Source of the DNA: Bacillota bacterium
GTDB taxonomy: Bacteria > Bacillota > Limnochordia > DTU087 > JAAYGB01
Direction of reading: 5' to 3'
DNA length: 64,000 bases
NCBI GenBank assembly: GCA_012727955.1
Contig: JAAYGB010000053.1
Coordinates: 589 to 64,588 of the forward strand
Shown: positions 1 to 64,000 of the stretch, piece after piece
Position numbering within the stretch: position 1 is the stretch's first letter
Layout of the letters: every line of letters begins with the position of its first letter
Notes under the pieces: model-generated
What the model saw: the letters and a program-made list of their open reading frames with translations, nothing else
The model's database searches: none
What the model was told of the DNA's origin: nothing
Position numbers and translations under genes: made by a program

Positions 1-284
1 GCATCGTATTCACACAACAGCGCCACAACGGGCTTTGACTGGCTCCCCTGGATGCGGCCGACAAAGGAGGTCTCCAACTCCTTCGTACCGGGGGAGACAG
101 AAAACCCTGCTTGGACTAGGGCATCGGTTAGTGCCTTGGCGGCACGCTTTTCCTGTAATCCCAGCTCAGGATGGGTGTGGATCTCCAGGGCGATATCCCA
201 GAGCTGATCCGCAAGGGCCTCGATATTCTCCTGGGCCCGTTGTTTCAGTAAGGCAATCTTGTCTGTCAAGGGTTTCTCCTCCAT
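1..284 (-). CDS. M20-family amidohydrolase/peptidase, N-terminal part (partial; continues beyond the window start)
   Basis: Reverse-complement translation from an ATG at 284-282 reads MEEKPLTDKIALLKQRAQENIEALADQLWDIALEIHTHPELGLQEKRAAKALTDALVQAGFSV...ALLCEYDA with no stop before the window edge. The HxHPEL-type N-terminus is typical of M20 amidohydrolases. It is missing from the ORF track because it is open-ended. Confidence 0.5.
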   Translation of the reverse strand, partial: MEEKPLTDKIALLKQRAQENIEALADQLWDIALEIHTHPELGLQEKRAAKALTDALVQAGFSVSPGTKELETSFVGRIQGSQSKPVVALLCEYD

Positions 285-309
285 CTCACTGGCTTTGCAC
301 AATATTGAA

Positions 310-2424
310 CTATAACCTAATTTCTACCACATCACGGTCGAGCTTTTCAATGCAGCGAGACAGTTTGTCCGCCAGGGGCCTGTCCTGCTGACAGGCTCGG
401 CGCAACTGACGCAACAGATCGATGGCCCGCCGGAAAGCGGAAATTAGGTCTCCCTCCGTCACCTGGGGTTCCATCTCCAGCAGCTCAGCAAAGTCCGCTC
501 CCTGACTCCACAGGTAAGCCAACTCATGGAGATGGTTCTCCAAGGTGACAGTGACCTCTCCCAGGAGGGTGTTCTCCAGTCGCTGCAGACGCCGAGCGAT
601 TCGCTCTGGCTTGCGAAAATCCACCAGCTTGTAGGCTTTCGGCATCTCATTTCTCCGGGGCTCATAATCAATGCTCACCGCCAGAGCATTGATCTCATCT
701 TCAGTGAAATCGTGAAAGACCCCGGCAAAGTACAGTTCGGTGACCAACAGCTCCTGAATATGCATGTTGGCCGCCATCTTACCCCGAGCTGTCAATTCCT
801 GGCCGGAAACATAACGGAGGGCCTCCATGAGCTCCTTCTTCCGCTGAAATTGCTCATAGATGCGGTCATCGTTGGGCATCCGCACCAGCTTTCGCTGCAC
901 TCGCTTTCGAGCCCGTTTGATCCGCGCTATTCTCCTCTGTACCCGTTTATCCCTTCCTTCGTTACCGCCGGCTCCACCCCTGCTTACCTCCGCCAGCTCA
1001 GCAGTGAGTTCATCTAGTTTTGCCTGCAAAGCCGTCACTTCCGATTGGCTCTGATACACCAACAGGTTCTTCTTCAGTAACTCCCGAATTTCCCCATCGC
1101 TGTGATTTTGAATCATGTTCAACACGGAGTTATAGGAAAGCACAAACTGGCTTTGCACCGGCTCCAGTCTCGACTCATTGGGACGAATCAGCTCATTGGG
1201 GTCGAAGAAATCGAAGGCAACATTCACAAACACATATCCCTTGACATCGATCCCCCGGCGCCCGGCCCGCCCTGCCATTTGAAAGTACTCGTTATTGGTC
1301 AAAGCACGAAATCCCCGGCCATCGAACTTGCGATAGGATTCAAAGCAGACGGTGCGCACCGGGAAATTAACCCCGACGGCAAAGGTCTCGGTAGCATAGA
1401 GAACCTTCACCAGGCGGCGTTCAAAGAGTTCCTCCACAACTTCCTTCAGGGCCGGCAGCATCCCCGCATGATGGAAGGCAATCCCCTTGACCAGGCAATC
1501 CCGCAATCTTTCCACACTGATTAATCCCTGGACCGACAAACCCTCCAGGTGGCGCTCCATGGTGGCCTCTACTTCCGCCTTTTCCCCGGGAGTAAGATAG
1601 TCCTGTACCGCAGATAACTCCTGGGCCAACTGCTCCGTTCCCCGGCGACTGAAAACAAAAAACAGCACCGGCAGGTAGTCTGGACCCAGCTCCTTGAGCA
1701 GGCCGATATGGGGCGGGTTTTGCATTCGGGCTCGGCGTTGCTGCTGTCGCTCTTGGTAGGATAGCTGACCCAGGTCGTGGCGTTTATAGTACCGAACCAC
1801 GGTCTTGCGGGAACAGATACCGGTCTCCGGCGAGTAGAAGCGATGCTCCAAGGGGACAACTCGGTCAAAGGCCTTGACCACCTTAATGGGCTCGGCCCGC
1901 AAAGTCCCCATCCACTGGGCCAACTGATCGGCGTTGGGCACCGTGGCGCTCAGCCCCAAGAACTGCATATGTTCCGGCATGAAAATCAGACTTTCCTCCC
2001 AGACAAAACCCCGCTCTTCATCGGCGATGTAATGGATCTCATCGAAGATCACATGGGCCACATCTTCCATGGAGTCATTGCTTTCCAGCAGCATGTTGCG
2101 GAAAATCTCCGTTGTCATCAACACAATCGGTGCCGATTCGTTGGTAACGACGTCACCGGTGACCAGGCCCACATTGGCCTCTCCCACCAAGGCCTTAAAC
2201 TGCTTGTACTTCTGATTACTCAAAGCCTTGATGGGCGCAGTGTAGATCACCCGTGAACCGGCAGCAAAGTCCTTCTCAATAATATAATCGGCGATTAAGG
2301 TCTTTCCCGTCCCCGTCGGAGCCGATACAAACACTGACATCCCCTGGTCCAGATGGTAGATAGCCTCCCGTTGAAAGTCGTCTAGTTTTAAGCCATGGTA
2401 AGTATCGATCATCAGTTGCTCCAC
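310..2424 (-). CDS. Ski2/HelY-like superfamily-2 DEAD/DEAH-box helicase (704 aa)
   Basis: Walker A APTGTGKT, DEIH box and a downstream helicase C-terminal domain; its length is typical of Ski2-like helicases. Confidence 0.85.
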   Translation of the reverse strand: MEQLMIDTYHGLKLDDFQREAIYHLDQGMSVFVSAPTGTGKTLIADYIIEKDFAAGSRVIYTAPIKALSNQKYKQFKALVGEANVGLVTGDVVTNESAPIVLMTTEIFRNMLLESNDSMEDVAHVIFDEIHYIADEERGFVWEESLIFMPEHMQFLGLSATVPNADQLAQWMGTLRAEPIKVVKAFDRVVPLEHRFYSPETGICSRKTVVRYYKRHDLGQLSYQERQQQRRARMQNPPHIGLLKELGPDYLPVLFFVFSRRGTEQLAQELSAVQDYLTPGEKAEVEATMERHLEGLSVQGLISVERLRDCLVKGIAFHHAGMLPALKEVVEELFERRLVKVLYATETFAVGVNFPVRTVCFESYRKFDGRGFRALTNNEYFQMAGRAGRRGIDVKGYVFVNVAFDFFDPNELIRPNESRLEPVQSQFVLSYNSVLNMIQNHSDGEIRELLKKNLLVYQSQSEVTALQAKLDELTAELAEVSRGGAGGNEGRDKRVQRRIARIKRARKRVQRKLVRMPNDDRIYEQFQRKKELMEALRYVSGQELTARGKMAANMHIQELLVTELYFAGVFHDFTEDEINALAVSIDYEPRRNEMPKAYKLVDFRKPERIARRLQRLENTLLGEVTVTLENHLHELAYLWSQGADFAELLEMEPQVTEGDLISAFRRAIDLLRQLRRACQQDRPLADKLSRCIEKLDRDVVEIRL

Positions 2425-2504
2425 ATTGAACTCCTCTCATTCGCGAAAATCTGTCTAGTGTATCACCAACCAATGCCTATCGCCCTTCGTATCTTCCCCC
2501 AAAA

Positions 2505-2551
2505 AGTATCCGCAAACAAGGAAGAAGCAGCCTACTGCCTGCTGCTTCTCC
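2505..2551 (-). terminator. putative rho-independent terminator after the aldose-epimerase gene
   Basis: Inverted repeat GAAGAAGCAGC-N9-GCTGCTTCTC (2521-2550) followed on the minus strand by a T-rich tract CTTGTTTGCGGATACTTTTT. Confidence 0.4.
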
Positions 2552-2595
2552 CCAAACTGCCTGTGATTTGAGTCACATGACTAAAGTCTTCGACA

Positions 2596-3594
2596 TTAAT
2601 CAAGCTGGTCGGTGATTTCCAGCCACATCTGGCCGCTAAAACTCTCGCCACCGGCCAGAGCAATCAGTCCCGTCTCTTCCCGGGGAAGATCGAGATTAGG
2701 AGCATTGGTGACCCAGGTATAGGGTTCGAGACAGACAAAGGGAGCATCGGGGGTTTTTCCAGTAAAGACTACCCAGTGTTTAAACTGGTCGTCGGCCCCG
2801 TAGAGCAGCTTCAGCCCACTGCCATGATCGACAAAGGTACAGACCGATTCTCCGTTGGTAAACTGCAGATCCGTATAGACATCATCCAATTGCACACTAT
2901 CCAAGGCCTGGGGCTGCCTCAGGTCCACCTTCCCTTCCAAGGGCAATTTCTGCCCCGTGGGGATGCAGGTTTCCGTTAGCTCCCACCGCTGATTGGCCGG
3001 AACCTGTACGGTGCACTGGGACTTGTCACTGGCCGTCGTTAAGGGCACGTTGAAGTAGGGGTGAAATCCGATGCCAAAGGGCATCGTCTCTTCCCCAAGG
3101 TTCTCAGCCTCTACGGTGATATCCAGCCGATTGTCCCGCAGACAGTAGGTCATTCGCAGCTCAAAGTCATGGGGATAGGACTCCAGAATCTCGGGATGAT
3201 CCTGGGAGCGAATGGCAGTGGTTACCCTTGCCCCGCCTTCCGTGGAAATCGAGCGTACCTGCCAGGGTAACTTGTTTACCAATCCGTGAATGTGGTTGAT
3301 ACCAGCCTCGTTGATCTCAAACTTGTATTCCCGACCCTCAAAGGTGAAGCGCCCAGCTTCGATGCGATTGGGAGGCATCAAAACGGGAAAACCCCAACCC
3401 ACGGCCTTGGTGTGCAGATCAGCCATGGAATTGGGTTCATACAAAATCTTGACCTCTGGTTGAGCCATGCGCCAAGCGATGAGATTGCTGCCAAAGCCCG
3501 GCAGCAGAATCGCCGACATGCCGCTGGACCGATCCGTCAGTACCAGTGCTTCTTGACCATCAAAGGTGGTTTTCTCCACTTGATATGTACTCAC
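2596..3594 (-). CDS. aldose 1-epimerase (galactose mutarotase family)
   Basis: 332 aa; the GIGFHPYFN motif region and overall pattern are typical of aldose 1-epimerases. Confidence 0.85.
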   Translation of the reverse strand: MSTYQVEKTTFDGQEALVLTDRSSGMSAILLPGFGSNLIAWRMAQPEVKILYEPNSMADLHTKAVGWGFPVLMPPNRIEAGRFTFEGREYKFEINEAGINHIHGLVNKLPWQVRSISTEGGARVTTAIRSQDHPEILESYPHDFELRMTYCLRDNRLDITVEAENLGEETMPFGIGFHPYFNVPLTTASDKSQCTVQVPANQRWELTETCIPTGQKLPLEGKVDLRQPQALDSVQLDDVYTDLQFTNGESVCTFVDHGSGLKLLYGADDQFKHWVVFTGKTPDAPFVCLEPYTWVTNAPNLDLPREETGLIALAGGESFSGQMWLEITDQLD

Positions 3595-3651
3595 CGTAAC
3601 CCCTCCTTGGATGAGGGGCTCTCCCAGGGAGAGCCCGCTATTTTTCCGTTC

Positions 3652-4392
3652 TTACTGCACTGCAAACACCATTTCAACGCCAACCTTCACCGACACCTGG
3701 CCCGGCTGAAGGGGAGTATCCCCCAGGGCATCGGCCTTGGCGTAGGTGACATTGTGGTAGGGAGCGGTGCCGCTTTCCTTCAGGCTAACCAGCTCCACGA
3801 TCTTCACTCCCGCGGCTTGGGCCAACACCTGTGCCTTGTGGGTGGCGTCCGCAACGGCAGCTTGCAAAGCGGCATCCCGAACGGACTCCGAACGCTGAAT
3901 ATCGTACTCTACACTGTTGACTCGGTTGGCACCGGCCATGATCGCGGCATCGATGACGGCTCCCAAGCCATCGGTGTCGGTGATGGTCACCACTACCTCG
4001 TTGTTAGCCCGATAACCAACCAGCTCCTGTTGACTGGTCCCGGGATCATACCGGCGCTCGGGATACAGGTAGAAATACTCGGTCTTGATGTTTTTCTGAG
4101 GGATACCCAGATCCCGCAGGGCTGTAATCACCTGCTCCATCACTTGATTGTTCTTATTTTGCGCCTCTACCGCTGAAGCACCCTCGGTCTCAACCCCCAA
4201 AGTGACCTTGGCCACATCGGGAGCCCCTTGGGACTCGCCCCAGCCCAACACCGTAATGGTAGTGGGTTTAGCTTGATTCTGCAGGGATGACGCTTCCTGG
4301 GCACTGCCAACGCCATCGGCGACGACTAGGCCGTAGGCACCCAGACCGATGGCTAGGCCAATCACCAGAATGCCAACTATTACTTTCCGCAT
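3652..4392 (-). CDS. SIMPL-domain (DUF541) secreted/periplasmic protein
   Basis: Start placed at the internal ATG MRKVIVGILV, which has an AGGAG RBS 9 nt upstream. It has an N-terminal transmembrane/signal segment followed by a SIMPL-like domain (VTITDT..., IQRSE...). The longer ORF 3652-4458 has no RBS. Confidence 0.7.
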   Translation of the reverse strand: MRKVIVGILVIGLAIGLGAYGLVVADGVGSAQEASSLQNQAKPTTITVLGWGESQGAPDVAKVTLGVETEGASAVEAQNKNNQVMEQVITALRDLGIPQKNIKTEYFYLYPERRYDPGTSQQELVGYRANNEVVVTITDTDGLGAVIDAAIMAGANRVNSVEYDIQRSESVRDAALQAAVADATHKAQVLAQAAGVKIVELVSLKESGTAPYHNVTYAKADALGDTPLQPGQVSVKVGVEMVFAVQ

Positions 4393-4553
4393 TTGCTGCA
4401 ACACTCCTTTCCCTGTCTTGATCCAGAACTTCGTGATCCCCTGATCCGGTTCCTGCATGGGACAGAATGGTCTTTTTGGGAAGCAGTGTATAACCTAGCT
4501 GGCCGAGAGGAAGGATAAAACTCACTGGGCTAGAGGAGAATTGCTAAAGTGGG

Positions 4554-5261
4554 GTGATTCCCTTGACTATTATCGCGGTCCGCTCCCTCATCCTGTATCT
4601 TTATATCATGTTCATCGTCCGCTTCATGGGCAAACGCCAAGTGGGGGAAATGCAGCCCTTTGAGCTGGTAGTGGCGATTCTAATCGCGGACCTAGCGGCG
4701 GTACCGATGGAGTCGCCGGAAATGCCCCTGATTCACGGCCTGATCCCCGTGGCCATCCTGGCCATCATGGAAATGACCATCTCCTACCTGTCCCTGCATC
4801 GGGAGGGCTTCCGTCGTCTGGTGACGGGCAGTCCCTCAATCATCATCATCAACGGCAAGATCTGTGAAGCAGAACTAAGGAAAATGCGGTACAATCTCAA
4901 CGATTTGCTGGAACAGCTGCGGATCAAGGGATTCCACAATATCGAAGATGTCGAGTTTGCGATTTTAGAAACCAGCGGCCAGCTCAGTGTGATTCCCAAG
5001 TCCCAGAAGCGCCCCGTCACCCCAGAGGATCTGCAAATTCCCACGGAGTACGAAGGCTTATCCCATCCCCTCATTCTCGATGGTGTGGTACATAAAGGGA
5101 ATCTGATCCGAACCAACTTGACGGAAGAATGGCTGCAAGAGCAGCTATCGCAACAGGGTTTTTCTAGTCCCAAGGACATCTTCTTTGCCAGTCTCAATTC
5201 CCAGGGACAGCTATTCCTACAGCCCCGAGATGCCGCTACCTCAGGGAGGGAGGCAAACTGA
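4554..5261 (+). CDS. DUF421 (YetF/YrbG-like) membrane protein
   Basis: 235 aa with N-terminal transmembrane segments and a DUF421-like C-terminal domain. Confidence 0.75.
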   Translation: MIPLTIIAVRSLILYLYIMFIVRFMGKRQVGEMQPFELVVAILIADLAAVPMESPEMPLIHGLIPVAILAIMEMTISYLSLHREGFRRLVTGSPSIIIINGKICEAELRKMRYNLNDLLEQLRIKGFHNIEDVEFAILETSGQLSVIPKSQKRPVTPEDLQIPTEYEGLSHPLILDGVVHKGNLIRTNLTEEWLQEQLSQQGFSSPKDIFFASLNSQGQLFLQPRDAATSGREAN

Positions 5262-5638
5262 GAACGATCCTCTTCATCATCATCACCAGTGCCATCATCC
5301 TTGGCTTGGCCTGGTGGGAGCATTGGCATGTGACCACGACGACGGCAGATCTCATCAAGGAGATAAACGCTTTACAGAAGGTCATTGCCGCCGGGCACTG
5401 GGAAACTGCCAAGGTGCAGGCAGAGGCGATAACCTCCCGTTGGACCCGAATCGAACCCTTCTGGTCTCTGTTTTTCAACGACAATTATCTCCAGGACATT
5501 GAACTCAAACTGGCCGACCTAACCCAGCAGATCAAAGGGAAAAGTCACCTCAATGCCCAGATCAGTGCCACCAATCTCAAGGTGATGTTCACCCAGCTGT
5601 CCCGAGGGCAACACTTGACATTATCCAATCTCCTCTAG
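5258..5638 (+). CDS. small membrane protein that commonly follows DUF421 genes (DUF4363-like); start uncertain
   Basis: The ORF track begins at TTG 5306 (LAWWEHWHV...). The same frame continues upstream without a stop through RTILFIIITSAIILGLAWW, a complete transmembrane helix. A GGAGGGAGG RBS sits at 5245-5253, and the only start-like codon after it is CTG 5258. The gene ends in a TAG-TGA tandem stop. Confidence 0.5.
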   Translation: MRTILFIIITSAIILGLAWWEHWHVTTTTADLIKEINALQKVIAAGHWETAKVQAEAITSRWTRIEPFWSLFFNDNYLQDIELKLADLTQQIKGKSHLNAQISATNLKVMFTQLSRGQHLTLSNLL

Positions 5639-5746
5639 TGACGCCATACATTGCCGTTTGCTTCGGTCTAAACGGGGGTAGTGAATCGTAATGTAAGTAG
5701 GAAGATAATATTGGCAAGGAATAAAGCCAACACGGGGGGAGCGGGT

Positions 5747-6595
5747 TTGTTAGCAAAGCGAAGGCTTGGCAAAACCGGTGAAGAACTGTCTAAGATCGGC
5801 TTTGGGGGAATCATCGTCAAGGATACCACCAAGGAACAGGCCGCAGGGTATGTGAGGGAGGCAATTGAGCGGGGAGTCAATTATTTCGATGTTGCCCCAA
5901 CCTATGGCAACGCCGAGGATATGTTGGGCCCGGCTTTAGAGCCCTACCGGCGGGATGTTTTCCTGGCCTGTAAGACCACGGAGAGAAGCCAGGCGGGAGC
6001 TTGGCAGGAGCTGCAAACCTCTCTAGAGAAAATGCGGACCGACTACTTCGATCTGTATCAACTCCATGCGGTAAACACCGCCGCGGATGTCCAGGAGGTA
6101 TTGGGCCCCCGGGGTGCACTGGAAGCAGTGCTGCGGGCTCAAGAGGAGGGATTAGTGCGCTACATCGGTTTCTCCTCCCACTCGGAAAGCGCCGCTCTGC
6201 AGCTGATGGATGCCTTTGATTTCGACACGATTCTCTTTCCCATCAACTGGGCGTTGTATCTCAACGGGGACTTCGGCCCGGCAGTGCTGCAAAGGGCACA
6301 GGAAAAGAATATCGGGCGCCTGTGTCTCAAGGCACTGGCCAAATCCGCGCTGCCGCAAGGGGAAAGCACACCCTATCCCAACTGCTGGTACATTCCCATC
6401 GACGATGGGCACCTAGCGGACCTGGCCCTGCGCTTTACCCTGTCGCAACCGGTAACCGCGGCGATCCCACCGGGGGACATCCGTCTGTTCCGTCTCGCCC
6501 TGGATATTGCCGAGAACTTCACCCCCATTACCGAAGGAGAAGTTTCAGAGCTTGCAGAAAAAGGGAAGGGCGTTGATCTCATTTTCCACAAATGA
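5747..6595 (+). CDS. aldo/keto reductase
   Basis: The RRLGKTGEELSKIGFGG N-terminal motif is typical of AKRs. A TTG at 5747 is preceded by GGGGGGAG; an alternative GTG start lies at 5681. Confidence 0.8.
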   Translation: MLAKRRLGKTGEELSKIGFGGIIVKDTTKEQAAGYVREAIERGVNYFDVAPTYGNAEDMLGPALEPYRRDVFLACKTTERSQAGAWQELQTSLEKMRTDYFDLYQLHAVNTAADVQEVLGPRGALEAVLRAQEEGLVRYIGFSSHSESAALQLMDAFDFDTILFPINWALYLNGDFGPAVLQRAQEKNIGRLCLKALAKSALPQGESTPYPNCWYIPIDDGHLADLALRFTLSQPVTAAIPPGDIRLFRLALDIAENFTPITEGEVSELAEKGKGVDLIFHK

Positions 6596-6622
6596 CGCAG
6601 TCCATCGCAAGTAACTACCTCA

Positions 6623-6655
6623 GGCCGTCGGGTTCTCCTAGACGGCCTTTGTGAA
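6623..6655 (+). terminator. rho-independent terminator
   Basis: AGGCCGTC-gggttctccta-GACGGCCT followed by TTTGTG. Confidence 0.65.
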
Positions 6656-6702
6656 TTACGGTAAGGGTATCATCACCAAGTTCTTTCTTAGGAGGTCTTA
6701 CC

Positions 6703-7842
6703 ATGAACGTAAGTTTGCGAATCTGCCTCGTTGGATATGGCGGAATCGGCAAAGTCCATGCCTATGGGTACCGCAATCTCCATCTGTACTATGACCTTCC
6801 CCGTCCACAGCTGGTGGGAGTGGTAGCCAGAACAGAGTCCAGTCGCCGGCAAGCAATAGCTGATCACGACTTTCTTTGGAGCCACGAGGATTACCAGGCA
6901 GCCATCATCGCCGAGGATGTGGATATCGTCGACTGTTGCGCTCCAAATCATCTCCATTACCCCATAGCCAAGTTGGCCCTGGACTCCCGCAAGGCCATCT
7001 ACTGTGAAAAGCCCTTGGCCCTAACCCTGACGGAGGCCGCGGAGCTAGCCCAGCAGGCCCAAAATTCCGGGGTACCCCACCAGATTGCCTTCAACTACCG
7101 CTTTGTTCCCGCGGTATTGACGGCCCGGGAACTGGTTCGCCAGGGCAAGTTAGGAAAGATTGTCCAATTTCGGGGTGCCTATTACCACAGTGGGTACTGG
7201 GATCGAAACCGCCCCCTAACCTGGCGCATGCAGAAGGAATTCTCGGGAGGAGGGGCCCTTTACGACCTGGGATCCCACATTATCGACATGATTCGATTTG
7301 TCACCGGCGACGAGTACAGCTCGGTGTCCGCAACTTTACATACAGAAATCAAGACCAGACCCCTGCCTGAGGGCGGGGTGGGAGAAGTGGACGTCGATGA
7401 TGTGGCGATCCTCCAAGTAAAGACCCACTCCGGTGCCCTGGGCACCATTGAAGCCTCCCGGCTGGCCACGGGAACGGAGGACGATCTCAGCTTTGAAATC
7501 TACGGCGAGAAGGGAGCACTTCGGTTCCACCTGATGGAGCCCAATTGGCTGGATTGGTTCGATGGAGCTCAGCCCGGAGCACCCCTCAGCCAGGCAAAGG
7601 GCTTTACCCGTTTGGCCGCCAGCAGCCGCTATCCCAAACCGGCTAAGTTCCCCGCCGGCCGCTCACCAATGGGATGGCTGCAAACCCATGTCGCCAGTCA
7701 GGCGGACTTCATCCAAAGATGCCTGGGACAAGAAGCTTTGGGAGCAACCTTTGTCGATGGGCTGCAGGTCCAAAGGGTACTGACGGCAGCCCAAGAGTCC
7801 GATGCCACCCGGGCTTGGGTTGCTGTAGATTCGCTGTCCTAA
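6703..7842 (+). CDS. Gfo/Idh/MocA-family NAD(P)-dependent oxidoreductase
   Basis: LVGYGGIGKVHAYG Rossmann N-terminus, EKPLA motif, and a GGAGG RBS (ttcttaggaggtcttaccATG). Confidence 0.85.
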   Translation: MNVSLRICLVGYGGIGKVHAYGYRNLHLYYDLPRPQLVGVVARTESSRRQAIADHDFLWSHEDYQAAIIAEDVDIVDCCAPNHLHYPIAKLALDSRKAIYCEKPLALTLTEAAELAQQAQNSGVPHQIAFNYRFVPAVLTARELVRQGKLGKIVQFRGAYYHSGYWDRNRPLTWRMQKEFSGGGALYDLGSHIIDMIRFVTGDEYSSVSATLHTEIKTRPLPEGGVGEVDVDDVAILQVKTHSGALGTIEASRLATGTEDDLSFEIYGEKGALRFHLMEPNWLDWFDGAQPGAPLSQAKGFTRLAASSRYPKPAKFPAGRSPMGWLQTHVASQADFIQRCLGQEALGATFVDGLQVQRVLTAAQESDATRAWVAVDSLS

Positions 7843-7937
7843 AAAGCTTTCAACCGCTGAAGAAGGCATCGGACTTAAGAACAACCGACAACACTGGCAT
7901 CGCGGGATGGCATCTCTTTGGATACCACTAACGAAGA

Positions 7938-7960
7938 AGCCGCCGGGAATCAACCGGCGG
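7938..7960. terminator. bidirectional hairpin between convergent genes
   Basis: GCCGCCGG-gaatcaa-CCGGCGGC, with T-rich flanks on both strands. Confidence 0.45.
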
Positions 7961-7971
7961 CTGATGTATTC

Positions 7972-8700
7972 TTAGAATCTAAAGACTGCTCCCAGGTACA
8001 GGCCCGAGTAACTGAAGTCGACGGGATACCCATCGAAGTCCACGTCAAAGCTCTGGCACCGATACCCACCGGTGATTTCAAAGGCGCCCAAGTGATATCC
8101 CAATCCGATATCAAAGGCTGTGAAGGTGATATCGACTTCTTCGCCGTCGAAGGCTTCACCGGTGATGAAAGGCGAATATTTCACTTCACCCTTCAGGGTA
8201 ATTCCCTGAGCTATCGGCAGCTCACCGGAAGCGGTAAGATACAACCCGGAGAAGTCTAGGACATCCTCTGAGTAGCTAGCGTCCATAGGTACTACTGCAT
8301 AGGGGCCATAGTCCCCTGACCCTTCAGTGACACGATCATCCATTGCTCCTGTCAGGTAGCCGGCACCCACCTTAACTCCTGGAGCAACTAGATAGTCTGC
8401 TCCAAACTGCAGCCAGCCTAATTCCAGCGCTGAGTCTGAAAGCTCATAACCATCGGCTGTGAAATTATCGGTCTCCCCAAAACTGTAGGAAAGATTAACT
8501 CCAATCCTTTCTGTAGCCCTCAGTTCACCCTTGATGGTAGTCAGGTTGCCCGATGCTTCGGCAGACAATCCCTCTTCTTCGATTTCAGCGGTAGCAAACC
8601 ACCGATCAACACCCACACTCACTGTCTGAGCTGCAGCCCCAATCGCCAGTGTACACATTAACAAAACCACCAACCCTACACTCAAGACTGCCTTTTTCAC
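7972..8700 (-). CDS. outer-membrane beta-barrel protein (porin/OmpW-like), with signal peptide
   Basis: N-terminal signal peptide (MKKAVLSVGLVVLLMCTLAIGAAAQ), alternating amphipathic beta-strand pattern rich in G/Y/D, and a C-terminal aromatic Phe (..GAVFRF) typical of OMP beta-barrels. Confidence 0.6.
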   Translation of the reverse strand: MKKAVLSVGLVVLLMCTLAIGAAAQTVSVGVDRWFATAEIEEEGLSAEASGNLTTIKGELRATERIGVNLSYSFGETDNFTADGYELSDSALELGWLQFGADYLVAPGVKVGAGYLTGAMDDRVTEGSGDYGPYAVVPMDASYSEDVLDFSGLYLTASGELPIAQGITLKGEVKYSPFITGEAFDGEEVDITFTAFDIGLGYHLGAFEITGGYRCQSFDVDFDGYPVDFSYSGLYLGAVFRF

Positions 8701-8821
8701 CCAAACCCCTCCCCATAATCTCCACTAATCTAAACGCCTTGTACACTCTTGCTGTTCTGACACTCCAGTATACTCCTCAAAGGATCCACCTAGAACAACT
8801 TCCGTTCTCGATTGATGAAGA

Positions 8822-8849
8822 TAAAAAAAGCCGCCGGATCTTCGGCGAC
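8822..8849 (-). terminator. rho-independent terminator after the methyltransferase gene
   Basis: The minus strand reads GTCGCCGAAGATCCGGCGGC followed by TTTTTTT (plus-strand A7 at 8823-8829). Confidence 0.6.
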
Positions 8850-8901
8850 TTCTTCTCCACTTCAACTTCCTGGGTGTTTGTCTAGGGGCAAGGGGTAAGG
8901 G

Positions 8902-9573
8902 TTACATACGCCTGCCTCGTCTGCTCATCGCTCTTGCTTGACGCTTAGCATGCTTCCTGGTGGTTTTAGTTTGCACCGGGTGAGGTCTGTTAACCCCTTC
9001 CCTGCGCCTTTGCGCTGCCATTACCCAGTATCCATCCTGGGCGATGACCTTAACACCACCAAAAACACTGCGCAGCTTGTTCTCATACCACTTCCGGCGC
9101 TTGACAACAAGATACATCCAGCCCTCCGGCTCCAGGTGGGAGTATCCCGATTCTATAAACTCCTTCGCGACGGAAAAGTCGGTATGATAGGGTGGGTTAG
9201 ACAGAATAAGAGTAAACTTGCGTCCGGCTAAATTGGCGAAACCATCACTTTCCAAGACTTCTATTTCCGTATCACCCTCTGACCAATCAAGGGCGGCAAC
9301 GTTGGCGGCAGCCACTTGCACCGCCACCGGGTCCACGTCCACCATCGTCACTTGCCGGGGACGGTAGGCCTTGGCCAGAGCCAAACCGACCACTCCATAG
9401 CCACAGCCCAAGTCCAGCACCCGATCCTCGTGACTGACCGAGACGGTCTCCAGCATTGCTCTAGTGCCGGCATCCAGACCACGGGGCGAAAAGAGCCGCT
9501 CATCGGTGGTCAAAGATAGCTTTATCCCTAGCACGTCAACGGCAATCTTCACTCCATCACCCACCCACTGCAA
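8902..9573 (-). CDS. class I SAM-dependent methyltransferase (RsmC/YbxB-like small-domain MTase) with a basic C-terminal tail
   Basis: DLGCGYGVVG SAM-binding motif and the NPPYH catalytic motif of N-methyltransferases. A TTG start lies 6 nt after the ADH stop. The C-terminal 27 aa are very K/R-rich. Confidence 0.75.
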   Translation of the reverse strand: MQWVGDGVKIAVDVLGIKLSLTTDERLFSPRGLDAGTRAMLETVSVSHEDRVLDLGCGYGVVGLALAKAYRPRQVTMVDVDPVAVQVAAANVAALDWSEGDTEIEVLESDGFANLAGRKFTLILSNPPYHTDFSVAKEFIESGYSHLEPEGWMYLVVKRRKWYENKLRSVFGGVKVIAQDGYWVMAAQRRREGVNRPHPVQTKTTRKHAKRQARAMSRRGRRM

Positions 9574-9579
9574 AGGGAT

Positions 9580-10680
9580 CTATCGACAGCTGGCAGAGAG
9601 AATCTGGCGCAGATCCTCTTCCGTCGGCTGGCCCTGGGAGAAGGAGATGTTTCTGGTCTTCATCGCCTTCTGCGCGTATTGGCCAATCTCAGCCTCCGAC
9701 AGCTCCAGTTTTGTCTCCAATAATTGATCCATCAGGGCAATAAACCCATCGACGGAACCTAGACCCAACCAGCCTAGGACCTTCTCCACCCTATCCGGTG
9801 TGCTCTGGGCGGTAAATCTCAGGTACTCTCCCATCAGCACCCCGTTGGCATGACCATGGGGAAGCCCGTGGTAGTAGGTCAGAGAGTACCCCAGGGCGTG
9901 GACCAGGGTGGTTCCTGTATGGGAAATGGTGAAGCCCCCGAGGGTAGAGGCTACCAACAGCTTGTCCCGCACCTCGGCGGAAAACTCCCGGGCCTTGAGC
10001 GCGGGAATACACTGGGCCCACAGCTCAATTCCCCTCTGCGCCAACAAACTGCTAAAGTCCGTCGCCCGCAGAGACAGATATCCTTCCACCAAATGAGACA
10101 GGGCATCGACCCCGGTATTAATGGTTACCGATACCGGCAATCCCATAGTGTAACGGTAGTCGAGAAAAGCAATCACAGGAAATACCTCGGGAACGGAAAA
10201 GGAGCGCTTCGTTTCCTGCTTTGGATCGGTGAGGATGGAATAGGGCGTCACCTCACTCCCGGTCCCGGCGGTTGTCGGGATTGCAACAATCGGTAAGGGG
10301 CGCTGAGCAAATTGATTGCTAAACAACTCATCGGCGGGAATATCATTGACCGCCAAGGTGGCTATGGCCTTAGCAGCGTCTAAGGGAGAGCCTCCCCCAA
10401 TGGCGATGATAAAATCCGGCTGATACTCCCGGGCCCTATTGCCCCCCGCGGTGACATTGGCCAGGGATGGATTGGGTTCTACCTCGGTGAAGGCTTCGTA
10501 TTCGATCCCCGCGTCGGTCAAGACCGCCACGACATCATCCCAAGCACCACTGAGTTTGGCGGAGGATCTGCCCGTTACCAACAGGGCCTTCTTACCTAAA
10601 CGGGACACCAGTTGTGCATTGTCACGCACACAGTTCTCTCCATGGATCACCTGGGTTGGTAAGAAAAAGCTGTATTGCAC
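9580..10680 (-). CDS. iron-containing alcohol dehydrogenase
   Basis: Fe-ADH family pattern (GGGSPLDAAKA, metal-binding His cluster). Start trimmed to the GTG that gives MQYSFFLPTQVIHGEN, which has an AAGGAG RBS 9 nt upstream. Confidence 0.85.
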   Translation of the reverse strand: MQYSFFLPTQVIHGENCVRDNAQLVSRLGKKALLVTGRSSAKLSGAWDDVVAVLTDAGIEYEAFTEVEPNPSLANVTAGGNRAREYQPDFIIAIGGGSPLDAAKAIATLAVNDIPADELFSNQFAQRPLPIVAIPTTAGTGSEVTPYSILTDPKQETKRSFSVPEVFPVIAFLDYRYTMGLPVSVTINTGVDALSHLVEGYLSLRATDFSSLLAQRGIELWAQCIPALKAREFSAEVRDKLLVASTLGGFTISHTGTTLVHALGYSLTYYHGLPHGHANGVLMGEYLRFTAQSTPDRVEKVLGWLGLGSVDGFIALMDQLLETKLELSEAEIGQYAQKAMKTRNISFSQGQPTEEDLRQILSASCR

Positions 10681-10743
10681 AATCCATCGCTCCTTCGTAG
10701 GATTTTCCGCTGTCGGTTCAGCCACTCCTAGGTTCTATCTCGG

Positions 10744-12141
10744 TTACGAATCAGAACTTTCCAAACCCGCTCGAAGAATAGGCACGTACACTTCACTGTC
10801 GCGAATGGGACATCCCGCCTGTCCCCCCAGACGCATAATCTGGGTACACTTGGAACAGGTGATGCAGACCTTCCTTGGGTCCAACTGACCCCTTTCCATC
10901 AAGTCCTTGGCAAAATCCGGGTAAGCAAAGCCCAGGCGACCCACTGCGATGATGGAGGCCCAGCCCTGCTTTACCGCCGCGGCCCCGGCGTTGGGGAAGA
11001 ACTGCCGCAACCAGCTGTATCCACTGGCCTGGATGAGAACCTCCGGCACCGCCCTTTGGATCTCCTTAGTGATCTGCACCAGGCGATTGACCCCCACCAG
11101 AGGATGCTCCGGAGGTACATCGGCCCCGGGCAGAGGCTGATCATAGGGGCGATTGATATGGGGCGTGTAATAGGGGTTGCCGGCGGTGACGTTAATCAGG
11201 CCGACGCCACGGCGGGCCAACTCCTGCACCAGCCAAAGGGGTTCATCCAAACATACTTCGGTACTGCCCTCTTCCGGTTTAACCCCCCAACCATAGGGAT
11301 AGGGATGGCCGTCGTAGACATTAAGACGGGTGGTGATGATCAGGCTATCACCCACGGCATCCCGGACTCGGTCCACTAACTCGAGGAAAAAGCGAGTCCG
11401 ATTCTCCAAACTTCCCCCATACTTACCGGGTCTGATATGGGCAGCCAATAATTCTGAGGTTAAATACCGATGACAATGCTTCAAGTCCACAGCATCAAAA
11501 CCCACATCCCGGGCCAGCTTAGCTGCAGCCACAAACTCATCCAATAGCTGGTCCAACTGATCATCGGTAATAGGCTCCTGCTGCGGTGTCACTCCCGTTA
11601 CCGGATCCAAGAGTGGGTCCCGAAAGGCGATCACAGGGGCCCGCTCACCTTGGGGCCGGCTGTAACGGCCGGAATGGGTTAGCTGGAGGACCGTCAAGGG
11701 ACGAAAATCTTCGCCGAGGGAATCTTGGGCCGCCGCCAGGGTCGAATCCACCAGCTCCCGAAAGGCTGGGGCACTACCGGGGTGCAGATACAACTGGCGG
11801 GGATTAGCCCTGCCCTCGGGAACCACCGCCGTGGCCTCAAACCAGATTAGGCCAGCGCCACCCCTGGCGAATCTCTGGTAACGACGAAAGGTCAGTTCGC
11901 CGGGGGCGCCATCGGCAGTGCCATCACACCCCTCCATGGGATTAACGGCCAGGCGATTGGGAATGGTGCGTCCCTCCAACTCTAATGGGGACAACAAGGT
12001 CTCCACATCTTCACTAAACTGCAGTTCCAGGCCGAGGGCATCGACATCTTGGCGAAGCTCATCCAGGGAGCGATACCGAAACCGCTGATGCTTATTCTCC
12101 ACCTCACAGGGCACAACCCTTCCACCGTTGGAGCGGTACAA
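10744..12141 (-). CDS. Old Yellow Enzyme-family NADH:flavin oxidoreductase with a C-terminal Cys cluster (FadH-like TIM barrel without the FAD/NAD domain)
   Basis: NRLAVNPM, LTHSGRYS and C-terminal CITCSKC...C motifs. A TTG start follows the GGAGGGGAGG RBS; the longer ORF to 12216 lacks an RBS. Confidence 0.75.
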   Translation of the reverse strand: MYRSNGGRVVPCEVENKHQRFRYRSLDELRQDVDALGLELQFSEDVETLLSPLELEGRTIPNRLAVNPMEGCDGTADGAPGELTFRRYQRFARGGAGLIWFEATAVVPEGRANPRQLYLHPGSAPAFRELVDSTLAAAQDSLGEDFRPLTVLQLTHSGRYSRPQGERAPVIAFRDPLLDPVTGVTPQQEPITDDQLDQLLDEFVAAAKLARDVGFDAVDLKHCHRYLTSELLAAHIRPGKYGGSLENRTRFFLELVDRVRDAVGDSLIITTRLNVYDGHPYPYGWGVKPEEGSTEVCLDEPLWLVQELARRGVGLINVTAGNPYYTPHINRPYDQPLPGADVPPEHPLVGVNRLVQITKEIQRAVPEVLIQASGYSWLRQFFPNAGAAAVKQGWASIIAVGRLGFAYPDFAKDLMERGQLDPRKVCITCSKCTQIMRLGGQAGCPIRDSEVYVPILRAGLESSDS

Positions 12142-12230
12142 AGGCTGCGCCTCCCCTCCTTTCAAAGTTTGCCTTCCCCTTTGACGACGCCTCAGGACCC
12201 AGAGGCTGACTGACAAAATCTACCGGCATC

Positions 12231-13550
12231 TCAAAGGGATTCCACCATCGACTCCGTCGACAGCGCCTCCGCTGCCGGCACTGCCATTCTTTGCATCTTC
12301 TCTACCTTCAGCATGCGAGTAATCATCGCTACTCCCAGAAACATAATCGCCGAGGAAAGGACAAAGCCAACGCTGGTGCCAACACCTATGGTTTGCACCA
12401 CCGCGGTTCCCGCCAAGGGTCCCAAGGCCGCGGCTAGATTGGCCGTGGCGCTGTTGAGCACGGTATAGTCGGAGAGATGTTCCTCGGGAGCGATCTCCAT
12501 CACAATACTAAACTGACACAGGAAGTATCCCGCGGAAAAGATCTGTCCAAAAATGTTGGCTACCGCCAACATCCAGGGCGAGGAGAAAAAGGTCCAGATC
12601 AAAGGTGAGATTACGGAACCTAAGGTGGTCACTAACAATAACCGGAAGTATCCCCACCGCTGAATAATGCGACCTCCAAAAAAATGACCGAAAAGGGCTG
12701 CGGCACTGCCAACGGTGGAAAGCAGACCAATTACCCCATTACTCAAACCCAGTTCCTCAACTTGGCGAACGGGGTACAGGGGCCAACCGAAACTCAAACC
12801 AAAGTGAAAGATCAAAATCCCGGCACAATAAAAGGCAAAGAGCTTGCCCTTCTCCCGATGGGAGAATACCCGCTTAATCCGTCCCTGGAAAGAAATGGGC
12901 GCCGGCGGATCTCCGGGAATAATCTCAATGGGCTCCCGCTGCTTCATGACATAGTACTGGGACACCATCACCGCGATAAAAGAGACGAAGAAAACACCGC
13001 TAAAGGCGGTAAGAAAGGGAACCCGCTCCAGTACCTGCCCCGCGATAAAGGTGGATACTAGGGCCACTAACCCTCCGGCGGTGTTCCGATTGCCAAAGAA
13101 TCGCCCCCGCTCCTCTTCGGGAACAATGGTGCTCATCATTGGAGTCCAAGCTACCGATGCCATTGACCACGGGATGTAGATCAATCCCCACATCAACAGC
13201 AGCGCCGTTGGCCTGATCTCTGCAGGCAACAGGGGAATCAGGGCCACAACCAGGAAAAGGCTGCGATAGGTAAAGTTCAGTTTGTTGATCAGCGGTAGCC
13301 TGGGAACATATCGCTCCACCAAGGAAGCAGCCAGAAGAACCGACAACAAACTGACGAAGGGGGGAAGCGACGTGATCCCACCCACCATCCCCTTGGTTCC
13401 GCCAAGACGCAGCATGTAGACACCCATATAGGGAATGGTAGCTCCCATCATGACGTTGAACCACATTCCGTCGAGGAAGGAGAACCGGGTATTTCTCCGC
13501 AGCAATCGCCGCTGCAACTTCTTGTTTACTACCACTGCCATGAACTTCAC
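12231..13550 (-). CDS. MFS transporter
   Basis: 439 aa with about 12 predicted transmembrane segments and an MFS-like arrangement. Confidence 0.8.
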   Translation of the reverse strand: MKFMAVVVNKKLQRRLLRRNTRFSFLDGMWFNVMMGATIPYMGVYMLRLGGTKGMVGGITSLPPFVSLLSVLLAASLVERYVPRLPLINKLNFTYRSLFLVVALIPLLPAEIRPTALLLMWGLIYIPWSMASVAWTPMMSTIVPEEERGRFFGNRNTAGGLVALVSTFIAGQVLERVPFLTAFSGVFFVSFIAVMVSQYYVMKQREPIEIIPGDPPAPISFQGRIKRVFSHREKGKLFAFYCAGILIFHFGLSFGWPLYPVRQVEELGLSNGVIGLLSTVGSAAALFGHFFGGRIIQRWGYFRLLLVTTLGSVISPLIWTFFSSPWMLAVANIFGQIFSAGYFLCQFSIVMEIAPEEHLSDYTVLNSATANLAAALGPLAGTAVVQTIGVGTSVGFVLSSAIMFLGVAMITRMLKVEKMQRMAVPAAEALSTESMVESL

Positions 13551-13651
13551 TCCTCAAACATATACAGCCTCGAAAAGGCTAGAACATACCTATATTAGTA
13601 TACAGAACCAAGACGCCCTTGAGGAGTTGAACTTGCATCGGCAACAATTTA

Positions 13652-14200
13652 TTAACCCCGGCTAAAGTTCCCCGCCCCTTCTCTCCGCTCTTCCAGGTGA
13701 AGCAAAGCCCGCTTCAGCTCCAGCCCACCACCAAAGCCCACTAAGCGGCCATCCCGTCCCACCACCCGATGACAGGGAATGAACACCAGCAGGGGATTGC
13801 GGTTACAGGCTCCCCCCACTGCCCGAGCTGCTTGGGGCCGTCCGATACTCCGAGCAACCTCACCGTAACTTCTCGTCTCACCATAGGGAATTTCCTGCAA
13901 GGCCTGCCAAGTAGCCCGTTGAAAGTCCGTTCCGGTGACATCCATCGGCACCTCAAACCGCTGCCGGACCCCGGCAAAGTACTGCGCCAATTGCTGGATA
14001 TACTCCTCCAACGGATCCGCTGCAGGGACCAGTTCACAGTCGGGATACCGACGCTGCAGCTGGAACAAGAACTCCTGCTCATAGATGGCCACCTGACTAG
14101 AGCAAAGCCCCCGCTGGGTGGCAGCTAGATAGAATCTCCATTGGTGAAATTCAGCCACGGTCCAATGAATTGGGCTAAGGACTAAGTTATCACTACTCAT
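13652..14200 (-). CDS. ogt: methylated-DNA--protein-cysteine methyltransferase
   Basis: PCHRVV active-site motif and an [11 protein letters not shown] region. Confidence 0.85.
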
Positions 14201-14240
14201 AGAAATTCAGATCCTTATCGGAGTCTGCCAGCAGAGGGTT

Positions 14241-14288
14241 TAACAAAAGAGAGCTGACGGCCGCAAACAGCCCGCTCTCTTTTTACAG
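14241..14288. terminator. hairpin terminator, likely bidirectional
   Basis: AAAAGAGAGC-N19-GCTCTCTTTT with T-runs. Confidence 0.5.
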
Positions 14289-14308
14289 ACTCTCGTTAGA
14301 TATTTAGA

Positions 14309-15055
14309 CTATTTACCCATTCGCCGCAGATTCTCCAGGCTGAGTTTGGCACTTTCCAGTGGTGGACGCTGACAGATATCCTGTTCAACTATGTACCACT
14401 CTACGCCGTTAGCCTCAGCAGCGGCAAAGATCGGCTCCAGATCGATAATTCCCTCGCCTACCTCGGCAAAGGACCGGTTCTCATCGTCGGCCATGTCCTT
14501 GAGGTGAACGATGGGTACTCGACCGGAGTACTTCTCAATGTAAGCGGCGGGATCCTCGCCGGCCCGAGTCACCCAGTAGATGTCTAATTCAGCCTGTATC
14601 AGGTCTGAACCCAAAGTACTGAAGAGGTAATCAAGTACATATTGTCCGTCGATCTTCTCAAACTCAAAGTCGTGGTTGTGGTACAGTAGCTGAATTCCAT
14701 TTTCCTTGAGGCGAGGAGCTATTTTCGCCAGAGATTGGGCAATGGCCGGCCAATCATTTCTTCGCTCCTCAACGACATAGGGGCAAGATACGAACTTGCT
14801 CTCCAAGGTCTGATGATACTCAATTACTCGGTCGAGGTCCGACTCCAACATCTCCAGGGGGACGTGGGCTCCGGCGGCCTTCAGGCCGAGGTCATCGAGT
14901 ACCTTCTTCAACTCCGTAGGTGTCAGGTCACCGTAGCCGGCAAACTCGACACCGTCGTAGCCAAGCTCAGCTACCTTTTCTAGAGTTCCGACAAAGTCCT
15001 CCTGCAGCAGGTCTCTCACTGTAAAGAGTTGGAGTCCAATCGGTGTCTTCGCCAC
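14309..15055 (-). CDS. sugar phosphate isomerase/epimerase (xylose isomerase-like TIM barrel)
   Basis: 248 aa; the IGLQLFTVRD N-terminus is typical of the AP endonuclease 2/xylose isomerase-like TIM-barrel family. Confidence 0.8.
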   Translation of the reverse strand: MAKTPIGLQLFTVRDLLQEDFVGTLEKVAELGYDGVEFAGYGDLTPTELKKVLDDLGLKAAGAHVPLEMLESDLDRVIEYHQTLESKFVSCPYVVEERRNDWPAIAQSLAKIAPRLKENGIQLLYHNHDFEFEKIDGQYVLDYLFSTLGSDLIQAELDIYWVTRAGEDPAAYIEKYSGRVPIVHLKDMADDENRSFAEVGEGIIDLEPIFAAAEANGVEWYIVEQDICQRPPLESAKLSLENLRRMGK

Positions 15056-15077
15056 AATACCACCTCAATTTTAGAGA

Positions 15078-16076
15078 TTATAGATCCGCTAACTTCACCC
15101 AAGTTCCAGTTTCATGGGCCTGATAGGCAGCGACCATCAGCTGGGTCAGGGCAATACCATCCTCTACGCCAAAGTCGATGGGAGCGTCGTTGCGAATGCC
15201 CTCGATCCACTGCTCCATGGGGCTGACTCCCGGTTGTGGTAGACGACTGGGAACGATCCAGCCGGAAATGCCGCCCTCGCCGGAGCTGTTGGTGGCAAAG
15301 GTAATGGTCTGGTTGGGACCTTGAATCAACAGGCTGCCCTCGGTACCATAAATCTCCAGGGAGAAGGGAGACTGGCTGGAGACAAATCCCGTCTCTTGGA
15401 TAGCGATACATCCGTCCTCATACTTCATGAAGGTGACCGCGTTGTCCTCGACTTCCTTACCGGTGACAAAGGTCAAGGCTGCATTGACGCTCTCGGGCAT
15501 TCCCAGCAACCAGCGGGTCAGATACATTCCGTGGGCACCGAGGTCCATCAAAGCGCCACCGCCACAGGCTACAGGATCATAGAAGTGGGGAGGCAGCCAA
15601 CCGGCACTGGCACCGTTGTGGGCGTTACGGATGCGCAGCAAAGTAACTTGTCCCAAAACTCCGCTGTCCAGTACCTGCTTCGCGAAGATCATGCGAGGCA
15701 TCACTTGATGGGGATAAGAAATCGCAAACTTGACACCGGCTTCCTTGACCGCCTCGGCGATAGCTTCACAATCCTCGACGGTAAGGGCCAATACCTTCTC
15801 GGTGAAGATATGCTTGCCGGCCTTGGCCGCCTTCACGATCACTTCCCGGTGCATGTTGGTGGGAGTATCGACGATGACGCCATCGATGTCATCGACAGCT
15901 AGCAGCTCATCGAGATCAGCATAGAAGGGAACTCCCAATTCTTCGGCCCAGGCTTCACCGCGACTGGGCTCCTCGTCCCAAATTGCTGCCACCTCTACTC
16001 CCGGGATACTATTGGCCTGTCTAGCATATCCCTTTGCGTGTACGTGCCAACCACTTAACATCGCTACTTTAATCAC
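15078..16076 (-). CDS. Gfo/Idh/MocA-family oxidoreductase
   Basis: Rossmann N-terminus MIKVAMLSGWHVHAKGY. Start placed at the GTG after the AGGAGGG RBS; the upstream part of the longer ORF is untranslated-like. Confidence 0.8.
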   Translation of the reverse strand: MIKVAMLSGWHVHAKGYARQANSIPGVEVAAIWDEEPSRGEAWAEELGVPFYADLDELLAVDDIDGVIVDTPTNMHREVIVKAAKAGKHIFTEKVLALTVEDCEAIAEAVKEAGVKFAISYPHQVMPRMIFAKQVLDSGVLGQVTLLRIRNAHNGASAGWLPPHFYDPVACGGGALMDLGAHGMYLTRWLLGMPESVNAALTFVTGKEVEDNAVTFMKYEDGCIAIQETGFVSSQSPFSLEIYGTEGSLLIQGPNQTITFATNSSGEGGISGWIVPSRLPQPGVSPMEQWIEGIRNDAPIDFGVEDGIALTQLMVAAYQAHETGTWVKLADL

Positions 16077-16190
16077 TTTTACATACCCTCCTGAATAGCT
16101 CTCTTGGGAATGTCCGGGAAGTTTTCTTCCCAGCATCCCTGATATGTTATCCCTAATGGATACCATCAACTGAAGCAATTACTACAAAAA

Positions 16191-16712
16191 CTACTCGATT
16201 ACTTGCACAAGATCGTCTAGATTTTTCCGTGGTCTGGCCTTAGGTTCACCCTGGGGCACTCCGACGGGAATCAGGGTTAGGGGCCGATGGTTGGATGGTA
16301 AGTTCAAAGCCGCGGCCACCCTTTCCTCCGAGAAGGCTCCTACCCAAGTGGTGCCCAATCCATAGGCCGTCGCGGTCAATAGTATGTTCTGAGCAGCGGC
16401 CGCTGCATCCTGGATACAGTACAACTCCCGGCCTCGGTCGCCGTACCTGGCCGCAGACACCTCGGGATCGACACAGACCACAATGACAACCGGTGCATCC
16501 ATTAGGAAGCGTTGCCCCAGAGCAGCCTCAACCAACTGCTCCTTGATCTCCAGATTCTTAACCACGTAGAAAAACCACGGCTGTTGATTCCCGGCACTGG
16601 GGGCCAAGACTGCCGACTCCAGCAGCCTGGCGATGGTAGCATCGTCAACCTCTCCGCCTAATTGGCGGATACTCCGTCGTTCCTCAATACATGCGATAAC
16701 ATCCTTAGTCAA
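16191..16712 (-). CDS. nitroreductase-family protein
   Basis: 173 aa; an RRSIRQ N-terminal motif with a nitroreductase fold pattern. Confidence 0.8.
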   Translation of the reverse strand: MTKDVIACIEERRSIRQLGGEVDDATIARLLESAVLAPSAGNQQPWFFYVVKNLEIKEQLVEAALGQRFLMDAPVVIVVCVDPEVSAARYGDRGRELYCIQDAAAAAQNILLTATAYGLGTTWVGAFSEERVAAALNLPSNHRPLTLIPVGVPQGEPKARPRKNLDDLVQVIE

Positions 16713-16726
16713 CTTGCCCCACCCTC

Positions 16727-17140
16727 CTAAAACCGGCTGTGGCGGCGTTGCATGGAATCCGGCATAATCTGCATCAGCTCAATGGGCACCCCATCGGGGT
16801 CTTTGATCCAATACTGCCAATTTCCATCCGCCCCCATAGTGGGTTCACCAACGTCAAGGCCCTTGGCTGCCAAGTGAGCCAAGGTGGCCTGCATATCATC
16901 CACCTGCAAACAGAGGTGGGTGAACCCAATACTGGAACCGGTGATCTCATTAGCATCCTTTCCCCCAGGAAAGAGTTCGATGAACACATCCTTGCTGATC
17001 TGCAAGTACACCAGCCACACACTGCCATCGTCACGGGTCAGTTCAAAGGCCTTCCGCAACCCCAACACTTCTGTGTAAAACCGAAGGGACTCTGCCAAAT
17101 CGCTACACCGAATTGCCACATGCCCGATTCCACTAATCAC
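16727..17140 (-). CDS. VOC-family protein (glyoxalase/bleomycin-resistance fold)
   Basis: GHVAIRCSDLAESLRFYTEVLG is the typical VOC N-terminal beta-alpha-beta unit. GTG start. Confidence 0.8.
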   Translation of the reverse strand: MISGIGHVAIRCSDLAESLRFYTEVLGLRKAFELTRDDGSVWLVYLQISKDVFIELFPGGKDANEITGSSIGFTHLCLQVDDMQATLAHLAAKGLDVGEPTMGADGNWQYWIKDPDGVPIELMQIMPDSMQRRHSRF

Positions 17141-17292
17141 GGGAAACGCCCCCTACCTAAGAGTTGCTTACCAAAACTAACCATACTCGCCTGTTAACTT
17201 CTCGTTTCCTCTACAGGTTCCTGCTTTCTCCCCTTCTTTCCCCGGCTTGCTCCTTTGGGGCGAAACTGGAAGAGCCAAGCAGACTGCGGCAG

Positions 17293-18294
17293 TTATTCCT
17301 GGGTTGGCACAAAGGTGCGCAGCCACAGGCCGGCACCCTCGATGGTCAGATCCTTGACGGCTGCGGGGACTAGGACACTGGTTCCCGAGCGCAATTTCAC
17401 CTCTTCCCCACCGCCGGACATGGTGCACTGGCCATCGATGAGGACAAAGATCTCCATCCGATTCTCCGGCTCCACCCGCCACTGACCCTTCAACTCGATT
17501 CCTTCGATGACGTACTTATCATTGGCATCCAGCAGAGAGCGTTGATACTGGGAAGTAGTCTCGATCAGGGCGCTGTCGCCCTTGACCCTTTCCTCCGGTG
17601 CCGGTACCACCTGCTGGAAATCGATTACCTCCAGGGCCTGCTTCACGTGGAGCTCGCGAGGTTGGCCATCATCCCCCAAGCGATTCCAATCATACACCCG
17701 ATACACCGTGTCGGAGTTCTGCTGAATCTCCGCCACCACCACTCCCCTGCCCAGGGCGTGTAAGGTGCCGGCAGGCACAGAGTAGACTTCACCCACCTGA
17801 ACTTCCACCAGCTGCAGGAGCTCCTCCACCGTGCCCTTGGCGATGGCCTCGGCGAACTGTTCCCGGGTGGTGCCGGGCTTTGTCCCGTAGACGATCTTGG
17901 CTCCCGGCTGGGTGGCCAGTACGATCCAAGTCTCGGTTTTGCCCAGTTCACCCTGGGCATATTGGCGGGCATAGTCATCATCGGGGTGAACCTGAACGGA
18001 CAGCCAATCGTTGCAGTCCAGCAATTTCACCAACAGCGGGAATTGCCCATCGTCACCCAGGGGAGTATCCCCCATGATCTCTCGGCGGCGGTTCTGAATC
18101 AGATCCGCCAATTTTGTCCCAGCCAAGGGGCCGTTGCTCACCACCGATTGCCCATGGGAATGGGCGGCAATCTCCCAACTCTCCCCTACCCTTCGGGAGG
18201 GAAGCTTGCGGTCAAACAAAGCTTCCAGGGCGTCGCCGCCCCAGATCTTTTCTTTGTATATCGGTTCAAACAGTAATGGATACAACGCTAGCAC
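17293..18294 (-). CDS. manA: class I mannose-6-phosphate isomerase
   Basis: PLLFEPIYKEKIWGG, HPDD and ELGKTE motifs match Bacillus-type ManA. Confidence 0.85.
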   Translation of the reverse strand: MLALYPLLFEPIYKEKIWGGDALEALFDRKLPSRRVGESWEIAAHSHGQSVVSNGPLAGTKLADLIQNRRREIMGDTPLGDDGQFPLLVKLLDCNDWLSVQVHPDDDYARQYAQGELGKTETWIVLATQPGAKIVYGTKPGTTREQFAEAIAKGTVEELLQLVEVQVGEVYSVPAGTLHALGRGVVVAEIQQNSDTVYRVYDWNRLGDDGQPRELHVKQALEVIDFQQVVPAPEERVKGDSALIETTSQYQRSLLDANDKYVIEGIELKGQWRVEPENRMEIFVLIDGQCTMSGGGEEVKLRSGTSVLVPAAVKDLTIEGAGLWLRTFVPTQE

Positions 18295-18326
18295 CTCCGA
18301 GGTATCTACTAGCTTTAGTTAATTTG

Positions 18327-19571
18327 TTACCTTTTCAGGGTCTTATAAACGGCAATTCCCGCCGCAGCCATCCCCGCCAACAGCAGGCCGCTGCTGGCCA
18401 TGGCCGGGCGCATGCCGATTAAATCAACTAATACTCCAATCAGTCCCGGGACCAACATGCTACCCAGGGCACCGGCGCCAACTAAGAGACCACTAACTGC
18501 CCCCATGTTCCCGGGGAAAAGAGTGCCGGCAACGGCCAATCCCGTGGGGAATATACTGGCCAGGAAGAACCCCGTACTGGTGAATCCCACCGCGGAGAGC
18601 CATCCCGTGGGAGCTAGGACCGCGACTAGAATGGAGACAAAGGAACCCAGGGATCCAAACAACAGGGTACGACCATAGCCCAATTGTTCCACCATCACAC
18701 CCATCAACAGCCGACCCACCAAGATTCCGGCACTGAACATGGACACCGTCAGTGAGGCTTCCATCGTGGAGAAGGCAAAGATTTCACCGAGATAGCTGTT
18801 AGCCCATCCGGAAACAGTCCCCGAGATCCCGTTGTGCAAGAACATAATCGACGCCACCAGGAGAAAGGTCGGGTGGTTGATAAACTGCAGCAAGGCCTGC
18901 TGTAGAGAGGCTTGCGACTGACCTTGCCCTGACTCCTCCGACGGATCAGGCTCGGCGCCCAGATAATACTCCCTGGGATAGGGGAAGGGCAAGAATATGG
19001 CCACCAACCCCAGAGCCGCTACCCCTACTATGCCAAAAACCTGGGACCAACTACCCCCGGAGTTGAGCACCCACCCGGCCATCAACGGACCAACGAAGGC
19101 TCCCACCCCATACCACACATGTAAGAAGTTCAAGGCCCGCCCGGGATTTTTCCGATGCATATCCGTCATGATTACGTTGGCAACACCATCGATTAGTCCC
19201 TGGCCCACCCCGGTAATGGTCGCCAGCACCAGGATCCAGTTCCATGAGGGCACCCAGATCGATAGGAACAAAGTCGCGGCAATGAAGAAACCACCGCTGA
19301 CCACCACCACCTTACGACCATAGAGATCGGTAATCAACCCACCGGCAATAACGGATACCAAGTAACCCAGACCCCGCGCCGTGAAGATTACAGCAACCGC
19401 CGACGGGGTCAACGAGAAATCCCTGACGAAAAAGGGAATTAAGGGGCCGAGGGTATTAATCACCAGGCCCACAATCCACAGGTCGTAACAAGCTCCCACT
19501 GTAAAGAGATTGCGAACCCACCGCGGAGGCTGTACCCGATGCTCCCGGGCCGTTACCGACATCTTAGCCAT
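18327..19571 (-). CDS. MFS transporter
   Basis: 414 aa with 12 predicted transmembrane segments. Confidence 0.8.
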   Translation of the reverse strand: MAKMSVTAREHRVQPPRWVRNLFTVGACYDLWIVGLVINTLGPLIPFFVRDFSLTPSAVAVIFTARGLGYLVSVIAGGLITDLYGRKVVVVSGGFFIAATLFLSIWVPSWNWILVLATITGVGQGLIDGVANVIMTDMHRKNPGRALNFLHVWYGVGAFVGPLMAGWVLNSGGSWSQVFGIVGVAALGLVAIFLPFPYPREYYLGAEPDPSEESGQGQSQASLQQALLQFINHPTFLLVASIMFLHNGISGTVSGWANSYLGEIFAFSTMEASLTVSMFSAGILVGRLLMGVMVEQLGYGRTLLFGSLGSFVSILVAVLAPTGWLSAVGFTSTGFFLASIFPTGLAVAGTLFPGNMGAVSGLLVGAGALGSMLVPGLIGVLVDLIGMRPAMASSGLLLAGMAAAGIAVYKTLKR

Positions 19572-19746
19572 ATGACTTCACCTTTTCCTTTAGTTGTAAA
19601 TCCATCTTCGCTAAGATTCATTCCACGCTGCCGTTAGTTCAACCTCCTCCCAGGGAAAAGCTCACAGAATAACAGGAAACAAGGGATTCTAGGCGAACCA
19701 ATTATTCAGCCTATTTTGGGATATTTCGATAAAAGGTTGGGTTGTC

Positions 19747-20838
19747 ATGGAATACAAACTAGATTGGAGCAAGTTTTGGCGGGACAATGCCGAGAGTCTG
19801 CAAAGGCCCTTTTCCACCGACAAACCTATGGTACCGGTGAGTCTGTCAATGGATGACCATTGGCTCTTTGGCGAAATGCAGATTCCCTCCACCGTCCGCT
19901 ACTTCAAGGATCTGGACTACCGCGAGGAAATCCACAAACTCTGTAACGATCGCATTGAAGCAGAATTAGGTTATCGTCACTTTCCCGAAGTTATTCCCCG
20001 CAAGAGTGTAAAACGGCTGGAGGAGGTCTTTGAGAGTCGCCAGGAGCTCACTGAAGGGGGAACCCCTTGGCTGGAGTCTGACGTCAAAGACATCGATGAT
20101 GTCAAGGCCCTGTTAGAGCGGGTAAAGAAACTTAATTTGAAGGACTTTGTCTTCCCTGAGGGCTGGGCCCAGAGTGCCCAGGAGTATGAAGAGCGGGCCG
20201 GATCCCCCCTCCGCCTGGGTGCCGGCAACCGTGGTCCCATTACCATGGCTACATCCATCCTGGGAACCATGCCCTTCCTCACCTTTACCATGGACTATCC
20301 AGAAGTGATGGATGATTTCTTCAAGCTACTAACGGAGAAGTTAGTGGAGTACATTAGGCTGTTGCGGGAAGAAACCGGCGTTCCCGACACCGGCTATTGG
20401 ATTACTGACGACAACTGCTGTCTGGTCTCCCCTGAGCAATATGACCGTTGGGGAGCACCGATGTTGGCCGCCGCCTTCAGGGAATTTGCTCCAGAACCGG
20501 AGCACCGTCGCCACCATCACTCTGACAGTGATATGGCCCATCATATGCCCACCCTCAATCGCCTAGGAGTAAATGAGGTGAATCTTGGGCCCAATATCGA
20601 TGCCCGGGATATTCGGGCGGCAATGCCCAGGGCTGTTATCTTCGGACAGATTCCACCGATGCTGTTGCGTAACGGGTCTGAAGAGGAGATTATCGCCGCG
20701 GTTCGCTCCGATATCGATAAGGTGGGAGCCGATGGCGGTCTGGTGATTGCCACCGCCGGCAGCGTATCTGAAGGAACCAGCCTTCGGAATATCAAGACGA
20801 TGCTCTACGCGGTGGACCAGTACGGACGCTACAAGTAG
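19747..20838 (+). CDS. uroporphyrinogen decarboxylase (URO-D)-family protein of unknown specificity
   Basis: A C-terminal pattern (GQIPP.., GGLVIATAGSVSEGTSLRNIK) resembles the URO-D/MtaA-CmuA family. The N-terminus is divergent. Confidence 0.5.
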   Translation: MEYKLDWSKFWRDNAESLQRPFSTDKPMVPVSLSMDDHWLFGEMQIPSTVRYFKDLDYREEIHKLCNDRIEAELGYRHFPEVIPRKSVKRLEEVFESRQELTEGGTPWLESDVKDIDDVKALLERVKKLNLKDFVFPEGWAQSAQEYEERAGSPLRLGAGNRGPITMATSILGTMPFLTFTMDYPEVMDDFFKLLTEKLVEYIRLLREETGVPDTGYWITDDNCCLVSPEQYDRWGAPMLAAAFREFAPEPEHRRHHHSDSDMAHHMPTLNRLGVNEVNLGPNIDARDIRAAMPRAVIFGQIPPMLLRNGSEEEIIAAVRSDIDKVGADGGLVIATAGSVSEGTSLRNIKTMLYAVDQYGRYK

Positions 20839-20888
20839 ACGCCTGAGATGATGAAATAATCCTATCGGTCTGGTGAACCGGCTGAAAA

Positions 20889-20934
20889 GCTGAGGCGACG
20901 GAGCCCTTCCTCCGTCGCCTCAGCCGTTTTCTCG
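20889..20934 (+). terminator. rho-independent terminator
   Basis: GCTGAGGCGACGG-agcccttcct-CCGTCGCCTCAGC followed by CGTTTTCTCG. Confidence 0.7.
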
Positions 20935-20979
20935 ATCCTGTTACCAGTTCTCTCCTGTCCACATTGCCCTTGCTCTTGA

Positions 20980-21654
20980 TCAACCCCGGGACTTCATCGC
21001 CTGGACAAATCGGCGAGTGATATCCTGGGGCCGGGTAATTGCAGTGCCAACGACAACGGCCAATACCCCCAGATCCAGGGCTGTGACCACCTGCTCCGGT
21101 GTCCAAAATCCTCCCTCAGCAATCACCGGCACCGACAAAGACTTCGTCAATTGCTCAATCAAGGGAAAGTCTGGCTCAGAACCATAGCTCCCTTCTTTGA
21201 AGGCGAAGGTGGTGGCCACCAGGTCCACACCCAACTCTTCAGCGTCTTTTCCTTCGTCGACGGTGGCGATATCGGCCATCACCAGAAGGTCCAGCTCCTC
21301 CTTGATCCGGGGGATCAGCTGGGCCAGGTCCTCACCAAAGGGCCGATTGTGCCGGCAATCAACGGCCACGATATCGGCTCCCGCCTGAGCCACCCGACGG
21401 GCGGCGGCAAAGTCGGGAGTAATGCACAGCCTGCCCTGAGCATCCTCCTGCTTTTCAATCCCAATCACCGGCAGCTGTGTGGTCTCCTTAATAACGGCAA
21501 TATCCTGGGCTCCATTGGCCCGGATTCCTGCTGCCCCACCGATCTTGGCGGCCCAAGCCATTCCAGCCATCAGCCAGGGACCATGCAAGGGCTCATGCTC
21601 CAGGGCCTGGCAAGACACGATCAATCCGCCTACTAGTGACGTTAACACCGACAA
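20980..21654 (-). CDS. nanE: N-acetylmannosamine-6-phosphate 2-epimerase
   Basis: GGLIVSCQAL..EPLH.., IRANG and DCRHNRP regions match NanE. A TTG start lies 9 nt after the AGGAGG RBS; the longer ORF to 21726 lacks an RBS. Confidence 0.75.
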   Translation of the reverse strand: MSVLTSLVGGLIVSCQALEHEPLHGPWLMAGMAWAAKIGGAAGIRANGAQDIAVIKETTQLPVIGIEKQEDAQGRLCITPDFAAARRVAQAGADIVAVDCRHNRPFGEDLAQLIPRIKEELDLLVMADIATVDEGKDAEELGVDLVATTFAFKEGSYGSEPDFPLIEQLTKSLSVPVIAEGGFWTPEQVVTALDLGVLAVVVGTAITRPQDITRRFVQAMKSRG

Positions 21655-21737
21655 CAGCAATGACCTCCTATCCCCATGCCATAGGATGAAAAAGACCCGC
21701 TGCGATATCTCTTGCAGCGGGGGCATCCCGTCAATAC

Positions 21738-22154
21738 CTATTTGGCTATGTTTAGTCCCTCGATTGCCGGGGCAGTCCGACTCTGCGGGTCCTTGCCCAA
21801 GGCCTCCCAGGTATCCCGCAACTCCTCTAACATTCCAATCACTTCATCGACAGGCTCTACTTCCTTCTGGATATTAGCCTGCACCAACCGCTGATCCATG
21901 TAGTCATACAACTGCCCCAGACTATCGGCAATTTCCCCACCGGCCTCCCGATTCAGGGAGAGACTCAACTCGGTAATGATGTCCTGGGCCTTAATCAAGG
22001 CACGATGAGCAGGCTCCACCTGCTTCTCCTCTAACGCAACTCGAGCTTGCTTCAGGAAGGTAATCGCGCCGTTGTAGAGCAGAATGATCAGCTCTAGACC
22101 CGAAGCTGTCGTGATTTGAGTCTGCCGATACGCTTGATAGGGATTGGGTTTCAT
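21738..22154 (-). CDS. fliS: flagellar export chaperone FliS
   Basis: NPYQAYRQTQITTAS N-terminus; 138 aa. Confidence 0.8.
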   Translation of the reverse strand: MKPNPYQAYRQTQITTASGLELIILLYNGAITFLKQARVALEEKQVEPAHRALIKAQDIITELSLSLNREAGGEIADSLGQLYDYMDQRLVQANIQKEVEPVDEVIGMLEELRDTWEALGKDPQSRTAPAIEGLNIAK

Positions 22155-22194
22155 CTATCTGCACTCCTTAGCCCCTGTTTACACCAAACAAACA

Positions 22195-22575
22195 TTAGGC
22201 TCTCTCATCGATAAACAATCCGATTAACTGATCAATCCTCCGGGATACCTCCAAAGCCGCCTCCGGCGGAATCTGTCGGATCACCTCTTGGGTTCTGGTA
22301 TCAATGACTTTCACCAGGAGTTGCTCCATCTCATGATCCAGTTCAAAACTCAGCCGCTTGTGGAAGGTATCCGCGGTCTCGTTGAGTCTTTTAATGACTT
22401 CCCGCACCTTGTCCAGATCTAGATAATACTCTGGATGCTCCAAATTCTCCCCGTTGACCTCTTCTGCCCGTTTTTCCGAGGCAGCCATCGTCTTACTGCG
22501 TTCGCTAATCGGTGAAACTGATGTCATGCGAGCTAATGGCTCAACTCCAACTCTAGTAACCTCCATGTAAGTCAT
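22195..22575 (-). CDS. flaG: flagellar protein FlaG
   Basis: C-terminal pattern ..VKVIDTRTQEVIRQIPPEAALEVSRRIDQLIGLFID typical of FlaG. The N-terminal boundary is uncertain. Confidence 0.65.
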   Translation of the reverse strand: MTYMEVTRVGVEPLARMTSVSPISERSKTMAASEKRAEEVNGENLEHPEYYLDLDKVREVIKRLNETADTFHKRLSFELDHEMEQLLVKVIDTRTQEVIRQIPPEAALEVSRRIDQLIGLFIDERA

Positions 22576-22649
22576 CCCTCGCTTTGTCCGGCGCAGCCCT
22601 CCCGTTGCCGACGCCTCAGTATCTTTGCGAACTGAACAGTTCTCACCAA

Positions 22650-22678
22650 GACTCTGTTACTACCATCGGCAAGAAGGA
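22650..22678 (-). promoter_or_regulatory. sigma-28 (FliA/SigD)-like promoter upstream of flaG-fliS
   Basis: The minus strand reads TCAA-N16-GCCGATGG, compared with the consensus TAAA-N15-GCCGATAT. Confidence 0.4.
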
Positions 22679-22707
22679 GGGTTTCCTTGAACCAAAATCG
22701 AGGCTAA

Positions 22708-23913
22708 CTAGGCTCCCACGGAGGGGTGATGGGCAAACCGCTGGGCCCGAAGCAGGTACAGGGTCAATCCCGCCGCAACGAGGCCGATGATGCCCACGGT
22801 GACAAACCCGCCGGTCAGTCCCAGACTATCACCGATGGCCCCAACTAGAACGGGACCTCCAAACATCCCTAGGGAATAGATTGACTGGAAAAAGCCCATG
22901 GCGGTGGCCCGCTTCGAATTATCAATATAGCGAATGCTGAGGCCCATCAGGAGCGGGAAAATCACACCTCTCCCGAAGCCTGCCAATGCCTGGGTTACAA
23001 ACAGACCCGTTACCGTCTGGCAGAAGGGAATCATCAGCGTGAAAACCGATACCAGCAAAAATCCTGCCGCCACCACCCGCTGGGTGCCAAACCGCTGGGC
23101 CCAGTCTCCGCTTTTGAGGGAGGTAATCGCCGCCGGCAACAGCTGCACCAAAGACAAAATGCTCAGCTGGCTCTTCGACGCCCCAATTCCCATGGCATAA
23201 ACGGGTGTAAAGCCGTGCAAAGTAGAGAAATTCAGCACCTGTACCAAAATCGCTAAGAAGGCTGCGCTTAACAGTATTCTATCGCTGCCAACTTGCAGAA
23301 GCTCCTTAACCTCGATGGGCTGAGATTGGGCCTCCCGATTTTCCCGAATTCCGGCACTGAGAACCAGACCCACCATACCTACCAAACCACCGATGACAAA
23401 GGGAGCGGTCCATCCCAAATAATCCGCGGCAAATCCACCAAAGGTGGTGGCCACCATTTGCCCGATGGAGGAATAGAAGGTGATTACCCCCATCGCCCTT
23501 GGAGCCTCCTCCGGCGAAAAGTAGCTGGAATACAACACCGTAAAGGCTACCCAGGTGGCCGCCGCGGCTCCCGCTAAGGAACGACAAACCAGGACCAACC
23601 AGGGATTGTTAACCAGGCCCATACCCACGGAGCTGATCACTCCCAGGGCCACACCGATACTGACAAAAATTTTACGCCGTCGCAACCGGTCGGAATAGAT
23701 CCCCAGGGGAATTCGCAGCAGCATCTGGGTAAAGCCATAGGATCCCACCACTAGGCCCACCATTTTCAGTGAACCCCCCAGATGTTCCACATAGGGGCCG
23801 AGAATCGGAGCGTACATGTAAATTGAGCACCAATATAAGATGGTAACGGCGTAGATTAGCTTGATCTTCCTGTCCCTGCGCAAGTCACTGGTCAACTCTG
23901 ATATCCTCCCCAT
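22708..23913 (-). CDS. MFS transporter
   Basis: 401 aa with 12 predicted transmembrane segments. Confidence 0.8.
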   Translation of the reverse strand: MGRISELTSDLRRDRKIKLIYAVTILYWCSIYMYAPILGPYVEHLGGSLKMVGLVVGSYGFTQMLLRIPLGIYSDRLRRRKIFVSIGVALGVISSVGMGLVNNPWLVLVCRSLAGAAAATWVAFTVLYSSYFSPEEAPRAMGVITFYSSIGQMVATTFGGFAADYLGWTAPFVIGGLVGMVGLVLSAGIRENREAQSQPIEVKELLQVGSDRILLSAAFLAILVQVLNFSTLHGFTPVYAMGIGASKSQLSILSLVQLLPAAITSLKSGDWAQRFGTQRVVAAGFLLVSVFTLMIPFCQTVTGLFVTQALAGFGRGVIFPLLMGLSIRYIDNSKRATAMGFFQSIYSLGMFGGPVLVGAIGDSLGLTGGFVTVGIIGLVAAGLTLYLLRAQRFAHHPSVGA

Positions 23914-23990
23914 ATTTTCACTGAATCACAATCGGTGGGTTGTCTCCACCAACATCCTCTACTTACACACCGGACCCGGCTTTTCCTTGG

Positions 23991-24518
23991 CTACGGCCAG
24001 GGAAGGCCAAAATCTAGCCCGAAATCTCCCAGCACCACTAGGATTGCTCCTGCCGCCAAGAAGGGCCCATAGGGAATGGTGTCCCGCCGCTGCTTTCGCT
24101 TGGTTACCAACAACCAACCCCCCGCCAGACCTCCCAGCAAGGTCCCCAAGAGCAAGGCCGTCAGCGTCTGGCGCCAGCCTAGGAAGGCTCCGATGAGGCC
24201 CATCAGCTTGACATCGCCCCAACCGATGCCGCCCCGAGACACTGCCGCCAAGGTCCCCATGATGGTAACCGCCAAACTCCAGCCTCCCAGTCCACTCCAG
24301 AAAGAGGCTGTCAGCCACCAGCGGCAGGCCAGTCCCACCACCGTTCCCGAGAGGGTGAGGCGATTGGGCAGCAGACCGGTGCGCAGATCCTCCAGCGACA
24401 ATACCACCAGCCACGACAGCAACAGGGCATAGATGGCTGCCGCCGGTGTCATCCCATACCGCCACCGAACTGCCAACCACAACCCACAGTGCAACACCGC
24501 CACCGTCCACCGAGTCAT
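23991..24518 (-). CDS. short A24-family prepilin peptidase (TadV/CpaA-like, lacking the N-terminal Zn-finger/methyltransferase domains)
   Basis: 175 aa polytopic membrane protein with the conserved Asp-containing segments ..LSLEDLRTGLLPNRLTL.. and ..GGIGWGDVKLMGLIGAFLGW.. diagnostic of A24 peptidases. The overlapping 207-aa ORF in another frame is Gly/Ala-rich noise. Confidence 0.7.
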   Translation of the reverse strand: MTRWTVAVLHCGLWLAVRWRYGMTPAAAIYALLLSWLVVLSLEDLRTGLLPNRLTLSGTVVGLACRWWLTASFWSGLGGWSLAVTIMGTLAAVSRGGIGWGDVKLMGLIGAFLGWRQTLTALLLGTLLGGLAGGWLLVTKRKQRRDTIPYGPFLAAGAILVVLGDFGLDFGLPWP

Positions 24519-24591
24519 TAAGGCACCTCCACCACTCTGGGGACACAGCCGGAGTGAACCCTGGAGCTATATAGTTTTTCACATTGGGGGG

Positions 24592-26010
24592 TCATTGTCC
24601 TGCCCCAGGGCTGCTAAGGAAGAAGCGAAGGCCTAGCTGCCAGTTCCAGGCATCTTCCTGACCAGGACGCTGATACCAGCGGGAATAGATGTCCATTGTG
24701 GGCCAAACCTGCAGACGAGCAACCACAACATGAAGGGGATGGTCGGAAGAAAGCCTGTCCACTGTGTATCCCAGGCTGAGGGCTTGGCCCTGCAGCTCAA
24801 CTCCGGCACTCCAGCGGCTGCCATCAAACTCCATCGAGGAATCCCGATACCAAAGGGGCAACCAGGTCGCCACCAGATAGACGCTTTCTGCGACTTCGGT
24901 GCGATCGGTAAGGCCCAACCACCAAGCGGTTTCCTCCCTGCGGGTTACGCCAGCAGTGAGCTGCAATTGATCCTGCAGCCCAGTATGCAATTGCACCTGG
25001 GACAATCCCCTTGTCCGGTGGGAAATCCGCAGTTGGTTGTTGTCTCCTAAGAAAGCGGTTAGAGACCAAGCCTTAGCGCCATCGCCGGTGTCAAAGCCCA
25101 TCTCTACCGCTGCCAGCTCCCGAGAAGGAGACGATGCAGGCTCCTGCAAAAGAGCCTGTAACCCTTGGAGATCACCGGCAAGCCTCACATCGGAAGGGAC
25201 CGATGGTCTGCCCTGGGATTGAACAGGATGCATCTCAGCGGTGAGATAGCAGAGAAAAACCTCCCTTGAGTTATCACCTTGTCGGGAGGTTAGCCCATCC
25301 TGAGCACGCAAGGAGGCAAGATCTAACAGGGCCACCGCCGTGGGTTGTCCCAGAGGCAGCTTGACTTCAGTGATCAGGCTGGCTTTCTGGCCGGAGAGAT
25401 CCCGAGCCACCAGCTTCATTGAGGTCAATAGGCCATCTAGGGTAACCTGGGTCGGTGTGAGGGTGATGCCCAGTTCCCCCTCTCCCTCCCTTCGACCTAG
25501 GCCCAATTGCCGGTGATTGATGGATACCGGCGTGCCAACCACCGTGGACATCCAAGCGGAATGGGTGGTGGTTCCAGTTTCAAAACCTTCTACTAGCTCT
25601 TCAGGAACTTTCAAGATGACGGCGGAACCCACCTCCACCGGCAGAGGAAGGGGAAGGCTAAGCCGACGATAATCTCTCTCATCGACGCGAAGAAATTCGA
25701 GGGTAAAGCGAACAACGGCCACAGCCCTGGGATCCATCTCCCCGGCGACTAGGGCATCAATTTGCTCCAGCAGCGGTCCGGGCCCCGTCACCAGGATCAG
25801 CCCTGACCCGTGGTCCCATGAGACTTCCACGGGATATTCCGCCACTTGAGCCAAGACCCAGGCAAACTTGCCTCCTGGCACCCGATACACCGCGGTCTGG
25901 TGGTTGAGACCTTCGCGCTGCATAGATACTTCCGAGGCCTCGACCCAACCTGGACCCACCCCTAAGAGTCCAACCAACAAGAGAATCGTCCACAACCGCC
26001 AATATCCCAT
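24592..26010 (-). CDS. signal-peptide outer-membrane protein with a secretin-N-like N-terminal region and a beta-rich C-terminal half (secretin partner?)
   Basis: Signal peptide MGYWRLWTILLLVGLLGVGPGWVEA. The N-terminal ~200 aa resemble secretin N0/N1 modules (..VEVSWDHGSGLILVTGPGPLLEQIDALV..). The C-terminal half has alternating beta-strand character and is aromatic-rich near the end. The ATG follows the secretin TAG stop by 3 nt, in the same frame. Confidence 0.5.
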   Translation of the reverse strand: MGYWRLWTILLLVGLLGVGPGWVEASEVSMQREGLNHQTAVYRVPGGKFAWVLAQVAEYPVEVSWDHGSGLILVTGPGPLLEQIDALVAGEMDPRAVAVVRFTLEFLRVDERDYRRLSLPLPLPVEVGSAVILKVPEELVEGFETGTTTHSAWMSTVVGTPVSINHRQLGLGRREGEGELGITLTPTQVTLDGLLTSMKLVARDLSGQKASLITEVKLPLGQPTAVALLDLASLRAQDGLTSRQGDNSREVFLCYLTAEMHPVQSQGRPSVPSDVRLAGDLQGLQALLQEPASSPSRELAAVEMGFDTGDGAKAWSLTAFLGDNNQLRISHRTRGLSQVQLHTGLQDQLQLTAGVTRREETAWWLGLTDRTEVAESVYLVATWLPLWYRDSSMEFDGSRWSAGVELQGQALSLGYTVDRLSSDHPLHVVVARLQVWPTMDIYSRWYQRPGQEDAWNWQLGLRFFLSSPGAGQ

Positions 26011-26013
26011 AGG

Positions 26014-27234
26014 CTACTTAAGCTCCTCGGCACTGATAAACACCAACAGCTCCCGATCACTGGAAGAATTTGCCGTGGACTTAAGAAGCCACCGGATCAC
26101 TGGAAGGCTCCCTAGGATGGGAACCTTGGCGTCCTTGGTCATGGTGTTTTCCACCGTCAATCCCGACAGGGCTACCACCTCACCGTCGGTGACCTTCAGG
26201 GTTGTTTGCACCTGGTTCTGATACACCGTTGGATCATCCTTCACTTCCGAAATGTGGCTGATCTCCGGGGCAATCTCCAGGAGAATCACTCCCCCTTCCA
26301 GGGCTGTAGGGGTAACCGTCAACCTGACCCCGGCCTCAACGCTTTGATAGCGATGGGTTCCATCGTCGGTTTGCCTGGTGACTAATCTGGTCTCGCCACT
26401 GAATAGAGAGGCTTGCTTACCCTCAGCAACTATGAGGGTGGGATCGGCGTGGATGGCCGCTTCATTTTTCTCCTCCAAAGCAGAAAAGAGGGCAACAATC
26501 CGCTCAAAGGGATCTCTGTATTCCAATCCTACCAAACCGCTTTGAAGCTGCAGCGATGTTGACCAGATCCGGTCCCACAGCCCCTCATCCTTAGAACCAG
26601 TTACCTCAAGGGAGTTGATCCCCCACTGCTGCAAGGTAGCGGTGGCCACCTCGGTGATCAGAGCTCGAATCCGGTATTGGGTGACGGGACGGGGCCGATC
26701 GATCTTGTCAATAAGGGCGGTGATCCGCTGGGCTATGTCCGGGGGAGCAGTCACCAACAGCAGCGATTCCTCCCGGGAAAAGCTGAGGTATTGATCGGCA
26801 TAGGCGGGAAGCAGCTCCCGGGCAGTAGCCGCGGAAATGTGTTTTAGCGAGATAACCCTGGTGTCCACTAGACTGGAAAAGGCCCGATTATAGGGATCGG
26901 GAAGACCAACCAGGTAGAAGTTGCCGTAGTTGCGATAGGCATACCCTCCCGGCAGACACAACATCTGAATAACAGTCTCTAGTGGAACCTGGTCGACGGT
27001 CAAGGTGACAAACCCCTGAACAGTCTCATCGACTAGGATATTGATACCCGTCTGCAGTGCCAGCTCATTGAAGGCCTCCCGCAAGTCCATCTCATAGAAC
27101 ATCACACTGACCAAGGGGGAGGTCATCGGCTCCTGGGCCCAGGAGGCTCCGGCGACCATCACCGCTGTTACCCCAAGGACTAAGAAGAAAATCCAGAAAA
27201 TCGAATTGTACAGAACTCGCAGTTGTTTCACCAT
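26014..27234 (-). CDS. short secretin (GspD/PilQ/RcpA family)
   Basis: Start at the internal ATG (MVKQLRVLYNSIFWIFFLVLGVTAVMVAGASWA signal peptide) with an AGGAG RBS 5 nt upstream. One secretin-N domain (DLREAFNELALQTGINILVDETVQGFVTLTVDQVPLE..). C-terminal secretin domain (..VTDGEVVALSGLTVENTMTKDAKVPILGSLPVIRWLLKS...RELLVFISAE). Confidence 0.8.
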   Translation of the reverse strand: MVKQLRVLYNSIFWIFFLVLGVTAVMVAGASWAQEPMTSPLVSVMFYEMDLREAFNELALQTGINILVDETVQGFVTLTVDQVPLETVIQMLCLPGGYAYRNYGNFYLVGLPDPYNRAFSSLVDTRVISLKHISAATARELLPAYADQYLSFSREESLLLVTAPPDIAQRITALIDKIDRPRPVTQYRIRALITEVATATLQQWGINSLEVTGSKDEGLWDRIWSTSLQLQSGLVGLEYRDPFERIVALFSALEEKNEAAIHADPTLIVAEGKQASLFSGETRLVTRQTDDGTHRYQSVEAGVRLTVTPTALEGGVILLEIAPEISHISEVKDDPTVYQNQVQTTLKVTDGEVVALSGLTVENTMTKDAKVPILGSLPVIRWLLKSTANSSSDRELLVFISAEELK

Positions 27235-27294
27235 CAATTCTCCTTGCCTACCCTCCATCTTCTTGGCAGGCTCATGTAGAGCTTTTGGAACAAA

Positions 27295-28536
27295 CTAGTT
27301 TGCTGTCTCATGCCCAACGAAAACCTCAATTGGTATCCTCTGTTCCTCTAAGACTTCCGTTAAGGTCTGGTCGGTATAGACAATTACTTTTGCCACACCC
27401 CGATAGTGCCCAAAGACAGCATTGGGAGGAATCTGGATGGACAACACTATTCGATTGGGATGGGTCGAGCGCAGTGGTAGCAGTTCGGGACCGTAGACCG
27501 TCACAAAGTCCGCCACCGACAAGGGACCTCCCTCTGGCAGTGATTCAAGCTTTACCTGGGCATACAAGGGCCGTGGACTCAGGTTAGTAATGGTGAGGGG
27601 TTCCATTTGCCGCTGCCTTGGCCTAAGTCTAGCTTCGATTGCCTCTCGATCCAAGGTAATATACTGTCCCGCAACGGCCTGTTGAGATAGATCGGAGTCA
27701 TCATATTGGATGTTGATCGATTGGTTGATGACTCCCTGTCCCCGCTCCGCATACTGCAACAGGGCCCGCAAATGGTATGTACCAGGGGCCAGTGGCCGGC
27801 GGGGACTTCCGGTATAAAGAACCTTAGCACCGGGATAGATCCGAGTTGCATCCTCATTGTTTTGATGCCCCACCAGGGTACGCAGAGCCAATCTTTCAAC
27901 GAGTCGATGATTTTCGTCCCGAATGGTCAACTCAACGGTGGCGGGATAGTCTTGACTCGATGGGTTACTCACCTGCGCGACAAACACGGGATCACCGGCC
28001 TCATCCTGCTCCAGTCTGAGAAAGTCCAGATTGGCTCGAGGAAGATCCGCTGGTCCCGGCACTCGAATCACCACTCGAACGGCGTACCGAATCCGCAATC
28101 CCCCAGGCGGCAACCCGCCAACGGGTTGCGGTTCCACCATGATGATGAGAACGTGACTTCCAGAGACACCAAAGGGCACACTAACCTGCACCTCTATCTC
28201 GCTGGGCTGGTTACCGGCAACCCGCAGAGGCTGAGAAGGAAGCTTGACCCACCGACTGGCAGGAAAGGATTCAGGGTCCCCCTGTTCGAAGGCAAAGCTC
28301 CCGGTGGGCAGCTGCACTGGCCGATAGATGCTGAGATGAATCAACTCTTCTTCACCCGTTGGAGTCAACCTCAAAGTAAAACGAGCAGATTGCCCCGGTC
28401 GCAGATCGAAATCCACGGCAAGGGGCTGCACACCGACACCAAGAGCTACCTCACAAAGAACAAGTACGAAAAACACCGAAAGGATTAGCCCGCACCGATA
28501 CTTAGCTGATCTCACTGCCATCACTCCGGTTCCCAT
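27295..28536 (-). CDS. bitopic/secreted protein with repeated Ig-like beta-sandwich domains (unknown function)
   Basis: N-terminal signal/anchor (..CGLILSVFFVLVLCEVALG). About 380 aa of beta-rich sequence with recurring V/I-x-V and P-G patterns. No recognisable motif. Confidence 0.5.
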   Translation of the reverse strand: MGTGVMAVRSAKYRCGLILSVFFVLVLCEVALGVGVQPLAVDFDLRPGQSARFTLRLTPTGEEELIHLSIYRPVQLPTGSFAFEQGDPESFPASRWVKLPSQPLRVAGNQPSEIEVQVSVPFGVSGSHVLIIMVEPQPVGGLPPGGLRIRYAVRVVIRVPGPADLPRANLDFLRLEQDEAGDPVFVAQVSNPSSQDYPATVELTIRDENHRLVERLALRTLVGHQNNEDATRIYPGAKVLYTGSPRRPLAPGTYHLRALLQYAERGQGVINQSINIQYDDSDLSQQAVAGQYITLDREAIEARLRPRQRQMEPLTITNLSPRPLYAQVKLESLPEGGPLSVADFVTVYGPELLPLRSTHPNRIVLSIQIPPNAVFGHYRGVAKVIVYTDQTLTEVLEEQRIPIEVFVGHETAN

Positions 28537-28552
28537 TGCTGCAACCTCGGAT

Positions 28553-28585
28553 TACTAACAAAAGCGCGGCTTGAAAAAGCCGCGT
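28553..28585 (-). terminator. intra-operon stem-loop terminator/attenuator after the 182-aa gene
   Basis: The minus strand reads GCGGCTTtttcAAGCCGCGC followed by TTTTGTTAGT. Confidence 0.55.
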
Positions 28586-28641
28586 AGTTGTCGCAGTATA
28601 TTGCTGTTTTCACCATCGCTCCCTTGGTTCCTTCAGCGCCG

Positions 28642-29190
28642 CTACTGGGTGATGGCGTTGCTGGCAGCCACTGTAATGATCACCTGGGCATTGTAATTAC
28701 CCGCAGGTTGGTCAGAAATCTCGCGTAATTTAGCCATTGCCGAAATTGTATAATCTACTTTTCCGTCGGACCAATCTTGTGCGGCTTCGCTGGTTCTTGT
28801 GTCTCTGTCCTCATCAGTGTTGAGCTCCATAGCCCAGATATCATCGACACTTGTCCGCGTGATAAGATATCTTACTGGAATGTAGGGGCCCTTTTCGGTA
28901 GAGGTGTAATTGTCGATCTTTCGCAAGGGTTCGGCGCTGACAGTCAGATCAATGGAATGATTGGTTTCTACGGTAAAGGAGACTTTGTCAGACTGCTCTT
29001 CACCTTCTTTACCGATAAAGGTGAATGCAAGACCCTTGTTAGGCTCTGGCTTAACCGCTGCGTATTGTCCAACCCCAGCTGTAACTTCGATAGTTGCAGT
29101 TTTCGGGTCAGTTGGCTGCTCAGCCAAGCCAGTACCTCCAATCGACAATACCATTGCCAGCGCTAAGATCAAACCAATCAATTTTCTCAT
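28642..29190 (-). CDS. small secreted beta-rich protein (candidate fibre/structural subunit)
   Basis: Strong AGGGAGGG RBS. Signal/anchor MRKLIGLILALAMVLSIGGTGLA. The mature ~155 aa are T/V/E-rich with a C-terminal G-N-Y-N-A-Q-V-I-I-T-V motif reminiscent of donor-strand/fimbrial-type subunits. It is followed by a terminator. Confidence 0.5.
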   Translation of the reverse strand: MRKLIGLILALAMVLSIGGTGLAEQPTDPKTATIEVTAGVGQYAAVKPEPNKGLAFTFIGKEGEEQSDKVSFTVETNHSIDLTVSAEPLRKIDNYTSTEKGPYIPVRYLITRTSVDDIWAMELNTDEDRDTRTSEAAQDWSDGKVDYTISAMAKLREISDQPAGNYNAQVIITVAASNAITQ

Positions 29191-29233
29191 TGCTTATTGC
29201 CCTCCCTGTTTTGCCATGCCATATGTAAGTCAA

Positions 29234-30121
29234 CTATTGTCCAGGGTCAACGAGGGAAAAGTTGATGCGACCCTGTTCATACCTCCCTGCCGGGTCCGTT
29301 AGTACCGACTTAAGGTACAAATAGACCGTTATCGACGCGTTGTTTTTCTTGGAATTTCTAATCAGATACAATCCCTCATCGCCAATGGGTTGAGGCTCCT
29401 GATGCTCTCCCACAGCCAGTAATAACCGATCTCGGGGGATACTTGGAGCTTTACCCGACGGAGAGCTTTCCGGTCCCTGGTACACCAAGGGCTCTCCGGT
29501 CACTTTTAGGTGCCAACCGGTGTAGTTGGTGGTTACCTCCACCTGAACCGCCTGAGCTAGGGGATATACTCCCGGTCCTCCGTCCGCGCTAAAGGCCACC
29601 TGGGTAGGAGTTACCTGGATTTGACTGACCTTCGGAGTTCCCAGCCAAAGGCGAATCTCCGGTAGTCCCTTTTCCATGTTTTGGTGGGACAGGCGCAGGA
29701 GGAATTGGTATTCCCTTGCCGTCTCTCCCGGGGTGGATTCCAGTCGAAATCGAACCTGTTGCCTTTGGGGTTGACCGTTGTTGAGTTGGATATGGAAGTC
29801 CTGTCCCAGGGAAAACTCCCGAAAGGGAGCTCCCCTCACTGCGGCCAGCAACAGCGAAGTAGGGGAAGAGGAAGTTATCTCCTCCAAGCGATACTTGAAA
29901 TTGTAGCTGCCATCACCGAGGCGGAGAAAAGTGAGGATTACTTCGTCGCCCCCGGAAGTGACTTCCAAATCGATACCCAATCGCTCGTCCCGGTAAGCCC
30001 ACTGCAGCTCGCCGCCTCCTTCTCCCAAGGGGGAGATTGGTCCACCGGCTGCCGCCGCGACTGTTCCGATTAGGCACCAGATTGCCGCTAGAGCTATTAA
30101 TTTCATGTAGCCCATGCGCAC
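29234..30121 (-). CDS. secreted/bitopic protein (unknown function), first gene of the secretin operon
   Basis: Start placed at the GTG 9 nt after the AGGGAGG RBS, giving MRMGYMKLIALAAIWCLIGTVAAAAGG (signal/anchor) followed by a beta-rich mature domain. A ~290-nt AT-richer promoter region lies upstream. Confidence 0.5.
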   Translation of the reverse strand: MRMGYMKLIALAAIWCLIGTVAAAAGGPISPLGEGGGELQWAYRDERLGIDLEVTSGGDEVILTFLRLGDGSYNFKYRLEEITSSSPTSLLLAAVRGAPFREFSLGQDFHIQLNNGQPQRQQVRFRLESTPGETAREYQFLLRLSHQNMEKGLPEIRLWLGTPKVSQIQVTPTQVAFSADGGPGVYPLAQAVQVEVTTNYTGWHLKVTGEPLVYQGPESSPSGKAPSIPRDRLLLAVGEHQEPQPIGDEGLYLIRNSKKNNASITVYLYLKSVLTDPAGRYEQGRINFSLVDPGQ

Positions 30122-30442
30122 ATTGCTTGTCCTCCCTGGGAAATGCCTCACCCCATCGGTTTCACCCGTCCCGAAAATAGGTCTATCCGCATCCAGCTAG
30201 TCTGCTTAGCAAATTCACACCCATTGTATGATCCGCATCTCGTTTAAATCTCGATTTTGCCTTCTTCTTCCTGGAATTTCACCGGAAATGAAAATATGAA
30301 TGGCCAGTACTACTGGGACCACTACAAGGAAAGACCCAATAGTATCCAGAAAGATTCCAGAAGGATAAGATAGGTTAGATGATTCTGACTAAACTCGTTC
30401 CTACACTGCCCATTTGGCAAAACCTAAATTAGGAGGCTTTTC

Positions 30443-31438
30443 ATGGAATACAGGAGGTTAGGTAATTCCGATTTGATCGTTTCCCGTATCTGCATGGGAT
30501 GTATGGGCTTTGGCAGCCCAGCAGCAGGTCAACACAGCTGGACGCTGGGAGAAGAGGAAAGCCGGGAAATCATTAAGCGTGGGCTTGATCTAGGTGTGAA
30601 TTTCTTTGATACCGCGATTGTGTACCAGGGGGGTACCAGTGAGCAGTATCTTGGTAGGGCGTTGCGAGATTTTGCCCGGAGGGATGAGGTCGTTGTGGCC
30701 ACCAAATTCCCACCCCGCAGCCGGGAGCAAATCGCAGCGGGAATCGGTGGACAGAAACATATTGAAACTATGCTTAACCGAAGTCTAGAAAACCTCGGTA
30801 TGGATTACGTAGATTTATATATCTATCACATGTGGGACTTTCACACTCCCCTGTATGAGATTATGGAGGGCTTAAACAACGCAGTTAAATCCGGAAAAGC
30901 GCGTTATATCGGCATCTCTAATTGCTATGCCTATCAGCTGGCAAAGGCAAATGCTCTAGCGGAAAGGGAGGGCTTTCCGAAATTCGTGGCGGTGCAGGGA
31001 CACTACAATCTCATTTTCCGGGAAGAGGAACGGGAAATGGCCCTTCTCTGTGAGGAGGACAATATTGCAATGACTCCCTACAGCCCATTGGCCGGTGGGC
31101 GGCTGTCTAAGCATCCCGGTGAGACCTCCAAGCGGTTTGAGGAGGACTCCTACGCAAGGTCTAAGTATGACGCCACGGCAGAACAGGACGCGGTAATCAT
31201 CAGCCGGGTAGCAGAGCTAGCTGAAAGGCACGGCGTTTCCATGACGGAAGTAGCTCTGGCTTGGCTGTTGACAAAAACCACGTCTCCGGTGGTGGGAGTC
31301 ACCAAGGTGCATCATATTGAGGGTGCCGTCAAGGCCCTGGATCTGAAACTAACCGATGAGGAGCTTGCCTATTTGGAGGAACCCTATGTACCCCATAGAT
31401 TGGTGGGCGTTATGGCAGAGCTACGCCAGCAGCGGTAA
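30443..31438 (+). CDS. aldo/keto reductase
   Basis: MEYRRLGNSDLIVSRICMGCMGFG and the NFFDTA motif. AGGAGG RBS (aattaggaggcttttcATG). Confidence 0.85.
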   Translation: MEYRRLGNSDLIVSRICMGCMGFGSPAAGQHSWTLGEEESREIIKRGLDLGVNFFDTAIVYQGGTSEQYLGRALRDFARRDEVVVATKFPPRSREQIAAGIGGQKHIETMLNRSLENLGMDYVDLYIYHMWDFHTPLYEIMEGLNNAVKSGKARYIGISNCYAYQLAKANALAEREGFPKFVAVQGHYNLIFREEEREMALLCEEDNIAMTPYSPLAGGRLSKHPGETSKRFEEDSYARSKYDATAEQDAVIISRVAELAERHGVSMTEVALAWLLTKTTSPVVGVTKVHHIEGAVKALDLKLTDEELAYLEEPYVPHRLVGVMAELRQQR

Positions 31439-32570
31439 TCTCCTGCCACTGCAGAGTTGCAATGGTGCCAATCACCTTGGGAGAGAGCCAGCGTTGAATC
31501 CGCCGGGCAATAGCGCGGCGTTGGTCCAGGGATGTTCCATAGAGCAGGACGTAGAGGGTATCCAGTCTTCTGTGGGTGATGACATCCCCCCGCCTCAGTT
31601 CCTGCCTGAGGTTATCTACCAGTGTCTCCATATCTTGAGAGGCCAAAGGTTGGGCCATTTTCACCGTCAATAATATGGACTTTCCTTCCTGCCGGGACAA
31701 GCGACGAATCTCTACTTCACAAATACTGCGGAATACCTCATAGCGGCACACCATAGCCCCTGCTTCAATCTGTGCCGAACTCAGCAAATCCCTTAAGTCT
31801 CCACCTTGATCATCGAGATCCTCAACGATCTGTCTAACCCGAACCGACGGTGGAATCCCCAGCTCATCCTCCATTACCTTCTCATAGTGGCGATAAAGAT
31901 GAATGGCCTCACTCAGGTTATTTTGCGCTGCAAGGATCTCCAGTCCCAGTATGTAGAAATCCTCACGGAAGCGATCCTCGCCAATCCCCCTCTTGAGCTG
32001 TGTCAGGGCCCTGGCTGACTCTCCCTGCTGCTGCAGTATCCCAGCCAACCGCAGGAGCATGTCCAGGAACATGTCTCGATAGGTTTGCCGATGGGTTTCC
32101 GTCCAATCTTGATAAATGTCGCTGGGTAGTAAGGGCCCACGATAAGGCTCAATACCCCTTTCCAACAAGGAACGCTCTTCCTCGGGAGATTCCCAGGTTC
32201 TGAACTTGAACACCCGATGATAATGCTCTTCAAACTCTCTCCAGTCAAACCAGTACTGTTTTTGGGGATTTAGGCTGTATCGGGTAACCCCTTTGACGAT
32301 GTAGGTATCGGCACCGGGGACGTCGATGATGCTTCTCAAGCGATAGACGGTATCGTATAGACGCCTTTTGCCCTTTTCCTCATCGATTTCCGGCCACAGT
32401 ATCTCGATTAGGGTATCATCGGCCACGGCATGCCCAGGGTAAAGCAGCAAATACTTGAACATGTCCAGTGCCTTTTTCGATGTCCAGTCCTGTTCGGAGA
32501 GTACCCGGTTTCCGATTTCAACGCGAAATTGACCAAATCCGTAGACTTTGAGAAGGTTTTGGCCCTGCAA
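31410..32570 (-). CDS. SARP-family (OmpR-type winged helix + BTAD) transcriptional regulator with a C-terminal degenerate GGDEF-like segment
   Basis: N-terminus LKVYGFGQFRVEIGNRVLSEQDWTSKKALDMFKYLLLYPGHAVADDTLIEILWPE is a SARP/DnrI-type winged helix. The middle region is BTAD/TPR-like. The C-terminal ~110 aa (..SILLTVKM...RRGDVITHRRLDTLYVLLYGTSLDQRRAIARRIQ) aligns with the central part of GGDEF domains but has no GG(D/E)EF motif. Confidence 0.55.
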   Translation of the reverse strand: MQGQNLLKVYGFGQFRVEIGNRVLSEQDWTSKKALDMFKYLLLYPGHAVADDTLIEILWPEIDEEKGKRRLYDTVYRLRSIIDVPGADTYIVKGVTRYSLNPQKQYWFDWREFEEHYHRVFKFRTWESPEEERSLLERGIEPYRGPLLPSDIYQDWTETHRQTYRDMFLDMLLRLAGILQQQGESARALTQLKRGIGEDRFREDFYILGLEILAAQNNLSEAIHLYRHYEKVMEDELGIPPSVRVRQIVEDLDDQGGDLRDLLSSAQIEAGAMVCRYEVFRSICEVEIRRLSRQEGKSILLTVKMAQPLASQDMETLVDNLRQELRRGDVITHRRLDTLYVLLYGTSLDQRRAIARRIQRWLSPKVIGTIATLQWQEITAAGVALP

Positions 32571-32694
32571 ATTGCTCCCCTCCCGTTACCCCTTCGACCT
32601 AGTATGACTCCATCACGCCGGACAGTCCCTGTAAATCCTAAATAAAAAACTACCGCACCGCGGTAGTGGCAAATAATAGCAAGATAGAACTATA

Positions 32695-32952
32695 TCACTG
32701 TTCCTGTTCCCCGGAAGGGGATCTTCCCGGTAACAGTTCATCCAGCTGCTTAATGTCCAACTCCCGCTGGGCCAGGGCAGCTCGCCGATTTTCTGCTTGA
32801 ATCTCTCGGTATACCTCTTCGCGGTGAACTGTGATTGATCGGGGAGCATCTATTCCAATCTTGACTTGGTCGCCCCGCACCTCAACCACGATAATCTTTA
32901 CATCATCGCCAATAATAATGCTTTCATCGACCTTCCTGGTCAAAACTAACAT
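32695..32952 (-). CDS. csrA: carbon storage regulator CsrA
   Basis: [48 protein letters not shown]. Confidence 0.9.
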
Positions 32953-32991
32953 AGAAAGTCCCTCCTTGGACTTTTTCCGTCGGATAAAGTA

Positions 32992-33438
32992 TTATGCCGA
33001 GCGGGTGTCTTCCTTGGGTGGAAATACTCGATGCCGAGTAGTATACTCATCACCGGTTAACACTACTTGTTTTCCCTTCCTGGTCTTGGGGTTGATTACC
33101 AACGGCCCCTGCAGGTTAGCGGTCATCAACCTGACCTCCGACGGTACGGTGACAATGGCCAGAACCGCTGCCTCCGCGTCAGACTCAATCCCCAGGTCCG
33201 CCACTTCCTCCTGGGCCAACTTCACCCGGTAATCCGGCCAAACTGCCGTGGGGTCAAGGACCACAAAGGCCAAATCGGGATCCTCTGCACTCTGTAAGTA
33301 GCTAAAGGGACTCTTGCCATCGAAGTTCAGGAGGATGTAATCCCGCAGGTGTTCAAAGCCTAGTATGCCCCGTTCGAAGGTGATGATATCGCTGGGGTCA
33401 ACTTCAAGGTTTCCAAACCTGGTGGTGGTAATTTCCAT
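32992..33438 (-). CDS. fliW: flagellar assembly factor FliW
   Basis: 148 aa with a FliW pattern (..RFGNLEVDPSDIITFERGILGFEHL..). Confidence 0.85.
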   Translation of the reverse strand: MEITTTRFGNLEVDPSDIITFERGILGFEHLRDYILLNFDGKSPFSYLQSAEDPDLAFVVLDPTAVWPDYRVKLAQEEVADLGIESDAEAAVLAIVTVPSEVRLMTANLQGPLVINPKTRKGKQVVLTGDEYTTRHRVFPPKEDTRSA

Positions 33439-33450
33439 TCTTTCACCTCC

Positions 33451-34014
33451 TCAGATGATGATATCTATGAATCGCCCCACGACCTCAATCTCAATCTCTG
33501 GTCTGGGGTCGACTTCCAATTGTACGGTTCCCGGAGTGTAGGTAATCTGAGGTGCCTGGGTAGAGGCAGTAACTTCCAGCTGCGGATCGGTGAAGTCTAC
33601 CCAGATGTCGCCGGAAAAGGAAATTTCCGGAGGATGCTTGGGCACCGCATCAACATTGACTTCAGGGGCTGGAGCCATGGCTTCCTTTCCCATTTCAGCC
33701 AAGATGTTGGCTCCTGTACCAAGGCTTTGGGCCATCCGATCTCCATTCCTGGCCCAACGGGCGATTCCCTCGGTGCTTTTGATCCACCCGACGTCGGCTT
33801 GCTCCCCTTGAAAAAGCTCCGGGGTTTTCAAGCCCATGTCGGCGTGGGCCTTGGTCAGGTCAATCTCCACTTGCACAGCTTCGGAGCTTACCCTCAGCTG
33901 TGCTGGCTCCTGCCGCACCGCCACTTGAGGGAGCGAGGTACGAATCTCTAGCTGTGCCGGATGCTGCTGTAGGGCCAGCCGTCCCCAAGTCTGAGATATC
34001 TCCAGTCGTACCAC
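33451..34014 (-). CDS. YviE-like flagellar-operon protein (DUF6470-like)
   Basis: Lies between flgL and fliW, as yviE does in Bacillus. 187 aa; the pairing with YviE is inferred from synteny and sequence style. Confidence 0.45.
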   Translation of the reverse strand: MVRLEISQTWGRLALQQHPAQLEIRTSLPQVAVRQEPAQLRVSSEAVQVEIDLTKAHADMGLKTPELFQGEQADVGWIKSTEGIARWARNGDRMAQSLGTGANILAEMGKEAMAPAPEVNVDAVPKHPPEISFSGDIWVDFTDPQLEVTASTQAPQITYTPGTVQLEVDPRPEIEIEVVGRFIDIII

Positions 34015-34071
34015 AGCAGTCTCCCTCCCCTGCCCGCAAGTTTGACAAGTAGTGGCTAAAACAACTTCAGA

Positions 34072-35004
34072 CTAACGGAGAAAGTCCATCAAAGTCGGTT
34101 GGATAATCCTTGCCCCCGAGCTCAATGCTAAGTAGTAGGCATTTTCTTCCATCTTCAGATTCATGATAGTCTCGGCTACATCAATATCCTGAACCTTAGA
34201 CAGTAAAGTTCGAGTGCTGAGCTCCAAATCCTTTAGCCTGGTGGCCGTTACTTCCAACCGCTTAACTTTGGCTCCGGCCTCCGAGCGACTGCGCAGGGCA
34301 TCGTCGATGGCCACATCAAATTGTGAAAGGGTGGCATTGACGTCACCATCTGCGTTGGTCAACGCGTGGTTCAACTGGAGCAAGGCACTCATGGCAGTGG
34401 TAAAGGCATCATCACCGCCGATACGAAAGTCCAAGGTAATCCCTACCCCAATCTCAATGCCAGAACCCTGGACCGAGGCAAGTTTGCCTAGGTAGGTGTC
34501 ATCAATTACGCCGTCGACACTGATCAGTTCTCTTTCCAGAAAGAGAATATTACCATCCTTATCCAACTGGAAGGGCGCCGTATCGGTTTTGGCATAACCG
34601 AACATATACTCATCGGCAAAGGTGCTGTTGCCGATCTGGATGACGTGGTCGAGAAGCTGTTGAACCTCATCGGCGATGGCCGCCCGGGCCCTTTCGTCCA
34701 AAGCCCCGTTACTACCCTGCACCGCTAATTCCCGACCCCGCTGGAGCACTTCTCCCAGTTCTGCCAATGCCGAGTCTGCGGTCTCTAAGTATCCGATTCC
34801 CCGATCCACATTGGATAGATGCTGCTCAATTTCCCTCCGGTTGGCAGTGTACTTGAGGACGTTGGTAATTCCTACGGGATCATCGGAGGGCCGCAGGATC
34901 TTCTTCCCCGAGGCCAGCTGCTCATTGGTTCTGCTTAACCGCCTGAGATTCCCCTGTAGGTTGCTCAGGGAATGGTTCACCAGCATTTTATTGGTAATTC
35001 GCAC
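34072..35004 (-). CDS. flgL: flagellar hook-associated protein FlgL (HAP3)
   Basis: MRITNKMLVNHSLSNLQGNLRRLSRTNEQLASGKKILRPSDDP N-terminus and the conserved C-terminal helix. GTG start after an AGGTGA RBS. Confidence 0.8.
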   Translation of the reverse strand: MRITNKMLVNHSLSNLQGNLRRLSRTNEQLASGKKILRPSDDPVGITNVLKYTANRREIEQHLSNVDRGIGYLETADSALAELGEVLQRGRELAVQGSNGALDERARAAIADEVQQLLDHVIQIGNSTFADEYMFGYAKTDTAPFQLDKDGNILFLERELISVDGVIDDTYLGKLASVQGSGIEIGVGITLDFRIGGDDAFTTAMSALLQLNHALTNADGDVNATLSQFDVAIDDALRSRSEAGAKVKRLEVTATRLKDLELSTRTLLSKVQDIDVAETIMNLKMEENAYYLALSSGARIIQPTLMDFLR

Positions 35005-35013
35005 CTAAATTCA

Positions 35014-35232
35014 CCTGCCTATTAATCCCATCCGATTGATAATCACATCTAAGATTTCATCCACCGCGGTTACTAGTCTCGCCGCAGCACTGTAAGCATG
35101 CTGATACTGAATCATGTGAGCGATTTCCTCATCCAGGGACACGCCGGAGACCGCTTCCTTTTGATTCTCCAGGTGCTCCATCAACACCCTTTGGTTATCG
35201 GAGATCCGAATGGCCTGCTGGGTATCGGCTCC
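35014..35232 (-). other. flgK: 73 in-frame codons that encode the conserved FlgK C-terminus, separated from the flgK ORF by a single TAG
   Basis: In the same frame, directly after the TAG at 35233-35235, the sequence reads GADTQQAIRISDNQRVLMEHLENQKEAVSGVSLDEEIAHMIQYQHAYSAAARLVTAVDEILDVIINRMGLIGR and then TGA, 6 nt before flgL. This is the canonical FlgK C-terminal D0 helix. Confidence 0.7.
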
Positions 35233-36465
35233 CTATTCTCCCATAATCCCAGCGTAGAAGTCCGAGGAAATGTTGGCAGTATGCTGCAAGTTGATGATCT
35301 CCAAAAGATTTTGGTTATCTCCCGGACCACTGTCGGGATCGGTGCCTCCCACCGTGGGAGCACTGGCAGCGGCAATGGCATCGAGACTATCAAGAATGTC
35401 CTTGGATAGAGTAATTACCTCCGCGGCACCCCGGGGATCGTCTTCGTCAATGACAAAGAAGTCGATAGGTTTTCGGCCCTCAATCCCATAGGTGTCGCCT
35501 AAGCCATATCCCTTGTTGTGAACCTCGTTAATCTCATGGGCTAGGGCTTTAGCGAAGTTATCCAGGTGTTCCTTATATTTGGGGATATAGTGGTCCCGCA
35601 GTTCCAGAAGGCCCTTGATGGCTCCATCGGTAATTTGCGGTGTAACCTCTCCCTGACCTTCCCACCGCAGCTGAGGCATCTCCCCTTGCTCGGTAGCGGG
35701 AATCACCTCTAGGCGACGAACCGTCGCATAGTCTACTAGGGTGCTGCCGCCGATGCTGATGGTAATGGAAGCGTTGGGCTGTTCCCGGACGCTGATGTTA
35801 GTGAGCTGACTTAGCTCGAAAATCAACTGGTCCCGTTGATCCAATAGGTCGTTGGGATTGTCCCCGGTAACCGAAATGGCCACAATTCGCTGGTTCAGAT
35901 CGGCAATTTGTTCGGCCAATTGGTTAACGGTGCCGATCTTTACCGCCAGCTCCGCGTTGAGCTCCTGCTGGTACTCACGGGTCTGCCGGGCTACGTGGTT
36001 GAAGGAATCCGTCAACAGCGCAGCACTTTGTCTGACCACTGCGCGAGCCGAGGCATCATCGGGGCGTTGGCTCAAGGTCTGCAGTGCCTGGAAGAACTCA
36101 TCTAAAGCCATACTGATCCCGCTCTCCGATGGCTCGTTGAAAATCATCTCCAGCTTTTCCAAGCCCGCCTGAATCGTTTGCCATTGGCCGGTGGTGGCGT
36201 TTTCCGTTCTCAGCTGGGTTTCTACGAACTGATCCCGCACCCGCTGGATCGCGCCTACTTGCACTCCCGTGCCAATTTGCCCCGGCGAAATTGGCCGATT
36301 CAGTCCCGGAACGGTATAGGGATTATTCGGTGTCAGCACTACCCTTTGCCGGGAATATCCCGGGGTATTGGCATTGGCGATGTTATGTCCGGTAATATCC
36401 AAACCCGCCTGTTGGGCTCTCATTCCGCTTAACCCAACGTAGATTCCTGAAAAGGTCGATCTCAT
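35233..36465 (-). CDS. flgK: flagellar hook-associated protein FlgK (HAP1), N-terminal 410 codons ending at an in-frame TAG
   Basis: MRSTFSGIYVGLSGMRAQQAGLDITGHNIANANTPGYSRQRVV N-terminus. The ORF stops at a TAG, although the conserved C-terminus continues in frame. Confidence 0.8.
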   Translation of the reverse strand: MRSTFSGIYVGLSGMRAQQAGLDITGHNIANANTPGYSRQRVVLTPNNPYTVPGLNRPISPGQIGTGVQVGAIQRVRDQFVETQLRTENATTGQWQTIQAGLEKLEMIFNEPSESGISMALDEFFQALQTLSQRPDDASARAVVRQSAALLTDSFNHVARQTREYQQELNAELAVKIGTVNQLAEQIADLNQRIVAISVTGDNPNDLLDQRDQLIFELSQLTNISVREQPNASITISIGGSTLVDYATVRRLEVIPATEQGEMPQLRWEGQGEVTPQITDGAIKGLLELRDHYIPKYKEHLDNFAKALAHEINEVHNKGYGLGDTYGIEGRKPIDFFVIDEDDPRGAAEVITLSKDILDSLDAIAAASAPTVGGTDPDSGPGDNQNLLEIINLQHTANISSDFYAGIMGE

Positions 36466-36538
36466 GTCAAATCCCCACTCCTTCTTCCCATGGCCCTGCC
36501 CGCTGGCTTAAACCAGCCGGTGATGAGCCCCCTTCGGC

Positions 36539-37084
36539 CTAGGCCTTGGCATCAAGTACACGGGCTGCAGTCTTCTGAACTCCCTTGCCCTCTCCCGGCT
36601 TTCCGTAGGTGGCAGCCTCTTCCTCTCCCCCGGTGAGAACTTCTAGGGAGAAGTTGACCAAGGCCAAGGAATGAAGCAACAGCCGATGGTTGAACTCCAT
36701 GGTCTCTTTTATCTCGGTAACTAGAGTAGTAAGTTGTGTTTGCAACTCCTCTAGCCTCTCATTCCAGGGCGCCGGAGCCAGGGAGATAAAATCCCCCAAG
36801 GTCAGCTCAATCCGTTGCCCTGTTAAGTCCGCCGCCTGCTGCTCCAAGGCGGTAATCAGTCGATGCCTTTGCTCTTCGATTCCTTCTAGCTCTTGGGCCT
36901 TAGCTGCCTCCTGCAGGGCAATCCTCTCCAGGGTAACGGGATCGTCCTGAGTAAGGGCTTCGGTTTTGGCCTGCCCCAGTTGCACTAGGTCTGCTAATAC
37001 CTCAACTTGTTGGGATAAAATATCAGCCAGTGTGGTATACACCTGGCTGTCCTTTGTTGTTGCTAAATGCCGATTATATTCCAT
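36539..37084 (-). CDS. flgN: flagellar protein FlgN-like chaperone
   Basis: Lies between flgM and flgK; 181 aa, helical and Q/E/L-rich. Confidence 0.6.
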   Translation of the reverse strand: MEYNRHLATTKDSQVYTTLADILSQQVEVLADLVQLGQAKTEALTQDDPVTLERIALQEAAKAQELEGIEEQRHRLITALEQQAADLTGQRIELTLGDFISLAPAPWNERLEELQTQLTTLVTEIKETMEFNHRLLLHSLALVNFSLEVLTGGEEEAATYGKPGEGKGVQKTAARVLDAKA

Positions 37085-37108
37085 GGGGTCACGATCGCTC
37101 CCGAATAC

Positions 37109-37405
37109 TCAATTTCCTCTCTTAGCGGCAAGGAATTCCTCGACCATCTTTTCCGCCACTTTCTCCGCCGATACCTGGTAGGTTCCCGCCTGAATCCTTG
37201 CCTTCAACTGGGCTACCTTCTCTTCTCTCACTGTCGGCAACTGCGAAATATGCTGTTTCAGAGCCTGAATCCGTTTCCCTTCGGTGGACAAGTCCACGGA
37301 ATCTTTGCCCAAGGAAACTTGTCCCGGTTTTCCTCCGTACTCGATTTGTCTCTTGTGATACAGCTTGGCAATCCGGGAAACCTGTCCTGGCACAACCTTC
37401 ATCGA
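37109..37405 (-). CDS. flgM: anti-sigma-28 factor FlgM
   Basis: C-terminal pattern ..VREEKVAQLKARIQAGTYQVSAEKVAEKMVE. The ATG (MKVVPGQ) follows a GGTGA RBS; the longer ORF to 37453 lacks an RBS. Confidence 0.75.
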   Translation of the reverse strand, partial: SMKVVPGQVSRIAKLYHKRQIEYGGKPGQVSLGKDSVDLSTEGKRIQALKQHISQLPTVREEKVAQLKARIQAGTYQVSAEKVAEKMVEEFLAAKRGN

Positions 37406-37521
37406 AGTCACCTCATCAAAGCTTGTTGCTCGACCTATTAGTAGTATCGTCACCTTCTGGATCAGTCTTTAGCATAAAAGAAAAAACCCCGAAACCAACC
37501 TCCTGGCTTCGGGATAAGTAA

Positions 37522-37956
37522 TCATCGATCCTGCCTACGAATGATGGCAGCCTTGCTGTGGAAGCGCTCCCGCTTCGACGGGGGATCTCCTTTCCCTACC
37601 GTCGGTTCGGATTTCCCTTGGGATTGGAATTGGGGTTGAGACCGGCCCAAGTCTCTTCTCATGGCAGCAAGACACTTGGTACAGAACCTTCCACTGGCAA
37701 TCAAGTCACCGCAGGACTGGCACTGCAATTCCGGTCGAGACAAAATCAGCCGACCTTCCCGCACAAATTGATTGATTTGTTCCACCGGTACCTCGGTGGC
37801 AATGCTGGTCTCAGCCACCGTAGCTCCGGGATTTTTCCGGATGTAATCCCGCACTATTTCAAATTCCTCTTGCTCCCGTTGTAAACAGCGGGGACAGATC
37901 CGCGAACCCCTCGAGCTAAAGACGACGCCACAGCGATTACAATTCCGTAGACTCAT
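37522..37956 (-). CDS. yvyF: flagellar operon zinc-ribbon protein (YvyF/TIGR03826-like)
   Basis: N-terminal CNRCG...CPRC and a second C..C pair. Lies immediately upstream of flgM, as in Bacillus, and overlaps the comFC stop by 4 nt. Confidence 0.65.
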   Translation of the reverse strand: MSLRNCNRCGVVFSSRGSRICPRCLQREQEEFEIVRDYIRKNPGATVAETSIATEVPVEQINQFVREGRLILSRPELQCQSCGDLIASGRFCTKCLAAMRRDLGRSQPQFQSQGKSEPTVGKGDPPSKRERFHSKAAIIRRQDR

Positions 37957-38726
37957 GTGTCTCCTACCTCCAAGTCGTGGTCATTGGCATCCACCGCCAG
38001 GCAGTAACCATAGACCTTACTGGCCCCTGACCGCAACAATACCCGAGCAAGTTCATTAATCGTAGCTCCTGTAGTATAAATGTCATCGACAAGCAGTATA
38101 GTCTTACCACGAATCAGGGTCGGTTCAAACACTGCAAAGGCCTGCTTGACATTGTTTCGCCGTTGACCACCACTTAATCCTGCTTGGGGTCTCGTATCCC
38201 GGATTCTCCCCACCACCTGGGAATACAGCGGCAACCAATTACCGACGGCTATGCGTTCTGCCAAGAGTTCAGCTTGATTATACCCCCGCTGCCGCAAGCG
38301 CTGAGGATATAAAGGGACAGGGATCACACAGTCTACAGGGAATTGGTGGTCAGCTAGTCGCAGAGCCATGAGCTCTCCTAAAGCATAGGCCAATTCCCAC
38401 TGCCCCAAATACCTCATGGCATGCAACCAGTCTCGGACTGGATCATCGTAAAGGCACAGGGCGCGAACTTGAGCATAATAGCGCGGCCAAGCCCCTTGAC
38501 AATGATAACACAGTCGTCGCTCTTGCACCGGGCGTCCGCACCGATGGCAATAACTGGTGCCTACTAAGGGTATCTGGAGAAAGCACTTGCGGCAAAGGAA
38601 CACTGTCACCAACGGGGGTAAAGCTTTTCCACAAACCAAGCAGCGATCCTGGGGAAGCCGAAGCTCATCCCACCACTGCCTGAGTGCCGTCAACCATCTC
38701 TGCCATGGAGACAGAATAACAACCAC
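37953..38726 (-). CDS. comFC: ComF-family phosphoribosyltransferase (ComFC)
   Basis: N-terminal 4-Cys zinc finger (CLVCGK...CRKC...CHRCGRP...CYHC) plus a PRTase motif LLVDDIYTTGAT. GTG start. Confidence 0.8.
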   Translation of the reverse strand: MVVILSPWQRWLTALRQWWDELRLPQDRCLVCGKALPPLVTVFLCRKCFLQIPLVGTSYCHRCGRPVQERRLCYHCQGAWPRYYAQVRALCLYDDPVRDWLHAMRYLGQWELAYALGELMALRLADHQFPVDCVIPVPLYPQRLRQRGYNQAELLAERIAVGNWLPLYSQVVGRIRDTRPQAGLSGGQRRNNVKQAFAVFEPTLIRGKTILLVDDIYTTGATINELARVLLRSGASKVYGYCLAVDANDHDLEVGDT

Positions 38727-38787
38727 CCTCCCACCTCTGCCAGAGACACATTCTGTGCCCTTCGGCGATGGCTGGAGTGTGGCAGGT

Positions 38788-39051
38788 TCACTGCAACTGA
38801 TCGGCCGGAGCGGTCTCTATCCTTACCTTAATCACGTGGGCCATGGGGAACATGCGAATCAAGTCCTCGCCCGGTCCCGTTACGAACATCATCTGGTCAT
38901 CGAATCGCAGCAATTTGACTCCGGCGGGCATCCCCTTTAGCTCCTTGGCCACTTCGAACTCCACGGCGCTAACATGACCTGCGTTTTCCGCTTCCAAGAA
39001 ACGAAGCAAGTGTCGGGAAATATCTCTGCGCTCAAACCGAAGAACAAACAT
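38788..39051 (-). CDS. hypothetical 87-aa protein occupying the comFB position
   Basis: Strong GGGAAGGAGGG RBS 7 nt before the ATG. No Cys residues; no family recognised. Confidence 0.5.
   Translation of the reverse strand: MFVLRFERRDISRHLLRFLEAENAGHVSAVEFEVAKELKGMPAGVKLLRFDDQMMFVTGPGEDLIRMFPMAHVIKVRIETAPADQLQ
38798..38826 (-). promoter_or_regulatory. possible sigma-28-like promoter for comFC-yvyF-flgM..., located inside the 3' end of the 87-aa gene
   Basis: The minus strand reads TAAG-N16-GCCGATCA. Confidence 0.3.
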
Positions 39052-39079
39052 GGGGCAGCCCTCCTTCCCTCGAGGTAGG

Positions 39080-39165
39080 AGTACGTTGGGTTCGCCCTAT
39101 ACTTCTGATCGCAATGACTATTCCCTGCAAACTGGTCAAATCCTTCAAACTTGACCAAAGACCTA
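39080..39165 (-). promoter_or_regulatory. operator-like repeats upstream of the 87-aa gene
   Basis: Perfect inverted repeat TGGTCAA-N11-TTGACCA next to a perfect direct repeat AACTAGGTC-N5-AACTAGGTC (minus strand). Confidence 0.35.
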
Positions 39166-39176
39166 GTTCAAAGGAC

Positions 39177-40127
39177 CTAGTTAGCGCCCTCGATTTCAAC
39201 CTGAGGAAGCAGCTCTTCGATTAGATCTCGACTGCCGGGTTCCGTCCCCTCGGTGGTGGCCGTAGCGCTGCCGCAGGCAGTTCCCCACCGGGCCACATCG
39301 GCCAGGGAATAGCCTTGCCAGATCCCATACACGGTGCCAGCAACCAACGCATCGCCACAACCTACGGTGGACCGCACCGTCACCGCGGGCGGTCGGGCGA
39401 GAAGACTTTCCGTGGCTTGACAATACAGCGCACCCTGGGACCCCAGGGATACTACCACCAAGGAAACACCCTCATTCAGGATCTCGCGGGCTGCCCCTTC
39501 CACCTCTTCCAGGGTCTCTAACCTGTGACCCACTAGATCGCTTAACTCTTCCAAATTAGGTTTAATCACGTCGGGAGCCGCCTTGATACCCTCTGCCAAG
39601 TAGTCTCCGCTGGTATCTAGTACCGTGTACCAACCCCGCTCCTTCATCAGGGAAATTAGCTGGACGTAGACATCCTTAGGCAGCCCCCGGGGCGGATTGC
39701 CGGCGAACACAATGATGTCCCGCTGCTTTTTCTCTACTGATGAGGTGCCCAGGGATTGCAGCAACTCCACCAACTGGGCCCATTCGTCGGAGGTAATCTG
39801 GGGACCGGGTTCGTTCAATTCCGTGGTTTCGCCTGACTGCAGATCCCTCACCTTGATGTTCATCCGGGTCTCTTCCTGAACCTCGACCCAGGCTCCACCA
39901 ATCCCCTTGGCGGCCAGCACCGCCTTGATCCACCGGCCGGAGTCTCCGCCAAGGAAACCCAGGGCGGTGGTCTCGGCTCCCAGTTCTCTTAAGGTCAAAG
40001 ATACGTTAATTCCCTTGCCACTGGCGTTATCGATCCGTTGCCGGACTCGGTTTAGCTCTCCGGGACGAAGGGATGGCAATAACAGAGTACGATCCACTGC
40101 GGGATTAAGGGTTACTGTATAAATCAT
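39177..40127 (-). CDS. PfkB-family sugar kinase (1-phosphofructokinase/tagatose-6-phosphate kinase-like)
   Basis: MIYTVTLNPAVDRT N-terminus typical of FruK/LacC, and a C-terminal GAGD-type motif (VGCGDALVAG). Confidence 0.8.
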   Translation of the reverse strand: MIYTVTLNPAVDRTLLLPSLRPGELNRVRQRIDNASGKGINVSLTLRELGAETTALGFLGGDSGRWIKAVLAAKGIGGAWVEVQEETRMNIKVRDLQSGETTELNEPGPQITSDEWAQLVELLQSLGTSSVEKKQRDIIVFAGNPPRGLPKDVYVQLISLMKERGWYTVLDTSGDYLAEGIKAAPDVIKPNLEELSDLVGHRLETLEEVEGAAREILNEGVSLVVVSLGSQGALYCQATESLLARPPAVTVRSTVGCGDALVAGTVYGIWQGYSLADVARWGTACGSATATTEGTEPGSRDLIEELLPQVEIEGAN

Positions 40128-40275
40128 AGGAATTGGACCAAAGGGTCCGACACCTCCTTGGCGATTTTCTCCTCCTTGATCTTTCCCAACAGATTCTTTT
40201 CCTTCCTGCCCAGACTACACTTAAGCAGGAAGAACCGCCGCGATCCGGAAGAAACATGCAAGAGGAGGGTTGCTT

Positions 40276-41802
40276 ATGGCACTGTTAGTTGGGATCGACG
40301 TTGGGACAGGAGGAGTCAAGACGATTGCCGTTGACGAATCGGGCCAGATTTGCGCCCGCTCCTTTCGCGAATATCCCCTCAGTCAGCCCAAGCCTGGTTG
40401 GACTGAGCAAGATCCCGAGGACTGGTGGCAAGCGACGCTAGAGACTTTACAGGATGTCGCCGGCCAACTGGGAAGTAGAGCTAGCGAAATCAAAGGAATC
40501 GGCCTTTCGGGGCAGATGCACAGTTCGGTGTTCCTCGACGGGAACAGACAGGTAATCCGACCAGCCATTTTGTGGAATGATGGGCGCACTGCCCGCCAGT
40601 GTCGGTGGATTACCCAAGAGGTGGGCCAAGCCCAGCTGATTAGCCACACCGCCAACAAGGCCTTGGAAGGTTTTACCGCGCCCAAAGTTATCTGGCTGCG
40701 GGAAGAGGAACCGGAGAATTACGCCAGGGTTCGGTGGCTAATGCTGCCCAAGGACTACGTACGGATGCGGTTAACGGGAGAGATCTACACAGAGGTCTCC
40801 GATGCCGCGGGCACTTTGCTTTTCGACGTTGCCAACCGTCGCTGGTCGGAGGCAGTCCTATCCCGCCTAAATATTGATCCAAACATTCTACCGGAGGTCA
40901 AGGAATCCGGCGATTGCTGTGGCTATCTGACCCAAGAAGTAGCCGCCCGCACAGGCCTACCCGCGGGCATCGCCGTAGCCGGCGGGGGCGCGGATAACGC
41001 CTGTGGTGCCGTGGGAGCCGGCATTGTCAAAACAGGAAGAGCTCTCTCTAGTATCGGTACATCGGGAGTAGTCCTGGTGCAGACCGACAATCCCAATCCC
41101 GATCCTGAAGCCAAGGTTCATACCTTCAACCATGGAATTGCCCACCGGTGGTACAACATGGGAGTCAGCTTGTCCGCGGGGCTATCCCTCAAATGGTTTC
41201 GGGACAACCTCGGTCACCTGGAAAAACAAGTGGAGGCATTGTCGGGCTATGATGCCTATGACCTGTTAACGGCCCAGGCCGAAGACATCCCTCCCGGCGC
41301 TGAGGGCCTCCTGTTCCTTCCCTACTTAACGGGAGAAAGAACACCCCACGGAGACGCCAATGCCAGAGGCGTGCTGTGTGGACTAAGCCCCAGACATACC
41401 AAGGGCCATATCGTTAGGGCCATTTTGGAAGGCGTTGTCTTTGCGCTGCGGGATTCTCTAGAGATTATTAAGGAGCTGGGGACCACCGTCGACGAAATTC
41501 GGGCCATCGGCGGAGGGGCCAAGAGCAGACTGTGGAGCCAAATTCAGGCCGACGTGATGAACGTGAAGATCGCCACCCTCAACGTGGACGAAGGGCCTGC
41601 CTTCGGTGCCGCGTTACTGGCCGGCGTCGCCGCCGGGGTCCATGCTTCTGTGGCTGAGGCAGCGGAGGCGTCCATCACCACTACCGCAATCATTACTCCC
41701 AATCCAGAGGCCGTGGCCGTCTATGAAGCTTACTACCGGGAATATCGTGCATTGTACCCAGTCCTCAGGGACTCCTTTGCCCGCATGGCGCAGCTATCCT
41801 AA
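40276..41802 (+). CDS. xylB: FGGY-family carbohydrate kinase, xylulokinase-like
   Basis: MALLVGIDVGTGGVKT...GWTEQDPEDWW pattern. The ATG lies 6 nt after a GAGGAGGG RBS. Length 508 aa. Confidence 0.75.
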   Translation: MALLVGIDVGTGGVKTIAVDESGQICARSFREYPLSQPKPGWTEQDPEDWWQATLETLQDVAGQLGSRASEIKGIGLSGQMHSSVFLDGNRQVIRPAILWNDGRTARQCRWITQEVGQAQLISHTANKALEGFTAPKVIWLREEEPENYARVRWLMLPKDYVRMRLTGEIYTEVSDAAGTLLFDVANRRWSEAVLSRLNIDPNILPEVKESGDCCGYLTQEVAARTGLPAGIAVAGGGADNACGAVGAGIVKTGRALSSIGTSGVVLVQTDNPNPDPEAKVHTFNHGIAHRWYNMGVSLSAGLSLKWFRDNLGHLEKQVEALSGYDAYDLLTAQAEDIPPGAEGLLFLPYLTGERTPHGDANARGVLCGLSPRHTKGHIVRAILEGVVFALRDSLEIIKELGTTVDEIRAIGGGAKSRLWSQIQADVMNVKIATLNVDEGPAFGAALLAGVAAGVHASVAEAAEASITTTAIITPNPEAVAVYEAYYREYRALYPVLRDSFARMAQLS

Positions 41803-41819
41803 TCAACAGAAAAGAATAC

Positions 41820-41862
41820 AGGACAGAGATAGGCACCCTTTGCCCCTTCTCTGTCCTTGCTG
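41820..41862. terminator. hairpin between convergent xylB and pilZ genes
   Basis: AGGACAGAG...CTCTGTCCT with TTGCTG after it. Confidence 0.4.
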
Positions 41863-41863
41863 A

Positions 41864-42523
41864 TCATACTAACCCGCGAGCTCTGCGTTTTCTCTGCTCC
41901 TCGAACAAGAATCCGACGATGAGGTCCTGTTCCTGTGTGCTGATATCCTCGAAGGCAACGGCGCCCCGGGCAATTCCTCCGGAGAAATTGCCGGTCAGTT
42001 CCGTGCGCACTACCCTTCCCGTCAATCGCAACAAATGCTTACCGGACAGCGGCAAAGCGATGGCCAAAGCAGGCACGGAATTCCAGAGATTGGCATCGAT
42101 GGCCAACAACATTCCGCTACCACTTAGATCCACAACGGTGGCATCGAGCCACTCCTCTTCCACCTCCGCGGACTCCACGGGAGCGATTTGGACCGGCAGG
42201 TTTACCTCCAGTCGGAAAAACTCCCGAAGGTTGACGGGTATCAATTCCCTGGGTTTCTCCAATTCCCAGTAGGGAATTTTGCCAATGCTGGTTCGCAGCA
42301 GTTTCCCTGTAAAACTGTAGCGACTGCCCTCACTGAGAATGTACCCTGTGATTCTCGTTCCCACTGGAGTATAGACCAAATTACCTTGCTGCATAGGAGC
42401 AGCTACTGTAACGGTGTCGGCCCCGATGTCCTCAATGCGACTGAGATAGCGGCGTTTTTCGGCTCCCAGCCAGGTGAGCTCTATCCTTTGATTCACATAG
42501 AAAATCTTGTCAAATAGCCGCAA
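41864..42523 (-). CDS. PilZ-domain c-di-GMP-binding protein (YcgR/MotI-like flagellar brake candidate)
   Basis: RxxxR motif (LREFFR) and D/NxSxxG motif (DLSGSG) spaced as in PilZ domains, with an N-terminal YcgR-N-like domain. TTG start after a GAGGGGGG RBS. Confidence 0.7.
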   Translation of the reverse strand: MRLFDKIFYVNQRIELTWLGAEKRRYLSRIEDIGADTVTVAAPMQQGNLVYTPVGTRITGYILSEGSRYSFTGKLLRTSIGKIPYWELEKPRELIPVNLREFFRLEVNLPVQIAPVESAEVEEEWLDATVVDLSGSGMLLAIDANLWNSVPALAIALPLSGKHLLRLTGRVVRTELTGNFSGGIARGAVAFEDISTQEQDLIVGFLFEEQRKRRARGLV

Positions 42524-42804
42524 CCGCTACCCCCCTCTTCTGTTAACGACATAAAATCTTGGTCGCGGATCAACTCTGCCTCTCCCTCTACCTTGCCAAT
42601 TTCCTGGGGACGTTGGGATCTCGACGCCGGCATCGGCCGCCAAAGCCCATCCGGTGGCGATACAATTTCCCTTCTCTGGGAAATCCTTCGCTTTGATTGC
42701 AGAAAACCCCTTGTTTCTCCATCAAGCACTCCTGCGTAATCCCAGAAATTGACAACCCCGATGGTTGTAGGATTTGTTCGGTGTTGCTTGGGTAATCTCC
42801 TTGT

Positions 42805-44667
42805 TTAGCGAACCCAGGATGAGAGTGCTCCTTGGCTCCGGGCATTGGCCTCCCGGATCATTGCCGCAGCTGCCGTCATGGCTTTAGTTTCTTTGGCAGC
42901 CAGGAACCAGACCTCTCCCGAGGGTTGCTCAGGAGTTCTCCCCACTCGGCCGGCAATTTGTACTAGGGTGGCACAGGAAAAGATTGTTTCGGTATCGGCC
43001 TGGGCTACGATCACGTTCACCCCTGGAATCGTTATCCCCCTGGACAAAAGGGTGGTGGTAACCAAAGCATCGAGTTGGCCGCTCCGCAGTCCTTCCAGTA
43101 GTTTCCGGTTTTCTTGTTTTCCGGCATGAACGAGATCCAGCCGCAAGTCGGGCCAGCGCTGCTGCAAATACCGCGTCAAGGTTTTACCTGCGACCACCGT
43201 AGGAACAAAAATCAGTAAAGGAGATAGTTCCCTGCGCAGAATGCGTTCCTCTAATTCCGGGGGAAACAGCTGGGGACTACCCACCGAACTTTGCCGCCCA
43301 TTTCCCTGGAGCCACACCTGGGGTACCGGTAGGGGTTGTCCATGATGGCGTTGGTGGATTACCACCATGGCCCACTTTCCCTGATGCACCTGCTGCCAGT
43401 GGTACTCACTGGGGGTGGCTGTCATGGTTATCCCTTGGGCGCCTGGGGCAAAACACCGGCTCAAGGCCCGGGCCAGCATGGGATCACCTTGATAGGGAAA
43501 GGCATCGGCTTCATCTAAAACCACCAAATCGAAAACCGCCGCAAACCGCAGGGTCTGATGGGTGGTAGCCACAACGATCTGTCCCAGGGGACCTACCTGG
43601 GATTGCCCTCCCACCAGCAGGGAAACCCGACGCTGGGGAAAGGCCCGGCGAATTCTGTCCACCAGCTCCAAAACCACCTCCCGCCGGGGCACTGCAAAGA
43701 GCACCCGCTTGCCCTGGCTTAAGGTGGCAGCTATCGCGCCAAAACAGGCCTCGGTCTTCCCGGCCCCACACACCGCCCACACTAAGCAGTTATCTGGGGC
43801 TCCAGGCTCGGTGACAAATCTAACCAAGTCGTCATAGGCCGCGGCCTGGGGTCCCGTTAGGGTAAAGGCCAGAACTGGCTCCTTGCCACCCTTCTCCTCG
43901 TTCCCCGAAGCCCAGCTCCGCTGCGCTGCCCTCCCCGAAGGCAACCGGGAAAAGTCGTAGAGGGGTCGACAGGCACAGACCTGGCCCAAGTTGACACAGG
44001 CTCGACACCGGCGACAACCAACGGCTCCACAGGTGGGACACCGGCCTGGACTAACAACTAAGTCCGTGGTGGACCCACAGCGGCTGCACTGCCACTGTAC
44101 CCCAGGGGATAGCATTACCCCTGGCTCCTGCCTCACCAATCCCAGCAATCCCGCCAGCTCCAAGAGATAGGGCACCGGCAAGGAAGTATCAATCCCCTGC
44201 CGGCGGATCTGGCCGAGGGCTTCATCCTCTAACAGGCGCCGACCATAAAGGAGACTAACTAATCCTTCCACCTCAGCCGCAAGGTCTTCACCGGTAGGGA
44301 CACCCGTGGTGTCCCAGTCCCCAGCCGCGATGGAAGGGAGTCTTCCCGGCCAAGATCCCGCAGACACCGAGGCCTTCAGGCCCAAGACTCGCAGGGACGC
44401 CTTGGCCTCTCGGCGCAGCCACCTGGACAACCTCCAGTGACTCCTTCGCCGAGAATTTCGGTATCCTGCCTGCTGTAAATGGGCCATCAAATTCCACACC
44501 GCCCACATCGGCAGCGGTCCCGCGACCATCAGAGGCTTTGGTGAGTGCCCGGACTTCCTGGCGAGCATCCCTTGGAAAATCTCCCATACCAGCGGTGTCC
44601 GCACCGGATGCCACAAAAGGCTGTCGTTGCAATCTAAGGACACATAGAGGTAATAAAGTTGAGACAC
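42805..44667 (-). CDS. comFA: competence helicase ComFA (zinc-finger + DEAD-box helicase)
   Basis: CSRCGS...CPTCG zinc finger, Walker A CGAGKTE, DEAD box (VLDEADAF) and a helicase C-terminal domain. GTG start after GGGGAGGGAG. Confidence 0.8.
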   Translation of the reverse strand: MSQLYYLYVSLDCNDSLLWHPVRTPLVWEIFQGMLARKSGHSPKPLMVAGPLPMWAVWNLMAHLQQAGYRNSRRRSHWRLSRWLRREAKASLRVLGLKASVSAGSWPGRLPSIAAGDWDTTGVPTGEDLAAEVEGLVSLLYGRRLLEDEALGQIRRQGIDTSLPVPYLLELAGLLGLVRQEPGVMLSPGVQWQCSRCGSTTDLVVSPGRCPTCGAVGCRRCRACVNLGQVCACRPLYDFSRLPSGRAAQRSWASGNEEKGGKEPVLAFTLTGPQAAAYDDLVRFVTEPGAPDNCLVWAVCGAGKTEACFGAIAATLSQGKRVLFAVPRREVVLELVDRIRRAFPQRRVSLLVGGQSQVGPLGQIVVATTHQTLRFAAVFDLVVLDEADAFPYQGDPMLARALSRCFAPGAQGITMTATPSEYHWQQVHQGKWAMVVIHQRHHGQPLPVPQVWLQGNGRQSSVGSPQLFPPELEERILRRELSPLLIFVPTVVAGKTLTRYLQQRWPDLRLDLVHAGKQENRKLLEGLRSGQLDALVTTTLLSRGITIPGVNVIVAQADTETIFSCATLVQIAGRVGRTPEQPSGEVWFLAAKETKAMTAAAAMIREANARSQGALSSWVR

Positions 44668-44711
44668 AGGACTCCCTCCCCACCAGTTGTGAGAAGGGCA
44701 TGGCTGAAGGC

Positions 44712-46919
44712 TTACTCTGCTAGCATAGCTGCCTTGATTCTCAGGTCAAGGCCGGAGTAACGGCGGGATTCATCAACGTTGCCGATAAAGGACCGCAGGG
44801 CCCGCTGGGAACCCACTAAGACCACCAGCCCCTTGGCCCGGGTCACTGCCGTGTACAGCAGATTGCGGGTTCGCAGGGTCGGTGCCACAAAGGTAATGGG
44901 CATCACCACCGCTGGGTACTCGCTTCCTTGGCTTTTGTGCACCGAGATGGCATAGGACAGGGACAGCTGATCTAGCTCTACCCGGTCGTAGACAACTTCT
45001 CGCAGGTCATCGCCATCGGGAAAGGCCACCGTCAGCTCTCCCTCTTCCTCCGATAGGGCGATGACAGTACCGACGTCACCGTTGAAGACTCCCTTTTCAT
45101 ACTCGTTTCTTAACTGCATCACTTTATCCTTGATACGAAAACTCGTCTCGCCATACTGCAGTTGTGCCTGTCCGGGGCCCAAGGGATTGATCACCCCTTG
45201 CAATCGCTGATTCAGCGCTTCCGTTCCGATGACACTGCGGCGGGTGGGAGTCAAGACCTGGATATCCTCCATAGGGTCCAATCCGTAATAGTTGGGCAAT
45301 CGGGTGGTGACCAGCTCCGCAATGGTGTCGGCTGCCCTTTCCCCATCCTCGGCATCGATCCAAAAAAAGTCACCATCGAACTGATTGAGCCGGGGATATT
45401 CCCCTTGATTAATCCGGTGGGCATTGGTCACAATCAGGCTGGTCGCAGCTTGGCGATAGACCTCCGTCAATCGGGCCACAACCACAGAATTGCTGTTAAT
45501 CAGATCCTTTAGCACTTGACCGGCACCAACGGGAGGTAACTGATCCACATCCCCCACCAGCACCAGCTTGGTTCCCGGCTGCAGGGCCTTCAAGAGATGA
45601 TTGAATAGGATGATGTCCAACATCGAGGCCTCATCGACGATCACCGCATCGGCGGCTAGGGGATCGGACTCGTTTTTTTGAAAACCCATCGTCCCCCCTT
45701 CTGACACTCCAAACTCCAGCAACCGGTGGATGGTCTTGGCCGGACGGGAGGTGGCCTCGCTCAGGCGCTTTGCTGCCCTTCCCGTGGGAGCCGCGAGCAG
45801 GCACCGTTGGCCCTGATGCTCCAGCATTTGCAGTAGAACCTTAACGATTGTGGTCTTACCGGTACCGGGGCCCCCGGTGATCACCACTACCTGTCCCAGC
45901 AAAGCAGCTTCCACCGCCCGCCGCTGTCCCGGGGCCAGCGTCAGCCCCGTTTGAGCCTCCACCTCCTGAATTTGCTGGCGAAGATCACCGATGAGAGGAA
46001 GTTGCTGCTCCCTGACATCCCGCAGGAGCTTAACCACCCGCTGAGCAGCCATCCTTTCCGCTCCACAAAAGGCCGGCAGATAAACACACTCCATCTGCTC
46101 CTTGGCATCGGCCAAGGATTCCTGAATCAGCTGCCCCCCTTGGATCTGCTCATCCAGAACTGGATCCAAACTGTCCTCGGGGACGTTGAGAACCGCGGCG
46201 GCCCGTTGGAGCAGCTCCTGTCGGGGCAAGAAGGTGTGGCCTTCGCCGGCACTCTGGGTCAAAGCATACTTCAATCCTGCGGCCAATCTAGCTGGAGCAG
46301 TGGGTGCCAGGCCCTGACTGGCGGCGATTTCATCTGCGGTCTTAAAACCAATACCAAAGACCTCCGACGCCAGCCGATAGGGATCAGCCTTAACTATCCT
46401 GATCGCGTCAGGACCGTACCTTTGATACACCTTGACCGCGATACTGGGTTTTACTCCACATCCTTGCAGAAAGGCCATGATGGCGTGAATATCCCGCTGC
46501 GCCTGCCAGGCCGTGGCAATGGCCTGGGCCTTCTTTTTCCCGATTCCCTCAACTTCCATCAACCGCTCCGGGGCCTGATCGATGATCTCAAGGGTATCGA
46601 CGCCAAAATGGGCGACCAACTTCTGGGCCGTGACGGGCCCGATGCCCTTGATCAACCCGGACCCAAGATACTTTTCAATCCCAGCTATGGATACCGGTAC
46701 CATGGGTTGTGCCTGGCTTACCTGAAACTGGCGCCCATACTCTCTGTGATTAATCCACTCTCCGGTCAATACCAGGTGCTCGCCGACACTAATCGCCGGG
46801 AAATTACCCACCACGGTGGTGACTCCCGGTTTGCCCTCTTCCCGGAATCGGGCTACGGTGTACAGAGTAGCTTCATCGCGGTAGGTGATTCGCTCCACCA
46901 TCCCTCGAATTTCCGTCAT
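44712..46919 (-). CDS. recD2: RecD2-type ATP-dependent DNA helicase
   Basis: N-terminal OB/HhH region, Walker A GGPGTGKTT and a RecD-like C-terminal SH3 fold. The ATG (MTEIRG) follows a GGGGGAGG RBS. Confidence 0.85.
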   Translation of the reverse strand: MTEIRGMVERITYRDEATLYTVARFREEGKPGVTTVVGNFPAISVGEHLVLTGEWINHREYGRQFQVSQAQPMVPVSIAGIEKYLGSGLIKGIGPVTAQKLVAHFGVDTLEIIDQAPERLMEVEGIGKKKAQAIATAWQAQRDIHAIMAFLQGCGVKPSIAVKVYQRYGPDAIRIVKADPYRLASEVFGIGFKTADEIAASQGLAPTAPARLAAGLKYALTQSAGEGHTFLPRQELLQRAAAVLNVPEDSLDPVLDEQIQGGQLIQESLADAKEQMECVYLPAFCGAERMAAQRVVKLLRDVREQQLPLIGDLRQQIQEVEAQTGLTLAPGQRRAVEAALLGQVVVITGGPGTGKTTIVKVLLQMLEHQGQRCLLAAPTGRAAKRLSEATSRPAKTIHRLLEFGVSEGGTMGFQKNESDPLAADAVIVDEASMLDIILFNHLLKALQPGTKLVLVGDVDQLPPVGAGQVLKDLINSNSVVVARLTEVYRQAATSLIVTNAHRINQGEYPRLNQFDGDFFWIDAEDGERAADTIAELVTTRLPNYYGLDPMEDIQVLTPTRRSVIGTEALNQRLQGVINPLGPGQAQLQYGETSFRIKDKVMQLRNEYEKGVFNGDVGTVIALSEEEGELTVAFPDGDDLREVVYDRVELDQLSLSYAISVHKSQGSEYPAVVMPITFVAPTLRTRNLLYTAVTRAKGLVVLVGSQRALRSFIGNVDESRRYSGLDLRIKAAMLAE

Positions 46920-47047
46920 TGCCAACACCTCCCCCTTTGACCGGTAGTGTCAATACTTCCCCGCCTTCCCTGCGGTACCTGCCGTAGGCGCTGTTTGCTA
47001 AAAACAAAACTCGCCACACCGATGGCGAGCACCAAAGTTGGAAGAAT

Positions 47048-47338
47048 TCAATTGACAACTTCCCACGCGAGCCGCTCTCCGACGGCAACTTGCGCCGTAT
47101 TAAGCGGCAGCTCCAGAGCGTATTTGGCCCGCCAGACCACCGGTCCCAATCGGTTGGGACGGATATTCCTGACGCTCCGGAGGACAGTCCCGTCGGCAGC
47201 GAGAAAGACCACGTCAAAGGCAAATTTCATCCCTAGACTGTGAATACCGTTGCATCCCGTGAGCAAAAGACCTTCGCCGGGATTGAGGTGCGAGGTCCCC
47301 AGCAGACCCACTAGACGAGTGAGAAAGGAATCCGCCAA
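47048..47338 (-). CDS. DUF192-domain protein (start uncertain; similarity continues upstream)
   Basis: ADSFLTRLVGLLG...GMKFAFDVVFL matches the DUF192 core (A.T...R.RGLM...GMLF). The same frame upstream (KVWNTTTGELIGDRIR) looks like the conserved first strand but has no ATG/GTG/TTG before the degU stop. Confidence 0.55.
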   Translation of the reverse strand: MADSFLTRLVGLLGTSHLNPGEGLLLTGCNGIHSLGMKFAFDVVFLAADGTVLRSVRNIRPNRLGPVVWRAKYALELPLNTAQVAVGERLAWEVVN

Positions 47339-47408
47339 CCTAATCCGATCTCCAATCAGCTCTCCAGTAGTAGTGTTCCATACCTTGACAAAGGTTTGGG
47401 ACCTGGCC

Positions 47409-48131
47409 TTATTTATCCCATGGGTCTTTCTCCATCCCCTTTGGCTCTACTCCATGCCGGATTCCATAGATAGCCGCTTGGGTGCGGTCATTGACGTCTA
47501 GTTTCCGAAAGATACTGCTGAGATGATTTTTGACCGTGTTCTCGCTAATATATAGGTCTTGGCTAATCTGCCGGTTGGTGCAACCGGCGACGATTCGCTC
47601 CAGGATTTCAAACTCCCGTTCCGTCAAGAGCCCCAACTTGCCCCCATCCATCACCGCGGTGTATTGCTCCCGGGTTTCCTTCACCCGTTGCGGGGCTTCA
47701 TAGCGCTGACTCAAATCCCGATAATCCTCTAGAACGGCGTCCAATTGTTTTCCAGACAAATAGGGCTCTCCCTGGGCTGCCTTCCGAATGGCGTCGGCGA
47801 CTTTACCGGGTTCGGAATCCTTGAGCAGGTAGCTCAAAGCACCGTTGCTCATTACCTCCCGCAGATACTCCTTGTCGTCGTGGATCGTCAAGACAATGAT
47901 TTTGGTCTCCGGCAATCGGTCAGCGAGCCAGCGTGTGGCCTCAATGCCATTCATTTTCGGCATGTTAATGTCCAGGACTAGGACGTCGGGACGCAGCTGC
48001 ATCGCTTTGCTCACTGCCTCCTGACCATCCCCTGCTTCACCTACCACCTCAATATCTGACTCTAGGCTGAGAATCTGCTTTAGTCCACTGCGCAGCAATG
48101 GATGATCATCTGCAATCAAGACTCGAATCAC
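47409..48131 (-). CDS. degU: response regulator DegU (NarL/LuxR family)
   Basis: REC domain ([14 protein letters not shown]...DINMP) plus a LuxR HTH. Paired with degS. Confidence 0.85.
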
Positions 48132-48164
48132 AGCTTACTACCACCCTTCCAGGGCCAACAACCA

Positions 48165-49364
48165 TTATCTAATAGGTCCCCTCCCCCCTTTGAGAGGGAG
48201 CCGGATGTTAATCGTCGTACCTAATCCCGGCGAACTGTCGATGATGATTGTTCCCGTTAACAACTCTACCCGCTCGATCATCGAGATCAGTCCGTAGTGG
48301 TCACCATTTTGCTGGTGAGCCCTTACCTTGGTCACATCGAATCCGATGCCATTGTCACTGACCCTGATCTTTAATTCATTTCCACTTATTTCCACCGATA
48401 CCTGCACCACGGTAGCCTTGGCATGTTTGCGCACATTGTTGAGGGCCTCTTGCACTAGGCGAAAAACGGAAATCTCCAGGGTTTGAGGCAACCGCCCCTT
48501 CAGTCCAGACAGGGTAATGTTAGCCTGAATACCGGGTTCACTGTCGTTGAATCGCTCGATATATCGTCGTAGGGCCGGACCTAACCCTAGATCGTCTAGG
48601 GCCATGGGCCTTAGATCAAAGATGATGCGCCGAACTTCCCGCAGAGATATCTTCACCGCCTGGCGCAATTCCTCTAACTCTGCCAGCACCTGAGAGATTT
48701 CATTGCGCTCCAATAGTTTCTGGCAGATTTCCGAACGCAGGACAATGTTAGCCATCAGTTGAGCTGGCCCATCGTGAATTTCCCGAGCGATGCGCATTCT
48801 CTCTGCCTCCTGGGCCTCGGTCACGTGGGCAGCAATCTCCACCCGCTTCCGTAGATCCGAGACCTGCAAACTGGCAGCATCTCCACCCCCGGTCAAAATC
48901 TCTGCAGCCAATCCCACCTGGCCTACGGTACGTTCTGCCCGGCGCAGCAAACTCGCCAGATTCTGCAGGTCCTGCTCCAGTTGCCCTTGCCGCTGCCCCA
49001 GCATCCTCCCGATTTTTCTGGCCTCTTCCAGGGAGGCCTGAAGTTGAAGGGCATCCTGATAAGTCTGGACGAGGGCCGACCCTTGATTCTTACCGGGGTG
49101 GTCCTTCACATCGGTCAATGCCTCTTGGGTCCGCTGCCACTTCTCCTCCAAGGCAGCCATGTACTCAGCGTGATCCGACACCTGCTCCCTAATCTCTTTC
49201 ACTTGCTGCTGCAATTGGTCATACTCGGTCCTGGCGTTTTCCGCCAGAGAAAAGACCTGTTCCCGAACCTCCTGCAAGGTGCGGAAGGCAGTCTCCAACA
49301 GTTGATCAAGGGTTTCCCCAAAGATGTCCTTAGCGGATATGGATGTCACTTTCCTTTGGCCCAC
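48165..49364 (-). CDS. degS: cytoplasmic sensor histidine kinase DegS (HisKA_3 family)
   Basis: No transmembrane segments. The H-box region EAQEAERMRIAREIHDGPAQ and an HATPase domain are collinear with Bacillus DegS. Confidence 0.85.
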   Translation of the reverse strand: MGQRKVTSISAKDIFGETLDQLLETAFRTLQEVREQVFSLAENARTEYDQLQQQVKEIREQVSDHAEYMAALEEKWQRTQEALTDVKDHPGKNQGSALVQTYQDALQLQASLEEARKIGRMLGQRQGQLEQDLQNLASLLRRAERTVGQVGLAAEILTGGGDAASLQVSDLRKRVEIAAHVTEAQEAERMRIAREIHDGPAQLMANIVLRSEICQKLLERNEISQVLAELEELRQAVKISLREVRRIIFDLRPMALDDLGLGPALRRYIERFNDSEPGIQANITLSGLKGRLPQTLEISVFRLVQEALNNVRKHAKATVVQVSVEISGNELKIRVSDNGIGFDVTKVRAHQQNGDHYGLISMIERVELLTGTIIIDSSPGLGTTINIRLPLKGGRGPIR

Positions 49365-49773
49365 CCCTTTTTTCTTTAGGTACCACCCGAGTCAGGAGCC
49401 ACAACCCTGTCTGCACAACTAAGGCTCCCACCAAGTCTGCAATCACATCGCTAACCGAGGCCACTCTCCCGGGAACCACCATTTGGTGCAGTTCATCACT
49501 AATACCATATAACAGTGTGCCCAGCACCGCCACTCCATGGGCAACCAACAAGCTAGCCCCACTGCTTCGCAGCGCCGAGTAGAGACAGAAACTGAGACCG
49601 CCAAAGGCAAGGGCGTGGAGCAAATAATCGGGAGCCGGGAGGTGGATCTCCGATCCCGGCTGCTCCGACAGATAGAAGATCAAACCCATATAGGCAGCGG
49701 TCAGGACCCACCATACCCAGGCTACCCTCCGCTGATAAATAGCTGCATGGATCCTGCTCAGCAAGGTTTTCAA
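49330..49773 (-). CDS. VanZ-family membrane protein
   Basis: 147 aa with 4 transmembrane segments and a VanZ-like pattern. Overlaps the degS start. Confidence 0.65.
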   Translation of the reverse strand: MKTLLSRIHAAIYQRRVAWVWWVLTAAYMGLIFYLSEQPGSEIHLPAPDYLLHALAFGGLSFCLYSALRSSGASLLVAHGVAVLGTLLYGISDELHQMVVPGRVASVSDVIADLVGALVVQTGLWLLTRVVPKEKRGGPKESDIHIR

Positions 49774-49783
49774 TTAGATTCAC

Positions 49784-50584
49784 CTAATCTACCAGGGCCC
49801 CTGCCGCCGTGGAACAGTCACAATCACGCTCTTGGGGCATGTTGGTAATCATCGCCATCAGCAACCGCTTCAACTTATCGTTGTTTTCACTAAAGACCTT
49901 AAGTACAGCTTCATGGGTGACGGGAGCAATGTCAGGATGCCCTTCCAACTCGGCATCGTAATCGGTAACCAAAGCTATATTCACGTAGCACAGACCTAGT
50001 TCTCGGGCCAGGATCCCCTCGGGGTACTGGGTCATATTAATTACGTCCCAACCATGACTGCTGTATTCCTTGCTCTCGGCCCGGGTGGAAAAACGGGGGC
50101 CTTGAATCACTACCACGGTGCCTTGGGGATGAACGGTAATTCCCAACTTCTGGGCTTCCTCCACTGCCAGTCGACGCAGCCGAGGACAGTAGGGTTCCGC
50201 CGCGGTCAGGTGGGTCACCACCGGCCCTTCGACAAAGGTATCTTCCCTTCCCCAGGTCCGGTTGACGAACTGATCGGTAACGACAAAATCTCCTGGCTTA
50301 ATCTCTGGTTTCAGACTACCAGCAGCACAGGGACCGATCACTTGGGTCGCACCAAGATGCTTCATCGCCCAAAGATTGGCCCGGTAATTGATTCTGTGGG
50401 GCGGTAACTGATGATCTTTGCCATGGCGAGGTAAGAAGCCTACCGCCCGTCCAGCAACGGTAGCCACGGCAATTTTGTCACTGGGGGCTCCATAGGGAGT
50501 ATCTACCCAATGTTCCTCAACATCATCCAAGAACTCATAGAATCCAGAACCACCAAAGACACCGATTTCGATTTTCGGTCGCAT
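49784..50584 (-). CDS. mtnP: S-methyl-5'-thioadenosine phosphorylase
   Basis: IGVFGGSGFY N-terminus and PNP family 2 motifs (GPRFSTRAE). Confidence 0.85.
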   Translation of the reverse strand: MRPKIEIGVFGGSGFYEFLDDVEEHWVDTPYGAPSDKIAVATVAGRAVGFLPRHGKDHQLPPHRINYRANLWAMKHLGATQVIGPCAAGSLKPEIKPGDFVVTDQFVNRTWGREDTFVEGPVVTHLTAAEPYCPRLRRLAVEEAQKLGITVHPQGTVVVIQGPRFSTRAESKEYSSHGWDVINMTQYPEGILARELGLCYVNIALVTDYDAELEGHPDIAPVTHEAVLKVFSENNDKLKRLLMAMITNMPQERDCDCSTAAGALVD

Positions 50585-50704
50585 TACCTGAGCCTCCTAA
50601 CAGGGCTTCTGAATTGAAATCCCTATGAATGAGAATCGATTTTAGCTTCGACCAAACAGCGAAAACCTCCTTCCCAGAGCAGGATAGGGAAAAAGCCTCG
50701 GAAT

Positions 50705-50740
50705 ACATTCCAAGGCTTTTCAGTCAATTGGGAAAGAGGG
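50705..50740 (-). terminator. rho-independent terminator after the FMN-binding gene
   Basis: The minus strand reads AAAGCCTTGGAATGTATTCCGAGGCTTT followed by TTTCCC. Confidence 0.55.
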
Positions 50741-50781
50741 GGGAAATACCCCTATAGTATTATTCTTGCCAGTTTGGCAAT

Positions 50782-51483
50782 TTACTTAATGAAGTTGTCG
50801 GGATTCATCCCGGCTTGCTGCAGAGCGTGCTTCACGGCAGCAGCGTAGGCTTCACAGCTGTGGGTAGCACCGGCAATAACGTCAACATTTAGCTTCTGTT
50901 CTGCCACGATTTTAGCTGGAATTTCCTTATAGGCTTGGACTGCCTGGGGCCATGGATAGCCAGTTGCCGGCTTATTGGCCTCCCGGGTCTCATTGGCACC
51001 GGTGTTCTGGGCAGGAACCAACTGAACATCGACGATGCGGTTGGCTTCCTTGTCAACGACAACCCTGGCCACGGTGTGACCGTGAGCATAGTTACGGCTT
51101 ACACCGTAGAAAACGTTACCGGTGTAACTGTCGGAAGCAATGGCCAAGGCCAGAGCGGTAGCTTTGTTGTAATCATTGACGCTACCGGTAGCACCGGTGA
51201 TCAGGTCCATGGCAGGGCCCTGCTTAGCGATAATTTCGCTGGGGAACTTCGCAAAGGCATCGACACCTAGCTGATAGCTATAGGTTCCCTCGGGCTTGAC
51301 CGGGTTTAGAATCTCAGCGCCGACGATGCGATCATTCTTAATCTTGATATCGACAATAATGTCGCCTCTGGCATTACCGATAAAACCAATAAAGGAACCA
51401 TCGCGATACTTCTCACCGGCGAAGGCAACGCTGGTAGCAGCCAGCAGCATGACTACCAAGGCGATAGAAATAACTTTCTTCAC
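50782..51483 (-). CDS. secreted protein with two FMN-binding (FMN_bind) domains
   Basis: Signal peptide MKKVISIALVVMLLAATSVAFA. Two copies of the FMN_bind signature (ITGATGSVNDY and IAGATHSCEAY). GTG start after an AGGAAGGGGAG RBS. Confidence 0.75.
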   Translation of the reverse strand: MKKVISIALVVMLLAATSVAFAGEKYRDGSFIGFIGNARGDIIVDIKIKNDRIVGAEILNPVKPEGTYSYQLGVDAFAKFPSEIIAKQGPAMDLITGATGSVNDYNKATALALAIASDSYTGNVFYGVSRNYAHGHTVARVVVDKEANRIVDVQLVPAQNTGANETREANKPATGYPWPQAVQAYKEIPAKIVAEQKLNVDVIAGATHSCEAYAAAVKHALQQAGMNPDNFIK

Positions 51484-52330
51484 TAGAAACTCCCCTTCCT
51501 GATGTAAAAAAGTTAGTAAGACACGATACTACCCGGCAGCATTCCACCCTCTTCCCATCCCTTGACGCCCAGTGATGAATACCCCCGACAGGAGTATTTA
51601 CTAGGGGTAGCAACAAACTTCACAAACTGAGGCGAAGTTTGCCTACCACAAACACCTAGTCTAAACATTTAGTTCAAACACACCTAGATAATACCACAGG
51701 ATCTACTAGGTGTACATAGTCATTTTGTTCCAAGGATAAATGGAGTAGGAGGGGGTGGCTAACCCCAGTCCTCTCACACCACCGCTCATGCAGATCTCGC
51801 AAGCGGCGGTTCGCCTTCAGTAAACCTAACTTATGTCTTGCACAGTCTATCCTCGGTCACTAAGCGTTCTTATCCTTCGTCCTCGGTTTCCAACCTACTT
51901 TCAGATAAGCAACCTCGCCCGAGCAACTGCCGCCATCGAGTCCTTTCCTCCGCTGGCTTTCACCAGTTTCTACGGTACTACGACTCGAACTGACTTCTGC
52001 ATGTTCAGCTCCACCTTTCATATGGAGGTTACTAAGAGGCGAATATATCATCATCGCCTTGCAAAGCGTCCATACTGACCTTCCCCGTTAAGGCGTATAG
52101 TCTTTCGCTCCACCTATCTGCCACATTTGCACAGCATACCTTCGGATAGTTATCGGCTTCAGTTTGTTTGGCAACCTTACCCGGCATGCTGATTTCTGTC
52201 CGTTAGACCAGAGCTTTGCCTACGACTTCATGCAGATTCCTCCTCGCGAAGGACACCCTTGCCTTCAGCTATACACTTACCACTATCAGAACGTGTTCGA
52301 GACTTTCACCCGTTAGACTATACCCATCCG
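51484..52330 (-). other. ORF-free, lower-GC, strand-skewed region: candidate large structured ncRNA or remnant DNA (unclassified)
   Basis: No ORF of 90 codons or more in any frame across ~850 nt. The plus strand is pyrimidine-rich, so a minus-strand transcript would be purine-rich. GC is visibly below the window average. Repeated CACCTAG/CTAGGTG motifs sit at the 51650-51715 end. Confidence 0.3.
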
Positions 52331-52335
52331 GGGCA

Positions 52336-52380
52336 AACCAAAAATACCGGCAACCTGTCTAAAGGCAGGTCGCCGGTATC
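52336..52380 (-). terminator. rho-independent terminator of the metNIQ operon
   Basis: ATACCGGCAACCTGTC-taaag-GCAGGTCGCCGGTAT hairpin, followed on the minus strand by ATTTTTGGTTTG. Confidence 0.65.
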
Positions 52381-52409
52381 CCTAAAAAGTTATCCCATGC
52401 TGTTTTGTT

Positions 52410-53201
52410 TTAAAAAGCGGGAACTACAGCGCCGTCATAGTTGTTGAGAATGAACTCGCGCACAGCATCGCTTTGCAGTACTTCAGCCAGAACCCGAATT
52501 CCCTCACGGTCATCGCCCTGACGGACGGCAATTACGTTCACGTAGGGAGATTGACTATCTTCGATGAAGAGAGCATCCTCTGTGGGAACCAAATTAGCCT
52601 CTAGGGCGAAGTTGGTGTTGATAATGGCCAAGGCCACATCATCCAGGGACCGAGGAAGCTGAGGAGCCTCCAGTTCGACAAACCGCAACCGCAGGGGATT
52701 GTCGACAATATCAAAGACGGTAGCGGTAATTCCAGCTGCCGGATCCAGCTTGATCAGCCCTTTACTCTGCAACAGCAGCAGGGCTCGCCCGCCGTTGACC
52801 GCGTCGTTGGGAATGGCAATGGTGCTTCCGGATTTTAGATCATCAATGCTCTGCAGCTGCTTGGTATAGGCGCCCATGGGCTCAATATGAATCTTGGCGT
52901 TGTAAGTAATATTCAATCGGTGGCTAGCAGCAAAATCCTCAAGATAGGGAATGTGTTGGAAGAAGTTAGCATCCAGATCCCCATCATTAAGGGCTAGGTT
53001 AGGCTGCACATAGTCGGTAAACTCCACGACCTCCAGCTCATAGCCCCGCTCAGCCATCGCAGGTTTGATGAACTCCAGGATCTCGGCATGGGGTACCGGA
53101 GTGGCTCCCACCCTAACCCTTTCTGCGGCTGAGACTGCACCAATGGCAACTACAAAGACTAATGCGACCAAACTGAGAACTGTCAACACTCTAGTTTTCA
53201 C
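52410..53201 (-). CDS. metQ: methionine ABC transporter substrate-binding lipoprotein
   Basis: Signal peptide plus the NlpA/MetQ family pattern. Completes the metN-metI-metQ order. Confidence 0.85.
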   Translation of the reverse strand: MKTRVLTVLSLVALVFVVAIGAVSAAERVRVGATPVPHAEILEFIKPAMAERGYELEVVEFTDYVQPNLALNDGDLDANFFQHIPYLEDFAASHRLNITYNAKIHIEPMGAYTKQLQSIDDLKSGSTIAIPNDAVNGGRALLLLQSKGLIKLDPAAGITATVFDIVDNPLRLRFVELEAPQLPRSLDDVALAIINTNFALEANLVPTEDALFIEDSQSPYVNVIAVRQGDDREGIRVLAEVLQSDAVREFILNNYDGAVVPAF

Positions 53202-53253
53202 TTTGTTGTCCTCCTTTGATTCTAAGATGCTGAAACTATCTAGGCAGTCACCT

Positions 53254-53910
53254 TCATTTGTGACTGAGCCGAGCTACGATGATATCCCCCACCATTTGCA
53301 GCAGCTGCACCAGTAACACCAACACCAGCACCGTCAAAAACATAATGTCCCCGCGAAAGCGCTGGTAGCCATAGCGAATTGCCAAGTCACCTAGGCCTCC
53401 ACCACCGACGGCACCGGCCATTGCCGAATAACCAATGAGGTTAATCGTTGTTAGAGTTACCCCTGCTGCCAGGGAAGGGCGGGCTTCCGGCAAGAGCACT
53501 TTGGTAATCACTTGCCAGGTAGAGGCTCCCATTGAAGCCGCTGCCTCCACTACTCCAGGGTCCACTTCATTGAGAGCGGTCTCAACCACCCGAGCAACAA
53601 AGGGAATTGCTGCCACAGTGAGGGGGACGGTGGCTGCCGCCGTGCCAATGGAGGTACCTACAACCATCCTAGTAAAGGGAATAATTGCCACTAACAGGAT
53701 AATGAAGGGGATGGATCTAGCAATATTCACTATCGCCGATAGCAATCGATTGAGCCAGGGATTCTCAGCGATTCCATCCTTGGCGGTAATCACCAAGATC
53801 ACTCCCAGGGGAATTCCGATTAACTCCGCCAAAGCCACGGATATTCCCACCATGTATACCGTTTCCTTGAGCGACTGAGTCAACATCTGCCAGACAATTG
53901 GACTAAGCAC
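53254..53910 (-). CDS. metI: methionine ABC transporter permease
   Basis: 218 aa with 5 transmembrane segments and the EAA-like permease motif region. Confidence 0.85.
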   Translation of the reverse strand: MLSPIVWQMLTQSLKETVYMVGISVALAELIGIPLGVILVITAKDGIAENPWLNRLLSAIVNIARSIPFIILLVAIIPFTRMVVGTSIGTAAATVPLTVAAIPFVARVVETALNEVDPGVVEAAASMGASTWQVITKVLLPEARPSLAAGVTLTTINLIGYSAMAGAVGGGGLGDLAIRYGYQRFRGDIMFLTVLVLVLLVQLLQMVGDIIVARLSHK

Positions 53911-54943
53911 CGTTGAGCACCTCCCATTCCAAACCCTGCTCCCGAAGTACTACCAGGGCCCGTTGTACGTCGTCGGCTTCGCCGGTAAGCTCCACCACCA
54001 AAGTGCCAAAGGGAGTTTCCCTGATGTGATCGATCTTACCAAAGAGGACGTTGGCGGTGACATTGCATTCTTTTACCAGGGTAGAAATCACCGGTTTGCC
54101 AGCGGAGGCGCCGATAAAGGAGATCTTGATTAAGATCCGCCCATCGCTGCCACCTTCCGAGGAGTTAACCCCCTTGGAGTTGATCAATTCTTCGGGGATT
54201 TTCAAGTCAATGACGCCGCGAATCAACCGCTTGGCAATCGCGGTCTTGGGAGCAGTAAATACGTCCAGCACCGACCCCAACTCCACGATTTGGCCGGATT
54301 CGATCACCGCGACCCGATCACAGATTTCTTTGATCACCTGCATCTCGTGGGTGATAATCACGATGGTCAAGTCCATCCGCCGATTGATATCCTGCAGCAA
54401 ATTCAGCACCGATTGGGTGGTCTCAGGATCTAAGGCAGAAGTGGCTTCGTCGCACAGCAGGACCTTGGGGTCGTTGGCTAAGGCTCTGGCAATGCCCACC
54501 CGCTGTTTCTGCCCGCCGCTTAACTCCGACGGATAAGCGTCGACCTTATCCGACAGCCCCACCAGCTCCAACAGCTCCAGGACCCGGGGACGGATTTCTG
54601 CCTTGGGCTTGCCGGCAATCTCCAAGGCAAAGGCCACATTGCCGTAGACCGTCCGGGAGCTAAGTAAATTAAAGTGCTGAAAGATCATCCCGATTTGCTT
54701 GCGGGCCTCCCGCAGCTCCTGCTTCGACAGGGCGGTCATATTAACACCATCGACGAAAACCTCACCCTGCTGGGGCCGCTCCAGTAAGTTCATACAACGG
54801 ACTAGGGTACTCTTGCCGGCCCCACTGAGACCGATAATCCCGAAGATCTCCCCTGCCCTAATTTCCAGGTCTACGTCCTGTAAGGCCGTCACCCGGTGCT
54901 TACCATCTGTAAAGACCTTAGTCAGGCCCTTAAGTTGAATCAA
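53903..54943 (-). CDS. metN: methionine ABC transporter ATP-binding protein (with C-terminal NIL domain)
   Basis: Walker A GLSGAGKST, LSGGQKQR signature, Walker B LLCDEATSALD. TTG start. Confidence 0.85.
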   Translation of the reverse strand: MIQLKGLTKVFTDGKHRVTALQDVDLEIRAGEIFGIIGLSGAGKSTLVRCMNLLERPQQGEVFVDGVNMTALSKQELREARKQIGMIFQHFNLLSSRTVYGNVAFALEIAGKPKAEIRPRVLELLELVGLSDKVDAYPSELSGGQKQRVGIARALANDPKVLLCDEATSALDPETTQSVLNLLQDINRRMDLTIVIITHEMQVIKEICDRVAVIESGQIVELGSVLDVFTAPKTAIAKRLIRGVIDLKIPEELINSKGVNSSEGGSDGRILIKISFIGASAGKPVISTLVKECNVTANVLFGKIDHIRETPFGTLVVELTGEADDVQRALVVLREQGLEWEVLNGA

Positions 54944-54956
54944 TTAGCTCCCCCCT

Positions 54957-54993
54957 ACAAAACAAAATCCCCTTCCCAGAAGACAGGAAGAGG
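54957..54993 (-). terminator. SAM-riboswitch expression-platform terminator
   Basis: The minus strand reads CCTCTTCCTGTCTTCTGGGAAGGGG followed by ATTTTGTTTTG, immediately before the metN start. Confidence 0.6.
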
Positions 54994-55032
54994 ATCAAGA
55001 ACGCACCACACAAAGCAGTACTATACCTTAAC

Positions 55033-55140
55033 CTCATCTCTCTGGGTAACCAGTCCTCCCAGCAGGAATTGGCACCTTGCGCTGCTTCAGCGCCGGTTGC
55101 CGGGTTTCATCGGGCCAGTCCCTCCACCTCTCTTGATGAG
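55033..55140 (-). ncRNA. SAM-I (S-box) riboswitch
   Basis: The minus strand reads CTCATCAAGAGAGGTGGAGGGACTGGCCCGATGAAACCCGGCAACC...GCAAGGTGCCAATTCCTGC...CAGAGAGATGAG, a near-consensus S-box with P1 closing CTCATC/GATGAG. Confidence 0.85.
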
Positions 55141-55241
55141 CTCTGCACTATATGTAGGCAGTGATTCCCAAATCAGGAATTTACCTTTGTAAGCACTAGT
55201 ATATACATATTCATAGGACCCGTCAACAGAAATTAATCGGA

Positions 55242-56858
55242 TTACGATGGAAGTTGACTATAGAAATTCTTAGCAAAATACTGGGGCAAATCCCCGGCGG
55301 CTATGGGGCGAGCAAAGAAATACCCCTGGCCGTAATCACATTTGTATTTCCGCAGCAGAGCCAATTGCTCCTTGGTCTCCACTCCTTCGGCCACCACTTT
55401 GAGTCCCAGTTTGTGGGCCAATTGGATAATCGTCTTGAGGATGTGGGCTTCTTCGCTGTCGCTGCTGACCCGGGAGATGAACTCCCGATCGATTTTCACG
55501 ATATCAATGGGCAGTCTCTGCAAGTAGGTCAAGGAGGAATAACCGGTCCCAAAATCATCGAGGGCGATACTAATCCCCATCTCCTTTAACTGCTGCAGAG
55601 CAACAATGGCGCTTTCAATGTTTTCGATGACGGTGGTTTCCGTCACTTCAATCTCTATGCCGCTATAATCCACGGGGTATTTCCGTATATTGTCTCGAAT
55701 ACAGCGCACCACGGCGGCTTCCGTTAAATTACTTCCCGACACATTGATGGCAATCTTGATGTCGTTATAACCCTGGGACTCCCACTGCTGTTTTTGAGCA
55801 AAGGCACTGGCGATGGCCCACTCTCCGATATTCCCGATGTAATTGGTTTCTTCGGCAAAGGGAATGAACTCCCCCGCGGGGATATTGCCCCTCACGGGAT
55901 GCTGCCACCGGGTGAGGGCTTCCACTCCCCGAACATAACCGGTTTTCAAGTCTATCTGGGGCTGATAATACAAAGTAAACTCCCCGTTGCGAAGGGCTAA
56001 ATTGAGCTGCTCCTGCATCACCAGATAGCGGATACTCTTGGCCCGCATCTCAGGATCAAAGACACTAAACCCATCTTTGCCATTGCCTTTGACATGGTGC
56101 ATGGCGGTACTGGCATTCTGAACCAGGGTTGGGTAATCCCTTCCGTGCAGGGGATAGATGGCCACTCCCATGCTCACCGTGAGAACAAAGCTCTCGTTAT
56201 TCAAGCGCCAAGTTCGCTGCAGTTCCCTGCGCAGGTGCTCCAATTCCGCCACCAGCTGCGGCCCATCCTCCATCCCCATCAAGACAACCGCAAACTCATC
56301 GGCCTCAAGTCTCGCCACTAGATGGGGAGCCCGGACTTCCCGAAGCAGGGTTTCCGCTAGCTGCCGCAGGAAAGTATCCCCAACGGTATGCCCCTTGGTA
56401 TCGTTGATGTGCTTAAAGTCATCGATGTCAATGACTACAAAGGCGAACCGGAGGTCCTCGCCGCCGGCAGAGATTGCTTCCCGCAATTGCTCCTTCAGCA
56501 TCGCTCGGTTAGGCAGTCCAGTAATGCTATCATAATAGGCTAATAAGTACATCTCGTCGGCCATTCGAGTTTGCTGAATCACCACGTCCCGATACAGTGA
56601 GATTCGTTTGTTAACGATAAAATAGAAAATCAGTGCGGTGGTAGCGACATAGAACCAGCCCTTATAGGATTGGGCCCATTTGATATGCTCCGCTTCGGTG
56701 AAGAAAAAAAGAACTAAATGATCGGAGATGAGAATCCAAAGTGAGCCGATGATCAGATACCAAAGAATGATCCTACGAGCTTCACTTCCAACATTTGCCG
56801 GCTGGGTTTTCCTCCCCGCCGGCTTTAAGACCCTGCCTGGAATCGGCAATTGCTCCAC
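55242..56858 (-). CDS. membrane-anchored degenerate-GGDEF + EAL protein (likely c-di-GMP phosphodiesterase)
   Basis: Two N-terminal transmembrane segments. The GGDEF-like domain has the signature replaced by EADEF (RLEADEFAVVL). Intact EAL domain (EALTRWQHP, DDFGTGYSS, EGVET). Confidence 0.8.
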   Translation of the reverse strand: MEQLPIPGRVLKPAGRKTQPANVGSEARRIILWYLIIGSLWILISDHLVLFFFTEAEHIKWAQSYKGWFYVATTALIFYFIVNKRISLYRDVVIQQTRMADEMYLLAYYDSITGLPNRAMLKEQLREAISAGGEDLRFAFVVIDIDDFKHINDTKGHTVGDTFLRQLAETLLREVRAPHLVARLEADEFAVVLMGMEDGPQLVAELEHLRRELQRTWRLNNESFVLTVSMGVAIYPLHGRDYPTLVQNASTAMHHVKGNGKDGFSVFDPEMRAKSIRYLVMQEQLNLALRNGEFTLYYQPQIDLKTGYVRGVEALTRWQHPVRGNIPAGEFIPFAEETNYIGNIGEWAIASAFAQKQQWESQGYNDIKIAINVSGSNLTEAAVVRCIRDNIRKYPVDYSGIEIEVTETTVIENIESAIVALQQLKEMGISIALDDFGTGYSSLTYLQRLPIDIVKIDREFISRVSSDSEEAHILKTIIQLAHKLGLKVVAEGVETKEQLALLRKYKCDYGQGYFFARPIAAGDLPQYFAKNFYSQLPS

Positions 56859-57044
56859 CCCCGGTCCCCGGTTTGGCTAGTCTGCCTAACAAAGAGAATA
56901 TCATATGTTTGTGAAGGTTTGAAGAATTCAAGTTAGCCCGATGCCTGAGTCGGGTATGTACCTAGCAGGAGACAAAACACCTGTAGAGAAAGTCCATACT
57001 ACCAGAGGGCACTGCTCCAATTTGGTCTAGAGGAGGAAACCCTG

Positions 57045-57686
57045 ATGTTTGTTAGAGACAGAATGACCGCCAACCCCGTAACGACCACCGAAGACACCCT
57101 CGTATTCGACGCCTTGAAGCTGATGCAGGAAACCAATGTCCGCCGCTTGCCAGTGGTAAGAAAGGGACGTCTGGTGGGAATCGTGACTGAATCAGAACTG
57201 CTGCGTATCTCCCCATCCCCGGCAACATCCTTAAGCGTATTTGAACTTAATTATCTTTTATCTCAGTTGCGGGTCAAGGACGCGATGACCAAAGACGTGG
57301 TCACCGTCAGCCCCGATACCACCGTTGAAGAAGCAGCCATCCTGATGCGGGATAATGCCGTCAGTGGACTGCCGGTATTGGAAAATGACAACCTGATCGG
57401 CATCATTACCGAAACCAACATCTTCGACGCCTTTGTCGAGCTAATGGGCATTCGGAGAGCGGGAACCCGCCTCACCGTCTCCGTTGTCGATCGCCCCGGT
57501 GTCATTGCCGCCCTAAGCAGCATTATCAGGGACCTGGGAGTAAACATCATCAGCATGGCCACCTTCTTCCCGACGGAAGAGGAAAGCCACATTGTGATTC
57601 GGCTGTCCACCAAGGAACCCGAGCCCGTAGTCGAAGCCCTCACCGCTGCGGGATATGACGTGGTCAATGTCCGCATCCTGAACTAG
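57045..57686 (+). CDS. CBS-pair + ACT domain protein (AcuB-like)
   Basis: Two CBS motifs followed by a C-terminal ACT-like region. GGAGG RBS. Confidence 0.75.
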   Translation: MFVRDRMTANPVTTTEDTLVFDALKLMQETNVRRLPVVRKGRLVGIVTESELLRISPSPATSLSVFELNYLLSQLRVKDAMTKDVVTVSPDTTVEEAAILMRDNAVSGLPVLENDNLIGIITETNIFDAFVELMGIRRAGTRLTVSVVDRPGVIAALSSIIRDLGVNIISMATFFPTEEESHIVIRLSTKEPEPVVEALTAAGYDVVNVRILN

Positions 57687-57703
57687 ATTTTACCTACAAC
57701 AAG

Positions 57704-57760
57704 GCACCGGAATTTGGGCGAATCACCGCCGAGTAAATCCGGTGCTCTTGTGGTTTGTCC
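57704..57760. terminator. hairpin terminator between convergent genes
   Basis: GCACCGGA...TCCGGTGC followed by TCTTGTGGTTTG. Confidence 0.5.
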
Positions 57761-57768
57761 CTTCCCAT

Positions 57769-58842
57769 CTACCGAGGAATGGCCGCGATAATAGCCTCGC
57801 CCATCTCCTTGGTGCCTACGGCTTCATCTGGGGAACTACCGGGCTTTAGATCTGCGGTAACATTACGTCCCTCAGCCAGTACCCGAGCCACGGCCTGCTC
57901 CAATCTGCGAGCGGCTTCAAATTCATTGAGATGGCGCAGCATCAAGACCCCCGAAAGAATCAAAGCCGTGGGATTAGCCTGATTCTTACCAGCCAGTTGA
58001 GGTGCGGAACCATGCACTGGCTCAAAAACCGCGTACTTCTCCCCCACGTTGGAGCCGGGGGCAACACCCAATCCTCCGACTAGCCCAGCACACAGATCCG
58101 ACACAATATCTCCATACAGATTAGGCATCACCAGAACATCGAAGTTTTCGGGATCCTGTACCAGACGCATACACAGGGCATCGATTAGGATCTCATCGTA
58201 GGCCACCTTGCCGGCATATTCCTGGGCTACCTCCCGGGCGATTTCATAGAACAACCCATCGGTATACTTCATGATATTGGCCTTGGCCACCGCGGTAACC
58301 TTTTTGCGCCCAACCCGCTGTGCATAGGCAAAGGCATATTCCACTATGCGTCGGGTGGCAGTGGCGGAAATGGGTTTGATGGAAATTGCCGCATCCTCCC
58401 TGATTTTCCCCTGGCTCATGGCCACGATCTGCTTCGCCCCGTCGGAGCCTGGAGCAAATTCAACCCCGGCATACAGATCCTCGGTGTTTTCCCGAATTAT
58501 ACATAGATCAACATTTTCAAAGCGACTGTGAATCCCCCGATACATCTTGGCGGGACGGACACAGGCAAACAGATCTAGCTCCTGTCGCAGGGCGACATTG
58601 ACGCTGCGAAATCCCTTCCCAATGGGTGTAGTGATGGGACCTTTGAGGGCAATTCTGTTGCGGCGGATAGAATCCAGTACTGCTTCGGGCAGTGGCGTGC
58701 CTTCCTCTTCTATCGCCTTAGCCCCGGCCTGAACAATCTCCCACTCAATGTCTACCCCGGTGGCGTTGATGGCAGCGATGGCCGCATCCATGATCTCTGG
58801 CCCAATGCCGTCACCGGGAATTGCAGTAATTCTATACGCCAT
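57769..58842 (-). CDS. isocitrate/isopropylmalate dehydrogenase-family NAD(P)-dependent dehydrogenase
   Basis: [14 protein letters not shown]-terminus, [10 protein letters not shown] and GSAP motifs. The ATG (MAYRIT) follows a GGGGGT RBS. Confidence 0.8.
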
Positions 58843-58934
58843 TACATTACCCCCTGGATATTTAGTCATGTTCTGCTATAAACTTCCACGAAATTCACAG
58901 CATTTCCTGCCCAGACACCACCATTGGCCGCCAA

Positions 58935-60122
58935 CTACCGGCGAAAGATTACCGACTCCTTACTAAAGAGAACCTTGGTCCAGCGCAAAGCTAACAAGAT
59001 ATACAGTGCCGAGGAAACCAAGGTGACTGCCAAGTTAATCCCATGGACGCTGCTGAGTAAAATCGCTTTAAAGGTGAGCAGGCCATTGACCAAGGGAAGG
59101 GCATACCACAGCGAACTCACCCCGCTGGGGTCGACATATTGCAACAACACACCCGGCAATACCACCAAGATGCTCAGCGGCGACAGATAGGTCTGGGCTT
59201 CCCGAAAGGAACGGGCCCAGGCACTGATCATCAATTCAATGGCACTAAAGAGGCCCGCCAGGCTCAAGGCAGTCAGGAAGATCAAGAAAATCTCCCCCAG
59301 AGACAGGACCGCGGCCAAGGCGGCAAAGTCGGAGCCCAGGGTGAACCAAAGGGCTAAGTACATCCCCACAAGGGCCGCCCCTGCCGCCACCAAGGCCGTC
59401 ACGACCACTGCTAGGTACTTGCCCATCACCAAGGACATTCGCTGGGAGGGTGTGGCCAACAGGGCCGCTAGCGTCCCCCGCTCCTTCTCCCCGGCCACGG
59501 CATCGATGGCAGCATACATTCCCCCCATCACGCTCCAGACCCCCAAAACCATCGGCATCAGCATCACCAAGAAGAGAGCATGCTCTGGCTCCTGTCCCTG
59601 GATACTGTGACTGCGGGTCTGGGCAAGGGTCAGCAAATTGGGCTCAATCCCCTGCCCCTGCAGCCGGTGGACCAGAGCCCTTTGGGAATACTCCGCTAAG
59701 GCCCGACGCACCCTGGCCTCTGCCAGCTGGGAGCTAAGCCGTGAGTCATCGTACACCACGGTAACCACCGGGCGCTGTCCCGTGGCCAGGGCTCCATCAA
59801 AGCCAGAGGGAATCTCAAGGACTGCATCCACCTCGCCGGTTTCTAGTGCTGCCATTGCCTTGGGTCCTGGAGTCACCTGAAGATCCCGGACCTGATGCAA
59901 AAACTCCATCAGACTGGGACTGCCCTCGGCACCTAACACCGCGATGATAGAATAGTTTCGCCCGGTTACTGCACCCGGCGCCTCTCCACCAACAGAAGCC
60001 ACCACTGTCAACAGCGGCACCAACAGCAAGGGTACGAGGATCATCGCAATCCAGGTCCGTCGATCCCTGAGGGCATGGAGTAATTCCGTGTGCCAGACCG
60101 TCTGCACAATGCGCCAGTTCAC
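58935..60122 (-). CDS. ABC-2 family transporter permease (NatB-like)
   Basis: 395 aa. An N-terminal transmembrane segment, a large extracytoplasmic loop and 5 C-terminal transmembrane segments. Overlaps the upstream ATPase gene by 4 nt. Confidence 0.75.
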   Translation of the reverse strand: MNWRIVQTVWHTELLHALRDRRTWIAMILVPLLLVPLLTVVASVGGEAPGAVTGRNYSIIAVLGAEGSPSLMEFLHQVRDLQVTPGPKAMAALETGEVDAVLEIPSGFDGALATGQRPVVTVVYDDSRLSSQLAEARVRRALAEYSQRALVHRLQGQGIEPNLLTLAQTRSHSIQGQEPEHALFLVMLMPMVLGVWSVMGGMYAAIDAVAGEKERGTLAALLATPSQRMSLVMGKYLAVVVTALVAAGAALVGMYLALWFTLGSDFAALAAVLSLGEIFLIFLTALSLAGLFSAIELMISAWARSFREAQTYLSPLSILVVLPGVLLQYVDPSGVSSLWYALPLVNGLLTFKAILLSSVHGINLAVTLVSSALYILLALRWTKVLFSKESVIFRR

Positions 60123-60832
60123 CCTCGGTCACCTCCCAGCCCCAGGAGGATATCCTCCAAGCTGTCTCTCTGGGCCTTAACTTGGTGCAAAGTCCCCTCC
60201 AGGGCAATGCGGCCCCGATGAATGATGGCCACCCGTTGGCACAGCTTTTCCACTTCCGCCATGTTGTGGCTGGACAGGATAATAGTCTTGCCCCTTTCTC
60301 GGGCCTCGCTGATAAACTCATGGACCAATCGGGTCCCGGCAACATCTAAGGCGGTGGTGGGTTCATCGAGGATCAAAACCGGTGGATCGTGAACCAACAC
60401 TCGGGCCAGGGCTACCCTTTGCCGCATTCCCCGGGAGAGACTGCCGGCTCGACGATGGGCATACTCCTCGATGCCAAACCGAGTTAAGAGCCCATCGACT
60501 CGCTCCGACAGCTCCGAGGCCGGGACCCCGTATAATTTGCCAAAATAGGCGATATTCTCCCGGGCAGTCAGGCGATCATAGAGTCCCGGGTTAAAGAGCA
60601 CTCCCAACTGCCTCCGCACCTGCTCCGGTTCCCGCACCAGATCGTAACCATTGATTGTAGCGGTTCCCCCGTCGGGGATCAGCAGAGTGGCCAACATCCG
60701 CAGAGTGGTGGTCTTACCGGCCCCATTTTCCCCCAACAGGCCAAAGACCTCACCGGCAGGAGCGACAAAACTAACCTTGTCCACCGCGATGAGGCGACTA
60801 AACCCCTTGGTTAATCCCGTTACCTCCACCAT
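60119..60832 (-). CDS. ABC transporter ATP-binding protein
   Basis: Walker A GENGAGKTT, LSRGMRQR signature, Walker B LILDEPT. Confidence 0.85.
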   Translation of the reverse strand: MVEVTGLTKGFSRLIAVDKVSFVAPAGEVFGLLGENGAGKTTTLRMLATLLIPDGGTATINGYDLVREPEQVRRQLGVLFNPGLYDRLTARENIAYFGKLYGVPASELSERVDGLLTRFGIEEYAHRRAGSLSRGMRQRVALARVLVHDPPVLILDEPTTALDVAGTRLVHEFISEARERGKTIILSSHNMAEVEKLCQRVAIIHRGRIALEGTLHQVKAQRDSLEDILLGLGGDRG

Positions 60833-60844
60833 CGGAAAATCTCC

Positions 60845-63031
60845 TCACACCTTGCGCAGGGCTATCCGCTCCCGCTCGTGATCTAACTCCAGAACCTCAA
60901 CGGTAACAACATCGCCCACAGCCACGATTTCCGAAGGATGATGTACGTACTGATCACTGAGTTGGGAAATGTGAATCAGACCATTGCGTTCTACACCAAT
61001 ATCCACAAAGGCACCAAAATCCACCACATTAGATACGGTGCCCGTCAGCACCATCCCCTCCCGCAAATCGGCAAAGGAAAGGACGTCCTTGCGGAAAACC
61101 GGCTTCGGCATGGCCTCCCGGGGATCTCGCCCCGGCTTCATCAAGGCGGCGATGATATCCCGCACCGTGGGTTCACCGGCCCCCAGCTGGGCAGCAACGG
61201 TCCGGGGATCAAGCTTACCCAGGGCGACCCGGATTTTCTTCAATCCCTCGGGGTTGTTTACCCCATCGACATCGGCCCCAATTCCCTGCAGGATCTCGGC
61301 CGCCAGGGAATAGGACTCCGGGTGAACGGCAGTGTAATCTAGGGGCTGAGGACCGGATTTTACTTTCAAGAATCCTGCACACTGCTCGTAGGTCTTGGGA
61401 CCCAAACGGGGTACCGACAACAACTGCTCCCGAGTGGTGAAGCCTCCCTGCTCTGTCCGATAAGCTACAATATTCTTCGCCACCGTCGGCGAGATTCCGG
61501 CCACATATTGCAGCAGCGCCGCGGAAGCAGTATTGAGATCTACGCCCACGTAGTTAACGGCGGACTCCACCACGTCTTTCAAGCTTTCCGCCAACTGGCC
61601 TTGGTGAACATCGTGCTGATACTGACCGACTCCGATGGAGCGGGGATCGATTTTCACCAACTCCGCCAAAGGATCCTGAATCCGCCGAGCAATGGACACT
61701 GCTCCCCGCAGGGACACATCTAAATCGGGAAATTCCTCCCGAGCAATGTCTGAGGCGGAGTAGACCGAGGCCCCGGCCTCATTGACGATGGTGTAACTGA
61801 GCCCGCTGTGTCCCGACTGGATCAGACGGGCCACCAAGCCCTCCGTCTCCCGAGAGGCGGTTCCATTGCCGATGGCGATTAGCTGTACCTGATACTTTTC
61901 CACTAAGCGAGATAGGACTGCAAGGGCTGCCTCCACCTGATGCTGGGGTTCATGGGGATAGATTGTTCCCGTCTCCAACAGGTTGCCGGTGCCATCTACC
62001 ACCGCCAATTTGCATCCCGTCCGAAAGGCAGGATCGATACCCAAGACCACGGTATCGGTTACCGGCGGCTGCAGTAATAAATTCCGCAGGTTTAAGGAAA
62101 AGACGGAAATGGCCTGAGCCTCCGCAGACTCCGTCAGTTGATTGCGAATTTCCCGCTCAATGGATGGAGCCAACAACCGCTGATAGCCATCGATACAGGC
62201 CTGCTGCAAGAATTCCGCGATCTCTGGGTCAGAGCTGGTTACCACTTGCGCTGTCAACTTCTCGAGAATCTGATCGGGAACCTGGAGACTTACCCTTAAG
62301 ACGCCCTCCCGCTCTCCCCGATTGATGGCCAAAATGCGATGGGAAACCAAGGTGCGCACCGGTTCTTGATAGTCAAAGTACATCCGGTATTTCTCCCGCT
62401 GCCCTGAATCCTGGGGGGCATCCTTGGAGGGAGGGATCTCCCTGGTGTGGAGGATGCCGTGACGCCAGGTAAACCGGCGAACCAGTTCCCGCAAAGCCGG
62501 ATCATCGCTGATGCCTTCCGCGATGATATCGGAGGCACCCTGTAACGCGTCCTCCGGTGAATTAACCTCCTGGTCGGGATTCAAAAAATCTGCGGCCAGC
62601 TGGATTAGCGGCCGGGCCAGGGGTTCCTGCCGCCAGAGAATCTCTGCCAAGGGCTCCAAACCCCGCTCCCTGGCCACCGTGGCCCGGGTACGTCTTTTTT
62701 GCCGATAGGGACGGTACAAATCCTCCACTGCCTGCAAGGTGGTGGCCGCGGTAATGGCCGCCTGCAGTTCATCGGTCAATTTACCCTGGGCCTCGATTAG
62801 TCTTATCACGTCGGCTTTCCGCTCCTGCAAATTCCGCAGTTGCTTCAGCCTAGCGGCCACATCGCGAATTTGCACCTCATCGAGCTCGCCGGTTAACTCT
62901 TTACGGTATCGAGCAATAAAGGGGACTGTGTTGCCCCCATCTAAAAGTTCAATGGTATTTTGTACTTGCCGCTTTTTCAGCCCTGTATCCTGGGCAATTT
63001 GCGCTGCTATCTCTCCTGTCAATAAAACCAC
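60845..63031 (-). CDS. tex: Tex-like transcription accessory protein (YqgF/HhH/S1 domains)
   Basis: 728 aa. N-terminal Tex region (TVPFIARYRKE), YqgF RNase H-like domain, HhH and C-terminal S1 domain (GMVLTGTVSNVVDFGAFVDIG). Confidence 0.85.
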   Translation of the reverse strand: MVLLTGEIAAQIAQDTGLKKRQVQNTIELLDGGNTVPFIARYRKELTGELDEVQIRDVAARLKQLRNLQERKADVIRLIEAQGKLTDELQAAITAATTLQAVEDLYRPYRQKRRTRATVARERGLEPLAEILWRQEPLARPLIQLAADFLNPDQEVNSPEDALQGASDIIAEGISDDPALRELVRRFTWRHGILHTREIPPSKDAPQDSGQREKYRMYFDYQEPVRTLVSHRILAINRGEREGVLRVSLQVPDQILEKLTAQVVTSSDPEIAEFLQQACIDGYQRLLAPSIEREIRNQLTESAEAQAISVFSLNLRNLLLQPPVTDTVVLGIDPAFRTGCKLAVVDGTGNLLETGTIYPHEPQHQVEAALAVLSRLVEKYQVQLIAIGNGTASRETEGLVARLIQSGHSGLSYTIVNEAGASVYSASDIAREEFPDLDVSLRGAVSIARRIQDPLAELVKIDPRSIGVGQYQHDVHQGQLAESLKDVVESAVNYVGVDLNTASAALLQYVAGISPTVAKNIVAYRTEQGGFTTREQLLSVPRLGPKTYEQCAGFLKVKSGPQPLDYTAVHPESYSLAAEILQGIGADVDGVNNPEGLKKIRVALGKLDPRTVAAQLGAGEPTVRDIIAALMKPGRDPREAMPKPVFRKDVLSFADLREGMVLTGTVSNVVDFGAFVDIGVERNGLIHISQLSDQYVHHPSEIVAVGDVVTVEVLELDHERERIALRKV

Positions 63032-63195
63032 CCTTTGCTTGTTTTGCCGACATTAGCATTCCCGACAACTGCCTGATACTTCCATATCCACGGGAGCTGA
63101 TCCTTTCCTTCCCTTCTCCGAGCATGAAAGCCCTGAACCCCGGATAAGCTAAAACCGTAGACTATAAGAGATAGAATTTATGTAAGGAGACTGCT

Positions 63196-63399
63196 ATGGA
63201 GAATTTAGATCGAACCTTCGACACCTGCCCCAGCTGTGGAATGGAGATTCCGGTTACCGACGACGCCTTCCCAGGCCAAAGACTAGACTGCAGATCCTGT
63301 GGGGCTGAACTAACACTTACCTTCCTCAACGACTCTCCCGATTTGCAGCTGTCGGCGTCGATCACCGACGATGATGAACTGGAGCGGTTTATCCATTGA
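63196..63399 (+). CDS. small zinc-ribbon protein (LysW-like C4 ribbon with an acidic tail)
   Basis: AAGGAG RBS. CPSCG...CRSCG pairs and a D/E-rich C-terminus. Followed by a hairpin terminator. Confidence 0.5.
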   Translation: MENLDRTFDTCPSCGMEIPVTDDAFPGQRLDCRSCGAELTLTFLNDSPDLQLSASITDDDELERFIH

Positions 63400-63425
63400 A
63401 CCATACATACCCGCCAGAACACAAT

Positions 63426-63474
63426 AAGGGCCGGACACCAAACTTCAGGCTTGGCGTCCAGCCCTTATTTACAT
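63426..63474. terminator. hairpin terminator
   Basis: AAGGGCCGGAC...GTCCAGCCCTT followed by ATTTACATT. Confidence 0.5.
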
Positions 63475-63504
63475 TGAGCTGTTGGCGATTCCGTTGTATC
63501 ATCG

Positions 63505-63981
63505 TCAATCAAACTCCCAAAGGCAGCGCTCCTGCATCTGTTTCCACAGACGAGTTGCTTTGAGAAAGTCTTCTCTGTCCCGCTTCGCCAAAGCCTCCTC
63601 AATCCGATGACGCAGGAGAATGCACCAAAGGGCAATATCCAATTGCTCATCCTCTACCTCTTGAATCAGAGACTCAAAGTCCGAGGCCACCTGTTCCTTC
63701 GCCTCTATCGCTTCGGCGGGATTGGGCTCAACCACTGCCTCATACCAATCCGGTGTTTCCCCAGCAAAGGCAAACATCACGTATAATTTCCCAGAAAAAT
63801 CCGCCAGGGCCTCCAGGGCCTCCAGGGGATCCGTCGATCGAAGGCGCCGAGTTCTCTTGACATGGCGCACTAAACGCCCATTAATGATCGAGACCTCTTC
63901 ATATTGCTTGGCACCCAGTTCCAACTCAAATCCATTTTGATGGCTACCCATCTCCGCAATTAACATGCTGTTGGGTAGCAT
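63505..63981 (-). CDS. hypothetical acidic protein (may extend beyond the window end)
   Basis: 158-aa ORF. The frame stays open upstream to the window edge and no convincing RBS precedes the first ATG. Confidence 0.35.
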   Translation of the reverse strand: MLPNSMLIAEMGSHQNGFELELGAKQYEEVSIINGRLVRHVKRTRRLRSTDPLEALEALADFSGKLYVMFAFAGETPDWYEAVVEPNPAEAIEAKEQVASDFESLIQEVEDEQLDIALWCILLRHRIEEALAKRDREDFLKATRLWKQMQERCLWEFD

Positions 63982-64000
63982 CGATCGATTGGAGACAAAA

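Follow-up and report, generated by a model that had tools for sequence, protein, structure and literature searches.

What a secretin might do where no motor is encoded beside it is the question raised by a gene block in the 64-kb window analysed here (the whole stretch of DNA, not only the block). To our knowledge, every characterised secretin partners an ATP-driven machine of the inner membrane, namely T2SS, T4P, Tad, T3SS or filamentous phage, and donor-strand pili cross the outer membrane, in every characterised case, by way of an usher. A secretin combined with usher-type subunits in the absence of a motor would break both rules. The preferred reading of the block, to which a probability of roughly one half is attached, is that of a “chaperone-secretin” pathway, fed by Sec and independent of ATP, which builds a donor-strand fibre. 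No published description of such a system was found in the literature. All source genomes are metagenome-assembled genomes (MAGs) and the evidence is wholly computational.

Organization of the Locus

Inspection of the open reading frames (ORFs) on the minus strand at 23991-30151 gives six genes, all in one direction. The first belongs to the A305 family (29234-30151 or 29234-30121), and its product measures 305, 295 or 293 aa according to which start codon is used. It is followed by the gene of a 182-aa DUF4402-like subunit (28642-29190), a WxLIP-like gene of 413 aa (C413, 27295-28536) and a secretin gene encoding 414 or 406 aa (26014-27258 or 26014-27234). The last two genes encode a divergent secretin paralogue of 472 aa (E472, 24592-26010) and an A24 prepilin peptidase of 175 aa, the size of TadV/CpaA (23991-24518). 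The intergenic gaps in 5′ to 3′ gene order are 43, 105, 36-60, 3 and 73 nt. The initial annotation, which had described six co-directional genes with short gaps (here 3-105 nt) and a stem-loop behind the 182-aa gene (28584-28565), is correct in these respects. It had also claimed that no class III prepilin signal is present. Reading of the N-termini agrees: the first five proteins carry Sec-type (signal peptidase I) signal peptides and lack any further membrane segment, and none of these five has a G/FTLIE-type signal.

Across uncultured Bacillota, 17 lineages, Halanaerobiales and biogas MAGs among them, carry a module made up of five of the six genes. The arrangement is not a matter of chance: these lineages keep the block at a protein identity of 25-47%. 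Genes for the subunits, C413, the secretin and E472 are present in 16-17 lineages; two gene orders occur, and the chromosomal sites of the block differ. The block has been found only in uncultured double-membraned Firmicutes. Conserved synteny, proposed earlier as a check, is thus present for all but the prepilin peptidase, while the expectation that the relatives would be Negativicutes-like was wrong: they are Halanaerobiales and unclassified Bacillota MAGs.

The peptidase had been counted as part of the block. Its identity (Pfam Peptidase_A24, E 5.7e-18; functional-looking) and its adjacency stand, but no homologue occurs in the loci of the other 16 lineages and it is therefore probably not a module component. 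In the window it adjoins the block and may be co-transcribed with it. On the same strand, at 31410-32570, lies a regulator with Trans_reg_C, BTAD (Pfam, 8.1e-18) and GGDEF-like domains. Its homologues adjoin the module in six of the 17 lineages, making it a candidate for control of the module. An EAL-HDOD protein likewise adjoins the module in two lineages. The competence genes ComFA and ComFC are present elsewhere in the window.

The Subunits and the Hairpin

The AlphaFold model of the 182-aa protein (pLDDT 83) is an all-beta sandwich; apart from the signal peptide it has no pilin helix at the N-terminus. Its best structural matches are subunits of donor-strand-exchange fibres, such as CfaB, CsuA/B, CupE, CanX and TasA. 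TM-scores against known pilins are only modest, at 0.35-0.47, and the beta-sandwich is a widespread fold. Against DUF4402 (PF14352) the protein scores 14.1 bits, below the cutoff of 25.2. In an alignment of the 182-aa protein with its relatives, 11 of the 20 sequences match DUF4402 at E ≤ 1 (best 1.1e-5), and SCPU matches are present among the relatives as well. The earlier statement that the locus has no pilin holds for type IV pilins only, the subunits being pilin-like proteins that resemble the donor-strand type. The 182-aa protein is a candidate major fibre subunit, its polymerisation being inferred.

A305 has a Sec signal peptide and two domains, a beta domain at the N-terminus and a subunit-type one at the C-terminus. 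Residues 161-293 match the small-subunit family with a probability of 95% (hhalign, E 2.9e-8), and the N-terminal domain likewise ends in an “aG.Y..L” motif. No match to A305 was obtained in Pfam, nor in the PDB by sequence. Orthologues occur in eight of the 17 lineages, each time immediately ahead of the subunit genes. With its two domains, A305 resembles a tip adhesin.

Between the 182-aa and 413-aa genes lies a GC-rich, terminator-like hairpin on the minus strand (28565-28584), reading CGCGGCTT-TTTC-AAGCCGCG and then CTTTTG, a T-rich tail. Its stem is of 8 bp, six of them GC. Nearly all loci have a comparable strong hairpin 3′ of a small-subunit gene; outside the window it is present in at least 12, with differing sequences, and in most of these it stands between the last subunit gene and the WxLIP-like gene. 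The hairpin may act as an attenuator or stabilise the mRNA.

The WxLIP-Like Protein

The C413 protein, secreted and built of several Ig domains, with its WxLIP-like module at the N-terminal end, occurs in 16 of the 17 lineages. Its family profile matches the PDB entries of EfmWxLIP1 (9i25, 9i1y; E 1.7e-6), and profile comparison with real WxLIPs gives a probability of 95.6% (E 1.1e-8) over 259 columns. Pfam WxLIP_PGBD is found in six of 13 members (best 1.9e-5) and WxLIP_HBD in one of 13; the window’s own 413-aa protein has no Pfam match when searched alone. A signal peptide is present; a membrane helix at the C-terminus is lacking. Judged from these comparisons, C413 is a distant homologue of WxLIP (DUF916+DUF3324) without a membrane anchor. 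WxLIP is predicted by AlphaFold to complete the sandwich of WxL by donating a strand (PMC10599100). C413 is regarded as a candidate periplasmic chaperone or adaptor, a role inferred from this homology.

It is possible, although unlikely, that no fibre is made and that the locus exports a surface complex that does not polymerise, the equivalent in double-membraned cells of the Gram-positive WxL/Csc complexes. The WxLIP-like and DUF4402-like proteins would then traverse the secretin and remain as adhesins or polysaccharide binders. The homology of C413 to WxLIP spans both domains, and small beta-sandwich genes followed by WxLIP are also the order of the WxL clusters of Enterococcus, Listeria and Bacillus. 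In addition, C413 carries extra domains of Ig, CARDB or NEW3-like type, a trait of surface proteins. The subunits, however, have no detectable homology to WxL proteins (hhalign probability 4%), no WxL Pfam domain was matched in 27 and 20 sequences of their family, and their top structural matches polymerise into fibres. Judging by the hairpin, one subunit is made in stoichiometric excess, in the manner of a major pilin. Mean column identity is 47% for C413 and 23% for the subunits, which fits machinery better than an exposed adhesin.

The Secretin and Its Paralogue

That the 406-aa protein is a secretin, as first annotated, is confirmed by Pfam PF00263 (E 2.6e-35; 121.9 bits against a cutoff of 27.5) and Secretin_N (E 1e-6; 29.3 bits against 28.2), with a weak N0/STN match. 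It consists of N0, one N domain and the secretin domain; the S domain is missing. This short architecture is that of phage pIV. PDB matches are to GspD (1.7e-21), RcpA (2.2e-15) and pIV (1.4e-11). The orthologues, of 388-426 aa and 34-47% identical, stand apart as a group of their own; the matches that come after them have at most 26% identity.

The E472 gene is invariably located directly 3′ of the secretin gene. The N-terminal half of its product had been likened to secretin N0/N1 domains. An N1-like module is indeed present (profile probability 99.4% to secretin N domains), but the resemblance goes further, as residues 92-285 are homologous to the secretin C-domain (probability 96.1%, E 2.9e-9); control comparisons score below 1%. 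Orthologues in two lineages (L026 and L010) have an additional N0 domain (Pfam STN 7.6e-7), and that of L004, which belongs to the L026 lineage, is 32% identical to its own secretin. From sequence comparison, E472 is thus assigned as a divergent paralogue of the secretin, in which the N1-like module is joined to a secretin core that is degenerate and to a C-terminal domain that is novel. This last domain is beta-rich, unrelated to secretin and ends in an OMP-type signal, with the family motif “GL...F” at the C-terminus; it looks like an outer-membrane barrel. The single-sequence AlphaFold model of E472 (pLDDT 35) is too poor to use.

Absence of a Linked Motor

Every ORF of at least 150 aa in the window, and of at least 120 aa around the locus, was read. 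No ATPase of the GspE/PilB/TadA (T2SSE) type, platform protein or type IV pilin was found in the 64 kb, nor any small Flp-like ORF upstream of the block. The available flanks in the 17 lineages (up to 10 kb) are without a T2SSE Walker motif, a recurring P-loop family or any recurring membrane-protein family, as a GspF/PilC/TadB/C platform would be. The only P-loop proteins near the block are of ABC, FtsH and FeoB types (17 lineages, 13 with flanks extended by several kb), and T2SSF is not annotated in those loci that have Pfam calls. As a control, the next-nearest secretins do adjoin T2SSE, T2SSF, pilin and A24 genes, or Flp, TadE and RcpC genes. The central proposal of the initial annotation, a secretin-centred block without ATPase, platform or type IV pilin, is thereby supported for the window and for these flanks. 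Its statement that the layout is unlike pilMNOPQ, rcp-tad, gsp or comG has survived all tests run. Two outcomes had been named as refuting: that relatives would carry the block inside a standard Tad, T4P or T2SS locus, and that the accessory proteins would be PilN/O/P or GspC. The first is not the case in any of the 17 lineages. The second was rejected, the matches being to a donor-strand-type pilin-like fold and to WxLIP-like Ig domains.

The block could still be the outer part of an ordinary T2SS, T4P or Tad machine, with ATPase, platform and pilins encoded elsewhere and the DUF4402-like proteins as cargo or accessories. As the search covered no more than 10 kb of flank per locus and not whole genomes, this is not excluded, and secretins are, as far as is known, otherwise always tied to an inner-membrane motor. 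The functional-looking A24 peptidase directly 3′ of the block and ComFA and ComFC in the same window point the same way. It is nonetheless considered improbable. The peptidase is missing at the other 16 loci, and within the flanks read none of the lineages has a linked ATPase, platform or type IV pilin, whereas the nearest other secretins do. The module proteins lack the class III signal and are unlike PilM/N/O/P or GspC. Moreover, the Halanaerobiales already have, as do the Negativicutes, a conserved type IV pilus locus with its own PilQ homologue (PMC5007114).

That the secretin is a filamentous prophage (pIV) remnant among unrelated neighbours is effectively refuted: its full-length match to PHROG 1012 (M13 protein IV, E 1.3e-41) is the only PHROG match in the block, no Zot-like pI ATPase, phage coat or replication gene was found in the flanks, and the block is kept as a unit in 17 lineages at different chromosomal sites.

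Proposed Mechanism

Under the chaperone-secretin reading, the block would be a self-contained envelope module lying entirely outside the inner membrane, which exports and probably polymerises its subunits through the secretin. All five proteins would cross the inner membrane by Sec, as their signal peptides indicate. The cargo would be the 182-aa subunit and the two-domain A305. The incomplete-Ig fold ascribed to it, taken from a confident model, is that of chaperone-usher, TasA and cannula fibres, and polymerisation is inferred. It is postulated that C413, soluble in the periplasm, holds the subunits by lending a beta-strand, in the manner of WxLIP-WxL pairs. The outer-membrane channel may be formed by the pIV-like secretin with E472, the latter anchored by a small BAM-type barrel. 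Family membership of both is supported by the matches above; their partnership is inferred from invariant adjacency.

Subunit folding and strand exchange could supply the energy, as they do for chaperone-usher pili, which would account for the missing ATPase. The hairpin 3′ of the subunit gene may ensure an excess of subunit over machinery. The likely role would be in adhesion or as a biofilm fibre, under the BTAD/GGDEF-like regulator. We know of no ATP-independent secretin; where the opening of the gate is known, ATP-driven pistons or filaments bring it about. A further weakness of this reading is the lack of experiments and of multimer models for strand exchange and chaperone activity. The more general claim, that this is an unrecognised class of fibre assembly or secretion in which a WxLIP-family chaperone holds donor-strand-type pilins and a heteromeric secretin polymerises them outward without an ATPase, is put forward tentatively and falls short of even odds.

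If true, this would be a new pilus or secretion pathway and the first ATP-independent use of a secretin, and would pose the question of how a secretin gate opens without a piston. It would give a concrete role to the poorly understood WxLIP (DUF916/DUF3324) and DUF4402 families. The Gram-positive WxL/Csc clusters would be outer-membrane-less descendants or relatives of the module, giving the transition from diderm to monoderm Firmicutes a new molecular trace. The link between surface-protein clusters of lactic acid bacteria and Listeria and a machine of double-membraned Firmicutes would therefore bear on outer-membrane loss.

Comparison with Known Systems

With T2SS, T4P, Tad and pIV export the module shares a genuine secretin, matching GspD, PilQ, RcpA and pIV and having the short layout of pIV or RcpA. 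Unlike them, it is without a GspE/PilB/TadA or Zot ATPase, platform, type IV pilin, PilMNOP, GspC or RcpC, and a prepilin peptidase stands beside it in one lineage only. TasA/TapA fibres and the Pam pili of CPR are made by bacteria with a single membrane, the bundling pili and Pyrodictium cannulae (CanA/CanX) by archaea; in contrast to the module, none of these has a secretin or an outer membrane to cross.

The WxL/Csc clusters of Lactobacillales, Listeria and Bacillus have in common with the module the WxLIP homology and small secreted beta-sandwich genes directly upstream. The module differs in the absence of a WxL domain, an LPXTG protein and the WxLIP membrane anchor, and in its one or two extra Ig domains and secretin pair. 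Membership of these clusters requires at least two WxL-domain proteins, which the module does not meet. The WxL/Csc hosts are monoderm, whereas those of the module have an outer membrane and encode secretins and OMP-like barrels.

The chaperone-usher pili (above all class 5 CFA/I and archaic Csu/CupE SCPU) likewise have Sec-exported, pilin-like beta-sandwich subunits, with a two-domain tip-adhesin-like protein and a periplasmic Ig-domain protein encoded beside them, and a hairpin 3′ of the major-subunit gene. No module protein matches the usher (PF00577) or the PapD-like chaperone (PF00345/PF02753), the Ig protein matching WxLIP instead. The module shares with the chaperone-usher systems the lack of any inner-membrane or cytoplasmic component, which would require assembly to be ATP-independent. 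The difference lies in the outer-membrane part, which in the module consists of a secretin and its paralogue, and in the hosts, which are double-membraned Firmicutes.

Organisation and distribution of the locus

All six open reading frames (ORFs) of the block described in the initial annotation are present on the minus strand, separated by intergenic gaps of 3-105 nt. The first encodes a 305-aa protein (A305; 29234-30151, or to 30121), with internal start codons giving 295 or 293 aa. It is followed by the genes for a 182-aa subunit (28642-29190), a 413-aa protein (C413; 27295-28536), a secretin of 414 or 406 aa (26014-27258 or 26014-27234), a 472-aa protein (E472; 24592-26010) and a 175-aa A24 prepilin peptidase (23991-24518; Pfam E = 5.7e-18). 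Only the secretin and the peptidase are named by Pfam and NCBIfam. The block proteins have identical counterparts, NLV92545-NLV92548, in a biogas metagenome-assembled genome (MAG) labelled “Firmicutes/Bacillota bacterium”. There, NLV92546 and NLV92548 are listed as hypothetical proteins, and the other two have only generic names (secretion-system protein and prepilin peptidase).

Two groups of late flagellar genes flank the block, one made up of FlgN, FlgK, FlgL, FliW and CsrA and the other of FlaG and FliS. Between these genes (21738-22575 and 32613-37084) lie the module, an aldo-keto reductase, a regulator, the A24 peptidase and an MFS gene. In many Firmicutes, flagellin and fliD commonly occupy such a site; neither was seen at this position in the window. 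ComFC-like, ComFA-like helicase and RecD2-like genes are located at 37953-38726, 42805-44667 and 44712-46928. They suggest an apparatus for competence or DNA uptake, which the lone A24 peptidase may serve and for which the pilus genes are necessarily elsewhere. Further away, a 242-aa secreted protein (7972-8700) shows an alternating pattern of beta-strands and has “...VFRF” at its C-terminus. It resembles a small barrel of the outer membrane, consistent with a double-membraned host.

Approximately 30 module loci in 17 lineages were pooled from the contexts of secretin orthologues, a metagenome scan and a scan of GTDB genomes with the family alignment. The alignment was required, as a contig scan of genomes with the 413-aa protein alone returned no match. 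The secretin itself has four orthologues (394-419 aa, 34-47% identity), beyond which there are only remote T2SS and T4P secretins at no more than 26%. Among the carriers are Halothermothrix sp. DTU029, MAGs of Halanaerobiaceae and Halanaerobiales, several anaerobic-digester Bacillota MAGs, and three MAGs labelled as uncultured Bacilli, Peptococcaceae and Clostridia. GCA_036678605.1 and the GX030 MAG also carry the module. In one metagenome contig (L012, 5207-6399), two ORFs stand in place of the secretin gene, which is intact in a near-identical MAG (L025, 5207-6400); a frameshift from assembly or sequencing is the probable cause. Several genes are similarly fragmented in the L001 contig, from the window species.

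Recurrence was scored by BLAST and clustering of every ORF in the loci. The block recurs in relatives, and the genes that do so are limited to the small subunits (16 lineages, one to three copies per locus), the C413 family (16 lineages), the secretin with E472 (16 lineages, adjacent without exception), the A305 family (8 lineages) and a BTAD-type regulator homologous to that at 31410-32570 (6 lineages). Two gene orders are found: A305-subunit-subunit-C413-secretin-E472 and secretin-E472-A305-subunit-subunit-C413. The A24 peptidase had been counted as a member of the block; it is present in the window but has no counterpart in the locus of any other lineage.

The 182-aa subunit and the 305-aa protein

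The 182-aa protein is rare. A word-indexed homology search gave no match, and 21 relatives emerged when 1.84 billion representatives were searched in full with HMMER. Pfam DUF4402 matches 11 of the 20 members of the resulting alignment (best E = 1.1e-5), and one locus-derived homologue matches SCPU. The family carries a strand-like “I.V.A.VG.YA” motif immediately after the signal peptide and a C-terminal “IS.Q.AG.Y.G.I.LTVSA” motif. Profile searches of the PDB with the subunit family, and likewise with the A305 and E472 families, gave non-significant matches only.

AlphaFold2 modelling of the protein with its relatives predicts an all-beta fold (pLDDT 83.3, pTM 0.71). The model matches CS17, CooA, the pilin domains of PapG and FimH, CssB, the SCPU CupE pilin, EcpD, Caf1 and an archaeal bundling pilin, while an independent Foldseek search returned CfaB (6e-5), CanX, CS17, CanA, TasA, CupB6, FimG, CsuE and PapE. 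As these matches are pilins and fibre subunits, the predicted fold is that of subunits which polymerise by donor-strand exchange, albeit with modest TM-scores (0.35-0.47).

The C-terminal domain of A305 (residues 161-293) falls within the subunit family in profile comparison (probability 95%, E = 2.9e-8), and its N-terminal domain also terminates in a similar “aG.Y..L” motif. This two-domain layout recalls the tip adhesins CfaE, FimH and CsuE.

The 413-aa protein and WxL clusters

The C413 family is distantly related to the WxL-interacting proteins (WxLIPs) of Gram-positive WxL/Csc clusters. Its profile matches EfmWxLIP1 in the PDB (9i25, 9i1y; E = 1.7e-6), and Pfam WxLIP_PGBD (formerly DUF916) matches 6 of 13 members. 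Comparison by hhalign with genuine WxLIPs, drawn from Enterococcus, Lactococcus, Listeria, Melissococcus, Lactiplantibacillus and Bacillus plasmids, gave a probability of 95.6% (E = 1.1e-8) over 259 columns spanning DUF916 and DUF3324. Unlike WxLIPs, C413 has no C-terminal membrane helix, and it carries extra Ig-like domains: a single one in the window protein, a pair in the majority of orthologues. In Gram-positive clusters, a hairpin of the WxLIP is predicted by AlphaFold to donate the strand that completes the beta-sandwich of WxL (PMC10599100), a behaviour that, if the prediction holds, is chaperone-like.

It remains possible, as the best of the alternatives though a tentative one, that the secretin exports a non-polymeric surface complex akin to WxL/Csc complexes. 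The relationship of C413 to WxLIPs fits this reading. The small subunits do not appear to be WxL-domain homologues, an identity rejected at an hhalign probability of 4%, with only a last-strand “G.Y..l.w.L” motif aligning. Three Gram-positive WxL clusters (L035 3626-8454, L037 1545-5888 and L041 1-4879) share local gene order with the module: a large or two-domain surface protein, small beta-sandwich proteins and then the WxLIP. Sequence homology between their small proteins and those of the module is undetectable.

The secretin pair and the search for a motor

The secretin (PF00263, E = 2.6e-35) is short, with a single N domain; Secretin_N is matched, and N0/STN weakly. Its PDB matches are GspD, PilQ, RcpA and pIV, and it matches the M13 pIV family (PHROG 1012) over its full length (E = 1.3e-41). 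A prophage remnant was considered as the origin of the block and rejected as highly improbable.

Profile comparison identifies E472 as a secretin paralogue. Its N region matches secretin N domains (probability 99.4%) and its middle (residues 92-285) aligns to the entire secretin C-domain (96.1%, E = 2.9e-9); all six control comparisons with unrelated families (C413 and subunits) were below 1%. Two orthologues, in L026 and L010, have a full N0 domain (STN 7.6e-7). The paralogue retains a complete N0/N1 module at these loci (L026 12704-14299, L010 5539-7134), a module lost from most of the other lineages. In the L004/L026 lineage, the paralogue and its adjacent secretin share 32% identity across this module. 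The pattern suggests a tandem duplication, later reduced step by step. The last ~190 residues of E472 match nothing, are rich in beta-strand patterns and terminate in “GL...F”. Such a terminus is the signature of BAM-inserted barrels. A single-sequence AlphaFold model of E472 was discarded (pLDDT 35).

A further alternative is that the block is the outer portion of a type IV filament system, the motor of which is encoded elsewhere. The prepilin peptidase present in the window favours this reading. The absence of a linked ATPase and platform, as claimed in the initial annotation, was borne out in the window: neither a T2SSE-type ATPase nor a platform protein was present among the ORFs read (all of at least 150 aa outside the locus and at least 120 aa around it). 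A small Flp-like ORF was not found upstream of the block. The reported lack of class III prepilin signals also held, with ordinary Sec signal peptides beginning the first five block proteins. Across the module loci, no protein with a T2SSE Walker motif is encoded in the flanking sequence, of which at most 10 kb was available; P-loop proteins there are only assorted ABC, FtsH and FeoB types. The next-nearest secretins, with contexts inspected in the same manner, served as positive controls: P0006 neighbours T2SSE, T2SSF, an N-methyl pilin and an A24 peptidase, and P0012 neighbours Flp, A24, TadE and RcpC. The possibility that the accessory proteins are PilN, PilO, PilP or GspC homologues, which would have refuted the initial annotation, was likewise considered and rejected. 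On flanks of at most 10 kb per locus, a displaced type IV motor is judged unlikely, more so than a WxL/Csc-like complex.

Hairpin and regulation

A hairpin with a T-rich tail (28584-28565, minus strand) lies 3′ of the 182-aa gene. A strong GC-rich hairpin is placed likewise, 3′ of a small-subunit gene, in nearly every locus: besides the window, at least 12 loci have one, including L026 9880-9949, L011 9856-9990, L017 9907-9994, L018 8860-8901 and L022 9888-9940. In most loci, the hairpin sits between the last subunit gene and C413, its position kept and its sequence different. The placement resembles that in the fim and pap operons, where it yields excess major pilin. No Rfam riboswitch or RNA family was found in 23000-33000.

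The regulator combines Trans_reg_C, BTAD and GGDEF-like domains. In two lineages, an EAL-HDOD protein is encoded directly 3′ of the module (L031 14177-15385; L015 13212-14420; Pfam EAL 3.3e-16, HDOD 1.3e-19). These features suggest control of the type seen for biofilm genes, and the EAL-HDOD protein together with the GGDEF-like tail of the regulator hints at cyclic-di-GMP.

Proposed mechanism and comparison with known systems

The conserved components all have a signal peptide and none has another membrane anchor. The module therefore lies wholly beyond the inner membrane, where direct use of ATP is impossible. The simplest model, with a probability of roughly one half, is a chaperone-usher-like pathway in which the secretin pair would take the place of the usher. 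The cargo would be subunits with the predicted usher-type pilin fold and a tip-adhesin-like protein, alongside the Ig-domain protein C413, which belongs to a family for which strand donation is predicted. Folding and strand exchange would provide the drive.

Type IV filament systems need an ATPase, a platform and class III pilins, whereas the block has none. Chaperone-usher pili have an usher and a PapD-like chaperone, and WxL clusters a WxL domain, a membrane anchor and an LPXTG protein; all of these are lacking here. Donor-strand fibres that do without the usher pathway have been described recently, TasA, cannulae and CPR Pam pili among them; the bacterial ones belong to single-membraned hosts, cannulae are archaeal, and none uses a secretin. 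Literature searches yielded no description of DUF4402, nor of any system that combines a secretin with donor-strand subunits, chaperone-usher or SCPU. On evidence that is all computational and drawn from MAGs, the defining tests of the three known systems are failed and no published description was found; the system is therefore rated as categorically new.

Follow-up and report, generated by a model that had tools for sequence, protein, structure and literature searches.

An in-frame TAG private to one assembly interrupts flgK of an uncultured digester Bacillota: probably a recent nonsense mutation, possibly a consensus error

The flgK gene in a 64,000-nucleotide stretch of a metagenome-assembled genome (MAG) of a Bacillota bacterium (the window; contig JAAYGB010000053.1 of 64,975 bp, positions 589 to 64,588) is interrupted by an in-frame TAG at codon 411. 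Judged against sister assemblies and homologues, the TAG arose from TTG by the change of one base and is a derived state private to this assembly. From the same comparisons we favour, with some reserve, a very recent genuine nonsense mutation (codon 411, TTG to TAG) in the strain or population. An error in the consensus or the assembly is possible but is the less probable reading, and programmed recoding or readthrough of the UAG is not supported by the sequence data.

On the minus strand, flgK has flgN and flgL as its neighbours in a late flagellar operon. It starts with an ATG at 36465 and runs through 410 sense codons (35236..36465), the TAG (35235..35233; protein context GIMGE*GADTQQ) and then 73 further sense codons that end with a TGA at 35013..35011 (3' part, 35011..35232), giving a total of 410 + 1 + 73 = 484 codons. 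The gap between the TGA and the GTG start of flgL (35004) is 6 nt, a spacing that suggests translational coupling. The first-pass annotation had described this arrangement, had called the full length of 484 aa normal for FlgK and had taken the tail for the C-terminal D0 helix; all of these descriptions are borne out. In a reconstruction of the 484-aa protein, Pfam places three domains in the expected order: Flg_bb_rod (PF00460) at residues 8–37 (E = 5e-10) and FlgK_D1 (PF22638) at residues 102–327 (E = 1e-66), both encoded by the 5' part of the gene, and Flg_bbr_C (PF06429) at residues 439–477, wholly downstream of codon 411. Searched alone, the 73-aa tail (the C-terminal D1/D0 helix) still matches Flg_bbr_C (E = 3e-12), and it aligns with the C-terminus of every FlgK homologue; thus, the open tail is not a chance open reading frame. 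The Flg_bbr_C domain and D0 helix are therefore encoded, but the 410-aa product lacks them, and only readthrough of the stop would restore them. In the NCBI record, the 410-aa piece is FlgK NLV92558.1, whilst the last 56 codons of the tail (35011–35181) are annotated as a hypothetical protein (NLV92557.1/GX030_09235).

FlgK (HAP1) of Bacillus subtilis and of Bacillota in general has the same three domains in the same order, and the window protein is 40–62% identical to thousands of FlgKs. What sets it apart from them is the frame broken by the TAG, with an annotated product of 410 aa that has no C-terminal domain. The gene order of the window, comFA-comFC-yvyF-flgM-flgN-flgK-flgL-DUF6470-fliW-csrA, is that of the B. 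subtilis comF-yvyF-flgM-yvyG(flgN)-flgK-flgL-yviE-fliW-csrA cluster. The neighbours of flgK, all on the minus strand, are intact: flgL (34072..35004; 310 aa, NLV92556.1); flgN (36539..37084; 181 aa), which encodes the export chaperone for the FlgK C-terminal region that lies beyond the TAG; and the gene for the anti-sigma factor FlgM (37109..37453). Unlike the B. subtilis cluster, there is no flagellin gene after csrA in the window. In its place, in the region 31410–32952 (minus strand), comes a gene for a BTAD/Trans_reg_C regulator, and FlaG (22195–22575) and FliS (21738–22154) are encoded 10 kb off, with no fliD between them.

The ancestral state of codon 411 was read from close relatives, a comparison that the first-pass annotation had proposed. 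A look-up with FlgL retrieved near-identical contigs from three ENA assemblies of the same species (ERZ2648073 NODE_393, ERZ2647963 NODE_565/433 and ERZ2647865 NODE_116), which are 99.0–99.8% identical to the window. Codon 411 is TTG (Leu) in all three; the difference from the TAG of the window (35233..35235) is one T-to-A transversion at 35234. Codon 413 (35227..35229) is GTC (Val) in all three and GCC (Ala) in the window, which makes a second private change, T to C at 35228, 6 nt from the first. The corresponding protein fragments of the sister assemblies (P0125, P0127 and P0128) read GIMGELGVDTQQ around the site. The closest full-length FlgK relatives found among 5.8 billion proteins, 62% and 59% identical to the window protein, both have GELGVDT at this point. 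In an alignment of 113 FlgK homologues, column 411 is Leu, Ile or Val in 111 sequences (97, 11 and 3, respectively), Gly412 is invariant, and column 413 is Val (98) or Ile (15) in every sequence and never Ala. An in-frame TAG at codon 411 was found in none of the three conspecific assemblies and in none of the 113 homologues. Because the sister assemblies and the homologue columns all carry other residues, the window state is derived at both positions.

We also looked for a second copy of the TAG allele. A DNA pattern with N at both variable bases had no match in the JGI metagenomes and none in the GTDB genomes; exact look-ups of the 410-aa and 56-aa products returned no further copy of the locus; and a look-up with FlgN returned only the contig already known. 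Protein searches with segments around the site likewise gave no further copy and only the known cluster, although their silence is weak evidence since the index failed to return the window's own 410-aa protein. Against the GTDB representative genomes, the best match to FlgK was only 49% identical, with no conspecific genome, and the taxonomy that can be used from this search goes no further than uncultured Bacillota from digesters. The nearest FlgK relatives include MAGs of Halanaerobiales and Limnochordia. The window also encodes an OMP_b-brl outer-membrane beta-barrel protein (7972–8700, minus strand), a prepilin peptidase (Peptidase_A24; 23959–24582, minus strand) and a secretin (26014–27258, minus strand), which suggests that this Firmicutes-labelled MAG belongs to a diderm-type lineage of the Bacillota.

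To place the two flgK changes against the background of the whole window, we compared it with all retrieved conspecific contigs and counted differences over the 33.9 kb for which two or more further assemblies could be compared. Over this length, private indels are absent from the window and its private substitutions number 17 (0.05%), comprising 13 transitions and 4 transversions, of which 6 are synonymous, 10 non-synonymous and 1 intergenic. Such a pattern resembles true divergence between strains, read from a clean consensus, and it favours a genuine nonsense mutation. The changes at codons 411 and 413 would then probably represent one multi-nucleotide event or a shared haplotype, given that the two are private, linked and only 6 nt apart. 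Four of the 17 substitutions (34485, 35764, 35234 and 35228) fall in the 2.4-kb flgK-flgL stretch, where ~1.2 would be expected; at the first of these, flgL codon 174 is AAA (Lys), against GAA (Glu) in all three sister assemblies. The excess hints weakly at relaxed constraint and is not significant alone.

The first-pass annotation had gone further and described the tail as perfectly conserved and showing no decay, and had counted functional readthrough among the readings that this favours. The open frame and the Flg_bbr_C match agree with the description, but the private Val413Ala change does not: it is non-conservative and sits in a column that is Val or Ile in 113 of 113 homologues. The step from lack of decay to function fails in any case, as the strains are only ~0.05% apart. 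With ~0.1 substitutions expected in the 219 nt of the tail, the absence of further decay is uninformative on function.

The strongest alternative is that flgK is intact in the organism (TTG, Leu411; GTC, Val413) and that both mismatches entered the assembly from faulty or minority reads at a place of thin coverage. We regard this as possible, though distinctly less so than a real mutation. Among 17 substitutions in 33.9 kb, only 0.05 pairs as close as 6 nt would be expected by chance, and close clustering is also typical of a low-quality read patch, as seen in the error-rich sister assemblies. Neither the TAG nor Ala413 was ever seen at its column among the homologues, the source is a MAG, and the exact pattern, product and segment searches placed the TAG allele in no second independent assembly. 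The other flagellar genes of the cluster are all intact and give no wider sign of motility loss, which speaks against a real knockout. Furthermore, stops and frameshifts confined to a single assembly do arise in the same genes, for example a private TCG-to-TAG change in flgM of the sister contig from ERZ2647963 (window-equivalent position 37245), and patchy clusters of indels occur across many unrelated genes in the sister assemblies. Set against this are the properties of the window itself: across the 33.9 kb there is no private indel, and the private substitutions are few, have a 13:4 transition bias and are partly synonymous, as in real strain divergence. From the way assembly methods work, a k-mer assembly would also need both changes together on the same used reads.

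The quality of the sister contigs affects how their differences should be read. The ENA contigs (L002, L004 and L013; 50–104 kb) have k-mer coverages of 1.8–2.9x and carry 13–57 private deletions each, single-base deletions that occur in dense patches over unrelated genes. They look like gap-filled or hybrid assemblies and, being low-coverage and error-patched, their split genes should not be taken as pseudogenes. Despite these errors, the contigs of all three sister assemblies carry the same bases at both flgK sites, in line with the consensus of the family. Two other differences between the window and its relatives were seen. At 49205, the CAA of the window is TAA in two assemblies that come from separate studies (ERZ2647963 and ERZ18327520). 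This codon lies upstream of a HisKA_3 sensor kinase, in its frame, and the change gives the window an ORF of 399 aa against called products of 279–338 aa. We considered and rejected a kinase knockout (a reciprocal nonsense change), since shorter products are called elsewhere and the TAA is probably an upstream stop outside the true gene. At 30377–30396, in the divergent intergenic region between an aldo-keto reductase gene (plus strand) and a 305-aa ORF (minus strand), one sister assembly (contig L001, 10414–10462) has a 34-bp AT-rich insertion and several mismatches, possibly a minor structural difference within a promoter region.

The first-pass annotation had left three explanations standing, namely a recent nonsense mutation, a sequencing or assembly error, and readthrough or suppression. 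The finding that the TAG is derived and private supports the first two; the third has fared badly. Recoding of UAG as pyrrolysine occurs in Bacillota such as Desulfitobacterium and Acetohalobium, where the sites are conserved among orthologues, typically lie in methylamine methyltransferases and need pylTSBCD. All that flgK shares with these cases is a UAG within a gene whose reading frame stays open beyond it. Unlike them, the UAG of the window is not conserved within the species, the ancestral residue is a Leu of the buried type, and the window has no pyl gene or tRNA. Were the TAG decoded nonetheless, by pyrrolysine, an amber-suppressor tRNA or a near-cognate tRNA, a 484-aa FlgK would be made, and a low level might suffice. 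Some relatives in this part of the Bacillota, including Thermincola and Desulfosporosinus, do carry pyl genes, and the frame downstream of the TAG is open and encodes a good Flg_bbr_C domain. Few copies of FlgK are needed, with 11 subunits per flagellum (PMC12221982). We nevertheless consider decoding of the TAG very unlikely. At 0.05% divergence, the frame beyond the TAG would be expected to be open in any case, and a stop shared by neither the three conspecific assemblies nor any of the 113 homologues does not mark a conserved recoding site.

TAG is also an ordinary terminator in this DNA. It ends ~24 of 66 window ORFs (~36%; non-overlapping ORFs of at least 80 aa, with the flgK piece itself excluded), including the neighbouring flagellar genes flgL and flgN and also fliS. 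As UAG is neither rare nor absent as a terminator in the window, a genome-wide reassignment was rejected. No tRNA gene, with a CUA anticodon or any other, was found within the 64-kb window, and the Pfam content of the window genes includes no PylS, PylB, PylC, PylD or methylamine methyltransferase domain. An Rfam scan of the window found no recoding element, and around flgK there was nothing meaningful even at E ≤ 1. The 121 nt from the TAG onward fold no better than shuffled sequence (MFE z = -0.77). With neither a structure signal nor an Rfam match, a readthrough-stimulating RNA or known recoding element was also rejected. It is extremely unlikely that the TAG allele is real and that some full-length FlgK is still made by an amber-decoding tRNA encoded elsewhere or by near-cognate readthrough; were this so, the apparently knocked-out junction gene would stay leaky or conditionally functional.

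The Rfam scan gave just two matches, a SAM riboswitch and a fragment of a group II intron, both away from flgK. The riboswitch (55031–55142, minus strand, 92 bits) lies upstream of a metN-metI-metQ-type ABC transporter operon (53903–54943, 53254–53910 and 52410–53201), an ordinary arrangement. The intron match covers domains D1–D4 (52092–52253, minus strand, 85 bits) between an FMN_bind gene and metQ; there is no reverse-transcriptase ORF and no D5–D6 match within ~600 nt downstream, and the intron looks ORF-less or truncated.

A further possibility was that the TAG is one of several independent inactivations of flgM, flgK and flgL across the assemblies, reflecting parallel or ongoing decay of late flagellar genes. 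In a first three-way comparison of 10 kb, most private differences did fall in the flgK-flgL-DUF6470 stretch, and they included frameshifts in flgK and flgL and the stop in flgM. Over 8–60 kb, however, the private events of the sister assemblies are equally dense in patches on unrelated genes (e.g. in the bins at 16 kb and 28 kb), and in a 1.8x contig nearly every gene is broken. Moreover, their density of ~0.9% in patches, compared with a background of 0.05%, is too high for neutral decay. Patchy assembly error in the low-coverage ENA contigs fits instead, and parallel decay was rejected as highly improbable. A diversity-generating or phase-variation mechanism for the adjacent changes was also considered; the site has no repeat tract, and no reverse-transcriptase gene lies nearby.

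If the nonsense mutation is genuine, translation would stop after FlgK residue 410. In Salmonella, FlgK forms an 11-subunit layer on the hook, with the D0 helices lining the central channel (PMC12221982), and the FlgN chaperone binds the disordered C-terminal region of both FlgK and FlgL (PMC8527033). The C-terminal part of the window FlgK can be aligned to Salmonella FlgK as seen in structures of the junction (PDB 9go6 and related entries), which puts residue 411 at approximately Val485 of the 553-aa Salmonella protein. A FlgK cut at residue 410 would have neither the C-terminal D0 helix that lines the channel at the hook-filament junction nor the disordered C-terminal region for its export chaperone FlgN. 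Judged by what Salmonella FlgK requires, the stop would thus remove a part needed for function. With the D0 helix and the FlgN-binding region both missing, the truncated protein would presumably be poorly exported and unable to polymerise, so that the filament would be absent and the cells non-motile. With translation ending 222 nt short of the flgL start, coupled translation of flgL may be reduced as well.

Comparable knockouts are on record: flgK is a pseudogene in the non-flagellate Salmonella Gallinarum/Pullorum (PMC3598799), and mutations in flagellar genes, including flgK, readily arise in long-term cultures of Vibrio cholerae (PMC10654082). The window resembles these cases in having one inactivating mutation in a late flagellar structural gene, in an otherwise intact cluster and in one lineage. 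It differs from them in that it is known from a single MAG consensus, and in that the mutation is much younger (~0.05% divergence from the intact allele).

That one mutation can inactivate flgK or another flagellar gene is already well known, and the flgK TAG matters mainly for annotation. Should the TAG be an artefact, an unbroken flgK stands in the NCBI record as two products, a 410-aa 'FlgK' and a 56-aa 'hypothetical protein'. Real or artefact, it is no evidence for stop-codon recoding, and one near-identical sister assembly suffices to settle in-frame-stop flags of this kind. If the mutation is real, this strain of an uncultured digester Bacillota is probably non-flagellate, having lost motility through the knockout of a single late gene.

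Follow-up and report, generated by a model that had tools for sequence, protein, structure and literature searches.

Positions 51740-52338 of the analysed DNA, on the minus strand, hold a non-autonomous group IIC intron without an open reading frame (ORF), which was inserted behind the metQ terminator and is now very likely a crippled relic with no host function. The window, by which the whole analysed stretch of 64 kb is meant, carries the element between the last gene of a methionine transport operon and a gene for an FMN_bind-domain protein. The components of this locus are as follows.

52410-53201, minus strand: metQ/NlpA, the last gene of the SAM-riboswitch-controlled metNIQ operon.
52344-52379, minus strand: intrinsic terminator hairpin of metQ, AUACCGGCGACCUGCC-UUUA-GACAGGUUGCCGGUAU, followed by UUUUG.
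52339-52342, minus strand: IBS1 (UUUG), the final 4 nt of the 5' exon, complementary to the EBS1 sequence CAAA and covarying with it in homologous copies.
51740-52338, minus strand: ORF-less group IIC intron, 599 nt, delimited by the RF02001 match, by the ends of homology and by its absence in syntenic relatives.
51739-51739, minus strand: IBS3 (U), the first base of the 3' exon, with T at this base in the window and in 10 other family loci.
51484-51739, minus strand: 256 nt outside the intron, with a promoter-like site and repeats, treated as the FMN_bind promoter and a leader of roughly 200 nt.
50782-51483, minus strand: FMN_bind-domain gene, 233 aa, with a GTG start at 51483.

The metQ terminator hairpin stands 31 nt past the metQ stop codon, and the intron starts 5 nt after it. 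The hairpin was recognized by folding, as a simple terminator scanner had missed it. With its U-run, the hairpin has a minimum free energy (MFE) of -29.5 kcal/mol, and its z-score against shuffled sequences is -6.6. The predicted ligated exon junction without the intron reads ...GGUAUUUUUG joined to UUAUCCUUGG. The MetQ protein points to uncultured Bacillota as the group of the source, and among MetQ homologues at 61-67% identity, many of those that are named belong to Limnochordales or Limnochorda.

A preliminary description had drawn attention to the region 51484-52330 as a stretch without any ORF of 90 codons or more, with lower GC, a strong strand skew and a pyrimidine-rich plus strand, bounded by a terminator on one side and a gene start on the other. 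These observations are all confirmed. The longest ORF overlapping the region has 81 aa, and the longest stop-free stretch in any frame has 82 codons. When compared with all 847-nt windows of the 64-kb sequence, the region has a GC content of 0.484 (0.544 ± 0.028 window-wide; lowest 1.2%), a plus-strand GC skew of -0.244 (-0.091 ± 0.063; lowest 0.2%) and a plus-strand pyrimidine content of 0.569 (top 2.7%), which would make a minus-strand transcript 57% purine. The region is a real compositional outlier and not a chance fluctuation. Its bounds are the metQ hairpin and the FMN_bind start at 51483. What did not hold was the treatment of the region as one object. It is made up of the intron and of the 256 nt of promoter and leader DNA at 51484-51739, and the intron ends at 52338, which is 8 nt beyond the right-hand coordinate given at that time. 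The G+A-rich, stop-rich and lower-GC composition is explained by the composition of a group II ribozyme.

The identity of the element as a group II intron follows from covariance model scores, from a six-domain consensus fold and from the pairing of domains V and VI. In the whole window, Rfam cmscan returned two matches above the gathering score, namely a SAM riboswitch and RF02001 (group-II-D1D4-3). The latter lies at 52092-52253 on the minus strand with 85.2 bits (E 1e-15, gathering score 32); it spans the full length of the model, but 12 model positions are missing and several pairs are non-canonical. At a relaxed threshold, RF01998 (group-II-D1D4-1) matched 51940-52031 on the minus strand with 30.2 bits, slightly less than the cutoff of 35. 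Both models belong to the Rfam clan CL00102 and cover only parts of the intron. The generic domain V/VI model, RF00029, gave no match on the window copy. On classic IIC introns, this model scored 43-46 bits for two (gathering score 40) and missed the third.

The RNAalifold consensus of five family sequences (alignment A5) contains domains I to VI in order, with 177 pairs, of which 22 show compensatory changes. The large structured RNA on the minus strand that had been suspected from the letters alone is thus borne out by the Rfam matches and by this fold. The domains of the window copy are the following.

52083-52333, minus strand: domain I, placed by the RNAalifold consensus, by column mapping and by the RF02001 match; it holds the epsilon' bulge, EBS1 and a damaged subdomain ID loop.
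52167-52170, minus strand: EBS1 (CAAA) in the terminal loop of subdomain ID, covarying with IBS1 across four insertion sites.
51996-52078, minus strand: domain II, from the consensus fold with compensatory pairs and from mapping.
51936-51988, minus strand: domain III, from the RF01998 match at 51940-52031 and the consensus fold.
51814-51935, minus strand: domain IV, about 120 nt without an ORF, from alignment A5.
51778-51810, minus strand: domain V, from the MFE and consensus folds.
51743-51775, minus strand: domain VI; its branch-point A, at 51746, is bulged and lies 7 nt before the 3' splice site.

Domain V had been sought by eye and not matched in the preliminary description; it is present, in its class IIC form. 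Its sequence is CCGCCGCU-UGCG-AGAUC-UGCA-UG-AGCGGUGG, in which CCGCCGCU and AGCGGUGG form a basal stem with the CGC triad, followed by a 2-nt UG bulge and a 4-bp distal stem. In an alignment of domains V and VI from the window copy and six others, taken from the ORF-less family and from full-length Bacillaceae introns, all 13 domain V pairs form in all seven sequences, and four of them are compensatory, with both sides changed. For domains V and VI together, 98.9% of the cells are paired, compared with 38-61% after the 3' partners have been shifted by one to three columns. The layout of domain VI, GAG-AGGA...UCCU-A-CUC-CAU, has the bulged A at the expected 7-8 nt and the expected 3' end in AY. 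Both hairpins can be seen when the single sequence is folded by MFE. For the whole intron, the MFE does not stand out from that of shuffled sequences (z -1.1); for this reason, single-sequence stability is not counted as evidence, and covariance models and comparative data were used.

The boundaries of the element are sharp. Its 5' terminus is GUUUG (GUUUGCCCCGGAUGGG at 52338) and its 3' terminus is ...CUCCAU at 51740. In the family alignments, homology starts exactly at GUU(U/C)GCCC and stops exactly at CUACUC(C/G)AU. The 5' end of the window intron, GUUUG, and that of the family, GUUCG, keep G1, U2, Y4 and G5 of the consensus GUGYG, with U at position 3. The 5' boundary is fixed at GUUUG because homology ends there and because EBS1 and IBS1 covary. 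The pairs of IBS1 and EBS1 are UUUG/CAAA in the window, UUUA/UAAA in the homologue L022, UCUU/AAGA in L062 and (C)CUU/AAGA in L064, so that both partners change together at four sites. The putative EBS3 is the A in GCAAAUG, which is retained in the window copy; it was assigned by homology with A223, the EBS3 adenosine of the Oceanobacillus intron (PMC3669008). The base at IBS3 is U at every visible site, that is, T as the first base of the 3' exon at 11 loci including the window, which represent about nine distinct sites.

The assignment of the window intron to class IIC rests on the CGC triad, the short distal stem of domain V, the covarying EBS1-IBS1 pairing of 3-4 bp, the upstream hairpin with its U-run and the 3' exon T. 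In class IIC introns, the stem-loop of a terminator, as DNA or RNA, serves as the target-site motif in place of IBS2. Upstream of every copy of the family there is a different strong hairpin and then a U-run. These were folded for the window, L022, L062 and L064 (z -5 to -6.7) and recognized by sequence inspection for L045 and L059. The criteria for the class were taken from Toor et al. (PMC1702495), where its hallmarks are described as small size, a CGC triad, a short domain V distal stem, an EBS1-IBS1 pairing of 3-4 bp and no EBS2; those listed are found in the family of the window intron.

The intron is ORF-less. A search of domain IV with three IIC intron-encoded proteins (tblastn) returned noise only, and no remnant of an intron-encoded protein was found there. 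No ORF resembling a reverse transcriptase (RT) occurs in the 64-kb window or in the family loci, where the same three proteins likewise gave only noise. The nine short ORFs of the region have no Pfam match at E<=1 except for one hit at chance level.

The element was inserted in the lineage of the window, because three relatives with the same gene order, metN-metI-metQ-FMN_bind-PNP_UDP-VanZ-DegS, have no intron and have short spacers at this place. Identity to the MetQ of the window is 77%, 72% and 67%, and their metQ-FMN_bind spacers measure 284, 359 and 289 nt, each with its own terminator and none with any similarity to the intron. The corresponding spacer in the window is 926 nt long, or 327 nt when the 599-nt intron is subtracted. 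Five strain-level contigs with an identical MetQ all carry the intron as far as the contigs reach.

Further copies show that the intron belongs to a family of ORF-less introns with recent mobility. A search with a degenerate 5' pattern in one genome per species gave 56 loci, mostly full-length class IIC introns of Bacillaceae. L022, a 651-nt ORF-less homologue in a metagenome-assembled genome, is 81% identical to the window copy by BLAST and 89% identical over aligned columns. A domain V-VI pattern applied to JGI metagenomes gave nine further loci, and the 5' intron pattern had no match in viral contigs. Recent movement is indicated by identical copies at different sites: L062 and L064 lie behind different terminators and do not differ at any of their 651 nt (100% identity), and identical 3' ends occur for the L022 type at three sites and for the L062 type at five (at least eight distinct sites). 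The domain IV of the 651-nt copies measures about 170 nt, against about 120 nt in the window copy. RF01998 scores 36.4 and 39.5 bits in L022 and L062 (cutoff 35).

The window copy differs from its sisters by a series of lesions, two of which lie in domain I.

52226-52238, minus strand: mutated epsilon' bulge motif (AAUCUGCAUGAAG; also written CUGCAUGAAG), with AUGAA for the conserved AGGAA.
52189-52190, minus strand: junction of a 13-nt deletion, seen in alignments A1, A2 and A5, with gaps at positions 63-80 of the Rfam model.

The epsilon' bulge of class IIC has been defined as 11 nt with a conserved AGGAA (PMC1702495). The motif is CUGAAGGAAG in all other family copies and in the Rfam consensus, and the AUGAA is therefore read as a lesion of the window copy and not as evidence against IIC ancestry. 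The 13 nt that were lost correspond to CACAUAUAAGGCA, which is present in L022 and L062 and provides the conserved internal loop of subdomain ID and its basal helix with their 5' strand; at nine of these 13 positions, seven other IIC introns do not vary. In the window copy, the loop has kept the strand with the putative EBS3 adenosine but not the one opposite. In domain V, the loop AGAUC contains one extra A, an insertion unique to the lineage of the window, and a C>U change has turned a G-C pair into a G-U pair. Domain VI has a G>U change, and compared with the 651-nt copies, domain IV lacks 39 nt. The window has C at position -3 (51742), where all ten other copies examined have G; this base is G in the vast majority of IIC introns and affects branching (PMC4748821). 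The lesions in domain V, in domain VI and at position -3 were found in no other copy. The RF02001 score is 85 bits in the window and 148-152 bits in L022 and L062. Where seven other IIC introns show invariant columns, eight unique substitutions and nine deleted bases are found in the window copy against two to three unique substitutions in its sisters, a crude comparison, as long-branch sequences score high too, which points to relaxed constraint on the window copy.

The window copy has kept its catalytic triad, the bulge of domain V, the branch-point A, EBS1/IBS1 and the adenosine of the putative EBS3, and it may still be capable of some 5' hydrolysis or of protein-assisted splicing. From its sequence, we infer that it no longer splices efficiently. 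Because of the accumulated lesions, the copy is most likely a catalytically crippled, inactive relic. The strain variants L001-L003 all share the lesions, which fits a single old insertion and a tolerated functional variant equally well.

The main competing view is that the copy is still a working non-autonomous intron, which would be transcribed by read-through, spliced by a maturase from elsewhere in the genome and able to retrotranspose. The preserved elements of the catalytic core and the recent mobility of the sister copies speak for this, and the strain variants L001 and L002 contain patches identical to L022-type copies, possibly as a result of gene conversion with other copies in that genome. 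Nevertheless, we regard a working intron as unlikely. The copy has lost 13 nt of a universally conserved internal loop, its AGGAA is mutated, and its domain V loop and position -3 have changed, none of which is seen outside the lineage of the window; in addition, the RF02001 score is about 65 bits below that of the sister copies. Moreover, no identical second copy of the window type appeared in the genome scan (one genome per species) or in the metagenome scan.

The host might instead have taken the element into service as an insulator, as a structured 3' untranslated region that reinforces metQ termination or as a regulator of FMN_bind. Its position between a terminator and the next promoter would suit such a role, and so would its fixation in all five strain-level contigs. 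Such co-option is very improbable, as the relatives do without the intron and the conserved positions are decaying rather than being maintained. The promoter-like site and the repeats of the downstream gene also lie outside the intron. The former, at 51716 to 51688, is TGTACA-17-TATTAT with a TG extension and overlaps three ACACCTAG repeats at 51652-51713 (within 62 nt). Beyond it, roughly 200 nt extend to the purine-rich GGAAGGGGAG, which stands directly ahead of the GTG start at 51483. Neither the 256-nt stretch nor the spacer of one relative has an Rfam match to a riboswitch or leader family at E<=10, and an alignment with the spacers of the three relatives is too divergent to support any conserved structure.

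Two suggestions of the preliminary description can be dealt with briefly. A novel or rare large non-coding RNA class with a cellular function, similar to OLE, ROOL or GOLLD, had been proposed for a long, ORF-free and structured region with a purine-rich transcribed strand; this has next to no probability left, since cmscan matched only group II intron models in 51300-52500 at E<=10 (OLE, ROOL, GOLLD and RNase P had no match there or, at the gathering threshold, in the window), mobile copies from unrelated loci can be aligned with the element over its whole length, and the element is missing from syntenic relatives. The fallback of decayed foreign DNA came close to the truth. No remnant of a protein gene was found, and a frameshifted pseudogene or other non-intron foreign DNA, to which the GC below that of the flanks and the many short ORFs might point, is equally negligible because Pfam searches of the nine short ORFs and tblastn with IIC reverse transcriptases gave nothing beyond chance or noise and the ribozyme domains account for the whole length.

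For the relic of a non-autonomous group IIC intron, the following course of events can be proposed. The intron would have reverse-spliced into the DNA just downstream of the metQ terminator hairpin, where the target would have been recognized through the stem-loop, the 4-bp EBS1-IBS1 pairing (CAAA:UUUG) and the EBS3-IBS3 pairing (A:U). As the intron has no intron-encoded protein, an RT/maturase would have to be supplied in trans, presumably by a related full-length intron, and would have carried out the reverse transcription. Since the site is intergenic and lies behind a terminator, the intron would be transcribed only rarely, by terminator read-through, and the host would not need it to be spliced. 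Rare transcription and the lack of any need for splicing would then have led to decay. Drift since the insertion may have removed one strand of the ID loop and 39 nt of domain IV, mutated the AGGAA motif and changed the domain V loop and position -3.

The element is of a known kind, a group II intron of class IIC in its rarer ORF-less form. It shares with B.h.I1 of Bacillus halodurans, O.i.I1 of Oceanobacillus iheyensis and GsI-IIC the CGC triad and the short domain V distal stem (2 bp shorter), a 3-4 bp EBS1-IBS1 pairing without EBS2, a domain VI with a 3-bp basal helix and a bulged A, and insertion directly after an intrinsic terminator; their A:U pairing of EBS3 and IBS3 has a putative counterpart here. 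Unlike these introns, it has no RT, its domain IV has about 120 nt instead of about 1.4 kb, and its 5' end is GUUUG (GUUCG in the family) instead of GUGYG; the window copy further differs in its mutated AGGAA, its 13-nt subdomain ID deletion and its altered domains V and VI. Over domains I-III, identity with Bacillaceae copies is 62-65%. The full-length relatives contain an RT gene of 1.3-1.4 kb (ltrA-type) at the position of domain IV. The closest full-length relative found is an intron with ltrA on a Clostridium felsineum plasmid, whose domain I is 79% identical to that of the L022 copy.

Ribozyme-only introns present at many sites in near-identical copies, as seen here for the L022 and L062 types, are known from the IIB1 family of Thermosynechococcus elongatus and from the ORF-less entries of the Zimmerly database. 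The Thermosynechococcus family differs from the present one in that it is IIB1/CL and homes to specific sequences, whereas the family of the window is IIC and targets terminators. The supply of RT/maturase in trans has been proposed in general for ORF-less bacterial introns (PMC4424553), and PMC8643678 reports mobilisation in trans in the family from Thermosynechococcus. Plasmid pDSM4216 of Bacillus smithii (NZ_CP012025.1, 320-959) also carries an ORF-less IIC intron, unannotated and about 640 nt long, behind a hairpin and T-run. This intron aligns with the family end to end at 62% identity but belongs to another lineage, begins with GUGCG and is apparently intact where the window copy is damaged.

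The finding is mildly new only at the level of the family: a lineage of ribozyme-only introns that target terminators and start with GUUYG is active in uncultured Bacillota, and RF00029 misses it. Going beyond the single locus, we lean slightly towards the view that the window copy is a dead member of an undescribed non-autonomous class IIC family of uncultured Bacillota (Limnochordia-like and others). The members of this family would be about 650 nt long, start with GUUCG and have a conserved ORF-less domain IV of about 170 nt; they would be active, retargeted by single-base changes in EBS1 and served by an RT in trans. If this is true, the family would be the group IIC counterpart of a MITE, and it would have been missed by intron surveys based on RT or RF00029.

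At the locus itself, a 0.6-kb intergenic insert is explained as the relic of a mobile element, and one candidate for a new large RNA is removed. Ribozyme-only introns of one class IIC lineage have evidently reached many terminators in uncultured Bacillota. Because the generic domain V/VI model misses the family, surveys keyed to RT or to RF00029 probably find too few of these elements. L022 and L062, the 651-nt copies that are intact, may provide compact natural IIC ribozymes for studies of structure or mobility.

The ORF-less class IIC family to which the window intron belongs is represented by 651-nt homologues at several other loci. Two of the copies are as follows:

L062, 737-1387: 651-nt ORF-less IIC intron
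L064, 654-4, minus strand: 651-nt ORF-less IIC intron

These two copies are 100% identical, and the terminators upstream of them differ. The 3' end of the L062 type is also found, without a single change, at L068, L070, L066 and L069, and that of the L022 type at L063 and L067. The identical copies and 3' ends, together with the location of L062 and L064 behind differing terminators, are evidence in sequence for the recent activity of this non-autonomous family. The best intact homologue, L022 (JAEWIF010000033.1), comes from a metagenome-assembled genome (MAG) labelled "Proteobacteria bacterium", whereas every other relative belongs to the Bacillota. Mis-binning or horizontal transfer may account for this.

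In strain variants of the window locus, the differences from the window intron are clustered in patches that match L022-type copies:

L001, about 5110-5190, and L002, about 2060-2150: variant patches in intron domains II and IV

The domain II patch of L001 is identical to L022. Such a pattern points to gene conversion, with other copies of the intron in the same genome as donors, or, alternatively, to chimeric metagenome assembly.

Further IIC introns, and one RNA of another class, were met in the searches:

L076, 2501-3140 (NZ_CP012025.1, 320-959): class IIC intron, ~640 nt, ORF-less and missing from the annotation, Bacillus smithii plasmid pDSM4216
L059, 144-256: truncated family-type intron (GUUCACCC...), first ~113 nt only, Limnochordia MAG
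L027, 2623-2891: IIC intron behind a terminator 3' of a tRNA gene
L043, 5558-5767, minus strand: HEARO RNA (RF02033, 145 bits), Anoxybacteroides tepidamans

On the 12.5-kb plasmid pDSM4216, the intron follows a hairpin and T-run. At L059, a hairpin is followed by the ~113-nt intron start and then by unrelated sequence, and the L027 contig ends within its intron. The HEARO RNA lies less than 2 kb from an IIC intron 5' end. Dozens of IIC copies occur in Bacillus massiliglaciei Marseille-P2600T (L008, L011, L014, L025 and other loci), where two intron 5' ends spaced 1885 nt apart at many loci suggest tandem or nested full-length copies.

The window intron targeted the terminator of a metN-metI-metQ operon, which is itself preceded by a riboswitch:

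Window, 55031-55142, minus strand: SAM-I riboswitch (RF00162, 92.5 bits)

On the other side of the intron, ACACCTAG occurs three times inside 62 nt (51652-51713; two direct, one inverted), with five occurrences over the whole window against 1.15 expected. The three repeats overlap the one site resembling a promoter that lies upstream of FMN_bind, and they probably make up a transcription-factor operator.

The generic group II domain V/VI model, RF00029, gave no match on the window intron (domain V, 51778-51810), L022, L062 or the B. massiliglaciei copies (L008), and two classic IIC introns scored only 43-46 bits against a gathering score of 40. Consequently, IIC elements can escape surveys based on RF00029.
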